Shown here: positions 1 through 64,000 of the stretch, in pieces
How the letters are laid out: each line of letters opens with the position of its first letter
Position numbering within the stretch: the stretch's first letter is position 1
Assembly: GCA_977862235.1 (NCBI GenBank)
Contig: OZ374564.1
Span: forward strand, 1,364,001-1,428,000
Direction: 5' to 3'
DNA from: Dudresnaya verticillata
Lineage: Eukaryota
Length of the DNA stretch: 64,000 nucleotides
The notes under the pieces: model-generated
What the model saw: only the letters and a program-made list of their open reading frames with translations
The model's database searches: none
What the model was told of the DNA's origin: nothing
Translations under genes and position numbers: made by a program

Positions 1-563
1 TGACGAGGTGACGGCAGCGGGATCCACGGTGTGCACGCGGGTGGGCAACCGCGACAGAAGGTTTTGTCCAAGGAGTTGTGCGTCGCGGGGCGGGGCGGGG
101 GGGCGGGTGACGAGGCAGTCTGTATGCGGTCGCGTGCGGATTTGTGCACAGACGCGCACAGCACAGTGCACCCGTTGCACCAGAAAGCCGAAAACTGGTG
201 ACGGGGTAGTCTGCAGGCGGCGCCGAGCACGCGCGGGGCGGGCCAGATGGGCGATGCGGCGCGCATGCAGCGCGCGCGGCGAGGGGCATGCTGCGGGCCG
301 GCAATTTCCAATTTGGCCCAGTGCGGACCGCGGAGTGGGCCGCCCGGGCCAAATCGACGCAAGGAAATTGAAATTGAGAATACCTGGAAATATTTTGGGT
401 AAATTCACGCAAACCGCCATAACTTTCGAAGGAATGGTCCGTTAGCCAATCGGATTTGACCACCGTACTCAGCGGACGCTCCCCTTTCCAACGATACCAG
501 AAAATAGCTATTCAACTCCAGTCTGTTTAGAAAGTCGTATTCTGAAATCGCTCAAATGCGTGT
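1..563. repeat. Dispersed repeat, probably the end of a DNA transposon, that truncates the pol of element B
   Basis: 18..449 is a near-identical inverted copy of 45209..45642. At ~564 the sequence switches abruptly into gypsy pol (compare ~17840 in element A). No convincing ORF. Confidence 0.55.
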
Positions 564-2880
564 TAGGGGCGATATGAGCTTCGCTCTGAGCGTCTCATAT
601 GCCTCGAGCGCGTCGGCGCTTGGATTGTCGAAATCCACATCCGCGTCTTTGCGGGTCATGTTCGTCAGAAGACGTGAGATCTTCGCAAAGTTGCGCAAGA
701 AGCGGCGATAGACATAGCACGCTCCGAGGAACGACCTCACCTTCGTCAGGGAGGTCGGGAACTGCGCATCGCGGAAAGCGTCGCTGCTTGTCTGCGCCAT
801 GCGTAGCTTCCCCAGTTCGATGATGTGGCCTAGATAGCCAACGAGTGACTGAAAGAAGTGGCACTTCTTCAGTTTCAGGGATACTCCTCCCTTGTGCAAC
901 AGAGTCAGCACTTGGTATAGATGACCAACGTGCTCCGCGATCGACCGCTAGAAAATGATAACATCGTCTAGATATATCAGGAAACACTACCATCGGACGC
1001 CGCTGAGGATGATGTCCAGTGCGCGCTGGAAAGTCGCGGGGGCGTTCTTCAGCCCGAAAGGCATTCGCAAGTAGCGAAACGTCCCTAAGAATGACGTGAA
1101 TGTGTTGTTATCCCTGTCAGCCTCTGCGACAGGGATTTGCCAGTACCCCGTGTTGCAGTCCAACGTCGAGAAGACGGCTGCGTCGCCTAGACTGTCGATG
1201 CAGTCGTCCATCCTCGGTAGAGGGTACGCATCACTTAGCGTTTTCGTGTTGAGACGTCGATAGTCCACGCAAAACCTAAGTATGCCGTCCTTCTTGGGCA
1301 CCAGGACTACTGGACTACTGGTGATGCCCATTCCGAGGTGGCGGGCACGAAGCATGTTATCCACCTCGTCTTGCACCAGCTTGCGCATGGCAGGGCCCTG
1401 TCGGTAGGGCATTAACCGTATGGGGCGAGTGCCCCGTTCCACATCGATGTGGTGTCGGGTGACGGCAATAGTGCCCAGCCTCCCGTCCCACATGGACTGA
1501 TGCTTCCTGAGCATGGAGAGGACCTCCTTGCGGGTGACCTCGTCTTCGGTAGACGAGAGATCGACCTGCGCCTCCCAATCCTTGACGGACGGGTTGGCCT
1601 TCGCTGCGGCGGTAGCTGTGCCCTGCAGCGGCTGGGCGTCGGTGCCCTTCGCTGTCGACGGCGAGGTGGATGGTTCGACGGCATCCTGGTTGACCGGGGG
1701 CCTCTGCCACCGTGGTGGCAGGGTGGTGATATTCATCACCCGCCCGAACTCCTCCGCGACTTTGCGATCTGGAGGTATCAGCGCAACCGGGTTCCTAACC
1801 GCGTAGCCGACAATGGTACTCTTAGGCAGGGTCCGAGGCTTGTTGGTGAAGTTCCCGACGATGACCCCGAAAGGCCGCATCGACTCGACGTCGTGCACCC
1901 CGTTGGTAAGTCTCACGCCGTAGCGGAACTGCAACGAGGGTTTGGGTTGGGTGTGGATCAGCCCACTTGCTCCTGACGTCACGGAGACGAGCCTTTGGGA
2001 ATAGGCTGGGAGCACCATCTGCCTAGAGAGGCGGATGGTGTGGGTGTCGTGATCCCAGTCGAGGAGCTCCCTCTGGTGCCTAAACCCGTCGACGGGTTCT
2101 TCGGTTTCGATGCCGGCTTACTTTCCTCGGCAGGTCTACTGCGCTTGAGGAGGGGCACTGAGCCCCCGCGCCGGAGCGATAGGCGTTTAGATTCGACTTC
2201 GATGCCTCGCACGTGCGCGTTGAGGAACTCCGTTCCCACCAGGACGTCGACGGCCAAGGTGTCTGCCACTATGAATGGCACGCGGAACATCGTGTCGTCC
2301 AACCTCATCGAGAGGTGTGCCACCCCTGATAGGCTCAGTGGGGTCTTATCAGCCCCGGCGAGGCGAGGATTCGACTCCATCGCCGCCGCGTGCTAATCCC
2401 ATCCGGGTGGCAGTGCCCGCTTCGCGATGAGGATGTACCCGGAGCCGGTGTCTACCGCAATGGTGTGCGGTATCATTACCCCTGGGTCAGCGCCTAGCGA
2501 CCAAGACACGCGGTATATCTCCGAGGACAATAGTCACACATACCCGTCTGGGGTAGTGGCCGGCTCCGCGTCGACGCAGTGATCCATGGCACCTTCGCGT
2601 CGAGCAGAGGGAGCCTCAGGTTCCGTCGACGGACACCAACGCGCTCGGCGTCCTATCTGTCGCCTGCGTCGACGCCGCGGGGGCCAAGGTGGCCTGGAGC
2701 GCGTGGCTTTCGACGGCTCTTCGCGCAGGGGGCCCTCAGCGCTGCTTGGCGAGGGGGTCCTTCGTTGGTTGGGACTCGACGTCCCACCTGCCGTCGACGG
2801 CTTTGTGGAGGATGGTGGGTCTGGGGTAGAGAGAGACGGTGCGCGCGACCGCACGAACGGCGCCGCCTTTACTCTTTTCC
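564..2880 (-). pseudogene. Degenerate pol (protease, RT) of element B
   Basis: RT motifs [11 protein letters not shown] and MPFGLKNAPATFQR, then RSFLGAC. Several stops and frameshifts relative to A; cut off before RNase H. Confidence 0.9.
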
Positions 2881-4250
2881 GGTTCGATCCGGTCAAAAGT
2901 ATTTTCAGAATCCGAGCTATCTTCCTCGGATCCCATTGGCTGGCTAGATGCCTGGCCTGCGCCTCGCGTCGATCACGGCGGCGTGTCAAAAATAAACGGC
3001 GAGGCCGCGCGGCACTGCCGTGAGCTGGGAAATCGTCGTCTTCAGGCGAATAGTCGGATGACCCTCCGTCACTTGACGAGTCCAACGATAACGAGGACGA
3101 GTCTCCACGTCGATGATGGTTCTTCTTTCGTCCATGATGCAGCTTACGAAGGCGTCTCTTCCGATCCTTACGCCGTGGACGGTCTTCGCAAGAGCTCTCG
3201 TCACCAGACGGTGGGTGGGTATGCCACTTGGCGGTTTCAAGGAGCTTCAAGCGTGTCGCCAGTCGCTGAAAGCGTCCGCGAGAACTAAGTTCAGACCGCG
3301 AGTGTACCGTTACCGCTGTACCTTAGGCGGCGTTTTGGTTCGTCAATAGACAGTTGAGATCGGAGCGGAGTCCTTGTAGGGCGCCGTCCCGGTCTTCCTC
3401 CAACGTCTTGAGACGACTAAAAATTCTTCCGACACTGTCGTCCAGAATGTCGGCAAACCCAGCGAGCAAGGCATCGTCTTCCAGGACGCACACCTCTCGG
3501 ATCCGTTCGCGTGGTATCGTTAAGTTACTCACGCGGACGGCCGAGGGTGACGCCGTTGGCGGTTGTTGGCTTTCGGGGGTTGACCGCTTGGGCGTTCCCC
3601 CAGCGCTTCTGCTTGGAGAATTCGGCTTAGCCGGTAAACATCCGGCACTATCGTAGGGGGTGGGGCAACATGCCCCAGGTGTCAATCGGTCGTCACCGGC
3701 GTTGCGCTCCGCGGAGCGCCCCTGTTCGTCATTGACGGGGATGGTTGGTTGTTTGTCCGGAAGTTCCGGTTGTTCCTCTACGATGTCGGCTTGTCTTCCG
3801 CCTACGGCGCGCTGTTGCTCGGCTTGCACTGTGTCAGCCGAGTCAACGTACGAGCGGGAGGTGCAGAGGTTCGATCCTTCGGGTACTAAGGTGCGGACGA
3901 CAACAGGGATCCGCATCGGCGGAGGAGGTAACTCTCCCTCGTTGTGCGAGGCGTGGGAGCCTGCGTGACCGTGGCCTTAGAGAGGCGTCGGAAAGCCGGA
4001 CGCGATCTCCGGGCTCGCGAGGCGCCCCGACCGTGTTTCATCCGTGGGTGCGATCGCATCGACGCGGGAATACTCCCTGGCATCGATGACGGTCGTCTTA
4101 AACTTGGGCTTCTCACCGTCGGTGGTTTAGAGGCCGTAATACAATCGTAGATCTGTTTGAACATCGCGGACGATTAGCGACGACATCAGACGACGGGCTG
4201 TCGGACGTCGCACGACGGTAGAACTCGTTGTAGCGTAGAACCCTTCTCGA

Positions 4251-4261
4251 TCGGGAGACCA
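4251..4261 (-). promoter_or_regulatory. Primer-binding site TGGTCTCCCGA (tRNA-Tyr candidate)
   Basis: Lies 2 nt inside the 5' LTR; the same 11-mer occurs in element A. Confidence 0.75.
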
Positions 4262-4263
4262 GA

Positions 4264-5159
4264 TGTGGCGGAAACCGTCTAGAGACGAGTAGTATCTCCG
4301 GATAGTTCGATCCCGGTCGGTAGCACGGTGGTAGCGAGGGTGTGGTAGAGCGTGGGAAACGCGCCGAGGGCGGACTGTAAACGCCCTGGGCGGTAAAGGT
4401 AGAAACAAAGCAACAAAGAAAAAGGGAAAAAGAGAGAGAGATGCGTCTGGAACGTAGTTTGCCGCGGAAGCGCCGGCGGAGCTGTGCAGTTGCCTTCGTT
4501 GGTAACGAGAAGTACCCACTAGCGAAGGGGCTTCAGGCCCAGGCCGGCTTGCCGGGATTTATGCAACGTCCCAGACGGGTTACCTAATATACTATCGCTA
4601 CGATGCGGGCGGCGGCGGCGAAGCGTGGCGCGCGGGAACGCGGGACGCGTGTCACACCACCGCCCGTCTGACACGTCTTTGTAGTCATGCAGCCGCGTAC
4701 CCGCGGGTAAGGAGTAGCTTACAGGCGTGGGCATGCATAACGAGTAGCTTGCAGGCGCGCGCGTACCGGTAGAGGTGATCCGGATCCGGATCCCGATCCC
4801 TGCCAGTATTGCTGGCGCGTGGTCATTGCAGGTGCACGCCTTACATTGTAACGGATCCAGATGGGTAATCCCGATGTCCGATCCAGATCCGTGGAGACAA
4901 GATCCAATCCGAATCTGGGCCATACTTAAAGATGCGCGCCTTACACCTCCTGGATCCCGATGGGTGATCCGGATACGTGCCGCGCCGGGCGTACAGTGCT
5001 TGAGCCGCGATGTTCGTGCACGATTGGGGCGTCTGTACGTCGTTGGGCCGACCGTCTGTGACGTGCTCGCGCGCTCCAACCGCGGTTGGTACTGCCCGTC
5101 GGTCGACGGCTTATTACACGCTCAGAACGAAAAATGGGCTCATCACCCCTTGCACCACA
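4264..5159 (-). repeat. 5' LTR of element B (~896 bp)
   Basis: TGTGG...CCACA termini, adjacent PBS, and homology to the inverted LTR at 30678..31434. Confidence 0.8.
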
Positions 5160-5171
5160 CCGAACGCAAGG

Positions 5172-5657
5172 TGTAAGGGCGTAGTAGGTTGGTTGGAGGT
5201 GCAGTGCGGCCGGCGAAAGGATAAGAAACTGGGACACGGGGGCCGGAATAGTGAGACGGTGCTGCCTTTCTGCTCAGTCGGTTCGCCGAGAGAGGGCTGC
5301 CTTAATTGTCTGGGGTCCCTATGGTACAGGGACACGGGGATAAGCCCCGTTTTATATCGCTACACCCGCGTGGGTGGTGAGCGGCCGACGTCAGACGCGG
5401 AACGACCGCGAGAATTGCATACGCCGATATACGGCGACTTCCATGCGCCCGCACGCGTATGCCGCTCGCGCGAGATCCAACCAATAGGCTGCTCGCCCTT
5501 GGCACAGCAGGCACGCCTCGGTACAGTACGCGCCACCAACACACACGGGATACACGTACAGACGTGTACACGCGTACACGCGTGCCGAATATATCCGAGG
5601 GAGTCCTCGACCGGGTGCGCGCCAGCAATGCGCACCCTTAGTTGACACTGATTTACA
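5172..5657. repeat. LTR-like segment
   Basis: TGTAA...TTACA termini and TATAAAA on the minus strand near 5350. No partner LTR or TSD found. Confidence 0.4.
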
Positions 5658-6479
5658 GTTTGGTAGTAGTATTTCTACGCTAGATATTTTTGCGGGAAAT
5701 TTGAGTTAGCTCGCGGTGCGCACGCATTCCAAGTGTCCGGCGCACAGCGCCAGACACGGCGTGCGCACCTCCCGCAAGGTTACTTAGTATACGGGGTGAA
5801 CCCCCCTGACAGTAAAGCGCCAAGCAGGCCTAGGAGCTTGAGGATACCCCCGCCTTCGCACCCGGTGATACTACCGCTACCGAACCGGGCTACGTAAGCC
5901 GTTCCAGCGCCTGTTGTTGCTTATTCTGCCCAGTGGGCGCTTTAAATATCATGAAGCCTCTTTGAATCGTCCAACATCAGCGCTTTCATCTTTTCTTGCT
6001 GTACAGCAATGGTAGAATATGCTTGCGGAAGCCTTTTGACTTCAGTACCACTGTCCGGTGTGCCTGCATTGGGTTTCGTGCCGCGCACACTTCCACATTT
6101 CGACTTCTGTACAGAAGTCGTTGTCTCACACCAGTTTTCGTCGGACTCATCTGCATCCTGTTCATCCGATGGAACGGTACGCGCAGTATACCTCCAAGAC
6201 AATCTTGGGTCCTCCTCCGCCTCATACGCCGCTCCTGAATCTCTTCCGCGCGAGCACTTTTTTAGTTCAACGGTACCGTTGACTTGGTCGGAGGTGTTCG
6301 CGTCCTCCTCGAAGACCCGAATGATGTAGTCGCAATGGAATGCGACATTAGCACAGCTGGAGAAGGCCAGGGAATCTCGTGAAATCTTCCCTGCACAGAA
6401 CCCAACTTCCGACGACTCGTCGGAAGTTGGGTTCTCTGTGTCTGCACATAGTATGTTCGACCGTCCAGAAGCAAGGCGA

Positions 6480-9400
6480 GGGCGAGAAGACCTATGGGGT
6501 GCGGCTGGCCGGGACATGTATTCGTTGCGGTAACGTGTCTCCCGACTGGGAGAAGATGACCCCACGTTCACCGGGCAAGGCTCGGATGGCAGGACCGAGG
6601 TCCGCTACGTCAAGACGCGCGACGGCAGCTGGTATGCCACCAATGTTATGCTCGCGGGCATATCGCGCCGGACTGCTTCCTCCGCATGAGCGACTTCATA
6701 AAGGTTATTACCAACTATGAAGGACTAACCAACGCCGAGAAGGCTTGTGTCGCCGCTGATGCGTATGTCCTTTGTAAGGAACGCGCAACTCGCGATGCTG
6801 CCCGCCGCGCTGCACGACCGCGATCGCCACAAGGCGGACCCATTCCGCAAGCGATAGAACGTCACCTGACGATGATCAATCGCTACGTAGCGCCACAACC
6901 ACCGCCAGAGGCGAAAAACCAACTCGGGCACCAAATCCTGACACTGGAGTGTCGCACCGGGAAGAGAGGCCTAGGCCTCGGGTGCTGACACGGAAGGAGG
7001 GCCCGACCTTAGTTAATGATGACGCCAACGGGCGGATAGAGTCGTCTCAGACGTCATTAAAACGCCCATGGAGAAGGTACCAGCCCACCAGGCGCGGGGA
7101 CAGTTGTTCGTAATGGCCAAGAGGAACTACAAGATGTACACCGACTTGGGCGCAACCGTTAGTACCTTGGCACATAAACGCACTGTCCTGGAGACGGGGG
7201 CTGGTCCGAATTTCATTCGCATTGACGACATTTCGCTGGAAACGCGATCACGTATTGTGGCAAAGAGCCTCCCCGTCATAGCCGACGCCCATAACAAGGC
7301 GATCCAGACAAGAAGTACCATCGACCTGGCGTCTGGGACGGCCGGTTGTAAAGATGGAACTAAGCATTTGTGAACGGCTCTCTGCGCCGGTTACACTCGG
7401 TTGCGATTTTTGAGACCGGTTTGTAGAAGCGATTTATCCGCGAAGTCGCGAGGTTGAATTGGATGACGGGAATCGTGTCCCTATAACACGCCGTCCCCTT
7501 CGCCGACCCCCGTCGTATCCTCCGTTACCAACGAAACAGGAATACGGCAATGCCGGAGGAAGGACGTCGCCCAAGATACGAGTTACGGAGCGTGCGATCA
7601 TCCCGCCCCAGGCGCAGCAATGGATATCGGTGGCCATCGAACGCGACGGCGTCATTATATTTCAACCGTTTGGAACGCTGTACCACAAACAAGGTTTGGC
7701 CGTTACGAACGGAATCGCTCAAGTGGAGCCGCTAAAAGCGTTTCACATTTTCGTTGCCAAATTGTCCCCTCGCCGGCAGGCACTGGCCATGGGCCAAGTC
7801 GTCGCGACGACGTTGCCACATCCGGCAGCAGTGTTCCCCATTTACGTAAGTCTAGCCGATGTTTTGTGCCTCACCGAGGAACAGGCAGAGGAGGAGAAGG
7901 CAAACCAAGATTTCCGTTTTCAAACGAATGATGACATCACGGCACAGACGTATACCTTCACGAAGTCTATCGAGGCAACCATTGCCAAGCCTCCGTCACT
8001 AGACGATTTGGACCTGGGGCATCTCCGTGCCGAACATCAAGTCCGGCTGAAGGATATGTTACGCAAATACGCGTCAATGTGGGACGGTTCATTGGGAAAA
8101 TCTCAACCACGGAGCACTGCCCGCGTGAGACCACCTTAAACAACCAGTAAACGTTCACCATCACTACATCGATTTTCTTCCCAGCTCTAAACCGATATCG
8201 TACCCCCCTTATCGAGCTGGGCCAAAGCAAAGACAATTCGCTCAAGCGGAAGTGGACCGCATGCTGCGTCAAGGGGCCATCGAACCTGCAAAATCGTGGT
8301 GGGCGTCACCAGTGGTCTTTTCCCCAAGAAGTACGGGACCCCCCGCTTTTGCGTAGACTATCGCCGTTTAAACGCAGTAACCGTACGGGATACGTACCCG
8401 CTTCCGCATATCGACGAGTGAATTGATAGTCTAGGGGAGGAAAACGTGTTCACCACCCTAGACTGTAACAGTGGGTACTGGCAGGTGCAAATAAAGCCGC
8501 GAGACCGCGATAAGAATTCTTTCACGTGCCATGCCGGACTGTTCCGCTATAAGCGTATGCCTTTCGGTCTCACGAACGCACCCGCTACGTTTCAACGGAT
8601 GCTTGACATCTACGCGCTGGTTACAAGTAGCGTTCATGCCTCGTCTACCTTGACGACATAATCGCGTAATCAATCTTCTTAAGCGACATCGAAAGCCATT
8701 TACGTCACGTTGAAGAGATCGTATCGACCCTACATCGAGCCGGGGTGACTTTGAAGTTGAAGAAATGTGACTTCTTCACTCCGACCGTCAACTAATTGGG
8801 TCATATCGTACGTACAGGACGACTGGAAGTCGATCGAACTGTCACTGCCGCACTGCGCGAGGCCAAGCATCCACGGGATCAGAAGGAGCTACGGAGCTTT
8901 CTCGGCCTGTGTAACGTCTACAGACGGTTCGTATCGCAATACGCGCACGTCAACGCACCCCTCAACACGTTTTGAGGAACGAACGAGACTTCCGCTTGTC
9001 ACCATTTAATGAGGCACACGCCAAAGCATTCAGCACACTCGTAAAGGCTGTGAGCAACCCGCCCATTCTGGCGTAATCACAACAGGGCCTACCCTACTCT
9101 GTTGATTATGACGCTAGCGTGTATCAAGTCGGCTGCGCTCTCTTTCAAACGCAGCCGGACGGGGAGCGGAAGCCACTCGGCTTCTGGTCTCTATCCTTCA
9201 CCGCTGCAGAGCGTAACTACTCGGTCTCTGAGAAGCAGTGCCTCGCATTATTATGGTCCGTCATAACGTTTCGACCTTACCTCCAGATGGAGTCAGTCAC
9301 CGTTCACACCGATCATTCGTCGTTGAGGTGGCTAAGCGACCTCTCTGGACGGTTAATGCGGTAGCGACTTCGCCTTTCCGAGTTCGACTTCGTCGTGAAA

Positions 9401-10102
9401 TACAAAAAGGGGTACCTGAATACTCAGGCAGATGCAATTTCGCGTGTAAAGATGAAGGGGAAACCGTCAAACCAATTGACGATGATACACCATGCTATCC
9501 TGAAAGTTACGTCAAAGACGGACACAACACGTCGGAAGATGATTTGTCAGACGCCGAAGGCGAGGTCGACTTCTCCGAACGAGAGTTCCAATCGTTCGAC
9601 CAAGTGTTGATCAACAACACGCCACAGGCGGATAAGGTACTCCCGCGTCAAGTGACGCACGAAGAGTTGGTACGTGCTCAAGGCAATGACCAATAGTGTT
9701 CAGAAATCCGGAAACGTCTGAACGGCGGGAGCTCCTTACCGTTCGCAACTGAGGAACAGGGCCTGTTGGTCCGAACAATGGAAGTCCACACACAAGTAGT
9801 CGTACCATCCGCGTTAAGCTCTCGCTTACTCCACCTCTGGCACCTCGCCAAGTTGGCGGGGCACCCAGGGGGGCGGAAGTTATATCATACGCTTCAAAGC
9901 GAATATTATTGGCCATCGATGCCAGTTGACTGTTACGCGACCGTCCGGAACTGCGTCACTTGCGCTAAGAACCGTATACTGTTGCGAAGCCTCTCGAGTT
10001 CGTGTCGATCGACATCCTGGGCGAGCTCATACGCACGAAGCGGGGAAATGGGTTCCTACCCGTCATCGTGGACCGCTTTTCGAAGCTGTTCCGGACGGTT
10101 CC
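6480..10102 (+). pseudogene. gag C-terminus and pol (PR, RT, RNase H, IN N-terminus) of element C
   Basis: ETGAGPNFI (degenerate protease), LDCNSGYWQV...MPFGLTNAPATFQR, ERNYS...TDHSSL, HLAKLAGHPG...CVTC. Many stops and frameshifts. Confidence 0.9.
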
Positions 10103-10937
10103 TGTGGCATAGACGTCAGGTCGAACTGACGTCTAGCTGCGCTGGTCGATCAGTCGCACCCAGACCCGTCGAAGGGTGGTAGCTGGTGGTAGAGCGGTGG
10201 TGTCGGCCGCGCGCGCCGTCGACGGTCGCGGATCAACGGCGTCGAAGCCTGAGCGCGCACGGGGCGTACTGTACGCGGGCGGCAGCGGCCGGATCCCTGC
10301 GTCCCCGTCGTGGGGCGGCACGAAGCCGACGGTAGGGAAAGGAAAAGGAAAGCCTAGATGGCTAGGGAAAGAGGGAATCCGTAGGGCGAAGGACTGGGAA
10401 AGAAACCCAAAGCAGAAAGGGCAAGCCTGGCGTAGGCTGGCTTGCCTGGTTTACTGAAGCCTAGAGGGGCGACTACTAGATATACTACAGGGCCTGCGGC
10501 GGCACCAACCCGGGAGGTGCGCCGGCGCGCCCCAACACGCGTCGACGCGTACGGGTAACGGTAACCCGGGGGCGCGCGTAGGCGGAACGGTCCACACGTA
10601 CTCAACGGCTCGACGCCGGAGTGCGCGCGCGCGTGTCACGCACTCAACGGCTCTGCGCCGGAGTGCGTGCGCACAGCGCGCGGGACAGCACGGCGTTCGA
10701 CCGCCGCTTACACTAGAGGGTGCTGTACACTTACAAAACAATAAACGTAGAAATTACATGGGCGTTTCAGTGTCACACGCGAACGCGTGTACACGTGGGC
10801 GCCACTGCGCACTCCCTTACAGTTCAGCGGGGCTTCGGCGCCACCGGCTGACAGCGTGCCCACAGCAGTGCACACGTGGCGCAGCTGGTCTTACAGCTGC
10901 GCGTGCGTGGCACAGCTGGTCTTACAGCTATGCCACA
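10103..10937 (-). repeat. 3' LTR of element A
   Basis: Direct repeat of 22645..23479 with 10-bp inverted termini; adjacent PPT. Confidence 0.97.
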
Positions 10938-10951
10938 CAATCCCCCCTCAA
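10938..10951 (-). promoter_or_regulatory. Polypurine tract of element A
   Basis: TTGAGGGGGGATTG immediately before the 3' LTR on the minus strand. Confidence 0.9.
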
Positions 10952-11269
10952 GCGCGAACGTCTCGGTCGCGACCGTTACAACGCGCACGCTGTAGGGTGG
11001 TCAAGACGGCGCCCGGGATTGGCCAGCGGGCTCCCGGGCGTCCGTCGGTGACGTGCGTCGATGCCACGTCGGGTGTGCCCGCGCTGAGCCGCGACGGGCT
11101 ATTTAGGGAGCCGCCTCTGCGGCTCCGAGGGGTGGGTGGTCTGGTCATCGCTCACCAAGACCACCAACACTCCCTCCCCCACGCGTACAGCTGCCTGTCG
11201 ACCAGTGCCATACGCTCGAAGCTTTCGACGCTCTCAACTTCCTCCCCCATCGCCAGCGTCGACGCGGCG

Positions 11270-14067
11270 ATGGAGTCACGCGAACCGATCGCGGACGGCG
11301 CCCCCGCCGAGGGGGCGCCGGTTACCAAGCCCACCTCCTCGACTGAGTCAGTCGTAGGGGGTGCGCCTGCCGAGCCGGTGCCAAGGGCGCCGGCTAGCGG
11401 GGAGGCGCGGCCTTCGACGGCCGCGCCAACCGCAGAGCGACCTTCGACGGTCGCTACAGAAGAGGCGCAACCTTCGACGGTTGCGCCAGAAGAAGCGCCC
11501 CCATCGACGGGTGCGCTGGGCAAGGCCGGGGCTGCTGCACCGGCTTCTTCCACCGGGGCGGGTGGCGTCGACGCCAACCCCACCCCAACGCCCGCCGCTG
11601 ACGTCTGGTCAGAGGCGGTGGCCCTTGCTGCGGCGCAGGGCAAGAGAGTGAAGGACCCGAGTGGGGCGGCCTCTGCCGCCCCGCGCCCAGTAGCGGCGGC
11701 TCGGGTCTTTCAGCCGACTGGCCCGCCTCGCGCGGGGCCTACGGCTCACAGCAATCAACCCGCTTCGACGCGAGGAGGGGCACCCGCGGAGCAGCCTTCG
11801 CGCTCCGCGGTGCCGATGGTGGCGAGGGTGCTCGACCTGAGTCGGTCGAGGTCACCCACGCCATCAGGGTCGAGGAAAGTCCCCGCAGCGGCGGCGCCCT
11901 TTGTGCCGCGCGATCCTAGTGGCTTGGGGCCGTCGACGGCCCCGACGCCGTCTCCCGTGGCCTCTGCCAACGCAGAGGGGGAGGCTGCGGGCGTGGGTGA
12001 GTCCACCGCTGCGCCCGTCGTGCCTCTTGTTGGGGTGTCGGTCTCAGTCGGACCGCCCCTCATGGGCCAGGCGCCCCCTGGACAGCACGCGCCCCCGACC
12101 GAGACGGTCTTCGCCTGGGGGCGCCGCGCCACCAGATCCCGCTGGATCAGTGGCGCGGGCTGCAGGAGCCTCGGGCAGACGTCCGGCGGCTCCTGAGGGT
12201 GGCCCACGCGAGCGTGGACGGAGGGGCGGCAGCCTATGCCGCTTTCCTCCCGGCTCACGCCATAGTCTGGCTCACGCCGTTGGGGTTACCCTGCGACGTT
12301 TCTTACGTCGCCTCCCTTGAGGAGCTTCGGCGGGTGGACAGGGCAGCCGATGCCCTCTTCCTGACACCCGCCGATGAGTGGGCCCCGCCCCTGCCTGCCA
12401 CCATCCCAGAGATGCGCACGGTGCCCGTCGAAGAGCCCGTGGACCTCGCGCACCGTCTGGCCGATGCCGACTCTGCGCGCCGCCTCTTTGGGGTGTGCTT
12501 CGGGGAGCGGGACTGGGACGTGTGCAAGGCCCCGGGCGAAGGACGCCCGTCAAAGGGGTGCAAGTTGCACCCGGCGCTCGACGCGGCCCGGTTCCCATCA
12601 GCGGAGTGGTACTCCCACCGGGAGATGCCATCGGGATTCACTATCCCGTGGATAACCGTAGACCGGTATTTCCACTACGCGACAGTCGGTCGCGTAGCTG
12701 CTCGTCGTGAGCTCCTGGCTAGGCGCTCAGATGAATACGCCTTCGAGGTGGGCCGCCGCTACTGCAGCGAGCTCCTCGCGAAGGGGACAGGCTGGGTCTT
12801 CGACGACCGCCTGATTAATTTCCTCGCGACCGGCTGGTCAAGCGAGAGGCCGTGTTTCCCAGACTTGCTCCGTCCTTCGGATGGCACGTCTTTTGGGTTC
12901 GGCGAGCTACTCGGCGTAGTCCGCCGAGTGGCTGCAGCAACCGAGAAGCACACGCGGAGGCGTCACTTCTCTTCACGCGTCGACGCGTTCGTGTGTGGCT
13001 TCTTGCCAGAGACAGGGGCCCTCTACAAGATCCAGCGCAATCGTGGCGCACGTGACCGGCGGGAGCACGTCGAGCGCTCCGGGTTCGCCTCGATGGCCGA
13101 AATGGCCCGCACTGAGCGCGCCGGTCGTCGCCGTCGTGGCCTGGGTGCTAACCCTGGGTCAGCCGCGGCCGTCATGGCGGCGGAGACCGAGTCATACATC
13201 CCGCCGCCCCCAAGGGCATCCGCGCGTCGTGCGCCAGCCGCCCCTGCGGCAGTCGGCGGACCGGCTGCTGCGGGGCCGTCGACGGCCCGCGCCCCTCCGG
13301 CCGGTGCCGTTGAGGTGTACCAGCCCCCGCCGGCCCCGTCTGGGTCGCCGGCGGTGGCTTATATCCCACCTCCTCCAGTGGTCGACCCACTGGACGAGGC
13401 GGTGAGTGCGGCAGACTGGGCCGATCCGACTGTACGCAGCGCGGCCTCCTTGGCGCGCGTCGGGCAAGGCGTGTCGACACGCACGCTCCTGCAGGCCCTG
13501 GCATCGAGCGCAGTGGCGCTGCAGGAGGACGTCAACGCCTCCAATGCCGTCGCGGTTCGATACCGCGACGAGCGGGACGGCTTTGCCGGCGAGGTGCAGA
13601 GGCTCCGCGGGGAAGTCCAGCGCATGTCTTATGCCCCGGCGCGCAAGAGGCTTCGCGAGGAGTACCAGCCGCCCCCGACGGGGTATGCGTCGATGCAGCC
13701 GATGCAGTCGTACGCTCCGGGCCCTTCTGGCCCGGCTGCCCCTTGGCAAGGCGCCGGGCAACTGATGTACCCAGGCGCTCAGGGCGGCGCAGGCGCGCCG
13801 CCCAGTGCTGCAGGCGTCGTGCCACAGCAAGCGGTTCTTCCGCAAGTGAGGGGCCCGTCGATGGGCCCTTACCGCCCTGCAGCTCCCATAGGTGGGGGCG
13901 CAGTGGCGTACGGAGGCTCGGCGCCTCCGCTTCCCGCCGGGGGTCTTCCACCACCGCCAGCGGCAACCACAACGGTGGTTGAGGGCTACGTGCCCGCGGC
14001 GTCGGAGGCAGCGGGCTCTGCGCCCGCCTTTCCCGGCGTGGGTCCTGGGGGCGAGGCCGCCCAGTAG
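11270..14067 (+). CDS. Antisense accessory protein of element A (~932 aa once a 1-nt frameshift at the 12117-12121 G-run is corrected), function unknown
   Basis: ATG at MESREPIADG and TATTTA at 11100. The copy at 41928 has G6 and reads through the junction. Ala/Pro-rich N-terminus, aromatic/Cys core, basic NLS-like motifs and a coiled-coil-like stretch. Confidence 0.75.
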
Positions 14068-15536
14068 TTATGCCGTAGTGGCTTATGCTGTAGAAGCATC
14101 CTAGTTCGAGGCGGTCGATCGCCTCGCTAGTTTTTAGGCCGCCGCTGCGTGTCTGGTTCATTAAAGGGCAAGGGGTGGGCGAAGACTTCGGTCCGCGACG
14201 ACGCGTTTTCAACAGCTGCGCCTTCGACCGCGCGGCTGCGTGCGAGCTATGCTCGCTGTAGCAGGTGGTGGGGCTTCGACGCCCCACCTCCTCATGGGTG
14301 CTATTGTGCCTGACCCGCGTCGAAGCGGGTGGCGGTCCGCAGTGCTGGCGTCGACACCACACAGGGGGCTGCCAGCGCGCGCAACGCCGCGTCGATGCGG
14401 AGCGTCAGCGCGGATCGGGTGCCCCTAGTGGCATCGCGGCTTTGCGCCGGAGGTGACCGCGTCGACGGGGTCCCCTCCGCCGGGAGTAGCCACGAGCGTG
14501 GCGGCGGCTTGTGCAGCCAACCCCACGCCAGGGGCGTCGATGCCCCTGGATGAGTGGGCAGAGGCCCGGGGGTGTCGGACCCCATTGGGCGTTCCCAATT
14601 ATTTGTGTTTTGGCTACAGTAGACACTGTAGTCTGAACACAAATCTGCGCCTCTGCGCTTGTGGGGCGCACGCGTCCCAAATATGGGTAAGCGCGCGCCT
14701 GTATTTGGCAGGGGCCGGTCGTCTGCCGCGGTGCCCTCGGCCTTCCCATCGTCGCGGTGGTTGTGCCGCTCACGCGTCGAAGCGCAGCGGTGCAACTCGA
14801 AGGACGCCGGCCTTCTTGGCTCTGGCGCCCCACATCGTCGTGGGGGCTGTGCGCGTTGGCACCCCGCCCGGCTAGGCGCCAGGGCGGTGGATGTTGGCCG
14901 ACGATTACGCGCGACGGCGGCGCGGCGTTGGTGAAGGGGTCGCCGACGCCTGTCCTCCGCCATCTGCGTGCAGCTGCCGCTTGACGTCGATGTCGGTGGC
15001 GCTTCGGCTTGGATGGCTCAGTGGCTTCTCCAGCCGGGTCGCGTCGAGCTTCGACGCTCGTTTCGCGTGCGCATATGGCGAAGGCCCTCCGTCCGAGTCG
15101 ACTCGGCGTGCGCGTGCCCTCGTTTTTGCCTGGGCTTCTGCCGCGTGGCGGTGGAGAAGGGGGCGTCGACGCCTGCCCTTCGCCACCTGTGCGCGGCTTC
15201 GCGGCGGCGTTGGTCAGACAACCCCCGACGGTGCGGGATGTCTTCCGCGTAGCGGAACTTCGCTACTACCGGGCGTCGAGCCGGTAGTGGCGAGGGGCGT
15301 CGTGCCCAGCGTCCCTGCGATGCGCAGTTCGCAGAGCACCCCTGCTCCTTGGCCTCTGCCATTGGCGCGGGGTGCTTTCTGCTTGGGCCGCCGGCATAGG
15401 CAGCCGCAATTCATGCCCTTACCGTGGGGCTTAGGCCCCACGTGTTCCCGTCGCTGGGAAGAAGGCAAAGGATGCCTGGATGAGGGTAATAACAGGCAAA
15501 GAATGCCTGAGGCAAAGAATGCCTGGGGCCCCCTCC

Positions 15537-18500
15537 TTAAGCACGAGGCGCCCCCGCCGAGTGGGCGAGTGGAGGGGATGGGGCGTCGAGCCCAGAGCCC
15601 TTCCGACGCTTCTGCGCGCGGAAGTATTGGCTCACCATCTCCTCCGGAAAATGGGATCGAGGTTCCCAAGTCGGCTTAGAGTAGCCGGTCCACTTGACCT
15701 GGAAGAGCATCGTGCCGTCTTCGGCCGTGCCATGGTCAAGTACCTTGTCCACCACGAACCGCGGGCCGTCGACGGCCTTGGACGCGAGATCGTCGGCGGT
15801 GGGCAAGTACGCGCTTCGACGCGCGGTGTCTTCCCGCAGAGGCGGGGGACAGAAGACGGCTCGGTCCGCTGCGATGCGTTCGACCAAGCCGTCTCTGTCG
15901 ATAAACAACGTGCGCTCGTCGTTGAGCAGCACGCGATAAGGCCCGATGGCCGGGCTCTGCATCTTCGGTGGTTTCATCACCCCGTCAGTTGCGTCGATGA
16001 AGACATAGTCTCCGGCCTTGATGCGGGAGTTGACCTTCCGGACCCGTCGGTCAAAGTCCTTTTTGTAACGCCTCTGCGTTTTGGCCAGGGCGGCAGAAGC
16101 CAGGCCCATAGCGGTGTCTAACCGCTTGAGGAAGTCCGTTCGGACATCCTCACTAGGTTTCGGGCGGTCGACCGCCGAGTGAAACTTAGTAAATTCCGGC
16201 GGAGGCCGTGACAGCACTAAGCGGAATGGAGTCGTCCGCGTCGAGCGGTGCACGTGACAGTTGTAGGAATACGTCAACGCAGAGGCGTATCGATCCCAAT
16301 CGTTTTGGTGATCGTTGACGTAGTTCCTCAACATGGCCATGACGGTCCGGTTGTAGCGTTCAGCCTGCCCATTCGACTGGGGGTGATACGTGGAGGTGAA
16401 CCCGTTGTTCAAACCCAAATACCGGCAGACGGCTTGGAAGAACTTCGATGTGAACTGCTTTCCGTTATCGGAAAGCAAGGACCTAGGCGGCCCGTAGTGG
16501 AAGACCCACTGTTCACAGAAGACAACTGCGACGTTGTAAGCCGTAATGGTGCGCAGAGGCGCGACTTGCGTCAGCTTAGTAAAGCGGTCCGTCATGACGA
16601 CGAGGAATTTGCGACCACACTTGGTCTTGGGCAGGGGGCCCAGTATGTCGATAGCGACGGATTCCAGCGGCCTGGTGGCCGGGAACAGCATCAGTCTATG
16701 AAGGTGTCTGCGCAGTCGAATTCGGTTACGGCCACAGTGCCTGCAGTTTCTTACTGTCATGGCGATGCTGGCCGCCATATGCGGCCAGTAGTAGGTCTCA
16801 CGCAGGGAATAGAACATCTTGTTCTGCCCTGGGTGGCCCGCGAGGAGGGAGTGGTGCGCGAGCGTGAGCAGCCGAGGCTGTAACGACTCGGGCACCACTA
16901 TCTGGTCTAGCGAAGCTATGACCGGATGATGGCGGCATACAAGCCCATCCCCGTCCTCGCAAAAATGGCTATCCCGTCGACGGGACTGCCTGGCCAGTAC
17001 GGTCTGGCAGAAGGAGTCGTGCCGCTGCGCGTTCACAAATTCCTCGACGGAAATAGGTGAAGGGAGCTTCACTGGCTCCATGGAGGTCAAGTCCGATGGC
17101 TCGTCTCCCGCATCGACGCGGAGGAGATCGAAGAGGTCGACTTCGTCGGTGTCGCCCCACGCCGCTTCGTCGGCCAAGTCCGGGGGTTCGTCTGCCGCGA
17201 CAGTCTTGGGCGCGGTGCCGGTGATGCTTCCCCGGACTGGCTTCGGGACGGGCTGCGCTGGGGCCGAACGCGTAGATGCGTTGGCCGGCGAGCGGGTGGT
17301 TACCAAGACGGGAGCCGCAGGTTCTGTACCCGAACGTGCCACCGGCGTCTCAGCCGAGGACTCCCCTTTCTGGCGGTCGATCGCCGGGGGGTCAAAGGTA
17401 GGGACGTCGTCGTCAAACTCCTCCTGTTTCCGCTGGGGCCGAACCAAGCGGGACAGGGCATCCGGGACTTGGTGTACCCGCCCGGGGCGGTACTCGATCT
17501 GGAAGTCGAATTCCGCGAGCCGCAGGCGCTACCGGGTCAGTCGACCCGAAGAGTCGGTCAGCGACATCAGCCATCGAAGCGCATCGTGATCGGTTCGAAC
17601 CGTGAATCGCGTGCCTTCGATGTATGGCCGCAGGGTTGTGATCGACCACACCACTGCGAAGCACTCACGCTCAGTGGCGGAGTAATTGCGCTCCGCCGAG
17701 TTGAGCGAGTAGGACCAGTACCCGACTGGATGTAGCTGGCCGTCCTCCTGCTCCTGCAGTAGGGCGCATCCGAGCTGATAAGCCGATGCGTCCGTATCGA
17801 AGACGTAGGGTCTACCCGTCTTGGGGAGCCGTAGGATAGGGGGCGATATGAGCTTCGCTCGGAGCGTCTCATATGCCTCGAGCGCGTCGGCGCTTGGATT
17901 GTCGAAATCCACATCCGCGTCTTTGCGGGTCATGTTCGTCAGAGGACGCGAGAGCTTCGCGAAGTTGCGCACGAAGCGGCGATAGACATTGCACGCGCCG
18001 AGGAACGACCTCACCTTAGTCAGGGAGGTCGGGAACTGCGCATGGCGGAAAGCGTCGCTGCTCGTCTGCGCCATGCGTAGCTTCCCCGGTTCGATGACGT
18101 GGCCTAGATAGCCAACGCGTGACTGAAAGAAGTGGCACTTCTTCAGTTTCAGGGATACTCCTCCCTTGTGCAACAGAGTCAGCACTTGGTATAGATGACC
18201 AACGTGCTCCGCGATCGACCGCGAGAAAATGATCACATCGTCTAGATAGATCAGGCAGCACTGCCATCTGACTCCGCTGAGGATGATGTCCAGTGCGCGC
18301 TGGAAAGTCGCGGGGGCGTTCTTCAGCCCGAAGGGCATTCGCAAGTAGCGAAACGTCCCTAAGAACGAAGTGAACGTGGTCTTATCCCTGTCAGCCTCTG
18401 CGATAGGGATTTGCCAGTACCCCGCGTTGCAGTCCAACGTCGGGAAGACGGCTGCGTCGCCTAGACTGTCGATGCAGTCGTACATCCTCGGTAGAGGGTA

Positions 18501-20160
18501 CGCATCACTTAGTGTTTTCGTGTTGAGACGTCGATAGTCCACGCAAAACCTAAGTGTGCCGTCCTTCTTGGGCGCCAGGACGACTGGCGATGCCCATTCC
18601 GAGGTGGCGGGTTCGATAACCCCTGCACGAAGCATGTTATCCACCTCGTCCTGCACCAGCTTGCTCATGGCAGGGCCCTGTCGGTAGGGCATGGAGCGGA
18701 TGGGGCGAGTGCCCCGTTCCACGTCTATTTGGTGTCGGGTGGCGGCAATAGTGCCCAGTCTCCCGTCCCACATGGACTGATGCTTCCTGAGCATGGAGAG
18801 GACCTCCGTGCGGGTCACCTCGTCTTCGATAGACGAGAGATCGACCTGCGCCTCCCAGCCCTCGACGGACGGGTTGGCCTTCGCTGCGGCGGTAGCTGCA
18901 CCCTGCAGCGGCTGGGCGTCGGTGCCCTTCGCCGTCGACGGCGAGGTGGATGGTTCCACGGCACCCTGATTGACCGGGGGCCTCTGCCCCCGTGGTGGTA
19001 GGGTGGTGATGTTCATCACCCGCTCAAACTCCTCCGCGACTTTGCGGTCTGGAGTTATCAGTGCCACCGGGTTCCTAACCTCGTAGCCGACAACGGTACG
19101 CTTAGGCAGGGACCGAGGCTTGTCGGTGAAGTTCCCGACGATGACCCCGAAGCGTGGCATCGACTCGACGTCATGCACCCCGTTGGTACGTCTCACGCCG
19201 TGGCGGAACTGCAACGAGGGTTTGGGGTCGGTGTGGATCAGCCCACTTGCTCCTGAAGTCACGGAGACGAGCCTTTGTGAATAGGCTGGGAGCACCATCT
19301 GCCTAGAGAGGCGGATGGTGTGGGTGTCGTGATCCCAGTCGAGGAGCTCCCTCTGATGCTTTCTCGACAAACCCGTCGACGGGTTCTTGGGCTTCGGTGC
19401 CGGCTTGCGGTCCTCGGCAGGTCTACTGCGCTTAAGGAGGGGCACCGAGCCCCCACGTCGGAGCGATAGGCGTTTCGACTCGACGTCGATGCCTCGCACG
19501 TGCGCATTGAGGAACTGCGTTCCCACCAGGACGTCGACGGCCAAGGTGTCTGCCACTATGAATGGCACGCGGAACGTCGTGTTCCCCAGCCTCATCGAGA
19601 GGTGCGCCACCCCTGATAGGCTCAGTGGGGTCTTATCAGCCCCGGCGAGGCGAGGAGTCGACTCCATCGCCGCCGCGTGCGGATCCCATCCGGGCGGCAG
19701 CGCCCGCTTCGCGATGAGGTTGTACCCGGAACCGGTGTCCACCGCAATGGTGTGGGGTATCATTACCCCTGGGTCAGCGCCTAGCGACCCAGACACGCGG
19801 TATATCTCCGAGGACAAGAGGCACACATACCCGTCGGGGGTAGTGGCCGGCTCCGTGTCGACGCAGTGAGCCATGGCACCTTCGCGTCGAGCAGAGGGAG
19901 CCTCAGGTTCCGTCGACGGACACCTACGCGCTCGGCGTCCTATCTGTCGCCTGCGTCGACGCCGCGGGGGCCAAGGTGGCCTGGAGCGCGTGGCTTTCGA
20001 CGGCTCTTCGCGCAGGGGGCCCTCAGCGCTGCTTGGCGAGGGGGTCCTTCGTTGGTTGGGACTCGACGTCCTGCCTGCCGTCGACGGCTTGGCGGAGGAT
20101 GGTGGGTCTGGGGTAGAGAGAGACGGTGCGCGCGACCGCACGAACGGCGCCGCCTTTACT
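15537..20160 (-). CDS. pol: Pol polyprotein of element A (PR-RT-RNase H-IN-chromodomain) with a single in-frame TAG at 17529-17531
   Basis: AVDTGSG, YLDD, FDTDASA, HHCC zinc finger, DILGP...SDNG...QAER, and chromodomain FVVDKVLDH...KWTGY...TWEP (15621-15758). ORFs 17529..20141 and 15537..17447 are in the same frame. Confidence 0.93.
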
Positions 20161-22576
20161 CTTTTTCCGGTTCGACCCGGTCAAAATTATTTTCGGAATC
20201 CGAGCTATCTTCCTCGGATCCCATTGGCTGGCCAGGGGCCGGGCCGGCTCCTCGCGTCGATCGCGGCGGCGAATCAAAAAGGAGCGGGGGCTGCTCGACC
20301 TGCCCCCGGGCGGACTCGCCCTTGCTCTGCGCATCGAGCGCTCGCGGGAGCCACTCGTCGGCTGCTAGCCCGGTGTGCTCCTGCACGGTCATCACTGCCC
20401 GAAGCAGTTCGCGCTGCGGGTCGGGCCTCGAGGGCGTCGACTCCCGAGGTTGGCGACCGGCTTGGTCGTCAAACCCGACCCGCTTGTCGCGAGTGAGGAA
20501 CCGCGGGACGTCTGCCCTTCGGTATTCGCGGCGCGGATTTCGACGATCCCCGCGGTACTGTCGCGGCTCCCCGCGATACCTTTGCGCGTCGAAGCGCTGC
20601 GGGGGACCCCTCGCGTTGAAACGTCGGGCCCCACCCCGCTGCGCGTCGAAGCGTCTTGCGGGGTAACTTGCCTTGGCGCCTGCCGGCATGCGCTCGTCGA
20701 TGAGCTGCTGCAAGTTGTTGCGCGCGTGCGGCTGCGTCTCCAGTCTATGGTTGCAGTTCGCATACGCGCAGTACAACTGCTGTTCCTTAGTCAGGAATGG
20801 GCACGAGTACATGATGTGCCCAAGTTCTCGGCAGAACCAGCAGATGTACCACCCCTGTCGATCAGGGGTGACAGCGCGGGCCATGGCCTCTTGCGCCGGT
20901 GTGAACGGAGGGATCCTCCTCGGCAGGACGGCATCGATGCGTCCTGATATGTCGAGGGTCTCCTCGGCTTGCGCCGCCCCGGCTGTCGACAGCGCGGGCA
21001 CGACCATGACGGGTTCGAAACCATCGTCATCGGGCGCCACCAACATCGTGCCGTCGAAGGCCGCTTCCCTATCGGGTGTGTGTGGCGCCTCGATAAGCAG
21101 CGTGCGGCCGCTTGGCGAACTGCTTCCCCTACCGCGCCCCGAAACGATGGCCGGCGTCGACGCCTTGGCCATACGGGCGCGGTAGGTTGTGCCCTCACTG
21201 TGGGCGATCCAACGAACGGTACTGAAGTTGGTCTGCTCGACCATCGGCATCTGCCTTACCTTCTCCGCTACCGCGGGTCGGGTGGTCGGAAGCAGACCAC
21301 GCAGGAACTGGTGCGTCAGGTTCTCGTCGGAGTAGACGCCGGCACAGTCATCTGCGTAGCCCTCTAGACGAGAGGCGAACTCGAGTTCTGACTCGGCGTC
21401 CCGCTGCCGGGTGGTGGTCAGTCGGTCGTGCGCGTCGGCGATCACGTCGTCGGTGACGAACCTCTCGACGAGGGTATTGACCAACGAGGCCCAGCACGGG
21501 GGGGTGCCGCGACTAGTCGTCCGGACCCCCGAGAAAAGGTGACTCGAATACACCTGGGATGCCGTTCCGTCTAGGAACCAGGACACCACTCGCGCCGCTG
21601 CGCCTTCCGACAGGCCGACGCCGTTGAAGGCTTGGCGTAGCTGTCTAAGCACGCCAAGCAAGCGGATGGGCTCCTTGCCGTCGTAGCGATCTAGCCGCGG
21701 CATGAGAGCCTTCATCCGGCTCACAATCTTGGCGGTGTTGCCATTGCAGACTTGCTGCTGATTGTCCCGCTGCCTTATGTCGTCTAGACGATAGGAGCGG
21801 TAGTCGATCGCCTTCGCGAATTCGGGGACCAAGGTGCTCAGCGGCTCGACGCCCGGCATCAATGGCCCCCAGTGCCAGTAGGCCGACACGGGACCTTCGT
21901 TTGGTGAGGGGCTAGACGCCCCTCCAACTCCGCGCCCGTCGAGGACGCGTTGTAGTAGCTTGGGGTCGACCCCGTAGAAGGGGTCGTCATCTCTTGTAGG
22001 GCGAGGGGACCCTTGCCCACTCCTAGGCGGAGAGGCCGGTGGAGAAAAAGGGTTTCGCTGAGCACGACGATCAGCGAGGAGGGCTTTGGCCAGTTCGCGA
22101 ACCGGATCCGCTTGAGACGGCGATCGCGGAGGACGGCTCCGCACCGGCGACGGGCTAGGCGCCCGTCGGTCATACCGCGCCGGTGCGTGCTCAATCAACT
22201 CAACGCGTTGGCGTAGCTCGTCGAGGAGCCCTTGAGTTCGGGTTAATCCTTCCTCGACGGAGGCGAGAGTTCCGCGTCGAAGCGACTCCAGGTCACGTTG
22301 ACCTTGTGCCCGCGCGTCTGCGACTGAGGCCATGAAGGTGTCGTACACTTCCGAAAGTGAGTCCATCGTCTCCTCGTAGAGTAGCTGGAGGTCGGTCGCA
22401 GAGACCGGTGTCCCTCCTAGGGCCTTGGCTATAGCCGCCCTGCGCTCGATGCGCGGTTCCTCTAGGGGAGCTCCTGAGACGCCGACGTTACTCAGCAAGG
22501 AAGTGCGACGACCGCTAACTTCACCTGCCGCGGCGTCTGCCGGACCGGCAGCGGCCGAAGTAGGTAGCGGCGGCAT
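20156..22576 (-). CDS. gag: Gag polyprotein of element A (806 aa)
   Basis: Open ORF just after the PBS. Capsid-like Q...ESELEFASRL motif and zinc knuckle CWFCRELGHIMYSC. Confidence 0.92.
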   Translation of the reverse strand: MPPLPTSAAAGPADAAAGEVSGRRTSLLSNVGVSGAPLEEPRIERRAAIAKALGGTPVSATDLQLLYEETMDSLSEVYDTFMASVADARAQGQRDLESLRRGTLASVEEGLTRTQGLLDELRQRVELIEHAPARYDRRAPSPSPVRSRPPRSPSQADPVRELAKALLADRRAQRNPFSPPASPPRSGQGSPRPTRDDDPFYGVDPKLLQRVLDGRGVGGASSPSPNEGPVSAYWHWGPLMPGVEPLSTLVPEFAKAIDYRSYRLDDIRQRDNQQQVCNGNTAKIVSRMKALMPRLDRYDGKEPIRLLGVLRQLRQAFNGVGLSEGAAARVVSWFLDGTASQVYSSHLFSGVRTTSRGTPPCWASLVNTLVERFVTDDVIADAHDRLTTTRQRDAESELEFASRLEGYADDCAGVYSDENLTHQFLRGLLPTTRPAVAEKVRQMPMVEQTNFSTVRWIAHSEGTTYRARMAKASTPAIVSGRGRGSSSPSGRTLLIEAPHTPDREAAFDGTMLVAPDDDGFEPVMVVPALSTAGAAQAEETLDISGRIDAVLPRRIPPFTPAQEAMARAVTPDRQGWYICWFCRELGHIMYSCPFLTKEQQLYCAYANCNHRLETQPHARNNLQQLIDERMPAGAKASYPARRFDAQRGGARRFNARGPPQRFDAQRYRGEPRQYRGDRRNPRREYRRADVPRFLTRDKRVGFDDQAGRQPRESTPSRPDPQRELLRAVMTVQEHTGLAADEWLPRALDAQSKGESARGQVEQPPLLFDSPPRSTRGAGPAPGQPMGSEEDSSDSENNFDRVEPEKE

Positions 22577-22632
22577 TCTTGGCCTCGACCGCGTCGACGC
22601 GAGCGGTGATAGGGTCTTCTGCGACTTCTAGG

Positions 22633-22643
22633 TCGGGAGACCA
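22633..22643 (-). promoter_or_regulatory. Primer-binding site of element A (tRNA-Tyr candidate)
   Basis: TGGTCTCCCGA, 1 nt from the 5' LTR. Confidence 0.8.
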
Positions 22644-22644
22644 G

Positions 22645-23479
22645 TGTGGCATAGACGTCAGGTCGAACTGACGTCTAGCTGCGCTGGTCGATCAGTCGCA
22701 CCCAGACCCGTCGAAGGGTGGTAGCTGGTGGTAGAGCGGTGGTGTCGGCCGCGCGCGCCGTCGACGGTCGCGGATCAACGGCGTCGAAGCCTGAGCGCGC
22801 ACGGGGCGTACTGTACGCGGGCGGCAGCGGCCGGATCCCTGCGTCCCCGTCGTGGGGCGGCACGAAGCCGACGGTAGGGAAAGGAAAAGGAAAGCCTAGA
22901 TGGCTAGGGAAAGAGGGAATCCGTAGGGCGAAGGACTGGGAAAGAAACCCAAAGCAGAAAGGGCAAGCCTGGCGTAGGCTGGCTTGCCTGGTTTACTGAA
23001 GCCTAGAGGGGCGACTACTAGATATACTACAGGGCCTGCGGCGGCACCAACCCGGGAGGTGCGCCGGCGCGCCCCAACACGCGTCGACGCGTACGGGTAA
23101 CGGTAACCCGGGGGCGCGCGTAGGCGGAACGGTCCACACGTACTCAACGGCTCGACGCCGGAGTGCGCGCGCGCGTGTCACGCACTCAACGGCTCTGCGC
23201 CGGAGTGCGTGCGCACAGCGCGCGGGACAGCAGGGCGTTCGACCGCCGCTTACACTAGAGGGTGCTGTACACTTACAAAACAATAAACGTAGAAATTACA
23301 TGGGAGTTTCAGTGTCACACGCGAACGCGTGCACACGTGGGCGCCACTGCGCACTCCCTTACAGTTCAGCGGGGCTTCGGCGCCACCGGCTGACAGCGTG
23401 CGCACAGCAGTGCACACGTGGCGCAGCTGGTCTCACAGCTGCGCGTGCGTGGCACAGCTGGTCTTACAGCTATGCCACA
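22645..23479 (-). repeat. 5' LTR of element A
   Basis: Direct repeat of 10103..10937. Confidence 0.97.
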
Positions 23480-23484
23480 GTTCC

Positions 23485-25019
23485 CCTGCGTAAGATTACG
23501 GAATTGGAAATCGCTAAGGCGTTTGTTCGACATTGGGTGTTCGTGTATGGCCCCCCCAAGAAGCTACTGTCCGACAACGGACCACAATTTGCTGCCAAAC
23601 GTTTCCAGGACATCTGTAGCCTGCTGGGAGTGGAGAACCTCTTCACCAACACTTACCATCCGCAGTGTAACGGCCAGATGGAACGATTCAATCGTACCAT
23701 CCTCGCCTCGCTGGGCCACTACGTAGCGCATCATCCCAGGGACTGGGATCTATTCACGGACGCCCTGGTCTTCACGTACAACACGCAGTTGCATTCCTCT
23801 ATCCACCTTTCCCCGTTCGAGTTGGTGCTGTCTAAGCCACAACGACCGTTGTCGTTCCAAGCGGAACGGTCGCTTGAAAGCGTGCTCACCGTCGGGCAAT
23901 ACTACATCAAGTGGCGAACTTGGCTAGCCGCACTTATGGGGACAGCGAAATCGTCCCTAGAGAAAACGCAAGCACGTTACAGACGGAACTTTGATCCCCG
24001 ACTGAGGAAGTCAAAGGACAAGATCGCCGAATTCGACTTCGTATTCGTACGAAAAGAGTACTTCGTCCGAGGCGGTGGCATCGATCACGCAGAGCGGAAG
24101 CACAAACTGGCGCCGGTGGTGGACGGTCCGTACCGAGTGACACACGTCGGTGACGATACCGTGACCGTCGACAAGGGACGTGAAGAACGCGAACGTTTAT
24201 CGCGAGACCACGTGGTGTGGGCACCGACCCCACCAGGACAGGCCGCCCACTCAATCGTACCCCACCAGGTCCTCCATCGGAACAAGGCACCCCCGCCCCC
24301 ACTTCAGAAGAAGAGGAGGTTTGTAACAGTGTTACACCGACGGCGGACCCGGCAAATGACGCAGGGACAACGCGGATCGCGGGAAGTTCGCAGGAGCGCA
24401 TGATTGCGACACCGATCATCGGTGGGTTGGACGAGCTTACGCCATTCGCGGCCGACCCGCACGAGCACTCTTCGCAATCCGTCTCTGACGATGAACGAAG
24501 TCCCGAAATCCGCACTCGTTTGCAACACGCCACTGCGGCACAGCCGACGACCAACGTTGGCCCCTCTTCAAGCGCGTCGAATGCTGATGACGAAAACCGT
24601 GCGAACACGAACGAACGGGCTAGAAGCGATAGACTCGTCCAAAGATGAAGCAAAGCGGTAACCGCTGAACAAGCGTCGGAGGCCCAAGGCCAGCGCCTTA
24701 GGCGATCAACCCGTCGAGTACGATTCGCCGATCTTTACAGACACCCATCGCGCAACGAGACGAACCGTTAAAGGTGCTGGAAGGGCACAAGTCCAGGCCG
24801 ATCGCTGTGAGTGGGAAGGAATACGTTATCGAACGAATCGAATCGCACGCGCATGCGGAAGATGCCGAGGTCCAATACCCCATCAAGTGGTTTGGCTACC
24901 CCGCTTCAGCGAACACCTGGGAGCCAGTCTCCAGTTTGCCGCGATCACACGTCGTACGGTACCACCTTCACAAAAGCATACGCCTACCACCAAACATCGA
25001 AGACGCGCAGCGCGGATAA
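23485..25019 (+). pseudogene. Remainder of element C integrase plus chromodomain
   Basis: LLSDNGPQF...YHPQCNGQMERFN, GPY motif, and chromodomain YVIERIESH...KWFGY...TWEP (~24822-24965). Confidence 0.9.
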
Positions 25020-26429
25020 CCCTAATCAGGAAACAACGCTGGAAGCGAACGGGATGAAAAATCGAGATCGCATGCGGGCGTTACGGTTGCCAAAGGTGTG
25101 GAAGCTCAGCTCGTGCCATGTGGACGCGGCCGCACCCGCTGTAGCGACAGACACGTCCGCACGTCATGGACGGGAATAGACGCAAGTCGTTGCATCATTG
25201 ACGGCCGCGCCAACGGGCACCTCGCAGGCCCCCCCCATACAGGAGCCCTAGATTGGAGCATGGCTGACAGTGGATCTAGATCGCAAATCGAGATAAGCAC
25301 CCTACCAATCGGGTAATAGGAACAAAAAGCGACCGGACAATTTTTAGTTGACAAACACGGCGAGGTGCACTGCCCAACAATCAACGACTCGACGAACACA
25401 ATAATGCCCAGTGGCTAAGCAGGTGCTAAGAGCACTAGCGACGACAGGCGCAAATGGAATCGAGGAACGACCGTCTCCGACGACGGGGCCAACATTCGCA
25501 CCGCGGCCAGGTCCCTGGTACCGTCACCCTACCGGCGACGGCCGCGCAAGAACACACGCGCCCTACGTCTCCGACGTAACTCGCAAAGAAAGGGCGCGCC
25601 GACGAACCCTCCAAAAGGGGGAAGGTGGTTGAAGACGCAGTTGCCCTGGCTTCCGTGGACGACGCACCAAGAAATCTCAAAATGACTCCGCCCCTGGACG
25701 TGGCCGTGTGGACCACAGGCACGCGACGGCGACCATTCCCCACCCCCAAAGGAGAACATCAGAGACGAAAGGAGCGGCAACGCCAAGTCGCCTAAGCACA
25801 TCCCTGCGCACCTACGTCACCGTCGTTGCGACCCTCGTCGACGACGCCGTACAAAACAATATGCTGTAATAGCGACGATCATAAGGGTACAGCTCAGCTC
25901 CATCTACCCTCAACCACGCCTAGGGCGCACCGCGGCATATGCAATACAAAAACGCTAAGTTAGTGGAAACGGGTCTTACCTGAACGACGTCTCTTGACGA
26001 TCATCACCGTTTTACAACGAGAGAGCAAGGTGCCGCCACCTAACAACCACACGTGCAACACGAACGAACAACGCAACTAGCGGCTAAGACTAATGGCATC
26101 ACATGCCACCGCTACTGTAGCGGGATCGAGGAAACGAAACGAAGCCGAAATGGGCCACCCTAAGTCCGAACGCGAAACGGGACACAGAAAGACGCGTAAA
26201 ATAGTCGAGTTTACTAGGCTAAAGAAGTAGGGACAACCCCGCGCCCTTGCTAACGACCACTCCAGCTAACATGTCACAACGACTGCAACACTAACCGTCA
26301 ACGACGAATGGGAACAACCCCCGCTCATCGACCCCGAAGAGGAGTCGAAAACGTCACAGTACGCACTCTCGCGTCGGCTACCTGTTTCTAAAAGTGGTAT
26401 AAAGTATCTTTCGTCGCAGACGAGTTGGC

Positions 26430-27370
26430 TGGGACAAACTCAGCATCGTCCTCGGCGGACTCGCGCAACGCCTCTTCATAGAGGTCGTCCTCAGTCGTCT
26501 ACGGTAAACCCGCTGCAGGAGCAGGGATGGACCGCAAGGGCCCCGCCGCTACAAATGCCGTATTAATCGCGACAGCCGCCACAGGCGTGAGGGGCGACTC
26601 AACAACCGTCTTCGCCGTCGTCGCTAGAGTCCCCGTCACAGGCGATGGAGCAACTAAAACCGCCGCAGGCGTAGAGTTCAACTCACCATTCGCCTTTGGC
26701 GCCGACCCAGAACCAACCGCCTTTGGCGTAAGCTCAGAAACCGCCCCGATCGGCGTCACATCCTCACTCACCTTTGGCGTTATTGAATCTACATCCGTCG
26801 CTGACGCAGGAGCACCTGGCTCCTTTGGATCATCGAAGACGTTATAGCAGCATTTGTTTCGCTCACCGCAGACGGCAAAGCAACCATAGCGGCTTCAGAC
26901 GCTGGAACATTCGCCTTAGGTGATGGCGGCTTTCCTGCCACACCGTCTTTCGACGCAGAACCTACGACAACAGTCGGTTCCGGCGTGGACCCACCCTGGG
27001 GTGGCAAGGCAACCGCTAAGGATTAGCTCACCCACTCCGTGGGCGAGCCGCTCAAACCGCTAGTAGCGACGTAGGCAGTCTGCAATAACGCGAGGACTGT
27101 ACGACGCTGTTTTTTGGTCCAGACCGGCACGCCGGGAGCCTTCCCAAAACCGTCTACGACGCTTGATGTTCCGCCTTCTGGCACTACAATTGGGGGTGGC
27201 TCCGACACTGGCACAGCCATAATGACGTCACCCTCGTCGTCAGCAACGGGCGCCGCAAGGTCCAAGGGCGAAACAGCTGATACACCAGTTCACGCAACAC
27301 CCGCCGCACAAGGCTCCGTGCGCAACGTCGTGGACGGGGAAGCAGCTCCAGCAACGGACTCAACCGCCAT
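26430..27370 (-). pseudogene. Decayed Ala/Pro/Val-rich antisense ORF in the 3' region of element C
   Basis: Collinear minus-strand ORF fragments 27023..27265, 26789..27007 and 26499..26771 of similar composition. Confidence 0.45.
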
Positions 27371-28287
27371 AGGCGTAGCAATAGCCGTCCGAGACGAGTT
27401 ACCCGGTCCGCGGTGGCGTGAAAAGCATCCTCTTCCGCTATCAAGGCGCTCAAAAGAGGAGGGAAAGCACCGACAAAGTCGCAGTTCTTATGCGAACCAC
27501 GCGTGTGATTACCCGGCGTGAAGCGATCAGTCTTGCGATGGCTTTCCGTTATGTTCTTCGTCGTGCAACGTTTTGTCCAAGGGTTATACCAAATCCAATC
27601 GCCACAGGCGGAATGAGTACGACTCATCGCGTAACGCGGACGATTCGCCTTACGGCGATTGTTGGATAATGGCACGGCAACCGGGTCGTTGCAATCAATA
27701 CCATCTGCAACAGCGCGCAAGTCCCAGAACTCCTGGCAGTTCCGTGAACTACCGCGTATTTCGACTAAGTCGAGGCCACCAAGAAGGGCGACCACACGAC
27801 GGCGGAAAGTGGTACATACGGAAGGTGTCATACACCTCCCATAACCAATTGTATACTACGTTGGCCACCCACTCAGTGCAGAACGCTACCCAATATCTCG
27901 AATACGGGTCTGTCATCAGTTCGGAACCAAGATATGTGACACACGGGGGACTTCTGCTGCGAAACCTTCGCATATCTCGAACTCATGCCACACAGGCGGC
28001 ACCTTCACAAAACAGTGGGGTAACTTACTTCGCTCAATGGGGTCGACCTGCATGTCCTTATAAGGTACAAACACGCCCTTTCGGCGACGCATTTCACATT
28101 CCGAACGGATACAACGCTCCCAAAAGAACGTACCCGTTCGATGCAGATAACGAAAATGCACTTTCAAGCTTACACTTACGAGGTAAGCCTCTTGCAAAAC
28201 GCGAGGCTCAATCGGCACGCTCACGTATTTGAGCGATAACGTCCCAAGACGACCAGCATATTCGGTCTCGCCGTCTGTTCGGTATTG

Positions 28288-28659
28288 TCACGCTTCAAAG
28301 TTGAAGACGATCGGCGTTAACGCCGACCCGGGGTAACGCGTGAATCGCCGATAGACGTCCGAGACGAAACGAGCGTGGACATCCGCACGCGACTGTCCAG
28401 CTCGGACCCAAAACCATTCCGGAGGAACCGCACAGCGCAACTTCCACTCCAACGTCCAGACGACGCCAAGGGGCAGGCCCCCTGGCAAGAATCCGCTAGT
28501 AGCGTAATGAGCAACCAACTCGTTGCTGCGCAAAGCCTCCTCGTCGAGCCAGGGAGCCCGCGCGAAGAAATACGCATGATCGCGAGGATTCTTACCGACG
28601 AAGTCGACGGGAGATGCGTATACTGGCGCGGCCAATGGTGCCGCCACCATGCATGCCAT
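28288..28659 (-). CDS. Small antisense ORF (123 aa) in element C, function unknown
   Basis: Protein-like aromatic-rich sequence from MACMVAAP; TATA-like CTATATTT at 28873-28880 on the minus strand. Confidence 0.4.
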   Translation of the reverse strand: MACMVAAPLAAPVYASPVDFVGKNPRDHAYFFARAPWLDEEALRSNELVAHYATSGFLPGGLPLGVVWTLEWKLRCAVPPEWFWVRAGQSRADVHARFVSDVYRRFTRYPGSALTPIVFNFEA

Positions 28660-28934
28660 TGAATACCGGAATAACGTCGAAGCCGAGGATACGTGTAGCA
28701 GTATGGCCCCGGCCAGAACAGCAAACAAAAGAAAAGGGACAGCTGTCCGGCGACACACGCTAGGGTGTGGTAGCTCGATGGAGATTGGTAGAGTCTTGAA
28801 AAGGAGACAGGCCCTGATGGCCCGAAAGGGGGATACAGAAGCGCGGTAAACACTCGGCGCGACCGACTCAGGAAATATAGAGGTTGCGAGCTGGTGTTTC
28901 GCAGAGTACTTGTCGTACGATTTCCAGGCCCGTA

Positions 28935-29708
28935 TGTAGTATAGACGTCGCGTCGATCCGATGTCTGATACTTGCTGGTCCGAAGCCGCCACACAGGCCC
29001 GTCGATGGGTAGCTGTTGGGGTTGGTAGAGCGGTGTCGGCCGCATGCGCCCCGCAGGTGCGGATCGACGGCGTCGATGCCGGAGCGCGCACGGGGCGTAC
29101 CGTACGCGGGTAGGCAGCGGCCGGATCCCAGCGTCCCTGTCGAAGGGCGGCACGAAGCCGACGGAAAGGAAAAGGAAAGGGGAAAGCCTAGCGAGGCAAG
29201 GGGAAAAAGGGAAACCGCCCGCTGGCGTAAGGCAAAGGGATCGAACCCGAAAAGGCTGGGGGCAAGCTTCAGCGCGAGCTGTTGCTTGCCCGGTTTACTG
29301 AGCCGTCGATGGCCGATGGTCTTAAATACCCTACACTATGTGCACTACGACTACTTCTACAGTAGGTGCGCCCCACAACACCAACGCGGGAGGTGTGCGA
29401 GCGCGCGCCCATACACGTGTCGACACGTCCGGGTAACGGTTACCCGTGGGCGCGCGCGGGGCGTAACGGGCAGCGGCCCTCTCAACGGCTCGATGCCGGA
29501 GAGCGTCACAGGGGCGCGCCGTGTGCGGCACGGCGCGCGGCCGCTGCCGGCAGCAATGCGGTCGACCGCTACTAATTCAACGAAAAAACTAAGGGCACGC
29601 GGCCCAACCACGACTCGCCAGCGGGCGTCATCGTGTGCACCATTACAGTGCGGCGCTGCCAGCATACCTTACAGCCGCTGCTGATAGTGTGCTGACAGCT
29701 ATACTACA
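28935..29708 (-). mobile_element. Solo LTR related to family A (774 bp)
   Basis: TGTAGTATAG...CTATACTACA termini, TSD CCGTA on both sides, and visible similarity to the A LTR. Confidence 0.93.
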
Positions 29709-30677
29709 CCGTACTAGGCGACCCCTGCAGGCGCGGAGCGTCCGGAAGACCAGAAAGTGGGCAAAGCGCGAACAACTCCGCTGAGCGATTATTCTGAGGG
29801 CGCTGGCTATTCCGGCGCCCGTAAGTAGGGTTTGACAGCCGAACAGTCTATCAGCCCGAAAGGGGGTCTAAGTTAGTCTATGATTATAGTTATGTAGGTT
29901 AGTATAGTCAGTACAAAGTAAAAGTGGGAATGCGTTCCAGTTAGGGGACTTGGTGGCGGATGCGCCGGTGCCCAAGCCGAGGTCTCGGCTGCATTGTCGA
30001 TACCCTGAGCGCAGGGGCGCTCCTCGTCCATGAGTAGGAGCGCGGCGGCGCGTCGTAAATCAGCCAATACGAGGCGTCCAGTTGGCGCCACTGTAATGCC
30101 ACGAGTAGCCCACGTGTGCAGAGATGAAAGGATAGCTGTCCTGATTAAGGGAAGTCTGTCCAGCAAAAAGGAGTGCCCTTCTGTAAGCCCTTCTGCTGAC
30201 AGCGTCCATTCTGCCACAATACGTTAGCGCCGCTGGCGATGTATGCAAGAAGGTCAAAGCCGACTACTGTCCAACACCACTGGCGAAAGTCTCACACACG
30301 TACGTCAAAGACGATTACTGTTCGGCGCCACAGGCGATGGAAAAAGATCTGCGTCAACGACGTTCAGTCAAAACGCCACAGGCGATACGAAAAAAGGATT
30401 ATGGTGATAACGTCGATGACGGTTTAGTCGCGGTGCCAGAAGGCGAAGGAACCTGAACGACGTCAACGACGGGAATCGGAACGCGCCAGGGGCGGTCATG
30501 TCGGAGCACCGCAAGCGACGCAACACGTAACACGATTGGAGTCAGGACGGCACAGTTGGAGGCGCAAACGCACACGCGGGCACGCCAAGACAAGGGCGCA
30601 GGAATGGACGTGGTCGAAGAGGCAGAGTGCAGCAACAAGTCGACGATCGGACGTGTTCGAGTTTTGGAAGGGGGTCG

Positions 30678-31434
30678 TGTGGTGCAAAGAGGGGTGAGCG
30701 TCTTTTTCGGTCTGAGTGCATAATAAGACGTCGAACGATGGGCAGTCCCAACAGTTGCTGGCGCGCGCGAAAACGTCACGGACAGTGGGCCCAACGGCGT
30801 GCAGACGCCGCAATCGTGCACGGACATGGCGGCTCAAGCACTGTACGTCCGGCGCGGCAAGCATCCGGATCACCCATCAGGATGCAGGAGGTGTAAGGTG
30901 CGCATCTGTAAGTATGGCCCAGATCCGGATTGGATCTGGATCGGACATCGGGATTACCCATCTGGATCCGTTACAATCTAAGGCATGCGCCTGTAATGAC
31001 CACGGGCCAGCAATACTGGCAGGAATCGGGATCCAGATCCGGATCACCTCTAACGGTACGCGCGCGCACCTGTAAGATACTCGTTATGCGCGCCGACGCC
31101 TGTACACTACGCCTTACCAGACCTTGAGGTAAACTCCCGGCAAGCCAGCCCTGGTCCAGACGACCCTTCACGCGCTACGCGTACCTACTCGGTAGCCTTG
31201 AGGCCCAAGCGTCTGATCTACCGCGCTTCCGCGTCCGCACTGCGTCCACGTCGAGCTTCCTTTTGCCCTCTTTTTTCCCTTTTGTTCTCTTGTTTTCCCT
31301 TTTACCGCCCAGGGCGTTTACAGTCCGCCCCCGGCGAGTTCCCTTAGTTCTACCACCCTACCCGCTTCCAGCGCCTACCCACCGGGAGCGAACTTGCCGG
31401 AGGTGCTACTCGTTTCTAGACGGTTTGCGCCGCA
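30678..31434 (+). repeat. 3' LTR of a family-B-related element
   Basis: Preceded by PPT GGAAGGGGG; inverted homology to 4264..5159 including the GATC cluster. Confidence 0.8.
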
Positions 31435-32066
31435 TTCGCGAATAATTCGCGAATAGGCCACGGCCTAAGCTATAAATTTCCAGAGCTCTACTTTCGAGAT
31501 CTGAACTTCTCAGGTCTCAACCTGAATTTTCCAAAACGCCTTCAGTCTGAGCTGGAGACTTTTGCAGCAGATTCAGGTCGCTGCAATATCCTTGCAGCAT
31601 ACGTTGAAACTGTCACAGTCAAGAAATTCGCGTTGCCCATCGCGTCGCTAGCCCCAGGAATTCACACATTGACAATTCAATTGTCCTAACATTCATACAA
31701 CTAGCCTCTCGGTCGCAAGTCGGGGCAGTAAATTCCCTCCCGTGAGCGAGACAAACGCTCTCACTATCCTCGTGTATGTTCATCCCTCGATATGGAATTA
31801 TGTATCACATGGTTCGAAGCATTTATTGTCACATTGGTTCTGCGTTTGAGTGTGGTATTCAACGGATTTTCTCCTTTCTAGAACCCAAATCTATGTCTCA
31901 GTATTATCAAGTTATTTGAAGCTTGTTTCTTCACAACTACAATGTGGACATGCAAAGAGAAAATACATTAGCACAGCATAACATAGATTTGCATCATATA
32001 TATCTTGGATACTATACAAACCATAGTCAGTAAAGGGATACGGGCGAAGTGAGGCAGAATGTTTTC

Positions 32067-32718
32067 CTAGACGCACAAAGAGAACGTGTAAGCAACTGAA
32101 AGCAGGTAGGTGCCGATTTCAGAAACCGGACGGTTTCTCTTTTCGGGGACCTGAACCCCTTTTTCCTCGTACGGGCAGGCAAACTCTCGTATCTTCTGGA
32201 AACCCTGTACAATATCCTTCAATGCATCCGCGAATTTCTCCTTCGTCTTCCCAAAGGGTCTGTAGACCTTTGCTGACTTCCTGTGCATAGCTTTGCAAAA
32301 TGGTATCAAATCTCTGGTACTTCTAACTGAGGCACTGGAGAGTGGAGGGAAGTGTACAATGAAAGGACGAAGAGGTGGTCTCCGGAAGTGAAAGGCGTAC
32401 TTCTCTTCACATCGAATAGCGTGGTACCAGTCTTTGAGAGTGTACACAAAGAACCTGCGGAATACCTTTATATGTGAGGTAGAAAGAGGTCGATAGCCTA
32501 GACAATGTTGACAATTATCATGTTGTTAGGGTCATTGGATTTCGAGGTTCGACAGTGAAGACAGGAATTAACAACGTACAGCCATCATAATAGTAGAAAC
32601 TCTGCCCCACAAGGGTCTCGTTGAATGGAGCCCGTTGTATAGAGCATGAATTGGATGAGCCAAGAGCTGTAGAGAAAAGGACGGTTGTGAGAGCCACAGA
32701 CTTGAAAAGATACCTCAT
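32067..32718 (-). pseudogene. Putative secreted-protein gene, interrupted
   Basis: Signal-peptide-like MRYLFKSVALTTVLFSTALGS, stop at 32518, and a downstream Cys-containing ORF 32067..32447. Confidence 0.4.
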
Positions 32719-32828
32719 GACCCGAACAAATATCGCTTGTGTTCTCTCTGAAGGATGAGGGTGATATTCGGGTTGACAATCGAAAAGACTGTCTCTATGT
32801 AGTATCGGATTCTTATATGGACTTTTCG

Positions 32829-32883
32829 TGGAGCCCCCGCACTCCGGGGTTGGTCCCACCAACCCCGGAGTGCGGGGGCTCCA
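32829..32883. repeat. Perfect 26-bp inverted repeat with 3-nt loop
   Basis: TGGAGCCCCCGCACTCCGGGGTTGGT-CCC-ACCAACCCCGGAGTGCGGGGGCTCCA. Confidence 0.95.
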
Positions 32884-33196
32884 AGACAAGCTGGTACTGT
32901 AGCAAAAAACAAAAAGGTCGCTCTCCTAAGCGATGGGCTCGGAGACGACGGTGGAAGGCGAAATATTGGATACGGAAAGGTTACAAGGGGGCATGTTTCT
33001 GTATATGTCTATGTGCGTTAAGGCAGAATGTTTGGATTCTGAAATTTGTTGGGACTACAGTATCGGGCCTACTTGCGGAAATCAAATCAAGTGTACCGCC
33101 AGTGTAACAAGAAAGCGCTTCTCGGACATGATTTATGAAGTTCAGTACCAGTTACTGGCATATGGTCAAGCTGCATTGCTCGGAAAACATAGTTGC

Positions 33197-33226
33197 GAGG
33201 AGGAGGAGGAGGAGGAGGAGGAGGAG
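33197..33226. repeat. (GAG)10 microsatellite
   Basis: Read directly from the sequence. Confidence 0.95.
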
Positions 33227-34466
33227 GCTCTGTTGTCTGTGGAGTAGGATCCATTTGCAGTACAGTAGTCCGAGAAAGCGTTGTAACGCCCTGCGCTATA
33301 AGCGCATCCTTCCGCTCTACGAGCGAAGGAGAGAGCGTACTAGAACCTATCTGGTCTAGTCGTCTGTGAGCCGTTGGAGTAGCCCAGCACAGGGTGAAAG
33401 GTCGCAGGTTCGAGTCTCCGAGCGGGAGGCTCGAGCTCTTTTTCCTGACGCGACGCTGCGACTCCGAAACTCGCTACAGCGTGAAAGTGATAGGCTCATA
33501 GTGAAAGGTATGGTTTGCAGCGCATGCTTTCCATTATACCGAACACGATACTTGCCCCATTCAGAAGCTGTTCTTCGTCTCAGCGGCTTTCTAATTGTCT
33601 TGAAGGGTTTCAACAGCTACCCACTTGCGTTTTTGCTTTCCTTGAAGCTGTAGCAGTATCTACATGGAGGATCGGAAAGTATGTAAATGTGAACAAACTC
33701 CGCGATGAGAACGTGCAGGACTTGCAATCGAAGCAATTACGAGCAGGACTTGCAGTCGAAGTAATTACGTGCACTGTGTCCCAATTGGCTGGAGATATAG
33801 ACTCGATATGTTGATGTGAATAGCTGGCGATACCGTCATTACTGCTTCCATCACGAGAATAAAGTGCATCTCTCTCCATCACGAGCATTAACGTTGCGTT
33901 TTTCCTGTAAAGAGGATAAACGATCTCTTCATTGCTGCAAAATAGCAGAGATTGTATTCAAGCAGGCGACGTGCCGCTCAGAACAGGACTGTGACCAAGG
34001 GAACTTGACGCTACCCGGCGATGAAATTGGTAAGGAAATCAAAGCAGAACCTCCACTCCCCATCTGCCTGCTTCAGATAACTGAGGAGACGAACTGTAAA
34101 CTGAGGTGTTCAGCACCATACAATACCATACTAAAGAAGAACATAAAAATCTGATGGTGAGATCCGCGCGGCAGTGTCAGAATGAGTCGGATACAGCAGT
34201 ATCCTTATCAGCACGATGACTCAGATGCAAATGCATTATGAAGTTGACTTCATATCTATATATCGAATACAAAGTATTTGATATGTAACACTACAAACAA
34301 CAAATATTGTTGTATCCTTGTACTATCTACAGCTACTGACTTTTACACTGCACTTCATGTTTATTGTAGCTTGGAAAACTATTCAGATGCATATAAATGG
34401 ATCAGAGACTAGCAAATCTATGAGATCCAAGACAGAACAAGTAAAAGCGTCACCATTTTTCAGAAA

Positions 34467-34480
34467 GGTTATGGGCCCAG
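34467..34480 (+). promoter_or_regulatory. Copia-type PBS GGTTATGGGCCCAG (internal tRNA-iMet)
   Basis: Directly follows the 5' LTR; same type as the Drosophila copia half-tRNA PBS. Confidence 0.85.
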
Positions 34481-34528
34481 ACGCAAGCCTCTAGCATACT
34501 TGGTTTACGAAACTGAAATACTGAAGAA

Positions 34529-37500
34529 ATGTCTGAACATGCGGAGAAGGTCCGAATCAAGCCAGTTGATGAGAAAGACGACTACCGTCTTTGGCGAATT
34601 CGTATCTCGGCGGCATGCGACAGTAAGGGGATCGAAGAAGTTCTCTCTCACGAAAAATGGACAAGCGAGTGTACCACTACTCAAGACAAGTTCAACGCCG
34701 ATCAGAAGAAAGCCAGTAATATTATTGTGGCTTCGCTCTCCGATAAGGCCCTTCGTGTGGTTCGTGCTGAAATTGGTAAACCTTTTAGGATGATACAGAA
34801 ACTGGATGAAAGGTACGATTCTAAATCCGCAGCATCAAGAATCTCCAAAATGACCGAGTTGATCGGTATGCGATATGAAAGTATCACGAAAAGTATGGCC
34901 TCTCACATAGATCAGATGGCAGCAGTTCTTGAGCAACTAAAAAGCATGCGGAACCCGATTCCTGATGAATTGTCCATTGCATTACTTGTTTCTTCCATTA
35001 AAGCACCGGAGCTATATGCGGTCGCGGCTGCAGTCAAAACACTATCAGATGAATCTATGTCTTGGGAAAAGATTACTGCAAGATTATTGGAAGAACATCA
35101 GAGCCTGGCAGGACAGATAAAAATCAAGGAGCGTGTATCACAAATGCAGAAAAGCTGTGAACTCTGCAAGAAGAAGGGACATACCATTGATAAGTGTTGG
35201 TTAAATCCAAATAATCCACAGAATAGACTTAATATCAATACGGACGATTCTAAAATACCAAAGGGAAGTGAAAAAGGATCTCACCAACAGCAGAAATATG
35301 ATAACGAAGACAAGAAAGATAGAAGAAAGAAAAGGGCCGCCGTGGCTCGAGGGAACTTGGCCAACTCCCAAAAGGAAAAGCTGATGATGCTGGATTCTGG
35401 GACAAGTACTCACATGACTAATGACGTACTATCAGTGAACGATACAGCCATCTGCAAAGTTCCAATCTCTCTAGGAGACGACTCGGAGATTACAGCGACC
35501 CATAGAGGATCTAGCAAAGTATTGTGGAAATCTAACGGCATCGAAACGGAAGTCAAACTTTCAGACACACTGGTCGCACCGAAGCTTGCCATGCCGCTAC
35601 AATCTATACCAGCATTGACAGAAAAGGGTTTTTGCGTTCTTTTCCTGCCGGAAAGAGCAATTATTTTGGATATAGAAGATAACCTCCGGGAAATTGGATC
35701 AGCATTCAAAGCAGCAGATGGACTATTTTATATTCCTATGGACGATACATCGTGCAAAAAGTACTGTACAAGGAATGAAAAGCCTCTCACTCAGGCCATG
35801 CGAGCCGTAGTTAGAAGCCATGTCACACTGTCAGATGACATATCAGATACTGAATCAGATGCTGACGATATGCCAGAGTTGTGGAGCTCTGAGGACGGTA
35901 ATGAATCCGAAAGCGACGACTTTGATTACAATTCGGATTGTGATTCTGAGACAGAAAGCGACTTCGACGCTGCATCTGAGACTATAAGTCTCACAGACAT
36001 ATCCTCCGTCCCAATTTTAGAAACCACTTCTCAGCAGACTGGCAACTCAAGTGTGCAGAAATGGCACTACCGATTAGGTCATCTCGGGAACACAAAAGAT
36101 ATTGAATCCCTTATCAAGAGTGGAGTGCTACCGCAGCTCTCCAAGAAAAATTTACCATGTGAACCATGCCTAAAAGGGAAATTTAAGCGCTTCTTTAAAG
36201 GTAAGATTACAAGAGCAGAGAAGCCTGGTTTTATTCATGTCGATTTAGTCGGAAAGGTTGACCCTAAGTCTGTTGAGGGATATCAATATTTTATGACAGT
36301 CATTGATGAAATGTCACGATATGTAGAAGTTTATCTAATGGAACGCAAGTCAGAGGCATCTGAATTACTGATCAACTTCATGAAAACATTCGAGAGACAG
36401 ACAGGAGAACTCTTGAAGTCTTTGCATACAGATGGCGGGTCAGAATTTCTGAAAGCTGCGAAAATGTTTCAAGATGAAGGTATTACTGTATCTACCTCTA
36501 CTCCTTATACGCCACAATCCAATGGCTTAGTAGAAAGAACACAAAGCATTCTGCTATCAGCAGCTCGTACATGCTTGATTCAGTCTAAATTGCCACTTGA
36601 GTACTGGTCTTATGCAATTCAGCACGTATCACAGGCCAGAAATATTGTGACACATTCAGTAACAAAATCGTCACCTTATGTTAGCTTATTCAACTCCTGC
36701 TCCTGCACCTTATGCAAAACATATAAGGCCTTTTGGCTGCCGAGCTATTGTTCAACCTGTAGTGAAGAAGCAGAAGAAATTTGCGGCACGATTAACAGAG
36801 GGAATTAATCTCGGACACATTAATGGTGGAAGGTATAAGGTGCTAACCGGTACGAAAGTAATAATAAGTAAGCATGTACGTTTCAAGGAATTAGAATTCC
36901 CCGGGCTGGACCTATTTAAGACTGCAAATACAGTGCCGAATCAGGCAGACAGTAACACAGACTACGCTACATCTTCCGAGAGCTCTGAATTAGATGGTCG
37001 CACGGAAGAAGAAAAGTCGACTGAAGAAGACTCCGATTCAGAAGCTTTCAAGGAACGCAACACAGAATCTGACTTAGAAATAACACCGCAGGTCACAGAT
37101 AACTACAAACCAACTGTTATCTGGCTTGACGACTTATCATATATTCCAGAGCATCCATCAACGTATCGGGTGGAAGAAGAAAATGATACAAGCCACGGGT
37201 ACAACTTGCGGCCTCGTAGCAACAAGGCTATGCCTAAATCTATAACCACCGAAGACGAACCCCCGCTTAAAACTGCTCTAGGATCAGCTGAAGCAGACTT
37301 CTGGAAGGAAGCCATAAATGAAGAATTCAACACAGTCATAAAGGCTGGAACGTACCAAGAAGAGGATAGGCCTCCACGAAGGGCTATCGCATCTGGTATT
37401 GTACTCAGACTGAAAAGAGATAACAATGGCCGGCCTGCACGCTTTAAAACAAGGCTAGTGGCACGCGGAAATATGCAAGCAGTTGATGAATCTGCATATG

Positions 37501-38834
37501 AAAGTAGATATGCACCGGTAGCATCTTTTGACCTGGTGCGAATTCTGCTGGCTCTATCAGTAATGTTTCAATGGGTACGTCATCAAGTGGACGTGAAGGG
37601 TGCCTTTTTGTACTCGCTACTACCGAAGGATACGGATATCTGGCTCAAGCTTCCTAACATAGATGGCGTTAAAGATGCAGATGGAAGAATACTGAAGCTC
37701 CGAAAGTCACTTTATGGACTTAGACAGGCACCTAAGCTTTTGTATAAAACATTGCGGTCAACCTTGCAGAAGATAGGATTTGAACATCTATCATGCAGTG
37801 AATGTCTCTTCCGATTGCATTCAAAGACTTCACAAGTAATATTGGTGGCATATGTGGATGACCTTGCCCTATTTGGTGACGAAGGCCTCATCCAAACCGT
37901 TAAGAAGAAACTTCAAGGGTACTTTACAATCACGGATCTGGGTCCGCTAAGTCACTTTCTTGGTGTTTCCATCACTGAAAAAGAATGTGGTGATATAATT
38001 ATGACGCAGCGTCCATTGATCGAAAAACTTCTCAATGACACGAACATGACTAATTGTAATTCATCACCAACCCCACTACCGTCAAGTCATGTACTCTACG
38101 ATCCAAGGACAATGCGAACAGCAGAAGAGGAATTGCAAATGGAAGCAGTACCCTTTTCCAGCGTGCTGGGAACTCTACTCCACTTAAGTACCAGGACAAG
38201 GCCTGATATCGCAACAGTAGTATCTATGTTGGGGAAATTCAGCGCTTCACCGAAGCCAGTACATTGGAAAGCCCTCAAACATGTACTCAGATACCTGAAA
38301 GGAACTGTAGATTACGGAATATCCTACCGTAACAGCGATGTACTCTTGGAAGCATGGAGTGATGCAGATTGGGCTCGGGAACAAGATAGTAGACGATCAA
38401 GGTCAGGCATTGTTTTAACAATTGGGGAAAACCCAGTAATTTGGAGCTCTAAGTTGCAACAGTCAGTTGCAGTCTCAACCCCTGAGGCAGAGTTTTATGC
38501 TCTCGCAGATTGTCTGAAACTGGTGAAATGGTGCCGACAGGTCCTCACTGAGCTAGATATTACTATACAATTGCCCATTACGATTCATCAAGATAACCTA
38601 GGCACTATTCGATGGACCAACGATGTCCAAGGACTTAGAAATGTTAAGCACATTGGAATTCGCTACTCATTCGTCAAAGCAGTGGACAAAAATGAAGTTC
38701 AAGTGATATACACTCCGTCAGAATCAAACAAGGCAGATTCTATGACCAAGTCGCTCGTAGGATCAAGTTTTCAAATTCACCGAGATAGACTACAAGTCGA
38801 GTCTTCGTCTTCGCGAGGGGGAATGTCAGAATGA
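34529..38834 (+). CDS. Copia Gag-Pol (gag, PR, IN, RT, RNase H) with one frameshift near 36685
   Basis: CELCKKKGHTIDKC, LDSGTS, WHYRLGH...CEPC, HTDGGSEF...NGLVER, KSLYGLRQAP, YVDD, WSDADW. Confidence 0.93.
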
Positions 38835-38981
38835 GTCGGATACAGCAGTATCCTTATCAGCACGATGACTCGGATGCAAATGCATTATGAAGTTGACTTC
38901 ATATCTATATATCGAATACAAAGTATTTGATATGTAACACTACAAACAACAAATATTGTTGTATCCTTGTACTATCTACAG

Positions 38982-40026
38982 TGTGGAACCCCACTGCAAA
39001 TGCTTTTCGGGAGTCCTTTCCGCGAACCCCTTTGGGCGCGAAGGTCGGCTGACCGAAAGAGCAGCTCCGGAGAGTGTGACCAAGACAGGTGACAGACTGT
39101 CTCGGAGAAAACCTCGCGCTGGCCCGATTCAGGTTCCAGCACGAAAACGGAGGCGAGGGCCGAGTCGGGCCGGGAATGCGGAGAGGGACCAAAAAACACA
39201 GTAAAGGCAGCGTCTGAGAAAAACCTTGATCGTGAGAGACGAAGAGGGTAGACGACCTAGCCAAAGAACGTGCCATTTCCACTTTATCCTCTCTCCCTTG
39301 GCGATCCCGGTGAGCAACAAGCGCTCCCCTACGGACGACTAGCGCCTGCGGCGCTACGGCGCTACTGATCCGCTGCCACACTGTCTTGACGGTATCGAGC
39401 CCCTTGCGGATCTGCTGAGTGTCACAGTAATTACTTTCGCGAGAAGCTTAGCGGTCTTGTGGAGGAGTTCGATCAAGCAAGATGGTAAATACCCGGCAGG
39501 GTGTTGGAGGAAGTAGTGAGGATACTACAGTGAAGCAGACAATTGTTGAGACCTTGGAAGCCCCGAGGCTTACCGGTATCGACACAGTCGACTTCGCAAA
39601 GTTCAAGCAAAGGCGAGAAATATACGTGCGCCGCGTGTCTGAGAAGAGCTCTGAGCAGGGATCAGCTATACCGCTGACTACTTTGCGCAATTCTATTGAC
39701 AAAGCGGTACTGCAGATGTTTGTAACGGCGCAGTGGGTTCCGGTAGATGATGTGGAAGAGATAACAGAGGACCATCTAGTCGAGTGTGTGGATCAACGTG
39801 CGACGATCCAGCCTGAGGATTATGACCTCGCGCAGATCGAGCGCGGGATCAGCCACGTCAAGATGGAGAAGGGCAAAAGCCTGGAGATGCAGGTCTGGAA
39901 GCTTGCTTTGAGCTATCGCAAGACACTCAACAATCTCGGCTACTCCTCCTTTGTGGAGCAGCAGCCTACGTTGTCGGTTCAACACATCTTCAAGCGTGTC
40001 ACCCATGACGCATTGCACACCAGAAT
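38982..40026 (+). mobile_element. 5' fragment of another LTR element (LTR-like segment plus truncated gag 39482..~40026)
   Basis: Starts TGTGG exactly where the copia LTR breaks. Gag-like ORF MVNTRQG... is fused to a family-A fragment at ~40027. LTR end uncertain (39380 or 39426). Confidence 0.6.
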
Positions 40027-42256
40027 GCCGCGGCTGACCCAGGGTTAGCACCCACGCCACGACGGCGACGTCCGGCGCGCTCAGCGCGGGCCATGTCGGC
40101 CATCGAGGCGAACCCAGAGCGCTCGACGCGCTCCCGCCGGTCGCGCGTGCCCCGATTGCGCTGGATCTTATAGAGGGCCCCTGTCTCTGGCAAGAAGCCA
40201 CACACGAACGCGTCGACGCGTGAAGAGAAGTGACGCCTCCGCGTGTGTTTCTCGGTTGCCGCTGCCACTCGGCGGACTACGCCGAGCAGCTCGCCGAACC
40301 CAAACGACTTGCCATCCGAAGGACGGAGCAAGTCCGGGAAACACGGCCTCTCGCTTGACCAGCCGGTCGCGAGGAAATTAATCAGGCGGTCGTCGAAGAC
40401 CCAGCCTGTCCCCTTCGCGAGGAGCTCGCTGCAGTAGCGGCGGCCCACCTCGAAGGCGTATTCATCTGAGCGCCTAGCCAGGAGCTCACGACGAGCAGCT
40501 ACGCGACCGACTGTCGCGTAGTGGAAACCGGTCTACGGTTATCCACGGGATAGTGAATCCCGATGGCGTCTCCCGGTGGGAGTACTACTCCGCTGATGGG
40601 AACCAGGCCGCGTCGAGCGCCGGATGCAACTTGCACCCCTTTGACGGACGTCCTTCGCCCGGGGCCTTGCACACGTCCCAGTCCCGCTCCCCGAAGCACA
40701 CCCCAAAGAGGCGGCGCGCAGAGTCGGCATCGGCCAGACGGTGCGCGAGATCCACGGGCTCGTCGACGGGCACCGTGCGCATCTCTGGGATGGTGGCAGG
40801 CAGGGGCGGGGCCCACTCATCGGCGGGTGTCAGGAAGAGGGCATCGGCTGCCCTGTCCACCCGCCGAAGCTCCTCAAGGGAGGCGACGTAAGAAACGTCG
40901 CAGGGTAACCCCAACGGCGTGAGCCAGACTATGGCGTCCGCCGGGAGGAAAGCGGCATAGGCTGCCGCCCCTCCGTCCACGCTCGCGTGGGCCACCCTCA
41001 GGAGCCGCCGGACGTCTGCCCGAGGCTCCTGCAGCCCGCGCCACTGATCCAGCGGGATCTGGTGGCGCGGCGCCCCCCAGGCGAAGACCGTCTCGGTCGG
41101 GGGCGCGTGCTGTCCAGGGGGCGCCTGGCCCATGAGGGGCGGTCCGACTGAGACCGACACCCCAACAAGAGGCACGACGGGCGCAGCGGTGGACTCACCC
41201 ACGCCCGCGGCCTCCCCCTCTGCGTTGGCAGAGGCCACTGGAGACGGCGTCGGGGCCGTCGACGGCCCCAAGCCACCAGAATCGCGCGGCACAAAGGGTG
41301 CCGCCGCTGCGGGGACTTTCCCCGACCCTGATGGCGTGGGTGACCTCGACCGACTCAGGTCGAGCACCTTCGCCACCATCGGCACCGCGGAGCGCGAAGG
41401 CTGCTCCGCGGGTGCCCCTCCTCGCGTCGACGCGGTTTGATTGCTGTGAGCCGTAGGCTCTGCGCGAGGCGGGCCAGTCGGGTGAAAGACCCGAGCCGCC
41501 GCTACTGGGCGCGGGGCGGCAGAGGCCGCCCCACTCGGGTCCCTCACTCTCTTGCCCTGCGCCGCAGCAAGGGCCACCGCCTCTGACCAGACGTCAGCGG
41601 CGGGCGGTGGGGTGGAGTTGGCGTCGACGCCACCCGCCCCGGCGGAAGAAGCCGGCGCAGGAGCAGCCCCGGCCTTGCCCAGCGCACCCGTCGATGGGGG
41701 CGCTTCTTCTGGCGCAACCGTCGAAGGTTGCGCCTCTTCTGTAGTGACCGTCGAAGGTCGCTCTGCAGTTGGCGCGGCCGTCGAAGGCCGCGCCTCCCCG
41801 CCAGCCGGCGCCCTTGGCACCGGCTCGGCAGGCGCACCCCCTACGACTGACTCAGTCGAGGAGGTGGGCTTGGTAACCGGCGCCCCCTCGGCGGGGGCGC
41901 CGTCCGCGATCGGTTCGCGTGACTCCATCGCCGCGTCGACGCTGGCGATGGGGGAGGAAGTTGAGAGCGTCGAAAGCTTGGAGCGTATGGCACTGGTCGA
42001 CAGGCAGCTGTACGCGTGGGGGAGGGAGTGTTGGTGGTCGTGGTGAGCGATGACCAGACCACCCACCCCTCGGAGCCGCAGAGGCGGCTCCCTAAATAGC
42101 CCGTCGCGGCTCAGCGCGGGCACACCCGACGTGGCATCGACGCCCGTCACCGACGGACGCCCGGGAGCCCGCTGGCCAATCCCGGGCGCCGTCTTGGCCA
42201 CCCCACAGCGTGCGCGTTGTAACGGTCGCGACCGAGGCGTTCGCGCTTGAGGGGGG
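40027..42256 (+). mobile_element. Family-A 3' internal fragment (antisense gene copy with ATG at 41928 on minus; PPT at ~42247-42256)
   Basis: Inverted near-identical copy of ~10942..13170. Stop at 40585 and an indel near 40527. Confidence 0.93.
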
Positions 42257-43867
42257 TGTAGTGCCAGGGGGTTCCCCCTTTTTTCGCTTTCAAGCGGGTT
42301 GATATTCCGCGTCTACCGACGGGCGACCGCCAACGGCGCGCTCAACCCACCTGTGGTGCAATGGCCGTACGCGGCTGTAGAACACCCCCGAGAGTTCGGG
42401 CTCGGGAGGGTAGCTGCGCGATCACGCGAGAGTATCGCGTAAACGCGGTGGTAGAGCTAGGAAGCAACCCGGCGGCGGACTGTAAACACCGTCGGGTTGT
42501 CTGTGGGCGTGGACGCCAAAAGTAGGTGACCACCAGTGAAGGGGCGTAGACGCCAAAGGTGAAGGGAGGATGAAGGGATAAGGGGAGGAGCGGAAGGGGT
42601 AGAAACGGGGAAATGAAGGGAGCCGAGCGCGGCGCGGGGAGGAGCAGCGGGGAGGTGCGCGTAGGGAGCGTCGGGCTGGCGGTTGGCACGGGTTGCGCTA
42701 GCCTTAGCCCGCGGTGACGCCGAGCAACGAGCTCGTGGGTCAGGCGCGGGGGAACTCGGCTGCAGAGCCCATGCTTGGGGTTGGTTTACTGAGGGTGGCC
42801 GGCGCTACTCGCCTTAAGTCCCTGGCCACGGCGGTAGGATAGTTAGGGCTACCATACACTACCTACAATAAACTAACACTGACACCTCAGTGTACCTAGT
42901 GTACACTGAGTGTCGACTGCTGTAAAGGGAAATGTAATTAATAGGAACGCGCGCGGGCAAGCCCAGAATGGGCTGCGCGCGTCCGAAGTGGGCCGGCGTG
43001 GCGACGTGTGCTATCTAACGAGCACACGTGTGTACGCCTTCGCGAGTAACGCGCTGATCACGTGGTAACACGAAAAGGGGCAATATCGTTGCACTACACC
43101 ACCCGCGGGGTGGTGTGGCCAAGACAGCGCCCGGGATTGCCCAGCGGGCTCCCGGGCGTCCGCCGGTGACAGGCGTCGATGCCCCGTCGGTTGTGCCCGC
43201 GCTGAGCCGCGACGGGCTATTTAGGGAGCCGCCTTTGCGGCTCCGGAGAGCGAGAGCGGTCCGGCCATCGCTCACCACGACCGCCAACTCCCCGCGTGCT
43301 GTCCCTTGTCGACAAGCACTGCACGCTCCAAGCTTCGACTCTTTCAACCTCCTCCTTCCTTCCCCTATCGCCAGCGTCGACGCGGCGATGGAGTCACGCG
43401 AGCCTATCGCGGGCGGCGCCCCTACGGAAGGGGCGCCGGTCTCCAACCCCGCCACGTCGACCGAGTCAGTCGCGGTGGGTGGACCTGCCGAGCCGGTACC
43501 AAAGGCGGCGGCGTGCGGGAAGGCGCGGCCTTCGACGGCCGCGCCAGCCGCGGAGCAACCTTCGACGGTCGCTGCGGCAGAGGCGCTACCTTCAACGGTT
43601 GCGCCAGAAGAAGCGGCGCCAACGACTGGTGCGCTAGGCGATGACGGGCACGCTCCTGCGTCGGCTTCTGCTTCCGGGTCGGGTGGTGTCGATGCCAACC
43701 CCACCCCAAAGCCCGCCGCTGACGTCTGGTCAGAGGCGGTGGCCCTCACCGCGGCGCAGGGCAAGAAAGTGAAGGACCCGAGTGGGGCGGCCTCTGCCGC
43801 CCCGCGCCCAGTAGCGGCGGCTCGGGTCTTTCAGCCGACTGGCCCGCCTCGCGCAGGGCCTACAGCT
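42257..43867 (-). mobile_element. Element D fragment: distinct LTR (42257..43098) plus a divergent antisense-gene 5' part (ATG 43388, +)
   Basis: TGTAGTGC...GCACTACA termini. MESREPIAGG... paralogue with TATTTA at 43218. Confidence 0.8.
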
Positions 43868-45210
43868 TGTGGCATAGACGTCAGGTCGAACTGACGTCTA
43901 GCTGCGCTGGTCTCGTAGTCGCACCCAGACCCGTCGAAGGGTGGTAGCGGTGGTGGTAGAGCGGTGGTGTCGGCCGCGCGCGCCGTCGACGGTCGCGGAT
44001 CAACGGCGTCGAAGCCTGAGCGCGCACGGGGCGTACCGTACGCGGGCGGCAGCGGCCGGATCCCTGCGTCCCCGTCGTGGGGCGGCACGAAGCCGCCGGT
44101 GGGGAAAGGAAAAGGAAAGCCTAGGCGGCTAGGGAAAGAGGGAAGCCGTAGGGCGAAGGACTGGGAAAGAAACCCAAAGCAGAAAGGGGCAAGCCTGGCG
44201 TAGGTTGGCTTGCCTGGATTACTGAAGCCCAGAGGGGCGACTACTATATATACTACAGGGCCTGCGGCGGCACCAACCCGGGAGGTGCGCCGGCGCACCC
44301 CAACAAGCGTCGACGCGTACGGGTAACGGCAACCCGGGGGCGCGCGTGGGCCAAACGGTCCACACGTACTCAACGGCTCGACGCCGGAGTGCGCGCGCGC
44401 GTGTCACGCACTCAACGGCTCTGCGCCGGAGTGCATGCGCACAGTGCGCGGGACAGCAGGGCGTTCGACTGCCGCTTACACTAGACGGTGCTGCACACTA
44501 CAAAACAATGAACGTAGAAATTACATGGGAGTTTCAGTGTCACACGCGTACGCATGCACACACGGGCGCCACTGCGCACTTCCTTACAGTTTAGCGGGGC
44601 TTCGGCGCCACCGGCTGACAGCGTGCGCACAGCAGTGCACACGTGGCGCAACTGGTCTTACAGCTGCGCGTGCGTGGCACAGCTGGTCTTACAGCTATGC
44701 CACACAACCCCCCCTCAAGCGCGAACGCCTCGGTCGCGACCGTTACGACGCTCACGCTGTGGGGTGGCCAAGACGGCGCCCGGGATTGGCCAGCGGGCCC
44801 CCGGGTGTCCGTCGGTGACGGGCGTCGATGCCACGTCGGGTGTGCCCGTGCTGAGCCGCGACGGACTGTTTAGGGAGCCGCCTCTGCGGCTCCGAGGGGG
44901 GGTAGTCTAGTCATCGCTCACCATGACCACCAACACTCCCTCCCCCACGCGTACAGCTGCCTGTCGACCAGTGCCATACGCTCCAAGCTTTCGACGCTCT
45001 CAACTTCCTCCCCCATCGCCAGCGTCGACGCGGCGATGGAGTCACGCGAACCGATCGCGGACGGCGCCCCCGCCGAGGGGGCGCCGGTTACCAAGCCCAC
45101 CTCCTCGACTGAGTCAGTCGTAGGGGGTGCGCCTGCCGAGCCGGTGCCAAGGGCGCCGGCTGGCGGGGAGGCGCGGCCTTCGACGGCCGCGCCAACTGCA
45201 GAGCGACCTT
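43868..45210 (-). mobile_element. Family-A fragment: 3' LTR 43868..44704, PPT, and start of the antisense gene (ATG 45036)
   Basis: High identity to 10103..~11444; truncated at 45210. Confidence 0.93.
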
Positions 45211-45642
45211 GGCTAACGGACCATTCCTTCGAAACTTATGGCGGTTTGCGTGAATTTACCCAAAATATTTCCAGGTATTCTGAATTTCAATTTCCTTGCG
45301 TCGATTTGGCCCGGGCGGCCCACTCCGCGGTCCGCACTGGGCCAAATTGGAAATTGCCGGCCCGCAGCATGCCCCTCACCGCGCGCGCTGCATGCGCGCC
45401 GCATCGCCCATCTGGCCCGCCCCGCGCGTGCTCGGCGCCGCCTGCAGACTACCCCGTTACCAATTTTCGGCTTTCTGGTGCAACGGGTGCACTGTGCTGT
45501 GCGCGTCTGTGCACAAATCCGCACGCGACCGCATACAGACTGCCTCGTCACCCGCCCCCCCCCGCCCCGCCCCGCGACGCACAACGCCTTGGACAAAACC
45601 TGCTGTCGCAGTTGCCCACCCGCGTGCACACCGTGGATCCCG
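45209..45642. repeat. Inverted copy of the repeat at 18..449
   Basis: Near-identical reverse complement, joined to the family-A fragment through a TT microhomology. Confidence 0.92.
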
Positions 45643-45674
45643 ATTCTCAACTAACCCCTTTACTGTTCTTGCTA

Positions 45675-45754
45675 CTTACACATCTGAACCAGGGTCTTCC
45701 ACCGTCCACTCCTCGAGGAGTGGACGGTGGAAGACCCTGGTTCAGATGTGTAAG
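45675..45754. repeat. Perfect 80-bp spacerless palindrome
   Basis: CTTACACATCTGAACCAGGGTCTTCCACCGTCCACTCCTC followed by its exact reverse complement. Confidence 0.97.
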
Positions 45755-46409
45755 GATCCAGCACTTCCCACCCTAAAAGAGCCATCACCGCTAGAGCCCC
45801 TCGCATCACCCCCTCTCCAACCAAGCCAGCCCTCTCAATCATGTCGCGAGTCCACCCCATCATCTGGACCCGGAGCCAGACAGTTGTGTCCAGCTCCTCC
45901 GCAGCCAGTGCGCGAGCCTCGTCCAGCCCAGCGCGCAGGGCACGGACCTCTTCAACCAGCGCCAGCGGGGCTGGGTCGGTCGGTAGCATTCTGGCTGTAT
46001 ATGGCCGACCTCCGGCCTCGGTCAGCTTCCTTTTGTTCAGACGCATGTCACTCCATGTTGGTAGCGGCGCTGAAAATGATCCCGATAGAGATGCAACTCT
46101 CAAGCTTTGTGTTATGAAGTTACGAAATTACCTGCAGGGCTGATGCAGTTGATGTCGTGCACGTCACGGCAACAGTAACCACCTAATTCAGGACTGCAAG
46201 TCCTACAAGGCAACCTCGCACATTGACTGAGGTCGATGTCCACTCGTTCGCGCGTTAGTTTCGACAATTCAGCATTACTAGGCGAGGCATGACTCTCGAC
46301 GCTGCTTCGAACTATCGCTGCAACCGCTTTCAAGCATCAACTGAATCCTTCCTGAAGAAGCCGAAAATTTGCAGGAAGCATGACGGGGACTGTGCATGCG
46401 TTGACAGGG

Positions 46410-46925
46410 TCGGACCCAGAGTAGGTTCGGCTAATGTCAGAGAAGGTCGTCCTCGCTTATTTACAGAACAAAGTTGTTGGTAGTATGTCGAAGAAGGAGT
46501 CCCACGTGGTATCAAACAACCTGCCGCTGCATCGTGCGTTCTCTGCGTTTTTGTTCGATACCAAGGGACGCATGCTTCTCCAACAACGTGGAGCGAAGAA
46601 AATCACCTTTCTGTCGTTCTGGACGAAAACCGTATGGGCTCATCCGCTCCACACGCCTGCTGAGCTTGGTCGGGAGGACAGTGGAGATGCGCTTGCAGGG
46701 GTCATGCGTGCTGCCATGGAAGCTGTCTCATGAGCTAGCTCGGTGTCAAAGAGGGAGAGGTCGGTATGGACGACCTGCACTACATGACTCGCATTCATTA
46801 GCGTTCTGAAAATGACGGAGGGGTGTGGGGTGAGCATAAGATTGATTACGTGTTCATGGCCGTGAAGGACGTAGCGCTATACTGCTATAGCTCCTGAACC
46901 ACATGAAGTCCGAGCAGTACGTATC
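46410..46925 (+). pseudogene. IDI1: Isopentenyl-diphosphate delta-isomerase (type I) pseudogene
   Basis: LHRAFSAFLFD..GRMLLQQR..KKITF. The WTNTCCSHP motif has decayed to WTKTVWAHP; WGEHKIDY follows downstream. Stops and frameshifts present. Confidence 0.88.
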
Positions 46926-48064
46926 TTCGTGCTTAGAATTATTAGAATTCATTGTCTCGGGTAGGTGAAGATAGATTTATGCAGTACGGGAGCGTTGGGT
47001 GCTTTGTAGTTGAAAGAGAGAGGTGGGGCGAGATGCGATGTAGGTGTGGGGCAGGACGACTTCCAGCAACATGCAGGTCTTGTGGACCGAACAAGATTAC
47101 CACCACTGAGGGCTGCCTTTACCCTGGGCTCAGCTGTCGGCCTCCAGAGCGATACACAGGCTGCCCTCCAGGCTTGACATAAATTCAACTTACCTACAGC
47201 CAAAAAAAGTTGTTTTCGCCAAGCTTGATACATCGGGACGCTCTTGTATATGCATACCGACGCCGATAAATTGCACTGGCTTGTCAGCAACGCAAGTGCA
47301 ACCTAAGGAAGGATAGAAGCTAGGCTTGCTCTGCACAGCAGGACTAATCGCTTCCACGTTGTTCAACAGCTTAGAACAACGCGTTTGCCTTTACTAGTAT
47401 CGTAGCAGTGGTACGTTCTCCGAGGCGCTACTGGAGATCCGCCTCATTAATAGAGCGCATCTGTGGAAATCATAATTCTTTTGTTGCAAAGTGGACGAAG
47501 GTGGGTGGCGGTGAGTGGTTTCGATGATACCAGCAGCATTGAGGACTACATGCAAAGGGGGGAGGGGCCTGATCATACATAATAGAGCCCCCGCCTGTGA
47601 TACCGCCCCAACTAGTCGGGTAGTCAGGAAGCAATCATAACAGTACGAAGATATTCATTTGAGCTGCCGTATCGGCGTATAACAAGCACTGGGGCCAGTT
47701 TTCGGGCCTGTTTTCCCGTTCCAGGAAGTCCAAACGGCTGAAAGCTTGGAACGGGGGCGATGTTGGGGTCTGAAAACCTAAGAATCTTTTGCCGCCGGTA
47801 ACTACAGCAGGTAACTTTTTCCGATCCGTAGCTGTCCAAGCAGCACCACCAAGTATCTCGCTAGAAGCGTTTAGGGGCGGAAGTTCATCGTGCGATACGA
47901 TTAGGCTCCAGCACGTGCCGAGTTATTGTGCGTTTCTTTCGCAGACAACCAATCGCGAATAAGCTCTCGATGCAGCTATATCGTCAGCGCCAAGCCCCGA
48001 CCAGCCCCGACCTGAATGGTCGCCATTCACCCATATCAAAGTAGTTCTAATGGTCATAAAGTCT

Positions 48065-48110
48065 GCTTCATGTCCATCCGTGTGTGTGTGTGTTTGCTTC
48101 ATGTCCATCC

Positions 48111-48145
<35 letters not shown>

Positions 48146-48146
48146 T
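48065..48146. repeat. (TG)n microsatellite within a ~31-bp tandem duplication
   Basis: GCTTCATGTCCATCC(GT)n occurs twice, followed by further GT units. Confidence 0.9.
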
Positions 48147-48945
48147 CACAGCTACTGAGAGCGCAAAAAAGGGGTTATCATTTGCTGAAGCCGGCATAGA
48201 TGCAGAGCGATTTGCATTCTTTTTCGCTGAAGTGCTTCTCCCCTCGCTTAGCAGAGCCCCTTGTGTCAAGGATGAGGGAAGGAGGACGTTCAAACATCTG
48301 CGAAAGCTTTCTAAGATGTAAGTCGTACAATAGCCTGATGAGAACCACTGCATTTCTAATTGCTTCACAGCCATGCCTTCGACCTGATCCTTTGTTCATC
48401 ACTTTATCTTTTGTAGTTCGGGAGTCTACCAAGATAAGTCACCGGTAATTCTAGAGACCACACACCATAAGCCCACTCTGAGCAAAAATATTCTTCAAAG
48501 CATACGTATGCTAGTCCGTACGGACTAAACATATGAAATAAAGCGTCGACGGAGAAAAAGTAGTACCACGTACGTACGTAGCGTTTTTATGGAAGAGCAG
48601 CTTGCGAACGTTTTTATCATTGCTCTTGACGCACTGCACGCCACGCGCGAGTTTGCTCAGCTGGGCGAAACGGGAAAGAGGACTGCGCTCGCTCGGAGCT
48701 GTGTGACGGTTGAGCACGGCGGGCTCTAAGGCGCAGGACACGGGTCGGTGCGTGTGTGAAGCGGATTGTCACGGAGACGGCGGAGTGGAGACTCGGCTCT
48801 CCGACGCGTGCGTGCGCTGCGGACGGACTCTTGACGTGAATCAGCGTACCGTCCCGCCGCTCACCGCGGACATACGTCACACGCTTCTGGTTTTACCGTT
48901 GCGCCTGGTCGACAGCAACTCTATCGTCCTTGCGTTGCGCGGCCC

Positions 48946-51848
48946 TCACTCCACCAGTTTGAGGATGGCCAATTTCCCCTCTTCGCGCTGGGATACGCTG
49001 GTTGTGCGTAGCAGTACACCCAGCGTCCTCCCGTCCGCGCCCACTTGCACCGTCATGATGTCCTCCTCGAAACTGGCCATCACTTGCTCCACCCCGTCTA
49101 TGACGCGCACAAGGTCGTTCCGGCAAGCCTCGAAGCGCGCCCGACCGAGCATGGCGTCACCTGCAGCAGGCACTTCTGTTGGCGGCAAAAACTGCCGGCA
49201 AACGTCTTCCCAGTCTTGCCGCTCCTCGTTCTCGACCTCGGGGTGAATGCACTTTGTCGCCTCGACGTCCCAGACCCAAACCACCCCGTTCTTTGACTGC
49301 GCCACGACACGCATCCCGTCATTGCTTACCGCCACGCGCTCGATCAGATGCAAGCTCCCCTTCATGTGACGCCCTACCAGGTCCCAGTCTGAATCAACGT
49401 CCCATACGCGGATCACACCACGTCGCGTTCCTGACACGACTCGGCACCCATCAGCACTAAATGCGACTGCCGAGACCGATCGCGTGTGTCCCAGGAGACG
49501 CTCCCCTACCGTCTGTCCCGTATCGGCGTCCCACACTTGAACTCCGCCTGAATTCTCCCCGGACACCACGCGGGTGCCGTCAGTGCTAACGCCAATGCAC
49601 GACATCCCGCCCAAGTAACTAGTGAAAGGTCCTTCGCCACTCTGCTGCGATTCCACGTCCCATATGCGAACCGTCCCGGCCGCTGCCGTCGCCACACGAG
49701 TACCTTCAACGTTAATAGACACGCTCTCTACCCAGCCAGCATGTCCCGTTGAAAGCACCGTCACCAGCTCTCCTGTTTCAGCATCTGTCACTTTGACGGT
49801 ACGATTGCGCGCGCCTGATGCCACTCGCGGACCGCAGGTACCGTTGCCGCTAACTGCAACTGTTGTTACGCCGTCCCTGTGCAAGGTTAGGTACTTCGCC
49901 TTCAGTTTTTCTGCTTTCGTGTCCCACGCACGTACCTCATTTCGAAGAGTGCCGGAAACCACTCGAGTGCAGTCCGGACTAACCGCGACGGCCGCCACCC
50001 AAAAGTGACCTTCTGGGGCCAGTTCCGCTGCTTGCCCTCGTTCAACATCAAAGACTTGGAGTCTGCTATCAGGCGACCGCGACAACACATACGCTCCATC
50101 GCTGTTCTTTGTGAGAGCATCCACCCAGTCGCCAACGCCCGTCAGAGGATCCCCAGTTTCTGCATCCCAAACTCGAGCAGTCCCGCCATGTGTAATCGAC
50201 ACCACACGGATGCCGTCGGCCGTTGCCACGACGTTGTTCACTTCATCCCAGTGTCCAAGGAACGCATCACGTACCATTTCCTCAGACTCTGTTCTCCACA
50301 TACGTACTGACCGATCGCTAAAACCCATCACGACAATATCTCCATCTACAGATATAGCCCCAACACGTGCTTCGACTATCTCATGCTGACCTTCTCCAGC
50401 TGAACTCTCCTCGTCGACGATCCCTCCACCTTCACCATGACGCTGTGTACTCCCAACTTCTGCCCCTAACGCTGTTTCATTTTCGAGCTGCAGCTTCACA
50501 ATCTTGCTTTTCCCACTTTCATGCTTCGCGACGAAGAGGGCGCCGTCGCTGTTCGACCCACAACTTGTCACTCCTTGTCCTTCGATGAAACGAACATCAT
50601 AAACTACATATGGAACTTGAAATGTCTCCAACAGAGAGTCATGTGCTCCCTTCAAACACGATGTTACTGCCCGGATCCACGGTCTACGTGCAGACTTCTC
50701 CACTCGATGTATGAAATCTCCTACCCAGTTTGGTTTCGATTTCGTTGCTAGCAGTCTTGCATATAACTGAAACTAACTGCCCGTTGTGTTCCCCACCCCA
50801 TATAGGAGACTCATTCGCACAATCTTGGACAAAGCCTTTAGAACATCAGCCTTCTTCGCAGACTCGTCCACAGGCGCCGGGTGGGAACCTAGGCTACTGG
50901 CAGTTTCAATCTCACGCCCATCTTGTCCCCATTTCTTCAAATAAGACTCAACATCACTCTCGAGAAGCAAAACAGTGTTCATCGCCATCATCTTGAATAG
51001 CCATTGGGGGCTGCTAAGCACATTGTACACATCCGGGCCTCTCCCTGCAGCGTGAATAATTCTACACATGTTTCGCACGATGTAGCCGTCATCCTCGACA
51101 AACGCCGGCCAGCACTCCCCATCATCAATACTTTCCGGTAACTCTGACCTGTACGCTTCCAGTATCTGGTCGAACCACTTCAACAATTCCCCATTTCCTT
51201 TTTCTTCGGCTCCTTTTGCTTCAGACTGTGTGAAGTCGTGTGTAAGGTCGTGAAGCCGGAGCCCAAAACACAGCTTACCTCCAACATGTCGATACTCAGC
51301 ATCGGCTACCCCCACCCGTACCATTGCTTCTATCTTCTTCTTTGTCTCCACATCATCCGCAGTGCCCCAAATATGGCGCAGGGCTGGCACAGGAACCCAG
51401 TCCTGTTTCTGAATCACACACAACCGCCGATGCAATTCATGGTAGGTCGGCTGTGATCGGGCTTTCCCTCCCTCACGCGGCTTGTCCAGAATATCCAAGG
51501 AAACAAGCAGCGCTACACCATACCCTGGATAATTGTCTTTCGTCACCTGCTCTACTAATTCATGGCGTCTGAAAGACTCAAGATATACATTCCATGCAGC
51601 CCTCTTATTGCCGCCCATCGCGTCTCTGTCCGACTTAACTCCCGTTCCACACAGACTCAAAGCAAAAGGTAAGCCGTCGCAGATCTTCAGGATTGCATTA
51701 ATCGCTTCAGAACATTCAGCATCTTGCACCTCTGCTTCGACGTCAGCCTCCTCAACCCCCGCTACGCGCAGTAAAATATTCCTCGACTCTGGACCCAACG
51801 GATCTCGCGGATTGAATGTCACCGTGTCTCCTAGACTTCGAGCCTGTC
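48946..51848 (-). pseudogene. NLR/APAF-1-like protein: C-terminal NB-ARC part plus WD40 repeats; N-truncated and frameshifted near 50780
   Basis: GLPL-type CDGLPFAL, MHD-type LHDL, then many GH...WD repeats. No P-loop found upstream. Confidence 0.8.
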
Positions 51849-52835
51849 ATGTACAGCATTCTCGTTATGTGTTGTGTAGCACTGCAGTAAACGTGAGTGA
51901 TGCAAGCGCTCGAGGTCTCCTGGTCTACAAGTCAGAACGCAGATGCCCCAGGGTATTGTTGTACAATAATGGAGCTCTCCCATTCGCTGCTGATTCTGAG
52001 ACTCCCACCCGGAAGTGCGGGTGGTGCAGGGATCCCGAGTCACTCATCACTGTGATTCCAATTCAAGGGTATGGAACCCGGCACTCAGATGATGCTTTCG
52101 CTATAGCTATGTATTACAATACATCGGTAATACTAGTACAAGGTCCCAATCGTGGTGAACCGTGCACGGTGCACATGGACAGCGCATAATGTCACCAGTC
52201 GTTCTGATTCCACTTCACAAGCAGAATACTTGCCACAAATCGGTGACCGACTGCCTGCAGCCCACACATGTTCCGAAAGCATACCGGGGGACTACACAAT
52301 ATTGTAATTAGGGGACGAAGAAATGCCTCCTTTGACTGGGTCAGACGACTAACGATAGGTAGACCGTTGCTCACTCACTGGTGATTCCGTTTCGCATATG
52401 CACACAGAACAGCATAGGAGGTTATCTGGCGAGGTTTCAGCACGTGACACCACTCCGGTGCCCACTGCGTTCTCTTCCCGATATTCTTGTTCCACCGCGC
52501 TGCGCTGACCGCCGCCAAAGGCCGCTTTTGACCTCCCACCCTTTCTTTTCTCACGATCGTACGACGCGTACTCAAAAGCGCTATTGACGGCACTGATCCC
52601 AGCGAGACGAGGCCCTTACTGCTATCGTGGTACAAAATGCCTCGCACAAGAGAACGTCGCACTGCTTTGCGTCAAAGGCCTGTCACTGCGGACCGACATG
52701 CCGTCTCCGTGAAGGGAGGGAACAATTCCTCGGCCAAGACTATCGATAAGGCGACGGCGGAGACGGCCGCGGAAGAACCCATTCGCAAACAGGGGCGGAA
52801 GCGCGCCCGCAGTAACCAGCCCTGGCACGCAAATC

Positions 52836-55800
52836 ATGTCAGCGTCGAAGAAAGTAGTGCTGTTGCTGAACGGAGAGGAGGTGGGTACGGCTGATCCAAT
52901 GACTCCGGCGTCTCCGGAAGAGGCAGACAGTACAGGTTCATTCAAAGTTAAGATGCATGGAACGTGGTTAAGAGAGGTGCAGCGGAAGAAGGAGACATGG
53001 ATAGTCATCTATAATCTCCGTATTCGGAATGGACATGGGGACAAGAGGTACATGTATAAGTATCCCGGTATAAAGTCTCCCCCCACCACTCTAGCTGGTC
53101 TAAATGTGGGTATTCATGTATGGGACAGGTAGCAAGTCCGCACTGTGAAGCCGCAACCTACAAGCGGTGCTGGAGAACCCGGCGTGGCGACCGGGGAAGC
53201 TTGCCCTCGGATAGAAATGGAGCAACCGGGTGAGAGGCACACTGTTCGTGCCCGGACGTCAACTAGGCGGTCAGGCCGTAGGGGGGTCGGGGACTTGCTC
53301 ATAAGCGGACGGTGACGAAAAAAATCACCCGTACCGGTCAGTCTGATCCCAGCGCTCAGCCACACCAAGAAGGTAATGACCGCACTACCCGCCCGTATGT
53401 GCCCGCGGCCGTACCAATTAGAGGGCAAAGAAAACACGGAAGCTGGGTTATCAAAACTGGAAAGTAATGACGCGGCGCCGCGTGGGAGCGCTCCAAAACC
53501 AGCCGAGGCTGAACGGGAGAAAGGAGATTCCGGGAACGGCGCACAAGAAGACAATACTCCCGTCGACACTACAGCAGAAGAATGTGCGGGAGGTCGTGAT
53601 CACTAGTCTGAAGAAGAGCATCCTGACGTCGAGACTGCAGACGATGGGGAGGATGCTGATTCCGACACGCCGGAATGGCACCCCTCCGAAGGGGAGGAGA
53701 TAACACTAGAAGGGCGTGGAGACGGCCAGGCTACTGCTAGGACGAGCCGGAAGAGGAATTATAGACATGATGCTCGTCCGAAAGGAACCCCATCGGGGCA
53801 TTTGATGGCTGCGAAGAGGAGAAAGGTAGTGGAGGTGATGGAGATGCAGGATATCTCAAACATTTTCTGCTGCCAAACGAAACAATGCTTCGGAACCATC
53901 GAGTCAGTCTACATCAGGACTGAGTCACGCAAAATGATGGACAAGAATCGCGCGGAAAGGAAGCGATACCTCACGGGACTACTGGAACCCAACTCCAACA
54001 TGTACTTCTTCAGCGGCCGGCCGGTTTGTTACTCATTTCTGGACAAGGCTTTCGGTTTCTCTAGAGACCTGCAGTCGGCAGTGAAAGGGACAAACAAGAG
54101 CCGCGAAAGGAAAGGGAGGGGGCTGATAGTTGGTGGTACTTCTACGGAACAGATGGAGGTGATAACTTCGTTCTTGGAGCGCCTCGCAGAAGTCTCTGTT
54201 GATTCGAAACCAGACAAGGCTGAAATCCACCTCCCCTTCTATGAGAAGCTCGCAGTCTATAACACGTTTGTGACTGAGCACCGCACTCTGTACCCTAACA
54301 GAGCAACACCATCACAGAGCTACTTTTATAGTATCTGGCTCCGCAGCTGTCCGCACATTAAGGTCAGGCGAACTCACCGGTTTTCAAAATGCTCCGAGTG
54401 CGAGGAGATCAAAGATCTTCTCGCAAAAGCGGCAACGGATCTAGCGGGAACCGAAGCGCTTCGCGAGCGGCGGGCAAGGCACGTGAGAATGGTCATGCAG
54501 GAGCGAACAGAATATCGCAAGAAGTGTGAGATGGCTTCGATGTATCCGCAGAACTATTGCTCACTCATCATCGACGGTGCTGACCAGTCCGCATTTGGAC
54601 TGCCACACTTCCACATCAAGGTGAAGGACACACGCGGACACGGAATGAAGGCCAAAGTAATCGGCGTTCTAGAGCATGGCCAAGTCCCACATCTAAACCT
54701 TTTCACGATGACTGCAGAGTTCGAAACAGGCGCAAACCATGTCATCGAAGCTTTGCATCGCGTATTGATGGCACGCAGAGAGAGGATGCCACTGAAGGGT
54801 ACGTTGTTCCTCCAGGTCGACAACTGTACTAGGGAGAATAAGAACAGGTTTATGTTCGGCTACTTGGAGTATCTCGTTGCTATGGGTGTATTTCCGGAAG
54901 TGCATGCGTCGTTTCTCCCCATCGGTCACACGCATGCCGATATCGATCAAGTTTTCAGCTGCACTTCGAAGAGATTACGCGTTCGAGACGCCATTATCAT
55001 GGACGACCTCATCCACGAACTACGGCAATCATACACTCCTCAACCGCGTGTCACGGAGATGTTGCAGATTATTAATTTCTCCGGGTTGTGCAAAGAGACC
55101 AGATGCCTCGGGCGTACCGAGCCCATTTCAGAATATCGGTACTTTAGGTTCAGTGCGGAAGGAGCTAAAGACACAGACGCCGGTACGTTCAAGACTCTCT
55201 GCGAAGTGAAGAGGGGCTGCAAAGACTCTTGGAAACCGTTACATACGCGAGATGGCCAGGGGGATTTTTGTTATTTCCCCCCAACCTGCACCGGACTCCA
55301 CCGACTCCCTGTCGAGCACCGCCAGATGAACACGAAGTAACCAAGCGTCTACGATCCGCCGAGACCAGAATCAGCAATCACAGTAAGCTACAGAAGCTGT
55401 TGGCACTTTGTGATAGAGTTTACGAGGACCGTGAAGACCCATTCCACTGGGCATTGGCGGATGTGTTTGAGTTGGAAGGGGCTTACAAACCGGATGGGAG
55501 CGGCCCTAGCGCACCCTCGGAATCGGGGTCAGACGCTGAGAATGTAGTGGAACAGGACCTCACTTACACAAAGAACAGCTTTGTAGCCGTACTAGGCGAC
55601 GACTGTACCGAAGGATGCCCGTTCTGGCTTGGGCAGGTGATGAATTGGGAGACGGATGGGGGGGCAAGGTTACCAATTTGCAAGTAGAGTGGTACCAGAG
55701 AAGGAGTACTCGAGGGAATACTTTCACCGGGCGTTATCAGAAGGCGAGAATAACCGATGCAAATGGACATGTCAAACCGTGGAGCGATACGGTCCCGGGG

Positions 55801-55968
55801 AAGTCGGTTTTAGTGGAGTTCGCGCGTTTAACCAACTCTGGAATACCCGTCAGGGTGCAGCGAAAGATCAGGGAAGCCCTAGAGATGCGAAAGAGAGGAG
55901 ACGATCCGGAAATTAGTACTTCGGTAGAGGCGGGGGGACCAGGAGCAAATGGCATGGAAAGCAAATAG
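52836..55968 (+). pseudogene. Sola1-like (DUF7869-type) DDD transposase with accessory N- and C-terminal domains
   Basis: IIDGADQ (D at 54573), QVDNCTRENKN (D at 54819), FLPIGHTHADIDQVFS (GHTHADID at 54924-54947), and KCSEC. 52836-55340 is one frame with stops at 53130, 53313 and 53604. Frameshifts at G-runs near 55260 and 55660. Confidence 0.8.
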
Positions 55969-56293
55969 CTTGGGGTGAGAGGGAGGCGAAGCAGGAATAA
56001 AGTTGTGTCGCTAGTGGCAAAATGGGGTCAAGATTCTGGGCGAGAATTGGAAAAGGGTTAGAGTGTATGCATGTAATGCCACGGAACAGAGTGTGCAGGC
56101 TAGCCTCATGACGCAGCTGCGTCATGAGGCAGCATCTTTGCTGGGTAAACCGGATTGCTTGTACAATCACAGTCGTGTTGTAAGCAACCTTAATGCCTGC
56201 AGCACGCCAAATAAGTGAGAAAAAAAGAACCACTGTTCTCTCTTATGCACTGATACAGAATGCAATTTCGGCTTTCTATCAACCACACGGGTT

Positions 56294-56719
56294 GTGATTA
56301 ACGTGTCCGACCTGCCAAATCGTACCTTGCACACTTTGGGTGCGATCACACCGCGGCACCCGCGGGTGCCCCCAAGTGAAGGGATGGTTCTACCCAATAC
56401 CTCAAGATCTGGCGGCGTGGAGGGTCTCAGGGGCTCTGGGAACCGCGCTCCCGCCATGGTTGTTGCTCGTCCGCAGGTGCAGAATCCGACACCAATGTTA
56501 GCAGGAGACGGGACGGGCTACATGACTTATGAGCGTGTCCGCGTGATAGTTCAGATGCTTTGTGATCTCGGGTCCTGTTCTGTCCTTTTGTCTGGGGATG
56601 AACTAAGGCTTGCAGTCGAAGCAGGCACGGACATGACCGAAACTGTTTTATATGCCAATGGGAAGACCTTGCAGGGGCTCGCGTTTGCGGTACATTTGCT
56701 GGTTTTAGGTCAACATTGA
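56294..56719 (+). CDS. Hypothetical protein, possible transposon cargo
   Basis: 141-aa ORF with no recognised motif. Confidence 0.25.
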   Translation: MINVSDLPNRTLHTLGAITPRHPRVPPSEGMVLPNTSRSGGVEGLRGSGNRAPAMVVARPQVQNPTPMLAGDGTGYMTYERVRVIVQMLCDLGSCSVLLSGDELRLAVEAGTDMTETVLYANGKTLQGLAFAVHLLVLGQH

Positions 56720-57062
56720 CTCAGAGTTTGATCTTGAGCACATTGCTCTGGTGGAGAAGAAGTCAAGGACAATCGCGAGTGTTCTCATTCGTATTAATCC
56801 GCATGCAGATTGATAGCATGTGCACATTGACGCTCAGGTCCATCCATTCATCACTACTGGGCTGGCGAGCAGCACGTTTGGTGTCCGCAATTCACATCTG
56901 CAACGATTTTTGAACCTTATCGAAGAGGAGACTTGCTGCGCTTGATCGGAGTGCATTTATATCTAGGCATTCCGGACGTATGATGTACCCTGGAAGCCGC
57001 CGGTCTCTTGTAAAGGTATGAAGCTATACCATTACCTAATTTAAAAGTAACCTTGTTTTGGT

Positions 57063-58924
57063 TTACCAGGACCGCGACAAGCTCAATCTTGCTGTCTGTC
57101 GGTAGGCATTAAAGACAGATCCTCCTAATACAACTAGCATGCCAACCACAGAAAAGTAAACAAAGTCAGACGGTAGGACCTCTAAGGCCCCAACAGAGTG
57201 CTCCACAGAGTAGACAACATCAATCCCTACGGCAGCAACCTGATCAAGTTGCTGCCGTCGGGAGTCGATTGTGACTTTCACTGCCATACAGTGCTGCGAC
57301 CGCTACCTGTCTCAGATCTGCAACACGATTGCCTCCGGACATGAATCTTGTCCAAGGGGACGAAAGTTCTAGCAGCGGTGTATACGAAAATGACCGTTCC
57401 ATTTAGTCCACAATATTGCGACGGGCAGGGCTTCCAGCGTCCACGAACAGTTTGGAAACAAGAGCAATCTGCCCAGTGTCTAACCGCATGAGGATAGGTT
57501 GCTCTGTGAACCCATGTTTCTTCAGGGTTACATTCAGACCATCCTCTCGAGTGCCAATAAGAGAGCTGCAATTCATTGCACGTAGCATCCTGAGGGGTGT
57601 TTCCGATCCCGTTCGAAGCCTCCTCTGGTCGTTACCGTTCGAAAGAGACGTTGACAACATGCACACAGGCAGCTGGCCACAAACGCCTGTACCGATACCA
57701 AAAATGTTTTCAGATAAAGGCCCAACAGCTGAGCAAACCATGCCAAGGACCATATCGCGTATAGCAGGCATATTCTTGAGGGGTTCGTACAAGTCGATTA
57801 CGTTGATTTCCTGCTGCAGCAGAAGAGTGTTCCAGGAGCTGTAGACAAACACATTACAGCTCTTCACTACGAAAACAGGACCTACGGCATTATTGTGCAT
57901 AGCAATGTCCAGAACTGAGCCTTTCCGACATTCAATAGCATTGCGTGTACCAGCATGTTTTCTTTGTCCTCGAGGACAGATCTAAAACCACCAAACGCAC
58001 ATCTACGTCATCGTACTTGAGCCATAGTTCACATCCCATTGTCACACGCACCGGAGGATCATACAATTGCCTCCCTGCAGTGTATCAGCGGCGACTTCGG
58101 AAACCACAATTTGTTAGGGTAATGACCGGTGCTACGTCTCGCTCCTTGCAAGGAAGCCGTGCACCTTGTGGCCGCTAGCCCCGTATGACAGCCAGCCGCG
58201 GTCGACCTGCCCATTCGGAACGACGTCACATCCCTGCAATGCGATGCCCCTTTCGAAACCCTCTCCATCCACCCGCACGACGTAAGCACAAACACTCGTG
58301 CCCTTCTGCCTGCGGATCAATGGTAGCTTGTTCAGCCTGGAATTCCGACAAGAACTTCCCAAATATGGCAGTGCCAGTTCCGAAGCTTACTGCCTTCACA
58401 AAGCTACCGGTCTCTCCATACCGGCACACGACGACAACAAGCTCCCGATGGATAGAGGCGAGAGCACAGAGTCTCTCTCCGACATGATTCTTCCACAGGA
58501 GTTCCCCTCCTCCCCGCGTGTTGTGCCCGTAAAGAGACCCAAGCGTGGACAATCCGACAAACAGCGACTTACCTGGGACCTCTTAGAAGGCGCCGTCAAA
58601 GAGATGCACCCGCACTTCCTCCCGTGCCCACACATCAGCGTCACCACCATCTACCCACAAGCGACCGCCTGGGGCCGATCTTAAGACTGTCGTGGCAAGC
58701 CGCCAGGTGAGTACGCGGTTGCCGGTTTCCAGCTCTGCTTGCAAAACGCCTATACTATCACTAGTCCAGTTCACGTTGTTGTACGTTACAGCCAGCCCCG
58801 TCCATGCGTGCACAAGAACGTTGGGATCATCTTGGGTGCATGGCCGCACAACGAATTGGACATCATCTGAGGAGACATTGCATCCTCGGCGCGAGCACGC
58901 GCGCGCGTCTACGACATACTTCAC
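57063..58924 (-). pseudogene. Decayed hypothetical gene (~600 codons)
   Basis: Chain of protein-like minus-strand ORFs; 58583..58924 and 58226..58552 share a frame. Confidence 0.4.
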
Positions 58925-59460
58925 AACGCACGAACAAGACTGCGAGGTTCATTGCGCGGTTGCCAACCTAAACAGCCCCATGCACGGTTGCAAACTAGGC
59001 ATGCTTCGTCTTGACGAGAATTGTTACGCGAGACGAGCAGGACCCGCGGGGGAGGCGTCGGAGTCTGTGGCGTCTCGAGTGCAGACAGACGTAATGCAGA
59101 CGCAGTCTGGGTGGATGTGCTCGCAGTTGACAGCACGACGGATAGGGACGCGGGATGCGCAGGCTACTGCGGTGGCGCATACGTCAGCAAACACATCACA
59201 GTGCGCGACGGGGGCACTTCCGCGAGCGCTTCGCAGTGCGGAGCATTTCCGCAGACGCGGGCTGGGTGAATGGGCTCGCAGTTGACAGCAGGATGGATAG
59301 GGACCGCTGGAGGTACCGTTACGCGACACAGTGTGTCGCCTCGAGCTTGAAAAGAGAGGAGGTGGTGATGGTAGGAGACGGCGGTGACCACGAGGACGGT
59401 GCATGCGGTGAGGTTGCGGTGCGTGGAGACATGCTCCGCAGCAGGCGGGTGACCAGCAAC

Positions 59461-59765
59461 CGGATAGCTAATTCAGTGAGACTTCCGCCGGAGCTATCGG
59501 CGCATATGGATTTTTTTATAGCTCCCTGTCGCCGACATATTCGAAAAGCTATTTCTTAGGTTTCCCATTTCGGCGACTATGGGAGCTATGTAGCTAACGG
59601 AATGCCGCGAGTGTAAATATCTATTTTCTTAGGTATTTTGATTTCGGGAAACACGGGAGCTATATAGCTCCCGCGGAGGAGGAAATCAAAAAGCTAAGAA
59701 AATAGATATTAGATTTCTCCGGCGCCATTAGCTATTGGCTGATATTCATATTCGTTTATAGCTTT
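59461..59765. promoter_or_regulatory. AT-rich palindrome cluster built from AGCTA/TAGCT units
   Basis: Perfect CGGGAGCTATATAGCTCCCG at 59654-59673 inside a ~29-bp-arm inverted repeat (59616-59710). Second hairpin at 59518-59589. Confidence 0.8.
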
Positions 59766-60193
59766 TCACTTTGGTCCTCCTGCGTTTGCTACTTTTCCCG
59801 AGACGCCCAGCCGCACCGCTCCGAGCCCGACATCATCTGAAAACGCACTGCCACTCAAGAAAACGCACACCACACAACACCAGCGCCCTTGACAAGGGCA
59901 GCACACGACTGGAACCCTTTTCACAGCGTAGGTCGAGCCCTCGCCCCCGCACCGTCCCCACTGCTTCCGCCCTTCGCATCCGGCGTCGTGCTCGGTTTAG
60001 CGCTCACTGCAGATGATGGCTGCGTGGGCGGCGACTTTGTTCCGCTTGGAGGGTCCGTCGGCGTCGGTGCTTTTGATGTTTGTCGTGTGTAGCCGCCAGG
60101 GATTTTCGGCCGTGCGCGGCCGTGCGCAGCCATAGCCGAAAGAGACGATGGCAATCTGCATAGGACGCTTGTCAGCTGCATACACTACGAGCT

Positions 60194-60592
60194 GTGATAG
60201 CCCAACGCCTGGATATGAGGGAGGCCCCGCAGCCCTCCGCATGGAACGATACGAGATGGGAGCGCATAAATCCATGGCGGGCTGGCCACCGACGATGCGG
60301 GTCTGGGCGGCGCCCGGGGGGCGACGTCTGGCAGAAAGACGGGGCAGTCTGCATAGTTGCGCGCAAGCATGTGTTCTTTGCGCGTGCCGCGAAGGGAGAG
60401 ACAAGCGTTGCTGCTGTGATGGAAAGCATGCGCTTGCTCAAGAAAACAACTGGCATCGAAAACTTTGAGAAGGCGACCAGTGGGCATGATGCTGAAAGTA
60501 GAGGAAAGCGAGAGTTGCTACTGCGAATGGTTGCAGACGATGTTTTACGCGTTGTTGATGAGGTGAAAGACTTGCAGAAGGTAGCTTCATAG
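60194..60592 (+). CDS. Hypothetical protein convergent with the MTase
   Basis: ORF with a helical charged C-terminus; 5' part possibly frameshifted. Confidence 0.3.
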   Translation: MIAQRLDMREAPQPSAWNDTRWERINPWRAGHRRCGSGRRPGGDVWQKDGAVCIVARKHVFFARAAKGETSVAAVMESMRLLKKTTGIENFEKATSGHDAESRGKRELLLRMVADDVLRVVDEVKDLQKVAS

Positions 60593-60777
60593 ATGATGAG
60601 AATCACCCAATGCACACGGAGGGCATGCAGCCGTTTCATGTTTCACGGCGTTTGGTCGCGACGAGCGTGCATGGATGCCATAGTTCCTTCCAGCTGGAAA
60701 TGTGCAGTGGACCGTCCGCCGCCCTCGACTGGCAGAATGTACATCCGGTATAGCCCAAAAATAGATGGAGCAGACTT

Positions 60778-63708
60778 TCATGGCTCTCTATCACAACCCT
60801 CCATCATGTGAAGATCCCATGCGAAGAATGCGTTTAAGTCTCGCAGCAGTGCTGGCGGTTCCTCCGGACCCTTAAAAGTGTACTTATACGGCCTCTCCGC
60901 GAACTCATCGCGAACTTTGAAGGAAAATACAGCCACGAGATGCTCTCCCTCCTTGCCGAGCTCCCGCAACCCGTGCTGGTGTATTTCTGTCTTCAGTCCG
61001 TGGGCGTCGTTACCCGGTTGCAATACTGCCTTCCCAACCTTATCTGGACCACACAGCAGCCAAACTGCGTCACCACCTTTGAGTTGCGGTCGATCGCATG
61101 ACAGCGGTTTCTCCCTAGGCTTTCCTGTACGTTTCCCAGACTGTTGCTTACCTGGGGACATCATTAGAGTCTGTGATTCCCTTTCAGACTGATCAGTACG
61201 TACCCTCTTCGTGTCCGGCTGTTTGTCTATCTGTTTTGCCGAACGCTTCTGTGCTTGGACCCCTGCATCTTGAGAAGACCCGTTCTGCTTCTCCTCTGCC
61301 ATGCGCTGCAGGCGTGCACGAGCCAGTCTGTATGTTTCCGGGTTTCTTTCGACGAGGTAACACTCTCTGTCTGTCCGAAGGCAGGCAATGCCTGTAGTCA
61401 TTGTCCCCGCATGAGAGTCTAGGACCGAGCCGCCTTCAGGGCAGAAGGTTATGATGATCTCAGTAAGTGCATCAGGATTTTTCTCCTCCGTCAGAACTAG
61501 TGCCCTGCTAGTCCCTGGCTTCATGAGCTTATCTCTGGGTACGGGAACAGAGGTCATCACAGCAAACTTTCGTCGCTCCTTACACGAGATGAAGTGGTAC
61601 GGGCTGGAGAGGTCTGGAGAGAAAGAGTTCTTGGATGTACCCTTGCGCCTTCCGAAGGCTGCTGCCTCAGCCCCATTCTGCAGTCCCTTCTTGCGACTTA
61701 TCTGGACAGTAGTTGTGTCTTTGCAGAGTAAGAAAGGGTACTGCGGACTATCGAAATTGTTGTCGGTAAGTGCCTTTTGAAACAACGGGAATTTCAAGAA
61801 GCTGCAGAACAGAAACACCCAACCACCCTCCTTCACAACACGTCCACAAAACTCGCAAAGGCGCTTGATGTCTTCTTCACTGAAATGGTTTGCGTATGCA
61901 GTTCCAGCATTTGACATTCCCTTCAGGGTACCATACGGAGGGTCAGCAAGCACGAGGTCAAAGAGAGGACTGCATTCATTCCTGATTGATTGGTCATATT
62001 CCTCCCACTTCATCTGATATGTTCGTATCCTGCATTTGGAAAGCGGGTCCTTCTCCTCCACATCAGAACCGGTATCCAGTCCCTTCGACTTGCGTGTTGA
62101 AGAAACAGAACGACTACCCGGTCCAATACACTCGTTCGGGATGTCATTGTTACCAGCTAATGCGCCTGTGTCGTTGTCGTCTGTAGGATCCAGGACCGAT
62201 TGCGTATTCTGCCTCTGCGTGTCAGTTACAGTATCCTTAACGGCTTCCGACTGCTTTTGGCCACCAAGGGCCCCCTTAGAGTCTTTTTCTTTCCCCCCTT
62301 GAGGTTTTCCATCAACTTCAGAGCTCGTCTTATCAATCTCAGAAGCTGAAACTATTGGCTTCTCAGTTTCTCCTATGTCTGGAGATGTATCTTTCCCAGA
62401 ATCAGTTTCTGCTTGGAACTGGTGCTTGAATTTCTTTTCCTTACCTGGAGCTTGTTGCGGGCATTCCCTTCGATAAGCGGCTATCAAGGGTTTGAGCACA
62501 TCGTGGTCATTTCCGAAGTTTGCACGCACCTCGTGGTCCAGCTTCGTTGAGTGAAGGAGGTTCTGGCGAATGACGTTCATACCTTCAGGCCAACTCTGGC
62601 TCTCGATAAGGCGTTCGAATTTCCGTGCTTCCTTCATTGCTGCTTTCGCCCTTCCAAATTGTTCCAGAGTCTGAAAGCTGGTGACTGACCGGAAACTCTG
62701 AAGTCGATGTACTTCGCGTAGTCGGTACGAAGTTGAAATCTGTATTTCTACGCCATCCTCCAGTTTGTTCCCATTCATGAAGGCGATTGCAGACTTCAGT
62801 GATGAAATGTGGATGAACTTTCTGTAGACTCGGCAGTCAACCTTCCTCATTGCTCCGTCCTTGTCGAGTGTTGTCCCTTCCTTGTCTCCCGTCATCTTTG
62901 CAGCTAGATCCGGTCTCTCGTCATTTGTAATTTGTCCAATTGCGTGAATTACTCTCGTATCCAACCGCATAACTGTCTGAGCAGTCTGTTTAATGGTGTT
63001 GTTCCGATATAACTTCGAACCGTCATACGCCTCCACAATTTTTGGGGCATTTGGTCGTTTCCCAGTCTTGGCCTGCAACCTCTCCGCCTCCTCCCGCAGA
63101 CCGCGGACCAGGTCAAAAAATGTAGTCTCGATAAAGTATCCCTGGTCGTGTTTCTCATTCTGATGTCGTGCCAGCTGCCGGAGCTCATGGACGTTTTGCC
63201 CACTCTTCAAAATCGTTACAGGCCATGCGAAAGACTGCCAGACTGTTGGGAACTCCTCCATTAACTCCAAAATAACGCAATGTCTATGCAAGCCGTCAAC
63301 AATGCCGTACCATTTGGAGCGATTGTTTGCCTTCTCCAAAGCCTCCTCCTCCGTGTACTCCTTCCCTTCCTCTTTCATATTCTTGAAATACGCAACGACG
63401 TGACCCCGCAGAGACCCTGTCATTTCGATGACAATTGGAGAGTCAGACCCGGCAACGTACCCAATAGTCCCTTCACCGCCTTTCTTCTCTGATGAGTGCA
63501 GATGAACGCGAGCTTTGAGGCGTTCCACTCCGGAGCGCACCACGGGTCTTATTGCTGTTAGCGGGAAGCACGCCCTGGGGTCAATTCTCATATTCACGGA
63601 ACCCTCCATAACGTCAGAAAACAATGCCCTCCTCATGCTTGCAGAAGAGCAATTTTGGTCCGCTTCAGATTGTGTAACAGCACCCTTTCCTGAACGTTTC
63701 TTGCCCAT
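60778..63708 (-). CDS. ParB/Srx-like domain + beta-class DNA amino-methyltransferase (N6-adenine or N4-cytosine) + C-terminal domain shared with the transposase
   Basis: Uninterrupted ORF; first ATG at 63708 gives 976 aa. YGIVDGLHR (IVDGLHR at ~63283-63303), catalytic DPPY (61933-61944), then EKNP...PEGGSVLDSHAGTMTTGIAC (SAM-binding motif I after motif IV). Confidence 0.9.
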   Translation of the reverse strand: MGKKRSGKGAVTQSEADQNCSSASMRRALFSDVMEGSVNMRIDPRACFPLTAIRPVVRSGVERLKARVHLHSSEKKGGEGTIGYVAGSDSPIVIEMTGSLRGHVVAYFKNMKEEGKEYTEEEALEKANNRSKWYGIVDGLHRHCVILELMEEFPTVWQSFAWPVTILKSGQNVHELRQLARHQNEKHDQGYFIETTFFDLVRGLREEAERLQAKTGKRPNAPKIVEAYDGSKLYRNNTIKQTAQTVMRLDTRVIHAIGQITNDERPDLAAKMTGDKEGTTLDKDGAMRKVDCRVYRKFIHISSLKSAIAFMNGNKLEDGVEIQISTSYRLREVHRLQSFRSVTSFQTLEQFGRAKAAMKEARKFERLIESQSWPEGMNVIRQNLLHSTKLDHEVRANFGNDHDVLKPLIAAYRRECPQQAPGKEKKFKHQFQAETDSGKDTSPDIGETEKPIVSASEIDKTSSEVDGKPQGGKEKDSKGALGGQKQSEAVKDTVTDTQRQNTQSVLDPTDDNDTGALAGNNDIPNECIGPGSRSVSSTRKSKGLDTGSDVEEKDPLSKCRIRTYQMKWEEYDQSIRNECSPLFDLVLADPPYGTLKGMSNAGTAYANHFSEEDIKRLCEFCGRVVKEGGWVFLFCSFLKFPLFQKALTDNNFDSPQYPFLLCKDTTTVQISRKKGLQNGAEAAAFGRRKGTSKNSFSPDLSSPYHFISCKERRKFAVMTSVPVPRDKLMKPGTSRALVLTEEKNPDALTEIIITFCPEGGSVLDSHAGTMTTGIACLRTDRECYLVERNPETYRLARARLQRMAEEKQNGSSQDAGVQAQKRSAKQIDKQPDTKRVRTDQSERESQTLMMSPGKQQSGKRTGKPREKPLSCDRPQLKGGDAVWLLCGPDKVGKAVLQPGNDAHGLKTEIHQHGLRELGKEGEHLVAVFSFKVRDEFAERPYKYTFKGPEEPPALLRDLNAFFAWDLHMMEGCDREP

Positions 63709-64000
63709 CCAGCCAAAAATGTAATTCAGCACTTTTGAACAAACGGTCGCCGTACGTCTTTCCAACTGGTTGCCGAAGTTGTTTCCAACTGGTTGTGTTA
63801 AGCTGATGAGCACGGGATAAGCGTTGCGGTTTCCACGAAGAGCACTTCGTGTTTACAACAATATGTCCGTAGTCAGGTCAGTGGTCACTGCATTGAAAGA
63901 CAATATATATCATGCCGGTTTCCAGCTTTAACCTGGAAACGAAGTTTGTCCGCATGACTAACAGCCTCACGTACGGTTTTAACTTTGCCGGAAAGATAGT

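Follow-up and report, generated by a model that had tools for sequence, protein, structure and literature searches.

The Ty3/gypsy retrotransposon examined here carries a real additional gene on the strand opposite to gag and pol. The frame of this gene is broken in the focal copy, and comparison of the copies reveals purifying selection. An antisense accessory gene of a chromovirus had been proposed in a preliminary description of this locus, and the proposal is borne out by purifying selection in the antisense frame and by antisense genes located in the same slot of related elements. The antisense gene family is new, while the arrangement as such, an extra antisense ORF 3' of pol, is already known.

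Structure of the focal element

The window, i.e. the whole 64-kb stretch of DNA that was analysed, contains an element with LTR ends, a target duplication, a polypurine tract (PPT), gag followed by RT-RNase H-integrase, and a C-terminal chromodomain, which together identify a Ty3/gypsy chromovirus:

10103-23479 (-): focal element, LTR retrotransposon of 13.4 kb, chromodomain Ty3/gypsy (chromovirus)
10098..10102 and 23480-23484: left and right copies of the 5-bp target-site duplication
10103..10937 (-): 3' LTR, 835 nt, TG...CA ends
10941..10949 (-): PPT, adjoining the 3' LTR
15537..19874 (-): pol with protease-like start, RT, RNase H, integrase and chromodomain
20156..22576 (-): gag, 806 aa, Pfam Retrotrans_gag, in a frame separate from pol
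22645..23479 (-): 5' LTR; next on the minus strand comes a sequence that begins with TGG and resembles a primer-binding site

The Pfam matches of pol comprise RVT_1, RT_RNaseH, rve, Integrase_H2C2 and Chromo, the last one with an E-value of 1e-5 and 25.8 bits (cut-off 25.1), and the pol frame is interrupted by an in-frame stop near 17,530. Five differences over 835 nt (K=0.006) separate the two LTRs, and their near-identity together with the 5-bp target duplication indicates that the insertion is young. It is situated inside the integrase gene of an older plus-strand chromovirus, the integrase match of which is found in two pieces at 9640-10106 and 23483-24232. Among the 120 integrase homologues listed with an organism, the only named relatives are Chondrus crispus proteins (42-58% identity). 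Similarly, an integrase tree of 57 rows selected by hand from loci and matches placed the focal element in an 11-row clade (support 97/99) with two Chondrus crispus proteins, and this clade is sister to the clade in which the antisense gene family described below was seen. From these relationships, a red seaweed is very probably the host.

Several other features were recorded in the window. Another piece of pol from the focal family is present at 566-2999 (-) (93% identical, dN/dS 0.30), and 28935-29505 holds an LTR fragment of focal type that has diverged (73%), is oriented opposite to the older element and has TATTTA at 29328 (-). The region 34165-38981 (+) represents a Ty1/copia element of lower GC with 168-nt direct repeats (97%) and gag-integrase and RT in two frames. 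Possible host genes are an intronless 460-aa WD40-repeat ORF (48946-50328, -) and a C-terminal EMC1 fragment (57403-57900, -). Finally, 60778-63708 (-), listed together with 53805-55340 (+), may be a Plavaka-type PAG2, a gene described with PF01555 in red-algal DNA transposons (10.1101/2025.02.11.637652).

The antisense gene and its broken frame

As initially reported, the antisense gene is located on the plus strand, antisense to gag-pol, between the end of the integrase (15537) and the PPT/3' LTR. The single ORF of ~932 aa assumed before is absent, however, because 11270-14067 comprises 2,798 nt, which is no multiple of three. The ATG at 11270 starts an ORF of 308 aa that stops at 12196, and the remainder of the gene is in another frame, open from 12001 to 14067, in which the first ATG at 12412 would give 551 aa. 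The frame break near 12,117 falls into a short homopolymer run, hence it may be an assembly error. The gene can be divided as follows:

11106..11269 (+): putative 5' leader, pyrimidine-rich, in which indels are tolerated
11270..12117 (+): N-part, ~282 aa, Ala/Pro/Ser/Thr-rich, predicted disordered; the frame continues to the stop at 12196
12118..13140 (+): core, in the different frame, predicted folded and mostly helical
12496-12570 (+): Cys/His cluster within the core
12592-12830 (+): aromatic motif within the core, resembling the family core
13123-13140 (+): basic patch of the core, ending in GRRRRG
13141..14067 (+): C-part, beginning with a Pro/Ala linker; stop at 14065-14067
~13480-13635 (+): coiled-coil-like stretch of the C-part
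13636-13656 (+): PARKRLR, NLS-like
tail of the C-part (+): low-complexity Ala/Gly/Pro/Gln/Tyr

The motifs named in the preliminary description were all recovered. The N-terminus, which had been called disordered, is rich in Ala and Pro with only 0-7% order-promoting residues per 40 aa; the Cys residues encoded at 12496, 12523 and 12559 form a C-x8-C-x11-C-x2-H pattern; the basic motifs GRRRRG and PARKRLR are encoded at 13123 and 13636, respectively; and the C-terminal tail is compositionally biased towards Ala, Gly and Pro. The Arg-rich patch at 12950-13140 has a net charge of +10. An AF2 model of the core reached pLDDT values of 61-77 over residues ~190-240 only. The labels NLS, AGO-hook and TATA refer throughout to the usual consensus patterns.

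Purifying selection between copies

The recurrence of the start context at 41928, 43388 and 45036 was verified; the TATTTA box is preserved at 41928 and 43388 but changed at 45036. Besides the focal gene the window includes three further copies:

40027..42256 (-): copy 2, PPT, leader and antisense gene, 97% identical
43115..43867 (+): copy 3, leader and first 159 codons, 85% identical, interrupted by an LTR insertion
43868..45210 (+): copy 4, truncated, from a sister element; comprises 3' LTR, PPT, leader and codons 1-58

No intact copy of the antisense gene exists within the 64-kb window. Copy 2 has its own damage: 40585-40587 is a stop codon, a gap of 2 nt lies near 40527, and the copy is truncated at 40027. 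It reads in frame across the focal break point, therefore both parts are halves of a single gene. Undamaged sister copies at other genomic sites very probably make the protein of ~930 aa. Directly after the PPT of copy 2, at 42257-43098, we observed an LTR-like segment with inverted ends of the TGTAGTG/CACTACA type, which is unrelated to the focal LTR. An LTR swap or a nested insertion is possible for this foreign LTR, beside which the internal sequence of copy 2 is 97% identical to the focal element.

Four copies are thus present in the window, one of which besides the focal gene covers the core. Between the focal gene and copy 2, the core (348 codons) shows 16 synonymous and 11 non-synonymous changes, corresponding to a dN/dS of 0.23 (p=2e-4), which is not neutral and close to the 0.30 of pol compared with its own copy, keeping in mind that protein-guided alignments bias dN/dS towards low values. 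Third codon positions received 18 of the 27 changes. The other two plus-strand frames of the core gave dN/dS values of 1.70 and 2.41; the minus-strand frame sharing the wobble sites gave 0.27, yet it contains 8 stops compared to 0 in the gene frame. The N-part appears constrained in comparison to copy 3 (0.45, p=0.004), whereas no significant constraint was found versus copy 2 (0.76, p=0.36). The comparison covers the N-part and the core, the C-part being without second copy in the window. Moreover, the focal leader differs from that of copy 3 by 7 indels, 5 of them not multiples of three, while the coding region differs by a single indel of 3 nt.

These data bear on the view that the region is just a chance open frame in DNA of 70% GC, or matters only as antisense RNA. 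Such a view could refer to the high GC content, to the broken frames of both long copies and to the lack of a close homologue. However, it is at odds with the dN/dS of the core and the excess of changes at third positions, and with copy 3, in which the coding indel keeps the frame and the leader indels do not. Furthermore, a stop-free frame of at least 688 codons was obtained in 0 of 500 base shuffles (median 256), and the GC content by codon position in the core (0.70/0.55/0.77) resembles that of gag (0.69/0.54/0.71). We regard it as very improbable and already largely refuted. An envelope-like or membrane movement protein, in favour of which the slot between pol and the 3' LTR could be named, is even harder to believe, since the gene has antisense orientation and a segment of transmembrane strength is missing (maximum KD19 of 1.39-1.55; the focal protein, at most 1.55, has no hydrophobic segment), a value of 1.9 being reached by 2 of the 38 long members of the family introduced below.

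A candidate promoter of its own

The TATTTA box was confirmed at 11100..11105 (+), 170 nt before the ATG at 11270. Shuffling the upstream 328 nt 20,000 times produced a hexamer of the type TAT[AT][AT]A in 385 cases, making the box unusual for the GC content. Copy 3 agrees with the focal sequence at every position of the 30-nt block surrounding TATTTA, while the next 120 nt match at only 20-22 of 30 positions. TATTTAG is also found upstream of the antisense ORFs of two other loci, L031 (-215) and L087 (-117 from the first Met). When 22 loci were inspected, TATTTA was present upstream of the antisense gene in 5 on the gene strand and in 1 on the opposite strand; the five include the focal copy and another locus, whose box at 29328 is probably the LTR box of the LTR-like fragment. 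Judged from sequence, TATTTA is a candidate TATA-like box of a probable promoter belonging to the antisense gene itself, beside the 3' LTR.

Antisense genes at the same position in related elements

Long antisense frames were sought downstream of the integrase in 80 loci with an integrase alignment, the best 80 of 555. The frames sort into subfamilies linked by BLAST (E ~1e-5 to 1e-9) and by profiles, and leave-one-subfamily-out profiles recovered every omitted subfamily with E-values from 1e-4 to 7e-19. The position was counted in those 37 related loci whose sequence extends 2.5 kb or more past the integrase, which are not independent and represent about six to seven element families: 30 harbour an antisense family match at the same position (25 of 32 once the five seed loci are set aside), two of these matches being shorter than 90 nt, 1 has a short sense match, and 6 are without match. 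The members share an aromatic core of ~150 aa, which has neither Pfam nor PDB match, and no Pfam family recurs among 90 members. Thirteen family pairs gave dN/dS values of 0.24-0.73, with p<0.01 in 11. Each of the subfamilies A, B and C corresponds to one supported integrase clade, indicating co-inheritance with fast divergence.

The older chromovirus in the window also contributes a member, which is decayed but clearly belongs to the family and is closest to locus L001:

27187..29187 (-): decayed antisense gene of the older chromovirus

Using a profile without window sequences it was matched with E-values of 5.9e-15 (27752-27982) and 1.8e-10 (27919-28287), and by tblastn with the L001 ORF at 3.6e-7. 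Searching 1.84 billion protein representatives with a profile in which the focal sequence is one of 22 rows returned 524 clusters at E<=1e-3. Thirty members were looked up; 3 are hypothetical proteins of Pyropia vietnamensis, one of which belongs to a cluster of 74 members, and all others are environmental sequences. At the loci L087 and L123 the element is almost complete, and its gag, pol and antisense frames are open, the antisense frames having 1,007 and 853 codons, respectively. Within the limits of the literature covered, no description of this antisense family was found. Two side observations concern the collected loci. Retrotransposon contigs of algal type, some of them intact, have been binned into bacterial MAGs (L081-L088, L120-L123; G001-G003), and a 638-aa frame past a gypsy integrase (L017:11765-13678, -) resembles, by eye, a PIF1-type helicase (Helitron-like).

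Relation of the focal protein to the family

The sequence data slightly favour the focal core as a remote homologue of the family core. All weak matches fall on core residues ~155-237 (window ~12590-12830) and on the same family segment, where the focal motif shares the pattern aromatic-Pro-Trp-aromatic, Glu-x-Pro-x-Gly, Glu-aromatic, Trp-x-hydrophobic and matches 20 of 42 conserved family columns. The scores varied with the profile. The first pooled profile hit the focal protein at E=0.012 (best reversed decoy 0.34), a balanced profile gave 14.6 bits, a score that 0 of 3,000 shuffles reached, and the six leave-one-out variants of this profile yielded 6.4-16.1 bits (0-6 of 3,000). A 64-row profile reached 2.5 bits (49 of 3,000 shuffles as high), and the deepest one with 137 rows 8.7 bits (3 of 3,000; E=0.42), with a reversed decoy scoring better; one further profile search gave no focal match at E<2, and seven subfamily profiles gave nothing significant, at best 0.9 bits. 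The hhalign score of 24.7 exceeded all 150 shuffles (maximum 21.3) and all 64 natural decoys (maximum 17.5), the associated probabilities being 6-26%.

These inconsistent and weak profile scores could also mean that the focal gene was captured independently, from a host gene, a virus or another transposon, and arrived in the same slot in a sister clade, which we consider a serious possibility of somewhat less than even weight. In this regard, the focal integrase belongs to the 11-row clade of Chondrus elements that is sister to the clade of the family, sequence searches gave no close homologue of the focal core, the family shows no conservation of the focal Cys/His cluster (Cys reaches 25% in its best column), and extra ORFs of plant elements form hundreds of unrelated groups (PMC6317226). 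The focal-clade loci closest to the focal element end ~0.6-1.6 kb past the integrase. Against an independent origin speak the convergence of all weak matches on one segment, the hhalign score above shuffles and natural decoys, the matching conserved columns, and a common length and layout: a disordered start, core, coiled coil and basic C-terminal motifs are shared by the focal protein with L087, L121 and L122, in which coiled coil and basic tail are clear, though not in every subfamily. As a further candidate, the TRP28 (PF04195) antisense gene of Retand/Tat elements was considered, which gave no match in the focal segments (E<=1) or in 90 family members (E<=10); a remote structural homology to TRP28 may exist.

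Possible function

By analogy, the antisense gene might encode a nuclear accessory factor that acts in trans against host chromatin silencing, so that its own element family stays transcribed, and is expressed from its own TATA-like promoter; we propose this whole chain tentatively and give it just short of an even chance. Since the gene runs from the 3' LTR side in the direction of pol, its expression would not depend on the genomic RNA, and a separate antisense unit would permit the protein to be made while the LTR is silent. The helical aromatic core could bind to DNA of the element, to chromatin or to a silencing factor of the host, oligomerisation may be mediated by the coiled coil, the basic motifs would direct nuclear import, and the disordered arms might recruit host factors. 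Regarded separately, a nuclear localisation of the focal protein is rather probable, and a self-specific transcriptional or anti-silencing role, as opposed to another role in the life cycle, is conceivable by analogy at somewhat less than even chance. That every element clade has a subfamily of its own, which diverges fast, agrees with a self-specific factor. Points counting against a nuclear or anti-silencing role are the near-neutral family core (median net charge +1, atypical for a DNA binder) and the weak excess of NLS-like motifs (8 of 38 long family tails compared to 4.3 expected).

Ranked second, and in our opinion unlikely, is a post-transcriptional accessory protein that acts at the RNA or particle level, i.e. 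Rev-like RNA export, translation or packaging, import of a particle or integration complex, or suppression of RNA silencing. The evidence from selection and position serves it equally well, the Arg-rich patch with its net charge of +10 and the low-complexity tail would suit RNA binding, and such roles were proposed by analogy with retroviruses in a review (PMC7264820). Against RNA-silencing suppression, WG/GW Argonaute-hook motifs are not enriched, neither in the 38 long family members (77 versus 82.3 expected) nor in the focal C-part (2 versus 1.9 expected); moreover, the separate antisense unit would be easier explained by a need for the protein during LTR silence, as assumed for the nuclear factor.

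Boty of Botrytis cinerea is a chromovirus with chromodomain. Its brtn gene, likewise antisense and additional, follows pol on the 3' side in a gypsy element from outside the plants (PMC7264820; PMC8365987), but it is fungal and can be likened to the focal gene by position and orientation. With a long antisense ORF between pol and the 3' LTR (split in the focal copy) and a core about as conserved as pol (dN/dS 0.23 versus 0.30; four copies, one covering the core), the focal gene corresponds to an aORF-3R. Antisense extra genes between pol and the 3' LTR that are conserved like core genes are described, as aORF-3R, for Grande (GENE23), RIRE2 and Retand (PMC7264820, PMC11963269), and GENE23 is nuclear with its own upstream antisense promoter (PMC7264820). 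However, those are non-chromovirus elements of flowering plants, whereas the focal element is red-algal in type and bears a chromodomain. A plant survey found extra ORFs mainly in non-chromovirus and SIRE lineages, and the terms 'Rhodophyta' or 'red alga' do not occur in it (PMC6317226). A functional analogy, in which the focal gene would correspond to a fast-diverging, family-specific accessory protein with coiled coil, can be drawn to VANC of VANDAL elements, described as a self-specific anti-silencing protein with coiled coil (PMC13547354; 10.1101/2025.02.11.637652). VANC differs in belonging to Mutator-like DNA transposons of eudicots and in removing DNA methylation, and has no sequence match to the focal protein. 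Ancient accessory genes on red-algal transposons are also known from PAG1-3 of Plavaka (10.1101/2025.02.11.637652), but Plavaka are DNA transposons, and PAG2 and PAG3 have enzyme domains while the focal family is without a recognisable one.

Significance

Antisense extra genes of LTR retrotransposons are a standing puzzle, and neither a 2020 nor a 2025 review assigns them a function (PMC7264820, PMC11963269). Most cases known so far come from flowering-plant elements that are not chromoviruses; here, one conserved family takes the same slot across a radiation of red-algal chromoviruses, hence the arrangement is old or has been repeatedly favoured. PRC2 represses transposons in a red alga (10.1101/2022.10.24.513474). 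It may even be speculated, at a low probability, that red-algal chromoviruses with Pyropia-type and Chondrus-type elements share one ancient, undescribed antisense family with a new aromatic helical domain, of which the focal gene would be the most divergent member and whose proteins, as anti-silencing factors specific to their LTR retrotransposon family, would counteract Polycomb-type (H3K27me3) repression. Although the focal copy is a broken specimen, hundreds of diverse sequences are now usable for structure work, and multicopy 'hypothetical proteins' annotated in seaweed genomes need to be flagged as transposon-borne. Finally, the family offers a direct test in a lineage with Polycomb-repressed transposons.

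What the first reader, a model, noticed from the sequence alone, without database searches (positions are those of the whole stretch)
52637..63813. Candidate new system: eukaryotic DNA transposon pairing a Sola1-like transposase with a prokaryote-type ParB-DNA methyltransferase
Seen: a DDD transposase (DG, DNC..ENKN, GHTH.DID) and, ~5 kb away on the other strand, an intronless 976-aa protein. That protein has a ParB-like IVDGxHR domain, a DPPY motif and a downstream SAM-binding motif (beta-class order). Known: ParB-MTase fusions are typical of phages, and some eukaryotic retroelements carry MTases (adenine MTase in DIRS elements). Inference: a cut-and-paste element that writes its own 6mA or 4mC mark, for self-recognition, anti-silencing or control of transposition. 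I cannot rule out a prior description in comparative surveys of eukaryotic adenine MTases.
Basis: partly seen in the sequence, partly recalled or inferred. Interest (0 to 1): 0.9.

Follow-up and report, generated by a model that had tools for sequence, protein, structure and literature searches.

The report
Algal transposon's bacterial-type DNA methylase
This stretch holds an intact bacterial-style ParB-plus-DNA-methylase gene and a broken cut-and-paste transposase of a transposon lineage in which the two genes travel together; the methylase likely binds a palindrome array at the element's end and would mark it with methyl-adenine, a layout already reported from a brown alga, and here the two genes probably come from two neighbouring sister elements rather than one.

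Summary
Both genes are real. The 976-aa ORF (60778-63708, -) is intact and models as ParB-like + helical region + beta-class amino-methyltransferase (Z 23.5 to CcrM). The DUF7869 transposase (52836-55968, +) is broken by three stops and two frameshifts. The pairing is genuine in the lineage: 6 of 8 fetched transposase loci with enough upstream DNA carry a relative of the methylase, always head-to-head, and the two trees agree. It is not new: Ectocarpus Sola1-1_Ec32 has this layout (PMC12477816), and this scan noted the kind four times on other DNA. In the window the genes are tail-to-tail and 4.8 kb apart. A host-gene remnant and a 300-bp AGCT palindrome array (a likely element end) lie between them, so they probably belong to two sister elements. 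Not found in print in my searches: a ~97-aa beta-barrel domain sits on the methylase C-terminus in some families and on the transposase N-terminus in others, and 26 of 49 relatives have lost the catalytic motif. Activity, target base and termini are untested.

The parts
60778..63708 (-). Intact 976-aa accessory gene: ParB-like domain (aa ~31-188), helical region with predicted HTH (aa ~197-436), acidic disordered linker, beta-class amino-methyltransferase (aa ~550-810), linker, C-terminal shared beta-barrel domain
   Evidence: (mean pLDDT 82, pTM 0.74)
63283..63303 (-). ParB-like IVDGLHR motif; R54 (63547-63549) and N184 are also conserved in the family
   Evidence: structural matches 5k5d Z 8.5, 6ryk Z 7.2 (rmsd 2.7, 97 aligned), 8qa8 Z 5.7
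61933..61944 (-). Catalytic motif IV, DPPY
61402..61422 (-). SAM-binding motif I, LDSHAGT (D764 in 48 of 49 and G768 in 44 of 49 relatives)
60796..61080 (-). Shared ~97-aa domain, methylase C-terminal copy; SH3/Tudor-like beta-barrel at low Z only
   Evidence: pLDDT 94.6; best Z 4.7
59458..59765 (.). AT-rich palindrome array with 11 AGCT cores, beginning AACCG; candidate terminal repeat of the methylase-bearing element and candidate binding site of the ParB-HTH part
   Evidence: (fold z -8.0, 0 of 100 shuffles); AACCG terminus of Sola1-1_Ec32 from a supplement row. No inverted partner in the window
52836..55968 (+). Broken DUF7869 (Sola1-like) DDD transposase gene: 3 in-frame stops, 2 frameshifts
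52839..53129 (+). Shared ~97-aa domain, transposase N-terminal copy (27% identical to the methylase copy)
54573..54947 (+). Catalytic core with conserved aspartates D323 (54573), D405 (54819), D445/D447 (54939/54945), numbered on ORF 53607-55337
56103..56130 (.). Perfect 28-nt palindrome 135 bp downstream of the transposase stop; role unknown
   Evidence: z -4.0
57224..57263 (.). 40-nt palindrome; role unknown
   Evidence: z -5.5
57290..58950 (-). Broken remnant of a host EMC1-like gene lying between the two genes; the upper boundary is estimated by eye
   Evidence: EMC1_C E 4.4e-07 when read with X at stops, covering about 57295-57855; E 9.6e-06 for ORF 57403-57981

Best explanation
The intact gene is the ParB-like/amino-methyltransferase accessory gene of a Sola1-like cut-and-paste transposon lineage, whose protein likely binds the AGCT palindrome array at the element's end and would methylate adenine there to shield or license the element; the broken transposase to its left is probably a remnant of a neighbouring sister element. 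Shown: the domain anatomy, the intact DPPY and SAM motifs, head-to-head linkage and congruent trees in relatives, the array and the lesions. Inferred: (1) The element starts near 59458 and runs past the window's right edge, where its own divergent transposase would lie. (2) The ParB-like and HTH parts load on the palindromes and so restrict the enzyme to its own element. (3) The mark is 6mA rather than 4mC (DPPY; best folds are N6-adenine enzymes). (4) The mark or the bound protein keeps the ends transcribable or accessible to transposase. (5) The ~97-aa barrel is an exchangeable targeting module used by either protein. The host is probably a red seaweed (context only).
For: Fold: VIA Z 23.5 CcrM, 23.0 M.BceJIV, 21.7 M1.HpyAVI; Foldseek E 7.5e-11. 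Linkage with DNA in hand: 6 of 8 transposase loci with at least 2.4 kb upstream carry the gene divergently, 0.45-2.1 kb away (L003, L004, L012, L013, L017, L018; the last two are one family). None of the 46 loci shows a convergent copy, although most are too short downstream to tell. Paired identities correlate, Mantel r 0.87-0.93. Palindrome arrays also flank or separate the genes in L003, L004 and L013. For two elements: tail-to-tail layout; host-gene remnant between; array facing the methylase and starting AACCG like Sola1-1_Ec32; the shared domain is on only one gene in 4 of 4 inferred pairs that have it but on both here; the two window copies of that domain group with different families (82/80 and 87/85); five lesions against none (P about 0.01 under equal decay).
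Against: No activity, expression or modification data. 26 of 49 full-length relatives have a degenerate motif IV and only 15 a canonical one, so methylation is not the universal function. Other transposon-borne adenine methylases showed no activity in E. coli (bioRxiv 10.64898/2026.05.21.726589, section 9). The terminus is weakly supported: AACCG occurs 66 times in the window, the 4 bases before it are CAGC (not AWWT, not ending in A), and no second end is in view. Both window genes fall in the same small clade of paired elements, which also fits one rearranged element. Ectocarpus giant elements often keep cargo genes and a dead transposase. Domain-tree supports are below the tool's star level, and N-termini of homologous transposases may be mis-called. 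ParB Z-scores are middling and Pfam finds no ParB family.
Confidence: 0.55

Rival explanations
1. One giant element: convergent transposase and methylase with captured host fragments and an internal array, now non-autonomous and moved in trans.
For: Both genes sit in the same clade of paired elements. They lie within 5 kb. Ectocarpus giant elements carry cargo and dead transposases, and Bostrychia Plavaka elements have internal inverted-repeat arrays beside the ParB gene.
Against: All 6 linked loci with DNA are divergent. The shared domain is on both genes here but on one in the inferred pairs. No inverted repeats enclose the two genes. A broken NB-ARC-WD40 gene lies about 1 kb left of the transposase.
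Confidence: 0.3
2. The accessory protein works mainly as a DNA-binding scaffold or pseudo-enzyme: it coats or bridges the element's ends through ParB-HTH and the methylase fold, and any methylation is incidental.
For: 26 of 49 relatives lack a canonical or near-canonical motif IV yet keep the SAM-site aspartate (48 of 49) and full length. Loss of the ParB arginine goes with loss of motif IV (15/8/5/21, Fisher p 0.0015; relatives are not independent). L004 has a degenerate motif in an apparently intact two-gene unit.
Against: The window copy and its nearest relatives keep DPPY and the ParB arginine, as do the distant L013 (DPPF) and L017 (DPPW) proteins, which suggests catalysis is ancestral and still selected in this branch.
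Confidence: 0.25
3. The enzyme is active but writes 4mC, for example on the C of AGCT, or methylates host chromatin in trans rather than its own ends.
For: The rotifer 4mC enzyme (Z 19.3) and M.PvuII (Z 19.1) score nearly as well as the adenine enzymes. The array core AGCT contains both bases.
Against: DPPY is typical of bacterial N6A and SPPY of N4C enzymes (PMC8885841 passage). The best structural and NCBIfam matches are adenine enzymes.
Confidence: 0.15
4. The methylase has been domesticated as a single-copy host gene and the transposon remnants around it are relics.
For: Intact 976-codon ORF in a field of pseudogenes (transposase, EMC1, NB-ARC).
Against: No intron in the aligned span; the array is preserved 1 kb away; the family is large and element-linked (259 representatives at E<1e-30).
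Confidence: 0.1

Closest known systems
Sola1-1_Ec32 of Ectocarpus (PMC12477816; section 5 part 2, passages and supplement rows seen; figures and FASTA supplements not seen)
   Same: Sola1-type transposase plus an opposite-strand ParB-like/N4C-or-N6A methyltransferase gene (1104 aa there, 976 here). Same self-binding, self-modifying hypothesis. Its AACCG terminus and 282-bp imperfect TIR resemble the 308-bp array starting AACCG here.
   Different: Different host (probably a red seaweed). The passages seen mention no domain shared with the transposase and no catalytic decay. Sequence homology to the Ectocarpus protein could not be tested.
Plavaka accessory genes PAG2/PAG3 of Bostrychia and other red algae (bioRxiv 10.1101/2025.02.11.637652; section 8 and passages read, supplements closed)
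   Same: Red algal DNA transposons with a PF01555 methylase (PAG2), a ParB-like protein (PAG3) and tandem inverted-repeat arrays next to the ParB gene.
   Different: There the methylase is fused to SET and ParB to a 2OG oxygenase, on EnSpm/Plavaka, Mutator or Zisupton elements. Here ParB and methylase are one chain, no SET was found, and the transposase is DUF7869. Their supplement table 6 may list Sola-type cases; I could not see it.
Bacterial and phage beta-class amino-methyltransferases (CcrM 6pbd, M.BceJIV 8urk, M1.HpyAVI 5hek; PHROG 67)
   Same: Fold (Z 21.7-23.5), motif order and DPPY; PHROG 67 E 6e-26.
   Different: Fused to ParB-like, helical and barrel domains. No full-length relative found in viral or prokaryotic collections with the patterns used.
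Bdelloid rotifer N4CMT (PMC8885841, passages seen)
   Same: Bacterial-derived beta-class methylase acting in eukaryotic chromatin; structural match Z 19.3.
   Different: Host gene with SPPY making 4mC; not carried by a DNA transposon.
DAM-carrying DIRS and LTR retrotransposons (bioRxiv 10.64898/2026.05.21.726589, abstract, section 9 and passages; PMC4738411, passages)
   Same: Eukaryotic mobile elements carrying prokaryote-type adenine methylases, proposed to favour their own transcription.
   Different: Retroelements with a methylase domain inside the polyprotein; the text search found no mention of ParB or Sola in the preprint.

Membership tests
Sola1 DNA transposons | DDD transposase core | tested here: met
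   DUF7869 E 2.3e-46; aspartates 323, 405, 445/447 conserved in at least 99% of 120 homologues. That DUF7869 with these motifs equals Sola1 is recalled, not from a call.
Sola1 DNA transposons | Similarity to reference Sola1 transposases (Repbase) | not testable with these tools
   No named reference among the 120 listed homologues; Repbase is not held.
Sola1 DNA transposons | Terminal inverted repeats | tested here: inconclusive
   One candidate end at 59458-59765; no inverted partner within the window; the other end may lie beyond 64000.
Sola1 DNA transposons | 4-bp target-site duplication, typically AWWT (PMC3845634 passage) | tested here: inconclusive
   Only one end in view; the 4 bases before AACCG are CAGC, which does not fit AWWT.
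Sola1 DNA transposons | Dispersed copies in the host genome | not testable with these tools
   No genome is held for this window.
Sola1-1_Ec32-type element (transposase + ParB-methylase) | ParB-like domain fused to an N4C/N6A methylase | tested here: met
   Model matches ParB-family chains over residues 30-359 and 31-188 (Z 8.5, 7.2, 5.7; middling) and methylases at Z above 19; R54, DG and N184 conserved; PF01555 above cut-off.
Sola1-1_Ec32-type element (transposase + ParB-methylase) | Both genes on opposite strands of one element | tested here: inconclusive
   Met in relatives (6 of 8 informative loci). In the window the two genes probably belong to different elements.
Sola1-1_Ec32-type element (transposase + ParB-methylase) | Sequence homology to the Ectocarpus 1104-aa protein | not testable with these tools
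   The paper's FASTA supplements cannot be read here.
Beta-class DNA amino-methyltransferase | Motif IV before motif I, and the permuted fold | tested here: met
   DPPY aa 589, motif I aa 763; Z 23.5, rmsd 3.2 over 227 residues to CcrM.
Beta-class DNA amino-methyltransferase | SAM-dependent methylation of DNA, and the base modified | not testable with these tools
   Needs an assay or long-read modification calls.
Plavaka PAG2 (methylase + SET) | SET domain on the methylase; EnSpm/Plavaka transposase | tested here: not met
   Pfam at E<=1 lists no SET family for the methylase ORF and only DUF7869 above cut-off for the transposase ORF.

The most novel reading that the evidence does not exclude
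A widespread eukaryotic DNA-transposon clade runs a phage-style self-marking system: a ParB clamp loads on terminal palindromes, a fused methylase writes 6mA there, and an undescribed ~97-aa barrel domain that has moved between the methylase's tail and the transposase's head steers both proteins to the same marked DNA or chromatin, while about half the lineages have turned the enzyme into a pure binder.
Probability: 0.25. Interest if true: 0.75.

Novelty: new member of a known kind. Interest (0 to 1): 0.4.

Why it matters
If active, this would be a cut-and-paste element that writes its own bacterial-type mark, an idea proposed for algal elements but, in the papers I read, never tested. This copy is a good test case: an intact, intron-free gene with canonical motifs and a defined 300-bp candidate target 1 kb away. 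The domain exchanged between methylase and transposase points to a shared targeting step. The many relatives with decayed catalytic motifs give natural controls for binding against methylation.

Tried and rejected
Own-genome search: no genome held. Sequencing runs: none was listed, no RNA holder listed. Methylase alignment against metagenome, viral and prokaryotic contigs: 0 relatives among 96, 33 and 34 pattern matches. Transposase alignment against viral and prokaryotic contigs: 0 among 123 and 94. These scans depend on short patterns and do not prove absence. TIR/TSD enclosing both genes: none found; the near-repeat AACCGGATTGCT at 56148 is at chance level (4 matches against 3.4 expected). 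An intron removing the transposase stops: the one GT..AG candidate I checked by eye (53129-53606) is out of phase, and the frameshift near 55260 leaves no room for an intron. Family of the shared domain: no Pfam hit over that part, no Foldseek match at E<=0.001, VIA best Z 4.7 with Tudor, KOW, PWWP, BAH and CAP-Gly tied, so no family is assigned. The Atlas gave no answer. Complex prediction of the two copies of the shared domain: no verdict, score 0.00, alignments not used. The contig-length match P0139/P0049 (4334) was rejected because both genes cannot fit. Literature: 9 searches; none surfaced a description of the shared domain or an activity test for a Sola-borne enzyme. Iyer 2011, the original Sola paper and the journal version of the Bostrychia paper were not read.

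Full report
1. Observation. The minus strand carries one open frame from ATG 63708 to stop 60778, 976 aa. It has IVDGLHR at aa 136-142, DPPY at 589-592 and LDSHAGT at 763-769, and matches PF01555 above cut-off. The plus strand carries a DUF7869 transposase (E 2.3e-46). Full-length homologues align from 52851 to 55881 across three frames, with stops at 53130, 53313 and 53604 and two frameshifts. The transposase is therefore dead and the methylase intact. The genes converge, 4.8 kb apart.

2. The methylase. An AlphaFold2 model from a 90-sequence alignment has mean pLDDT 82 and pTM 0.74. Residues ~550-810 match beta-class amino-methyltransferases: CcrM Z 23.5 (rmsd 3.2, 227 aligned), M.BceJIV 23.0, M1.HpyAVI 21.7, rotifer N4CMT 19.3, M.PvuII 19.1. 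The N-terminal part matches ParB-family chains at middling scores: 5k5d Z 8.5 (rmsd 4.0, 212 aligned), PadC 6ryk 7.2, KorB 8qa8 5.7. The HTH assignment for aa ~221-261 is inferred from the helix pattern and from recalled ParB anatomy. The family is large: 259 representatives at E<1e-30. I aligned 49 relatives of at least 780 aa (4, 45 of the 150 listed). Motif IV is canonical in 15, near-canonical in 8 and degenerate in 26, while D764 is kept in 48. The ParB arginine is kept in 20 and goes with an intact motif IV (Fisher p 0.0015; kin are not independent).

3. Linkage in relatives. A transposase scan of metagenome contigs gave 46 loci. Among the 25 loci with continuous, unspliced-looking matches that I tallied, eight have at least 2.4 kb upstream of the match (the other 21 loci are contigs of 1.1-5.5 kb with weaker matches and gave no methylase hit). 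Six of the eight carry a methylase relative head-to-head, 0.45-2.1 kb away: L003, L004 and L012 (close, tblastn E 1e-42 or better), L013 (distant, PF01555 E 1.9e-18), and L017/L018 (one family; weak, profile E 5e-5 and 6e-4; OTU + ParB-like + DPPW). L002 and L022 are broken copies without it. Ten of the 14 were my pick of top full-length hits. One match is impossible by size and was dropped. One cluster matches at three lengths (10330, 9690, 12365). These pairs are inferred, as I could not see their DNA. Across 12 pairs the identity matrices correlate (Mantel r 0.93; 0.87 among close pairs without the window) and the two trees are largely congruent; shared host history could add to that.

4. 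A shared domain. The methylase's last ~97 aa are homologous to the first ~97 aa of the transposase (27% identity, E 5e-11; profile probability 99.3%). The domain is at the N-terminus of 8 of 120 transposase homologues and at the C-terminus of 22 of 150 methylase relatives. It folds confidently as a small beta-barrel (pLDDT 94.6) but resembles SH3/Tudor/KOW/PWWP barrels only at Z<=4.7, so its family is open. Conserved H, Y, Y, W and D residues would suit a binding pocket; that is inference. In the 4 inferred pairs that have it, it sits on one gene only. Its tree needs two changes of host protein, but supports are modest and one origin is not excluded.

5. One element or two. Between the genes lie two palindromes, an EMC1 remnant and a 308-bp array with 11 AGCT cores, the densest AGCT cluster in the window, folding at z -8. 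It starts with AACCG at 59458, the terminus listed for Sola1-1_Ec32, which has a 282-bp imperfect TIR. L004 likewise begins with a palindrome array next to the methylase 3' end. Divergent layout in all linked loci, the domain on both genes, the grouping of the two domain copies with different families, and five lesions against none favour two sister elements, about 65:35. The methylase's own transposase would then lie beyond 64000. Against this, AACCG is common (66 times), the flanking 4-mer CAGC does not fit the known target preference, no second end is visible, and both genes come from the same small clade.

6. Mechanism. Most likely the ParB-like and helical parts bind the terminal palindromes and the methylase marks them in cis, probably with 6mA, keeping the element expressed or its ends competent. 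Every functional step is inferred. The frequent decay of motif IV and the negative E. coli assay for other transposon-borne methylases keep a binding-only role at about 25%.

7. Prior art. PMC12477816 describes a 21.5-kb Sola1 element with an opposite-strand 1104-aa ParB-like/N4C-or-N6A methylase gene and proposes self-binding and self-modification. The Bostrychia preprint describes methylase-SET and ParB-2OG accessory genes with inverted-repeat arrays on red algal elements. Iyer et al. 2016 (PMC4738411, passages) list eukaryotic adenine methylases derived from phage ParB loci but not this element in the passages seen. The scan's own notes hold four earlier cases on other DNA; I saw them after finding the paper. 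Host: the window is eukaryotic (Gypsy and Copia elements, NB-ARC-WD40 gene). NB-ARC-WD40 architecture is reported from the red alga Chondrus (passage), so a red seaweed is likely but not shown.

8. Verdict. A real, new member of a recently described and still untested kind. The exchanged barrel domain and the widespread catalytic decay are the additions. Interest 0.4.

Noticed in passing
window 48946-51846 (-): Broken NB-ARC-WD40 gene (stop at 50773-50775 between the domains; 5' part decayed) directly left of the transposase; WD40 E 1.9e-32, NB-ARC weak at E 0.19.
   Followed up: partly
window ~56700-56950 (+): Weak match to a pyridoxal-dependent decarboxylase domain (E 0.018, below cut-off); possibly a second host-gene remnant between the two genes.
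   Followed up: no
window 4263-5160 and 30677-31435: Two inverted copies (79-84% identical) of a repeat with a GATC-rich palindromic array (10 GATC in 310 bp); either long TIRs of a 27-kb nested element or two copies of a non-autonomous repeat.
   Followed up: no
window 34165-38981: Copia element with 158-bp LTRs 99% identical and a frame change between its two long ORFs.
   Followed up: no
window 10103-14067, 22645-23479, 40027-45210: Several 95-99% identical copies of a GC-rich repeat with a 688-aa ORF (12001-14067) of unknown kind, next to Gypsy pol genes.
   Followed up: no
L017:711-4283 (-), L018:3-1151 (-): Distant version of the accessory protein with an N-terminal OTU protease domain (E 6.7e-07) before the ParB-like and DPPW methylase parts.
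   Followed up: partly
L008:2948-4650 (+): A DUF7869 transposase followed by a SET-domain ORF (E 8.7e-17) and an unassigned 266-aa ORF; the lineage carries other chromatin cargo too.
   Followed up: no
L013:1095-8339: AT-rich (34% GC) intact-looking unit with a 1335-aa ParB-like/DPPF methylase, a 300-bp palindrome array between the divergent genes and a 947-aa transposase.
   Followed up: partly

Follow-up and report, generated by a model that had tools for sequence, protein, structure and literature searches.

In the genome of Dudresnaya verticillata, an array of AGCTA half-sites forms one dyad-symmetric, AT-rich unit of 327 bp (59465-59791, centre near 59627). It probably represents a non-autonomous DNA transposon of the foldback (MITE-like) kind, inserted into a relic of the EMC1 gene in a transposon-rich genome. 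All positions refer to the window, i.e. the whole stretch of 64,000 nucleotides that was analysed (assembly GCA_977862235.1, contig OZ374564.1, positions 1,364,001 to 1,428,000 of the forward strand). An earlier note on this DNA had described a parS-like palindrome array at 59461-59765 with two hairpins. The feature itself is real, but it reaches 59791 and forms one mirror-symmetric whole instead of two separate hairpins. A sequence check found all the strings that had been picked out (the 20-bp palindrome, both arm pairs and the second hairpin) where they were said to be. The element and its ends are as follows.

59465-59791, unstranded: whole dyad-symmetric element, TA at each end included, by arm alignment and GC; likely a non-autonomous foldback/MITE-like DNA transposon
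59465-59507, plus strand: left terminal arm, the outer part of a degenerate terminal inverted repeat, pairing with 59748-59790 inverted
59748-59791, minus strand: right terminal arm, extending beyond the earlier coordinates
59465-59466, unstranded: TA at the left end, a candidate target-site duplication or the first letters of a TAGCTA motif
59790-59791, unstranded: TA at the right end, the second copy of the candidate duplication

When the two arms were aligned with each other, 98 of 167 columns were identical (59%) and the score was 107, compared with a mean of 24 and a maximum of 51 in 1000 shuffles; the centre had been picked post hoc, and the common motif inflates such scores. The symmetry has definite limits. 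Within 59465-59790, all four inner segment pairs (40-43 nt) were symmetric, their scores being reached by 4, 1, 28 and 3 of 1000 shuffles. None of the four outer pairs was symmetric (101, 816, 756 and 395 of 1000 shuffles), and the 40 bases next outward from the right terminal arm were not significant (101/1000). The left terminal arm matched its inverted partner in 24 of 44 columns, a score reached by 3 of 1000 shuffles. At the very ends, the terminal 18-mers were identical at 12 of 18 positions without gaps, a level of match seen at just 12 of 127964 window positions. Degenerate terminal inverted repeats are thus present in the 327-bp element and are significant. The arm mismatches comprised 23 transitions and 39 transversions; this lack of a transition excess is unlike a recently decayed perfect repeat.

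The array had been credited with about a dozen AGCT cores in 300 bp, and we counted 11 exact cores in 59461-59765, all of them as AGCTA and/or TAGCT. Dinucleotide shuffles of the region contained a mean of 1.2 cores and never reached 11 (0/20000), and any other 300-bp stretch of the window held three at most. Listing the 5-mers with no more than one mismatch to AGCTA or TAGCT in the range 59440-59820 gave 19 cores. Sixteen of these fell into eight mirror pairs about 59627, with coordinate sums of 119250-119253:

59466/59787: core mirror pair 1
59492/59760: core mirror pair 2
59520/59730: core mirror pair 3
59547/59704: core mirror pair 4
59558/59692: core mirror pair 5
59584/59666: core mirror pair 6
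59592/59658: core mirror pair 7
59619/59631: core mirror pair 8

The cores at 59455, 59711 and 59737 had no partner. The mirror-symmetric spacings between cores were 26, 28, 27, 11, 26, 8, 27, 12, 27, 8, 26, 12, 26, 30 and 27 nt. The outermost spacings (28 and 30 nt) depart alike from the inner period on either side, as would not be the case in a plain tandem array. The TRF output had no entry for the array. Autocorrelation peaked at 73, 146 and 294 nt, and the inner period of about 73 nt explains the two hairpins that were seen at first:

59616-59710, unstranded: best-kept inner hairpin, 39 of 48 columns paired, with arms 59616-59632/59694-59710 and 59636-59645/59682-59691
59654-59673, unstranded: perfect 20-bp palindrome with two AGCT cores 8 nt apart and a degenerate twin at 59581-59595
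59517-59590, unstranded: second inner hairpin, 22 of 31 columns paired, with arms 59518-59535/59570-59589

As DNA, the region folded far better than its shuffles (z = -6.5 and -8.7). The same autocorrelation peaks, together with pairing that is better in the local hairpins than in the long arms, would suit a local foldback or satellite that was never mobile and grew by template switching or by duplicating a palindromic 73-nt unit in tandem. Similarly, the RNA folding scores of the two strands (z = -10.0 and -8.2) would suit a hairpin-RNA precursor. However, the array is unrelated to its GC-rich flanks and so did not grow from them, the two strands fold about equally well, and none of five matches to the array reached an Rfam gathering score (best E 0.24). 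We regard a local or hairpin-RNA origin as very doubtful.

The composition of the array also sets it apart. GC was 0.42 over 59464-59763, compared with 0.63 and 0.61 in the two flanks, with change points in the ranges 59455-59512 and 59765-59804. The element has no coding frame; stops occur in all three minus-strand frames, and no ORF of at least 60 aa lies wholly inside it. The mirror-symmetric ends, the TA at both termini and the GC step give it the anatomy of a self-contained insertion. We singled out TA among many short direct repeats because the arm symmetry stops there. It is a candidate target-site duplication, although as evidence it is weak, since TA also opens the TAGCTA motif. Competing direct repeats were the 6-bp ATAGCT, with copies 294 bp apart, and another 6-bp repeat farther out. 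An insertion of 294 bp between the two ATAGCT copies was considered and demoted, as the symmetry proved to extend to 59791.

The surrounding DNA carries remnants of host genes:

57063-59464, minus strand: broken EMC1 (ER membrane complex subunit 1) gene, by homology over 57063-57981 and putatively over 57982-59464
59792-59900, minus strand: putative signal peptide and mature N-terminus of EMC1, across the array from the relic, with no Pfam or PDB match
56513-56960, plus strand: frameshifted relic of diaminopimelate decarboxylase (lysA), facing the EMC1 relic; the best PDB match is a chloroplastic enzyme (E 6.7e-6)

Positions 3-147 of the Pfam EMC1_C model aligned with 57981-57301 across an in-frame stop (E 9.6e-8), and positions 157-214 continued in another frame to 57066 (E 0.056). 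A PDB search aligned residues 766-913 of human EMC1 to the C-terminal part of the relic. The C-terminal domain of this EMC1 gene carries an in-frame stop and a frameshift. To the right of the array, a hydrophobic stretch (CCVVCVFLS) is followed by AFSDDVGL. Mature human EMC1 starts with VYEDQVGK once the signal is removed (PMC8162549), and three of the eight residues are identical. Judged from these sequences, the 5′ part of EMC1 likely continues on either side of the array, and the array would then lie inside the gene. Pfam and PDB searches with the pieces adjoining the array gave no significant EMC1 match, and word-seeded searches for full-length EMC1 relatives found none among 520 and 813 candidates. 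In the atlas, the piece to the left of the array had no usable match, and the C-terminal piece matched only beta-propeller clusters below 0.8. There is presumably further EMC1 likeness on either side of the array, which we did not count as evidence. After the element was removed in silico, all three frames were open, so the frame does not discriminate. Within the EMC1 relic, a direct repeat of 54 nt (59096-59149 and 59251-59304, 89% identity, copies 155 nt apart) is likely an internal duplication.

Because it holds the EMC1 relic and the frameshifted lysA relic, the segment from 56.5 to 60 kb resembles host chromosomal DNA in decay, flanked by two transposon-type genes. A short non-coding unit (327 bp) in such a segment, in a window full of transposon ORFs and long repeats, supports the foldback reading. 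The array had been said to sit between apparently divergent ORFs. These ORFs turned out to be only mechanical; the six plus-strand ORFs of the flanks showed no convincing Pfam family (best E 0.025), and the minus-strand flank to the left is the broken EMC1 gene, so a real divergent gene pair does not exist.

A location within EMC1 also raises the question of splicing, as the array might be, or might have become, a spliceosomal intron of this gene (introner-like). On the minus strand, the distance from the GT at 59792 to the AG at 59468 is exactly 325 nt, i.e. the element plus one TA, and a second GT at 59769 would join the upstream and downstream EMC1-like frames. However, a GT(A/G)AG donor was not found, nor was a CT(A/G)A(C/T) branch motif close to the 3′ end. 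The AG is part of the TAGCT motif anyway, and the gene is broken elsewhere. An intron is highly improbable.

Otherwise, a large EnSpm/Plavaka- or Mutator-like element might run from about 59464 through the neighbouring methyltransferase gene and beyond the window, with the array as the subterminal repeats of its left end. In subterminal regions of EnSpm elements, short motifs typically occur in either orientation over about 300 bp, which the array resembles, and EMC1 homology was demonstrated only to its left. On the other side, the symmetry closes at 59791, where GC is back at the flank level, and an EMC1-like N-terminal piece probably lies to the right of the array. Moreover, EnSpm elements start with CAC or CCC, and such a start is absent at 59464. 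It seems quite unlikely that the array is the end of a larger element.

That neighbouring gene is what had suggested a parS-like function:

60778-63813, minus strand: intact ORF with a ParB/Srx-like domain, an HTH-like part and an N6/N4 methyltransferase (PF01555, E 7.5e-11), hereafter ParB-MTase

The earlier note had placed this gene about 1 kb from the array, and indeed its stop codon lies 987 bp away from the array, with 986 bp between the two. Its label of ParB-HTH methyltransferase also held: a ParB/Srx-like domain is followed by an HTH-like part and a DPPY-type methyltransferase, with moderate fold scores. A structure model of the first 420 residues (mean pLDDT 66.6) matched Noc, ParB and PadC. 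The best Foldseek match was Noc (E 4e-3); PadC gave Z 7.9 (rmsd 2.8, 94 aligned) and KorB gave Z 6.2, and the HTH-like structural matches covered residues 176-244. On this predicted structure, the neighbour would fold like ParB/Srx plus HTH, a moderate match. Four relatives of ParB-MTase with 29-50% identity were found on contigs of 3-12 kb; a search of viral and prokaryotic contigs for loci of its relatives found none. No Pfam match to a 2OG or SET domain was found in ParB-MTase, and the window ends about 190 bp past the ORF start.

In one alternative, the array would be a cis-acting parS-like binding or methylation platform for this ParB-HTH methyltransferase, both travelling in one giant transposon. 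Several observations agree with it. The predicted fold of the neighbour is ParB/Noc/PadC-like and its DPPY motif is kept, the half-sites are regularly spaced dyads that a dimeric DNA-binding protein could use, and just 987 bp lie between array and gene. A preprint on the red alga Bostrychia describes tandem inverted-repeat arrays adjoining ParB-like PAG3 genes (10.1101/2025.02.11.637652); this precedent means that the idea of a cis-array is not new. However, the ends of the array are closed and mirror-symmetric, and the array likely interrupts a host gene relic. The DNA between array and ParB-MTase is host-like in GC (0.61 and 0.56, compared with 0.50 in the ORF), and the density of transposons makes a proximity of 1 kb unremarkable. 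In ParB proteins, the CTP-binding arginine patch is GxxRxxA. ParB-MTase has DGLHR at the Srx-type position (DGxH in 5/5 rows), and a GxRR match is absent. We consider such a platform unlikely. The methylation-controlled bidirectional promoter that had been proposed was not supported. The 3′ end of ParB-MTase faces the array; with the stop codon and not the start on that side, the array cannot be the promoter of this gene. A sigma-70 promoter and terminator scan, which is of a type unsuited to a eukaryote, returned 0 sites. The earlier note had itself named an independent MITE as the case that would speak against its view, and the self-contained anatomy of the array matches that case, with the parS-like reading staying on as an unlikely rival.

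The foldback reading agrees with known elements in several respects. The foldback elements Tetris, FB and Galileo have modular terminal inverted repeats (PMC4079207). The array shares with foldback transposons and MITEs a short, non-coding and AT-rich sequence with long inverted arms made of internal repeat modules (PMC4079207). It differs from them in that its arms are only 59% alike and a middle domain is missing, and its candidate duplication is the 2-bp TA, compared with 8-10 bp described for Tetris (PMC4079207). With Replitrons and Helitrons, it has in common hairpins near the ends and a short direct repeat (ATAGCT) that can be drawn near the ends (10.1101/2022.12.15.520654). Inverted symmetry of the whole element is a feature of the array and not a hallmark of Replitrons or Helitrons; in red algae, no Replitrons are reported to have been found (10.1101/2022.12.15.520654).

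Comparison with ParB-associated arrays gave a mixed picture. Dyad half-sites near the gene of a ParB-fold protein are common to the array and to bacterial parS or Noc-binding sites, whereas the array has a eukaryotic context, 16 short half-sites in a foldback unit and no parA seen in the window. In Bostrychia, the preprint describes Plavaka (EnSpm) elements with tandem inverted-repeat arrays beside PAG3, for which self-binding is only proposed; it gives PAG2 as PF01555 plus SET, PAG3 as ParB plus a 2OG oxygenase, and 7BNR as the best PAG3 match (10.1101/2025.02.11.637652). The structure 7BNR also appeared at ranks 3 and 9 among the matches to our ParB-MTase model. The PAG3 arrays and the array of the window both consist of inverted-repeat units in the vicinity of a gene whose N-terminal domain is ParB-like. 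By contrast, the array studied here is closed-ended and likely lies in a host gene relic, the arrays being compared by description, and ParB-MTase joins a ParB-like domain and PF01555 in one ORF, unlike PAG2 or PAG3 as described there. By description, the domain set of ParB-MTase is a mix of those of the two Plavaka accessory genes.

Beyond the EMC1 relic, the window contains retrotransposon-type pol ORFs and long repeats (family names assigned by eye), a WD40 gene and a DUF7869 gene:

53607-55968, plus strand: DUF7869 gene (E 2.3e-46), apparently frameshifted near its 3′ end

This eukaryotic gene content, together with the likeness of ParB-MTase to the accessory genes of Bostrychia, points to a probably red-algal genome. 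We take the DUF7869 gene to be transposase-like; the term DUF7869 was not found in the literature searched. About 135 bp past the end of this gene, a perfect 28-bp palindrome centred on CAGCTG (56103-56130) may mark the end of that element. A perfect, loopless 80-bp palindrome at 45675-45754 could reflect either a foldback junction or an artefact of assembly. The WD40-repeat ORF (48946-51846, minus strand) is split by one stop codon and is preceded in frame by an NB-ARC-like piece, recognized by eye and without a Pfam match.

We found no second copy of the element in the 64-kb window, where the surroundings of the DUF7869 and ParB-MTase genes also lacked matching element ends. Pattern scans of collections without eukaryotic genomes returned 0, 1, 2, 5 and 1 loci, and 9/9 shared only the searched motif; plasmid and phage DNA gave no match to the array. 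In one bacterial MAG contig (L006, 580-1090), an AGCTA-rich tandem repeat of about 107-111 bp looks like eukaryotic DNA and has only the motif in common with the array of the window. No description of this element was found in the literature searched, the supplements of the Bostrychia preprint lying outside that search.

If the array is a foldback transposon, the element would likely have inserted at a TA in the 5′ part of the broken EMC1 gene and left a TA duplication. Its two 163-bp arms are inverted repeats in degenerate form, made up of modules of about 73 nt. An autonomous partner would then likely supply, in trans, the transposase or accessory DNA-binding protein that binds the AGCTA half-sites, and the bound protein might pair the two ends for cut-and-paste movement. 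In this the array would work as foldback elements do (PMC4079207).

It is also conceivable, but unlikely, that the array is a mobile parS-like module. In that case, the ParB-HTH methyltransferases of red-algal giant transposons would load at the AGCTA half-sites of this non-autonomous foldback unit and methylate adenine there, and the protein would mark or license its own elements together with dispersed mini-elements. The finding would gain in importance if a ParB-fold methyltransferase targets the AGCTA dyads. The array is compact (327 bp), the spacing of its half-sites is known and an intact ORF lies beside it, which makes it well suited to a test of binding and methylation. If the foldback reading holds, the array would simply add to the small DNA transposons of a repeat-rich algal genome and be of use for annotation alone.
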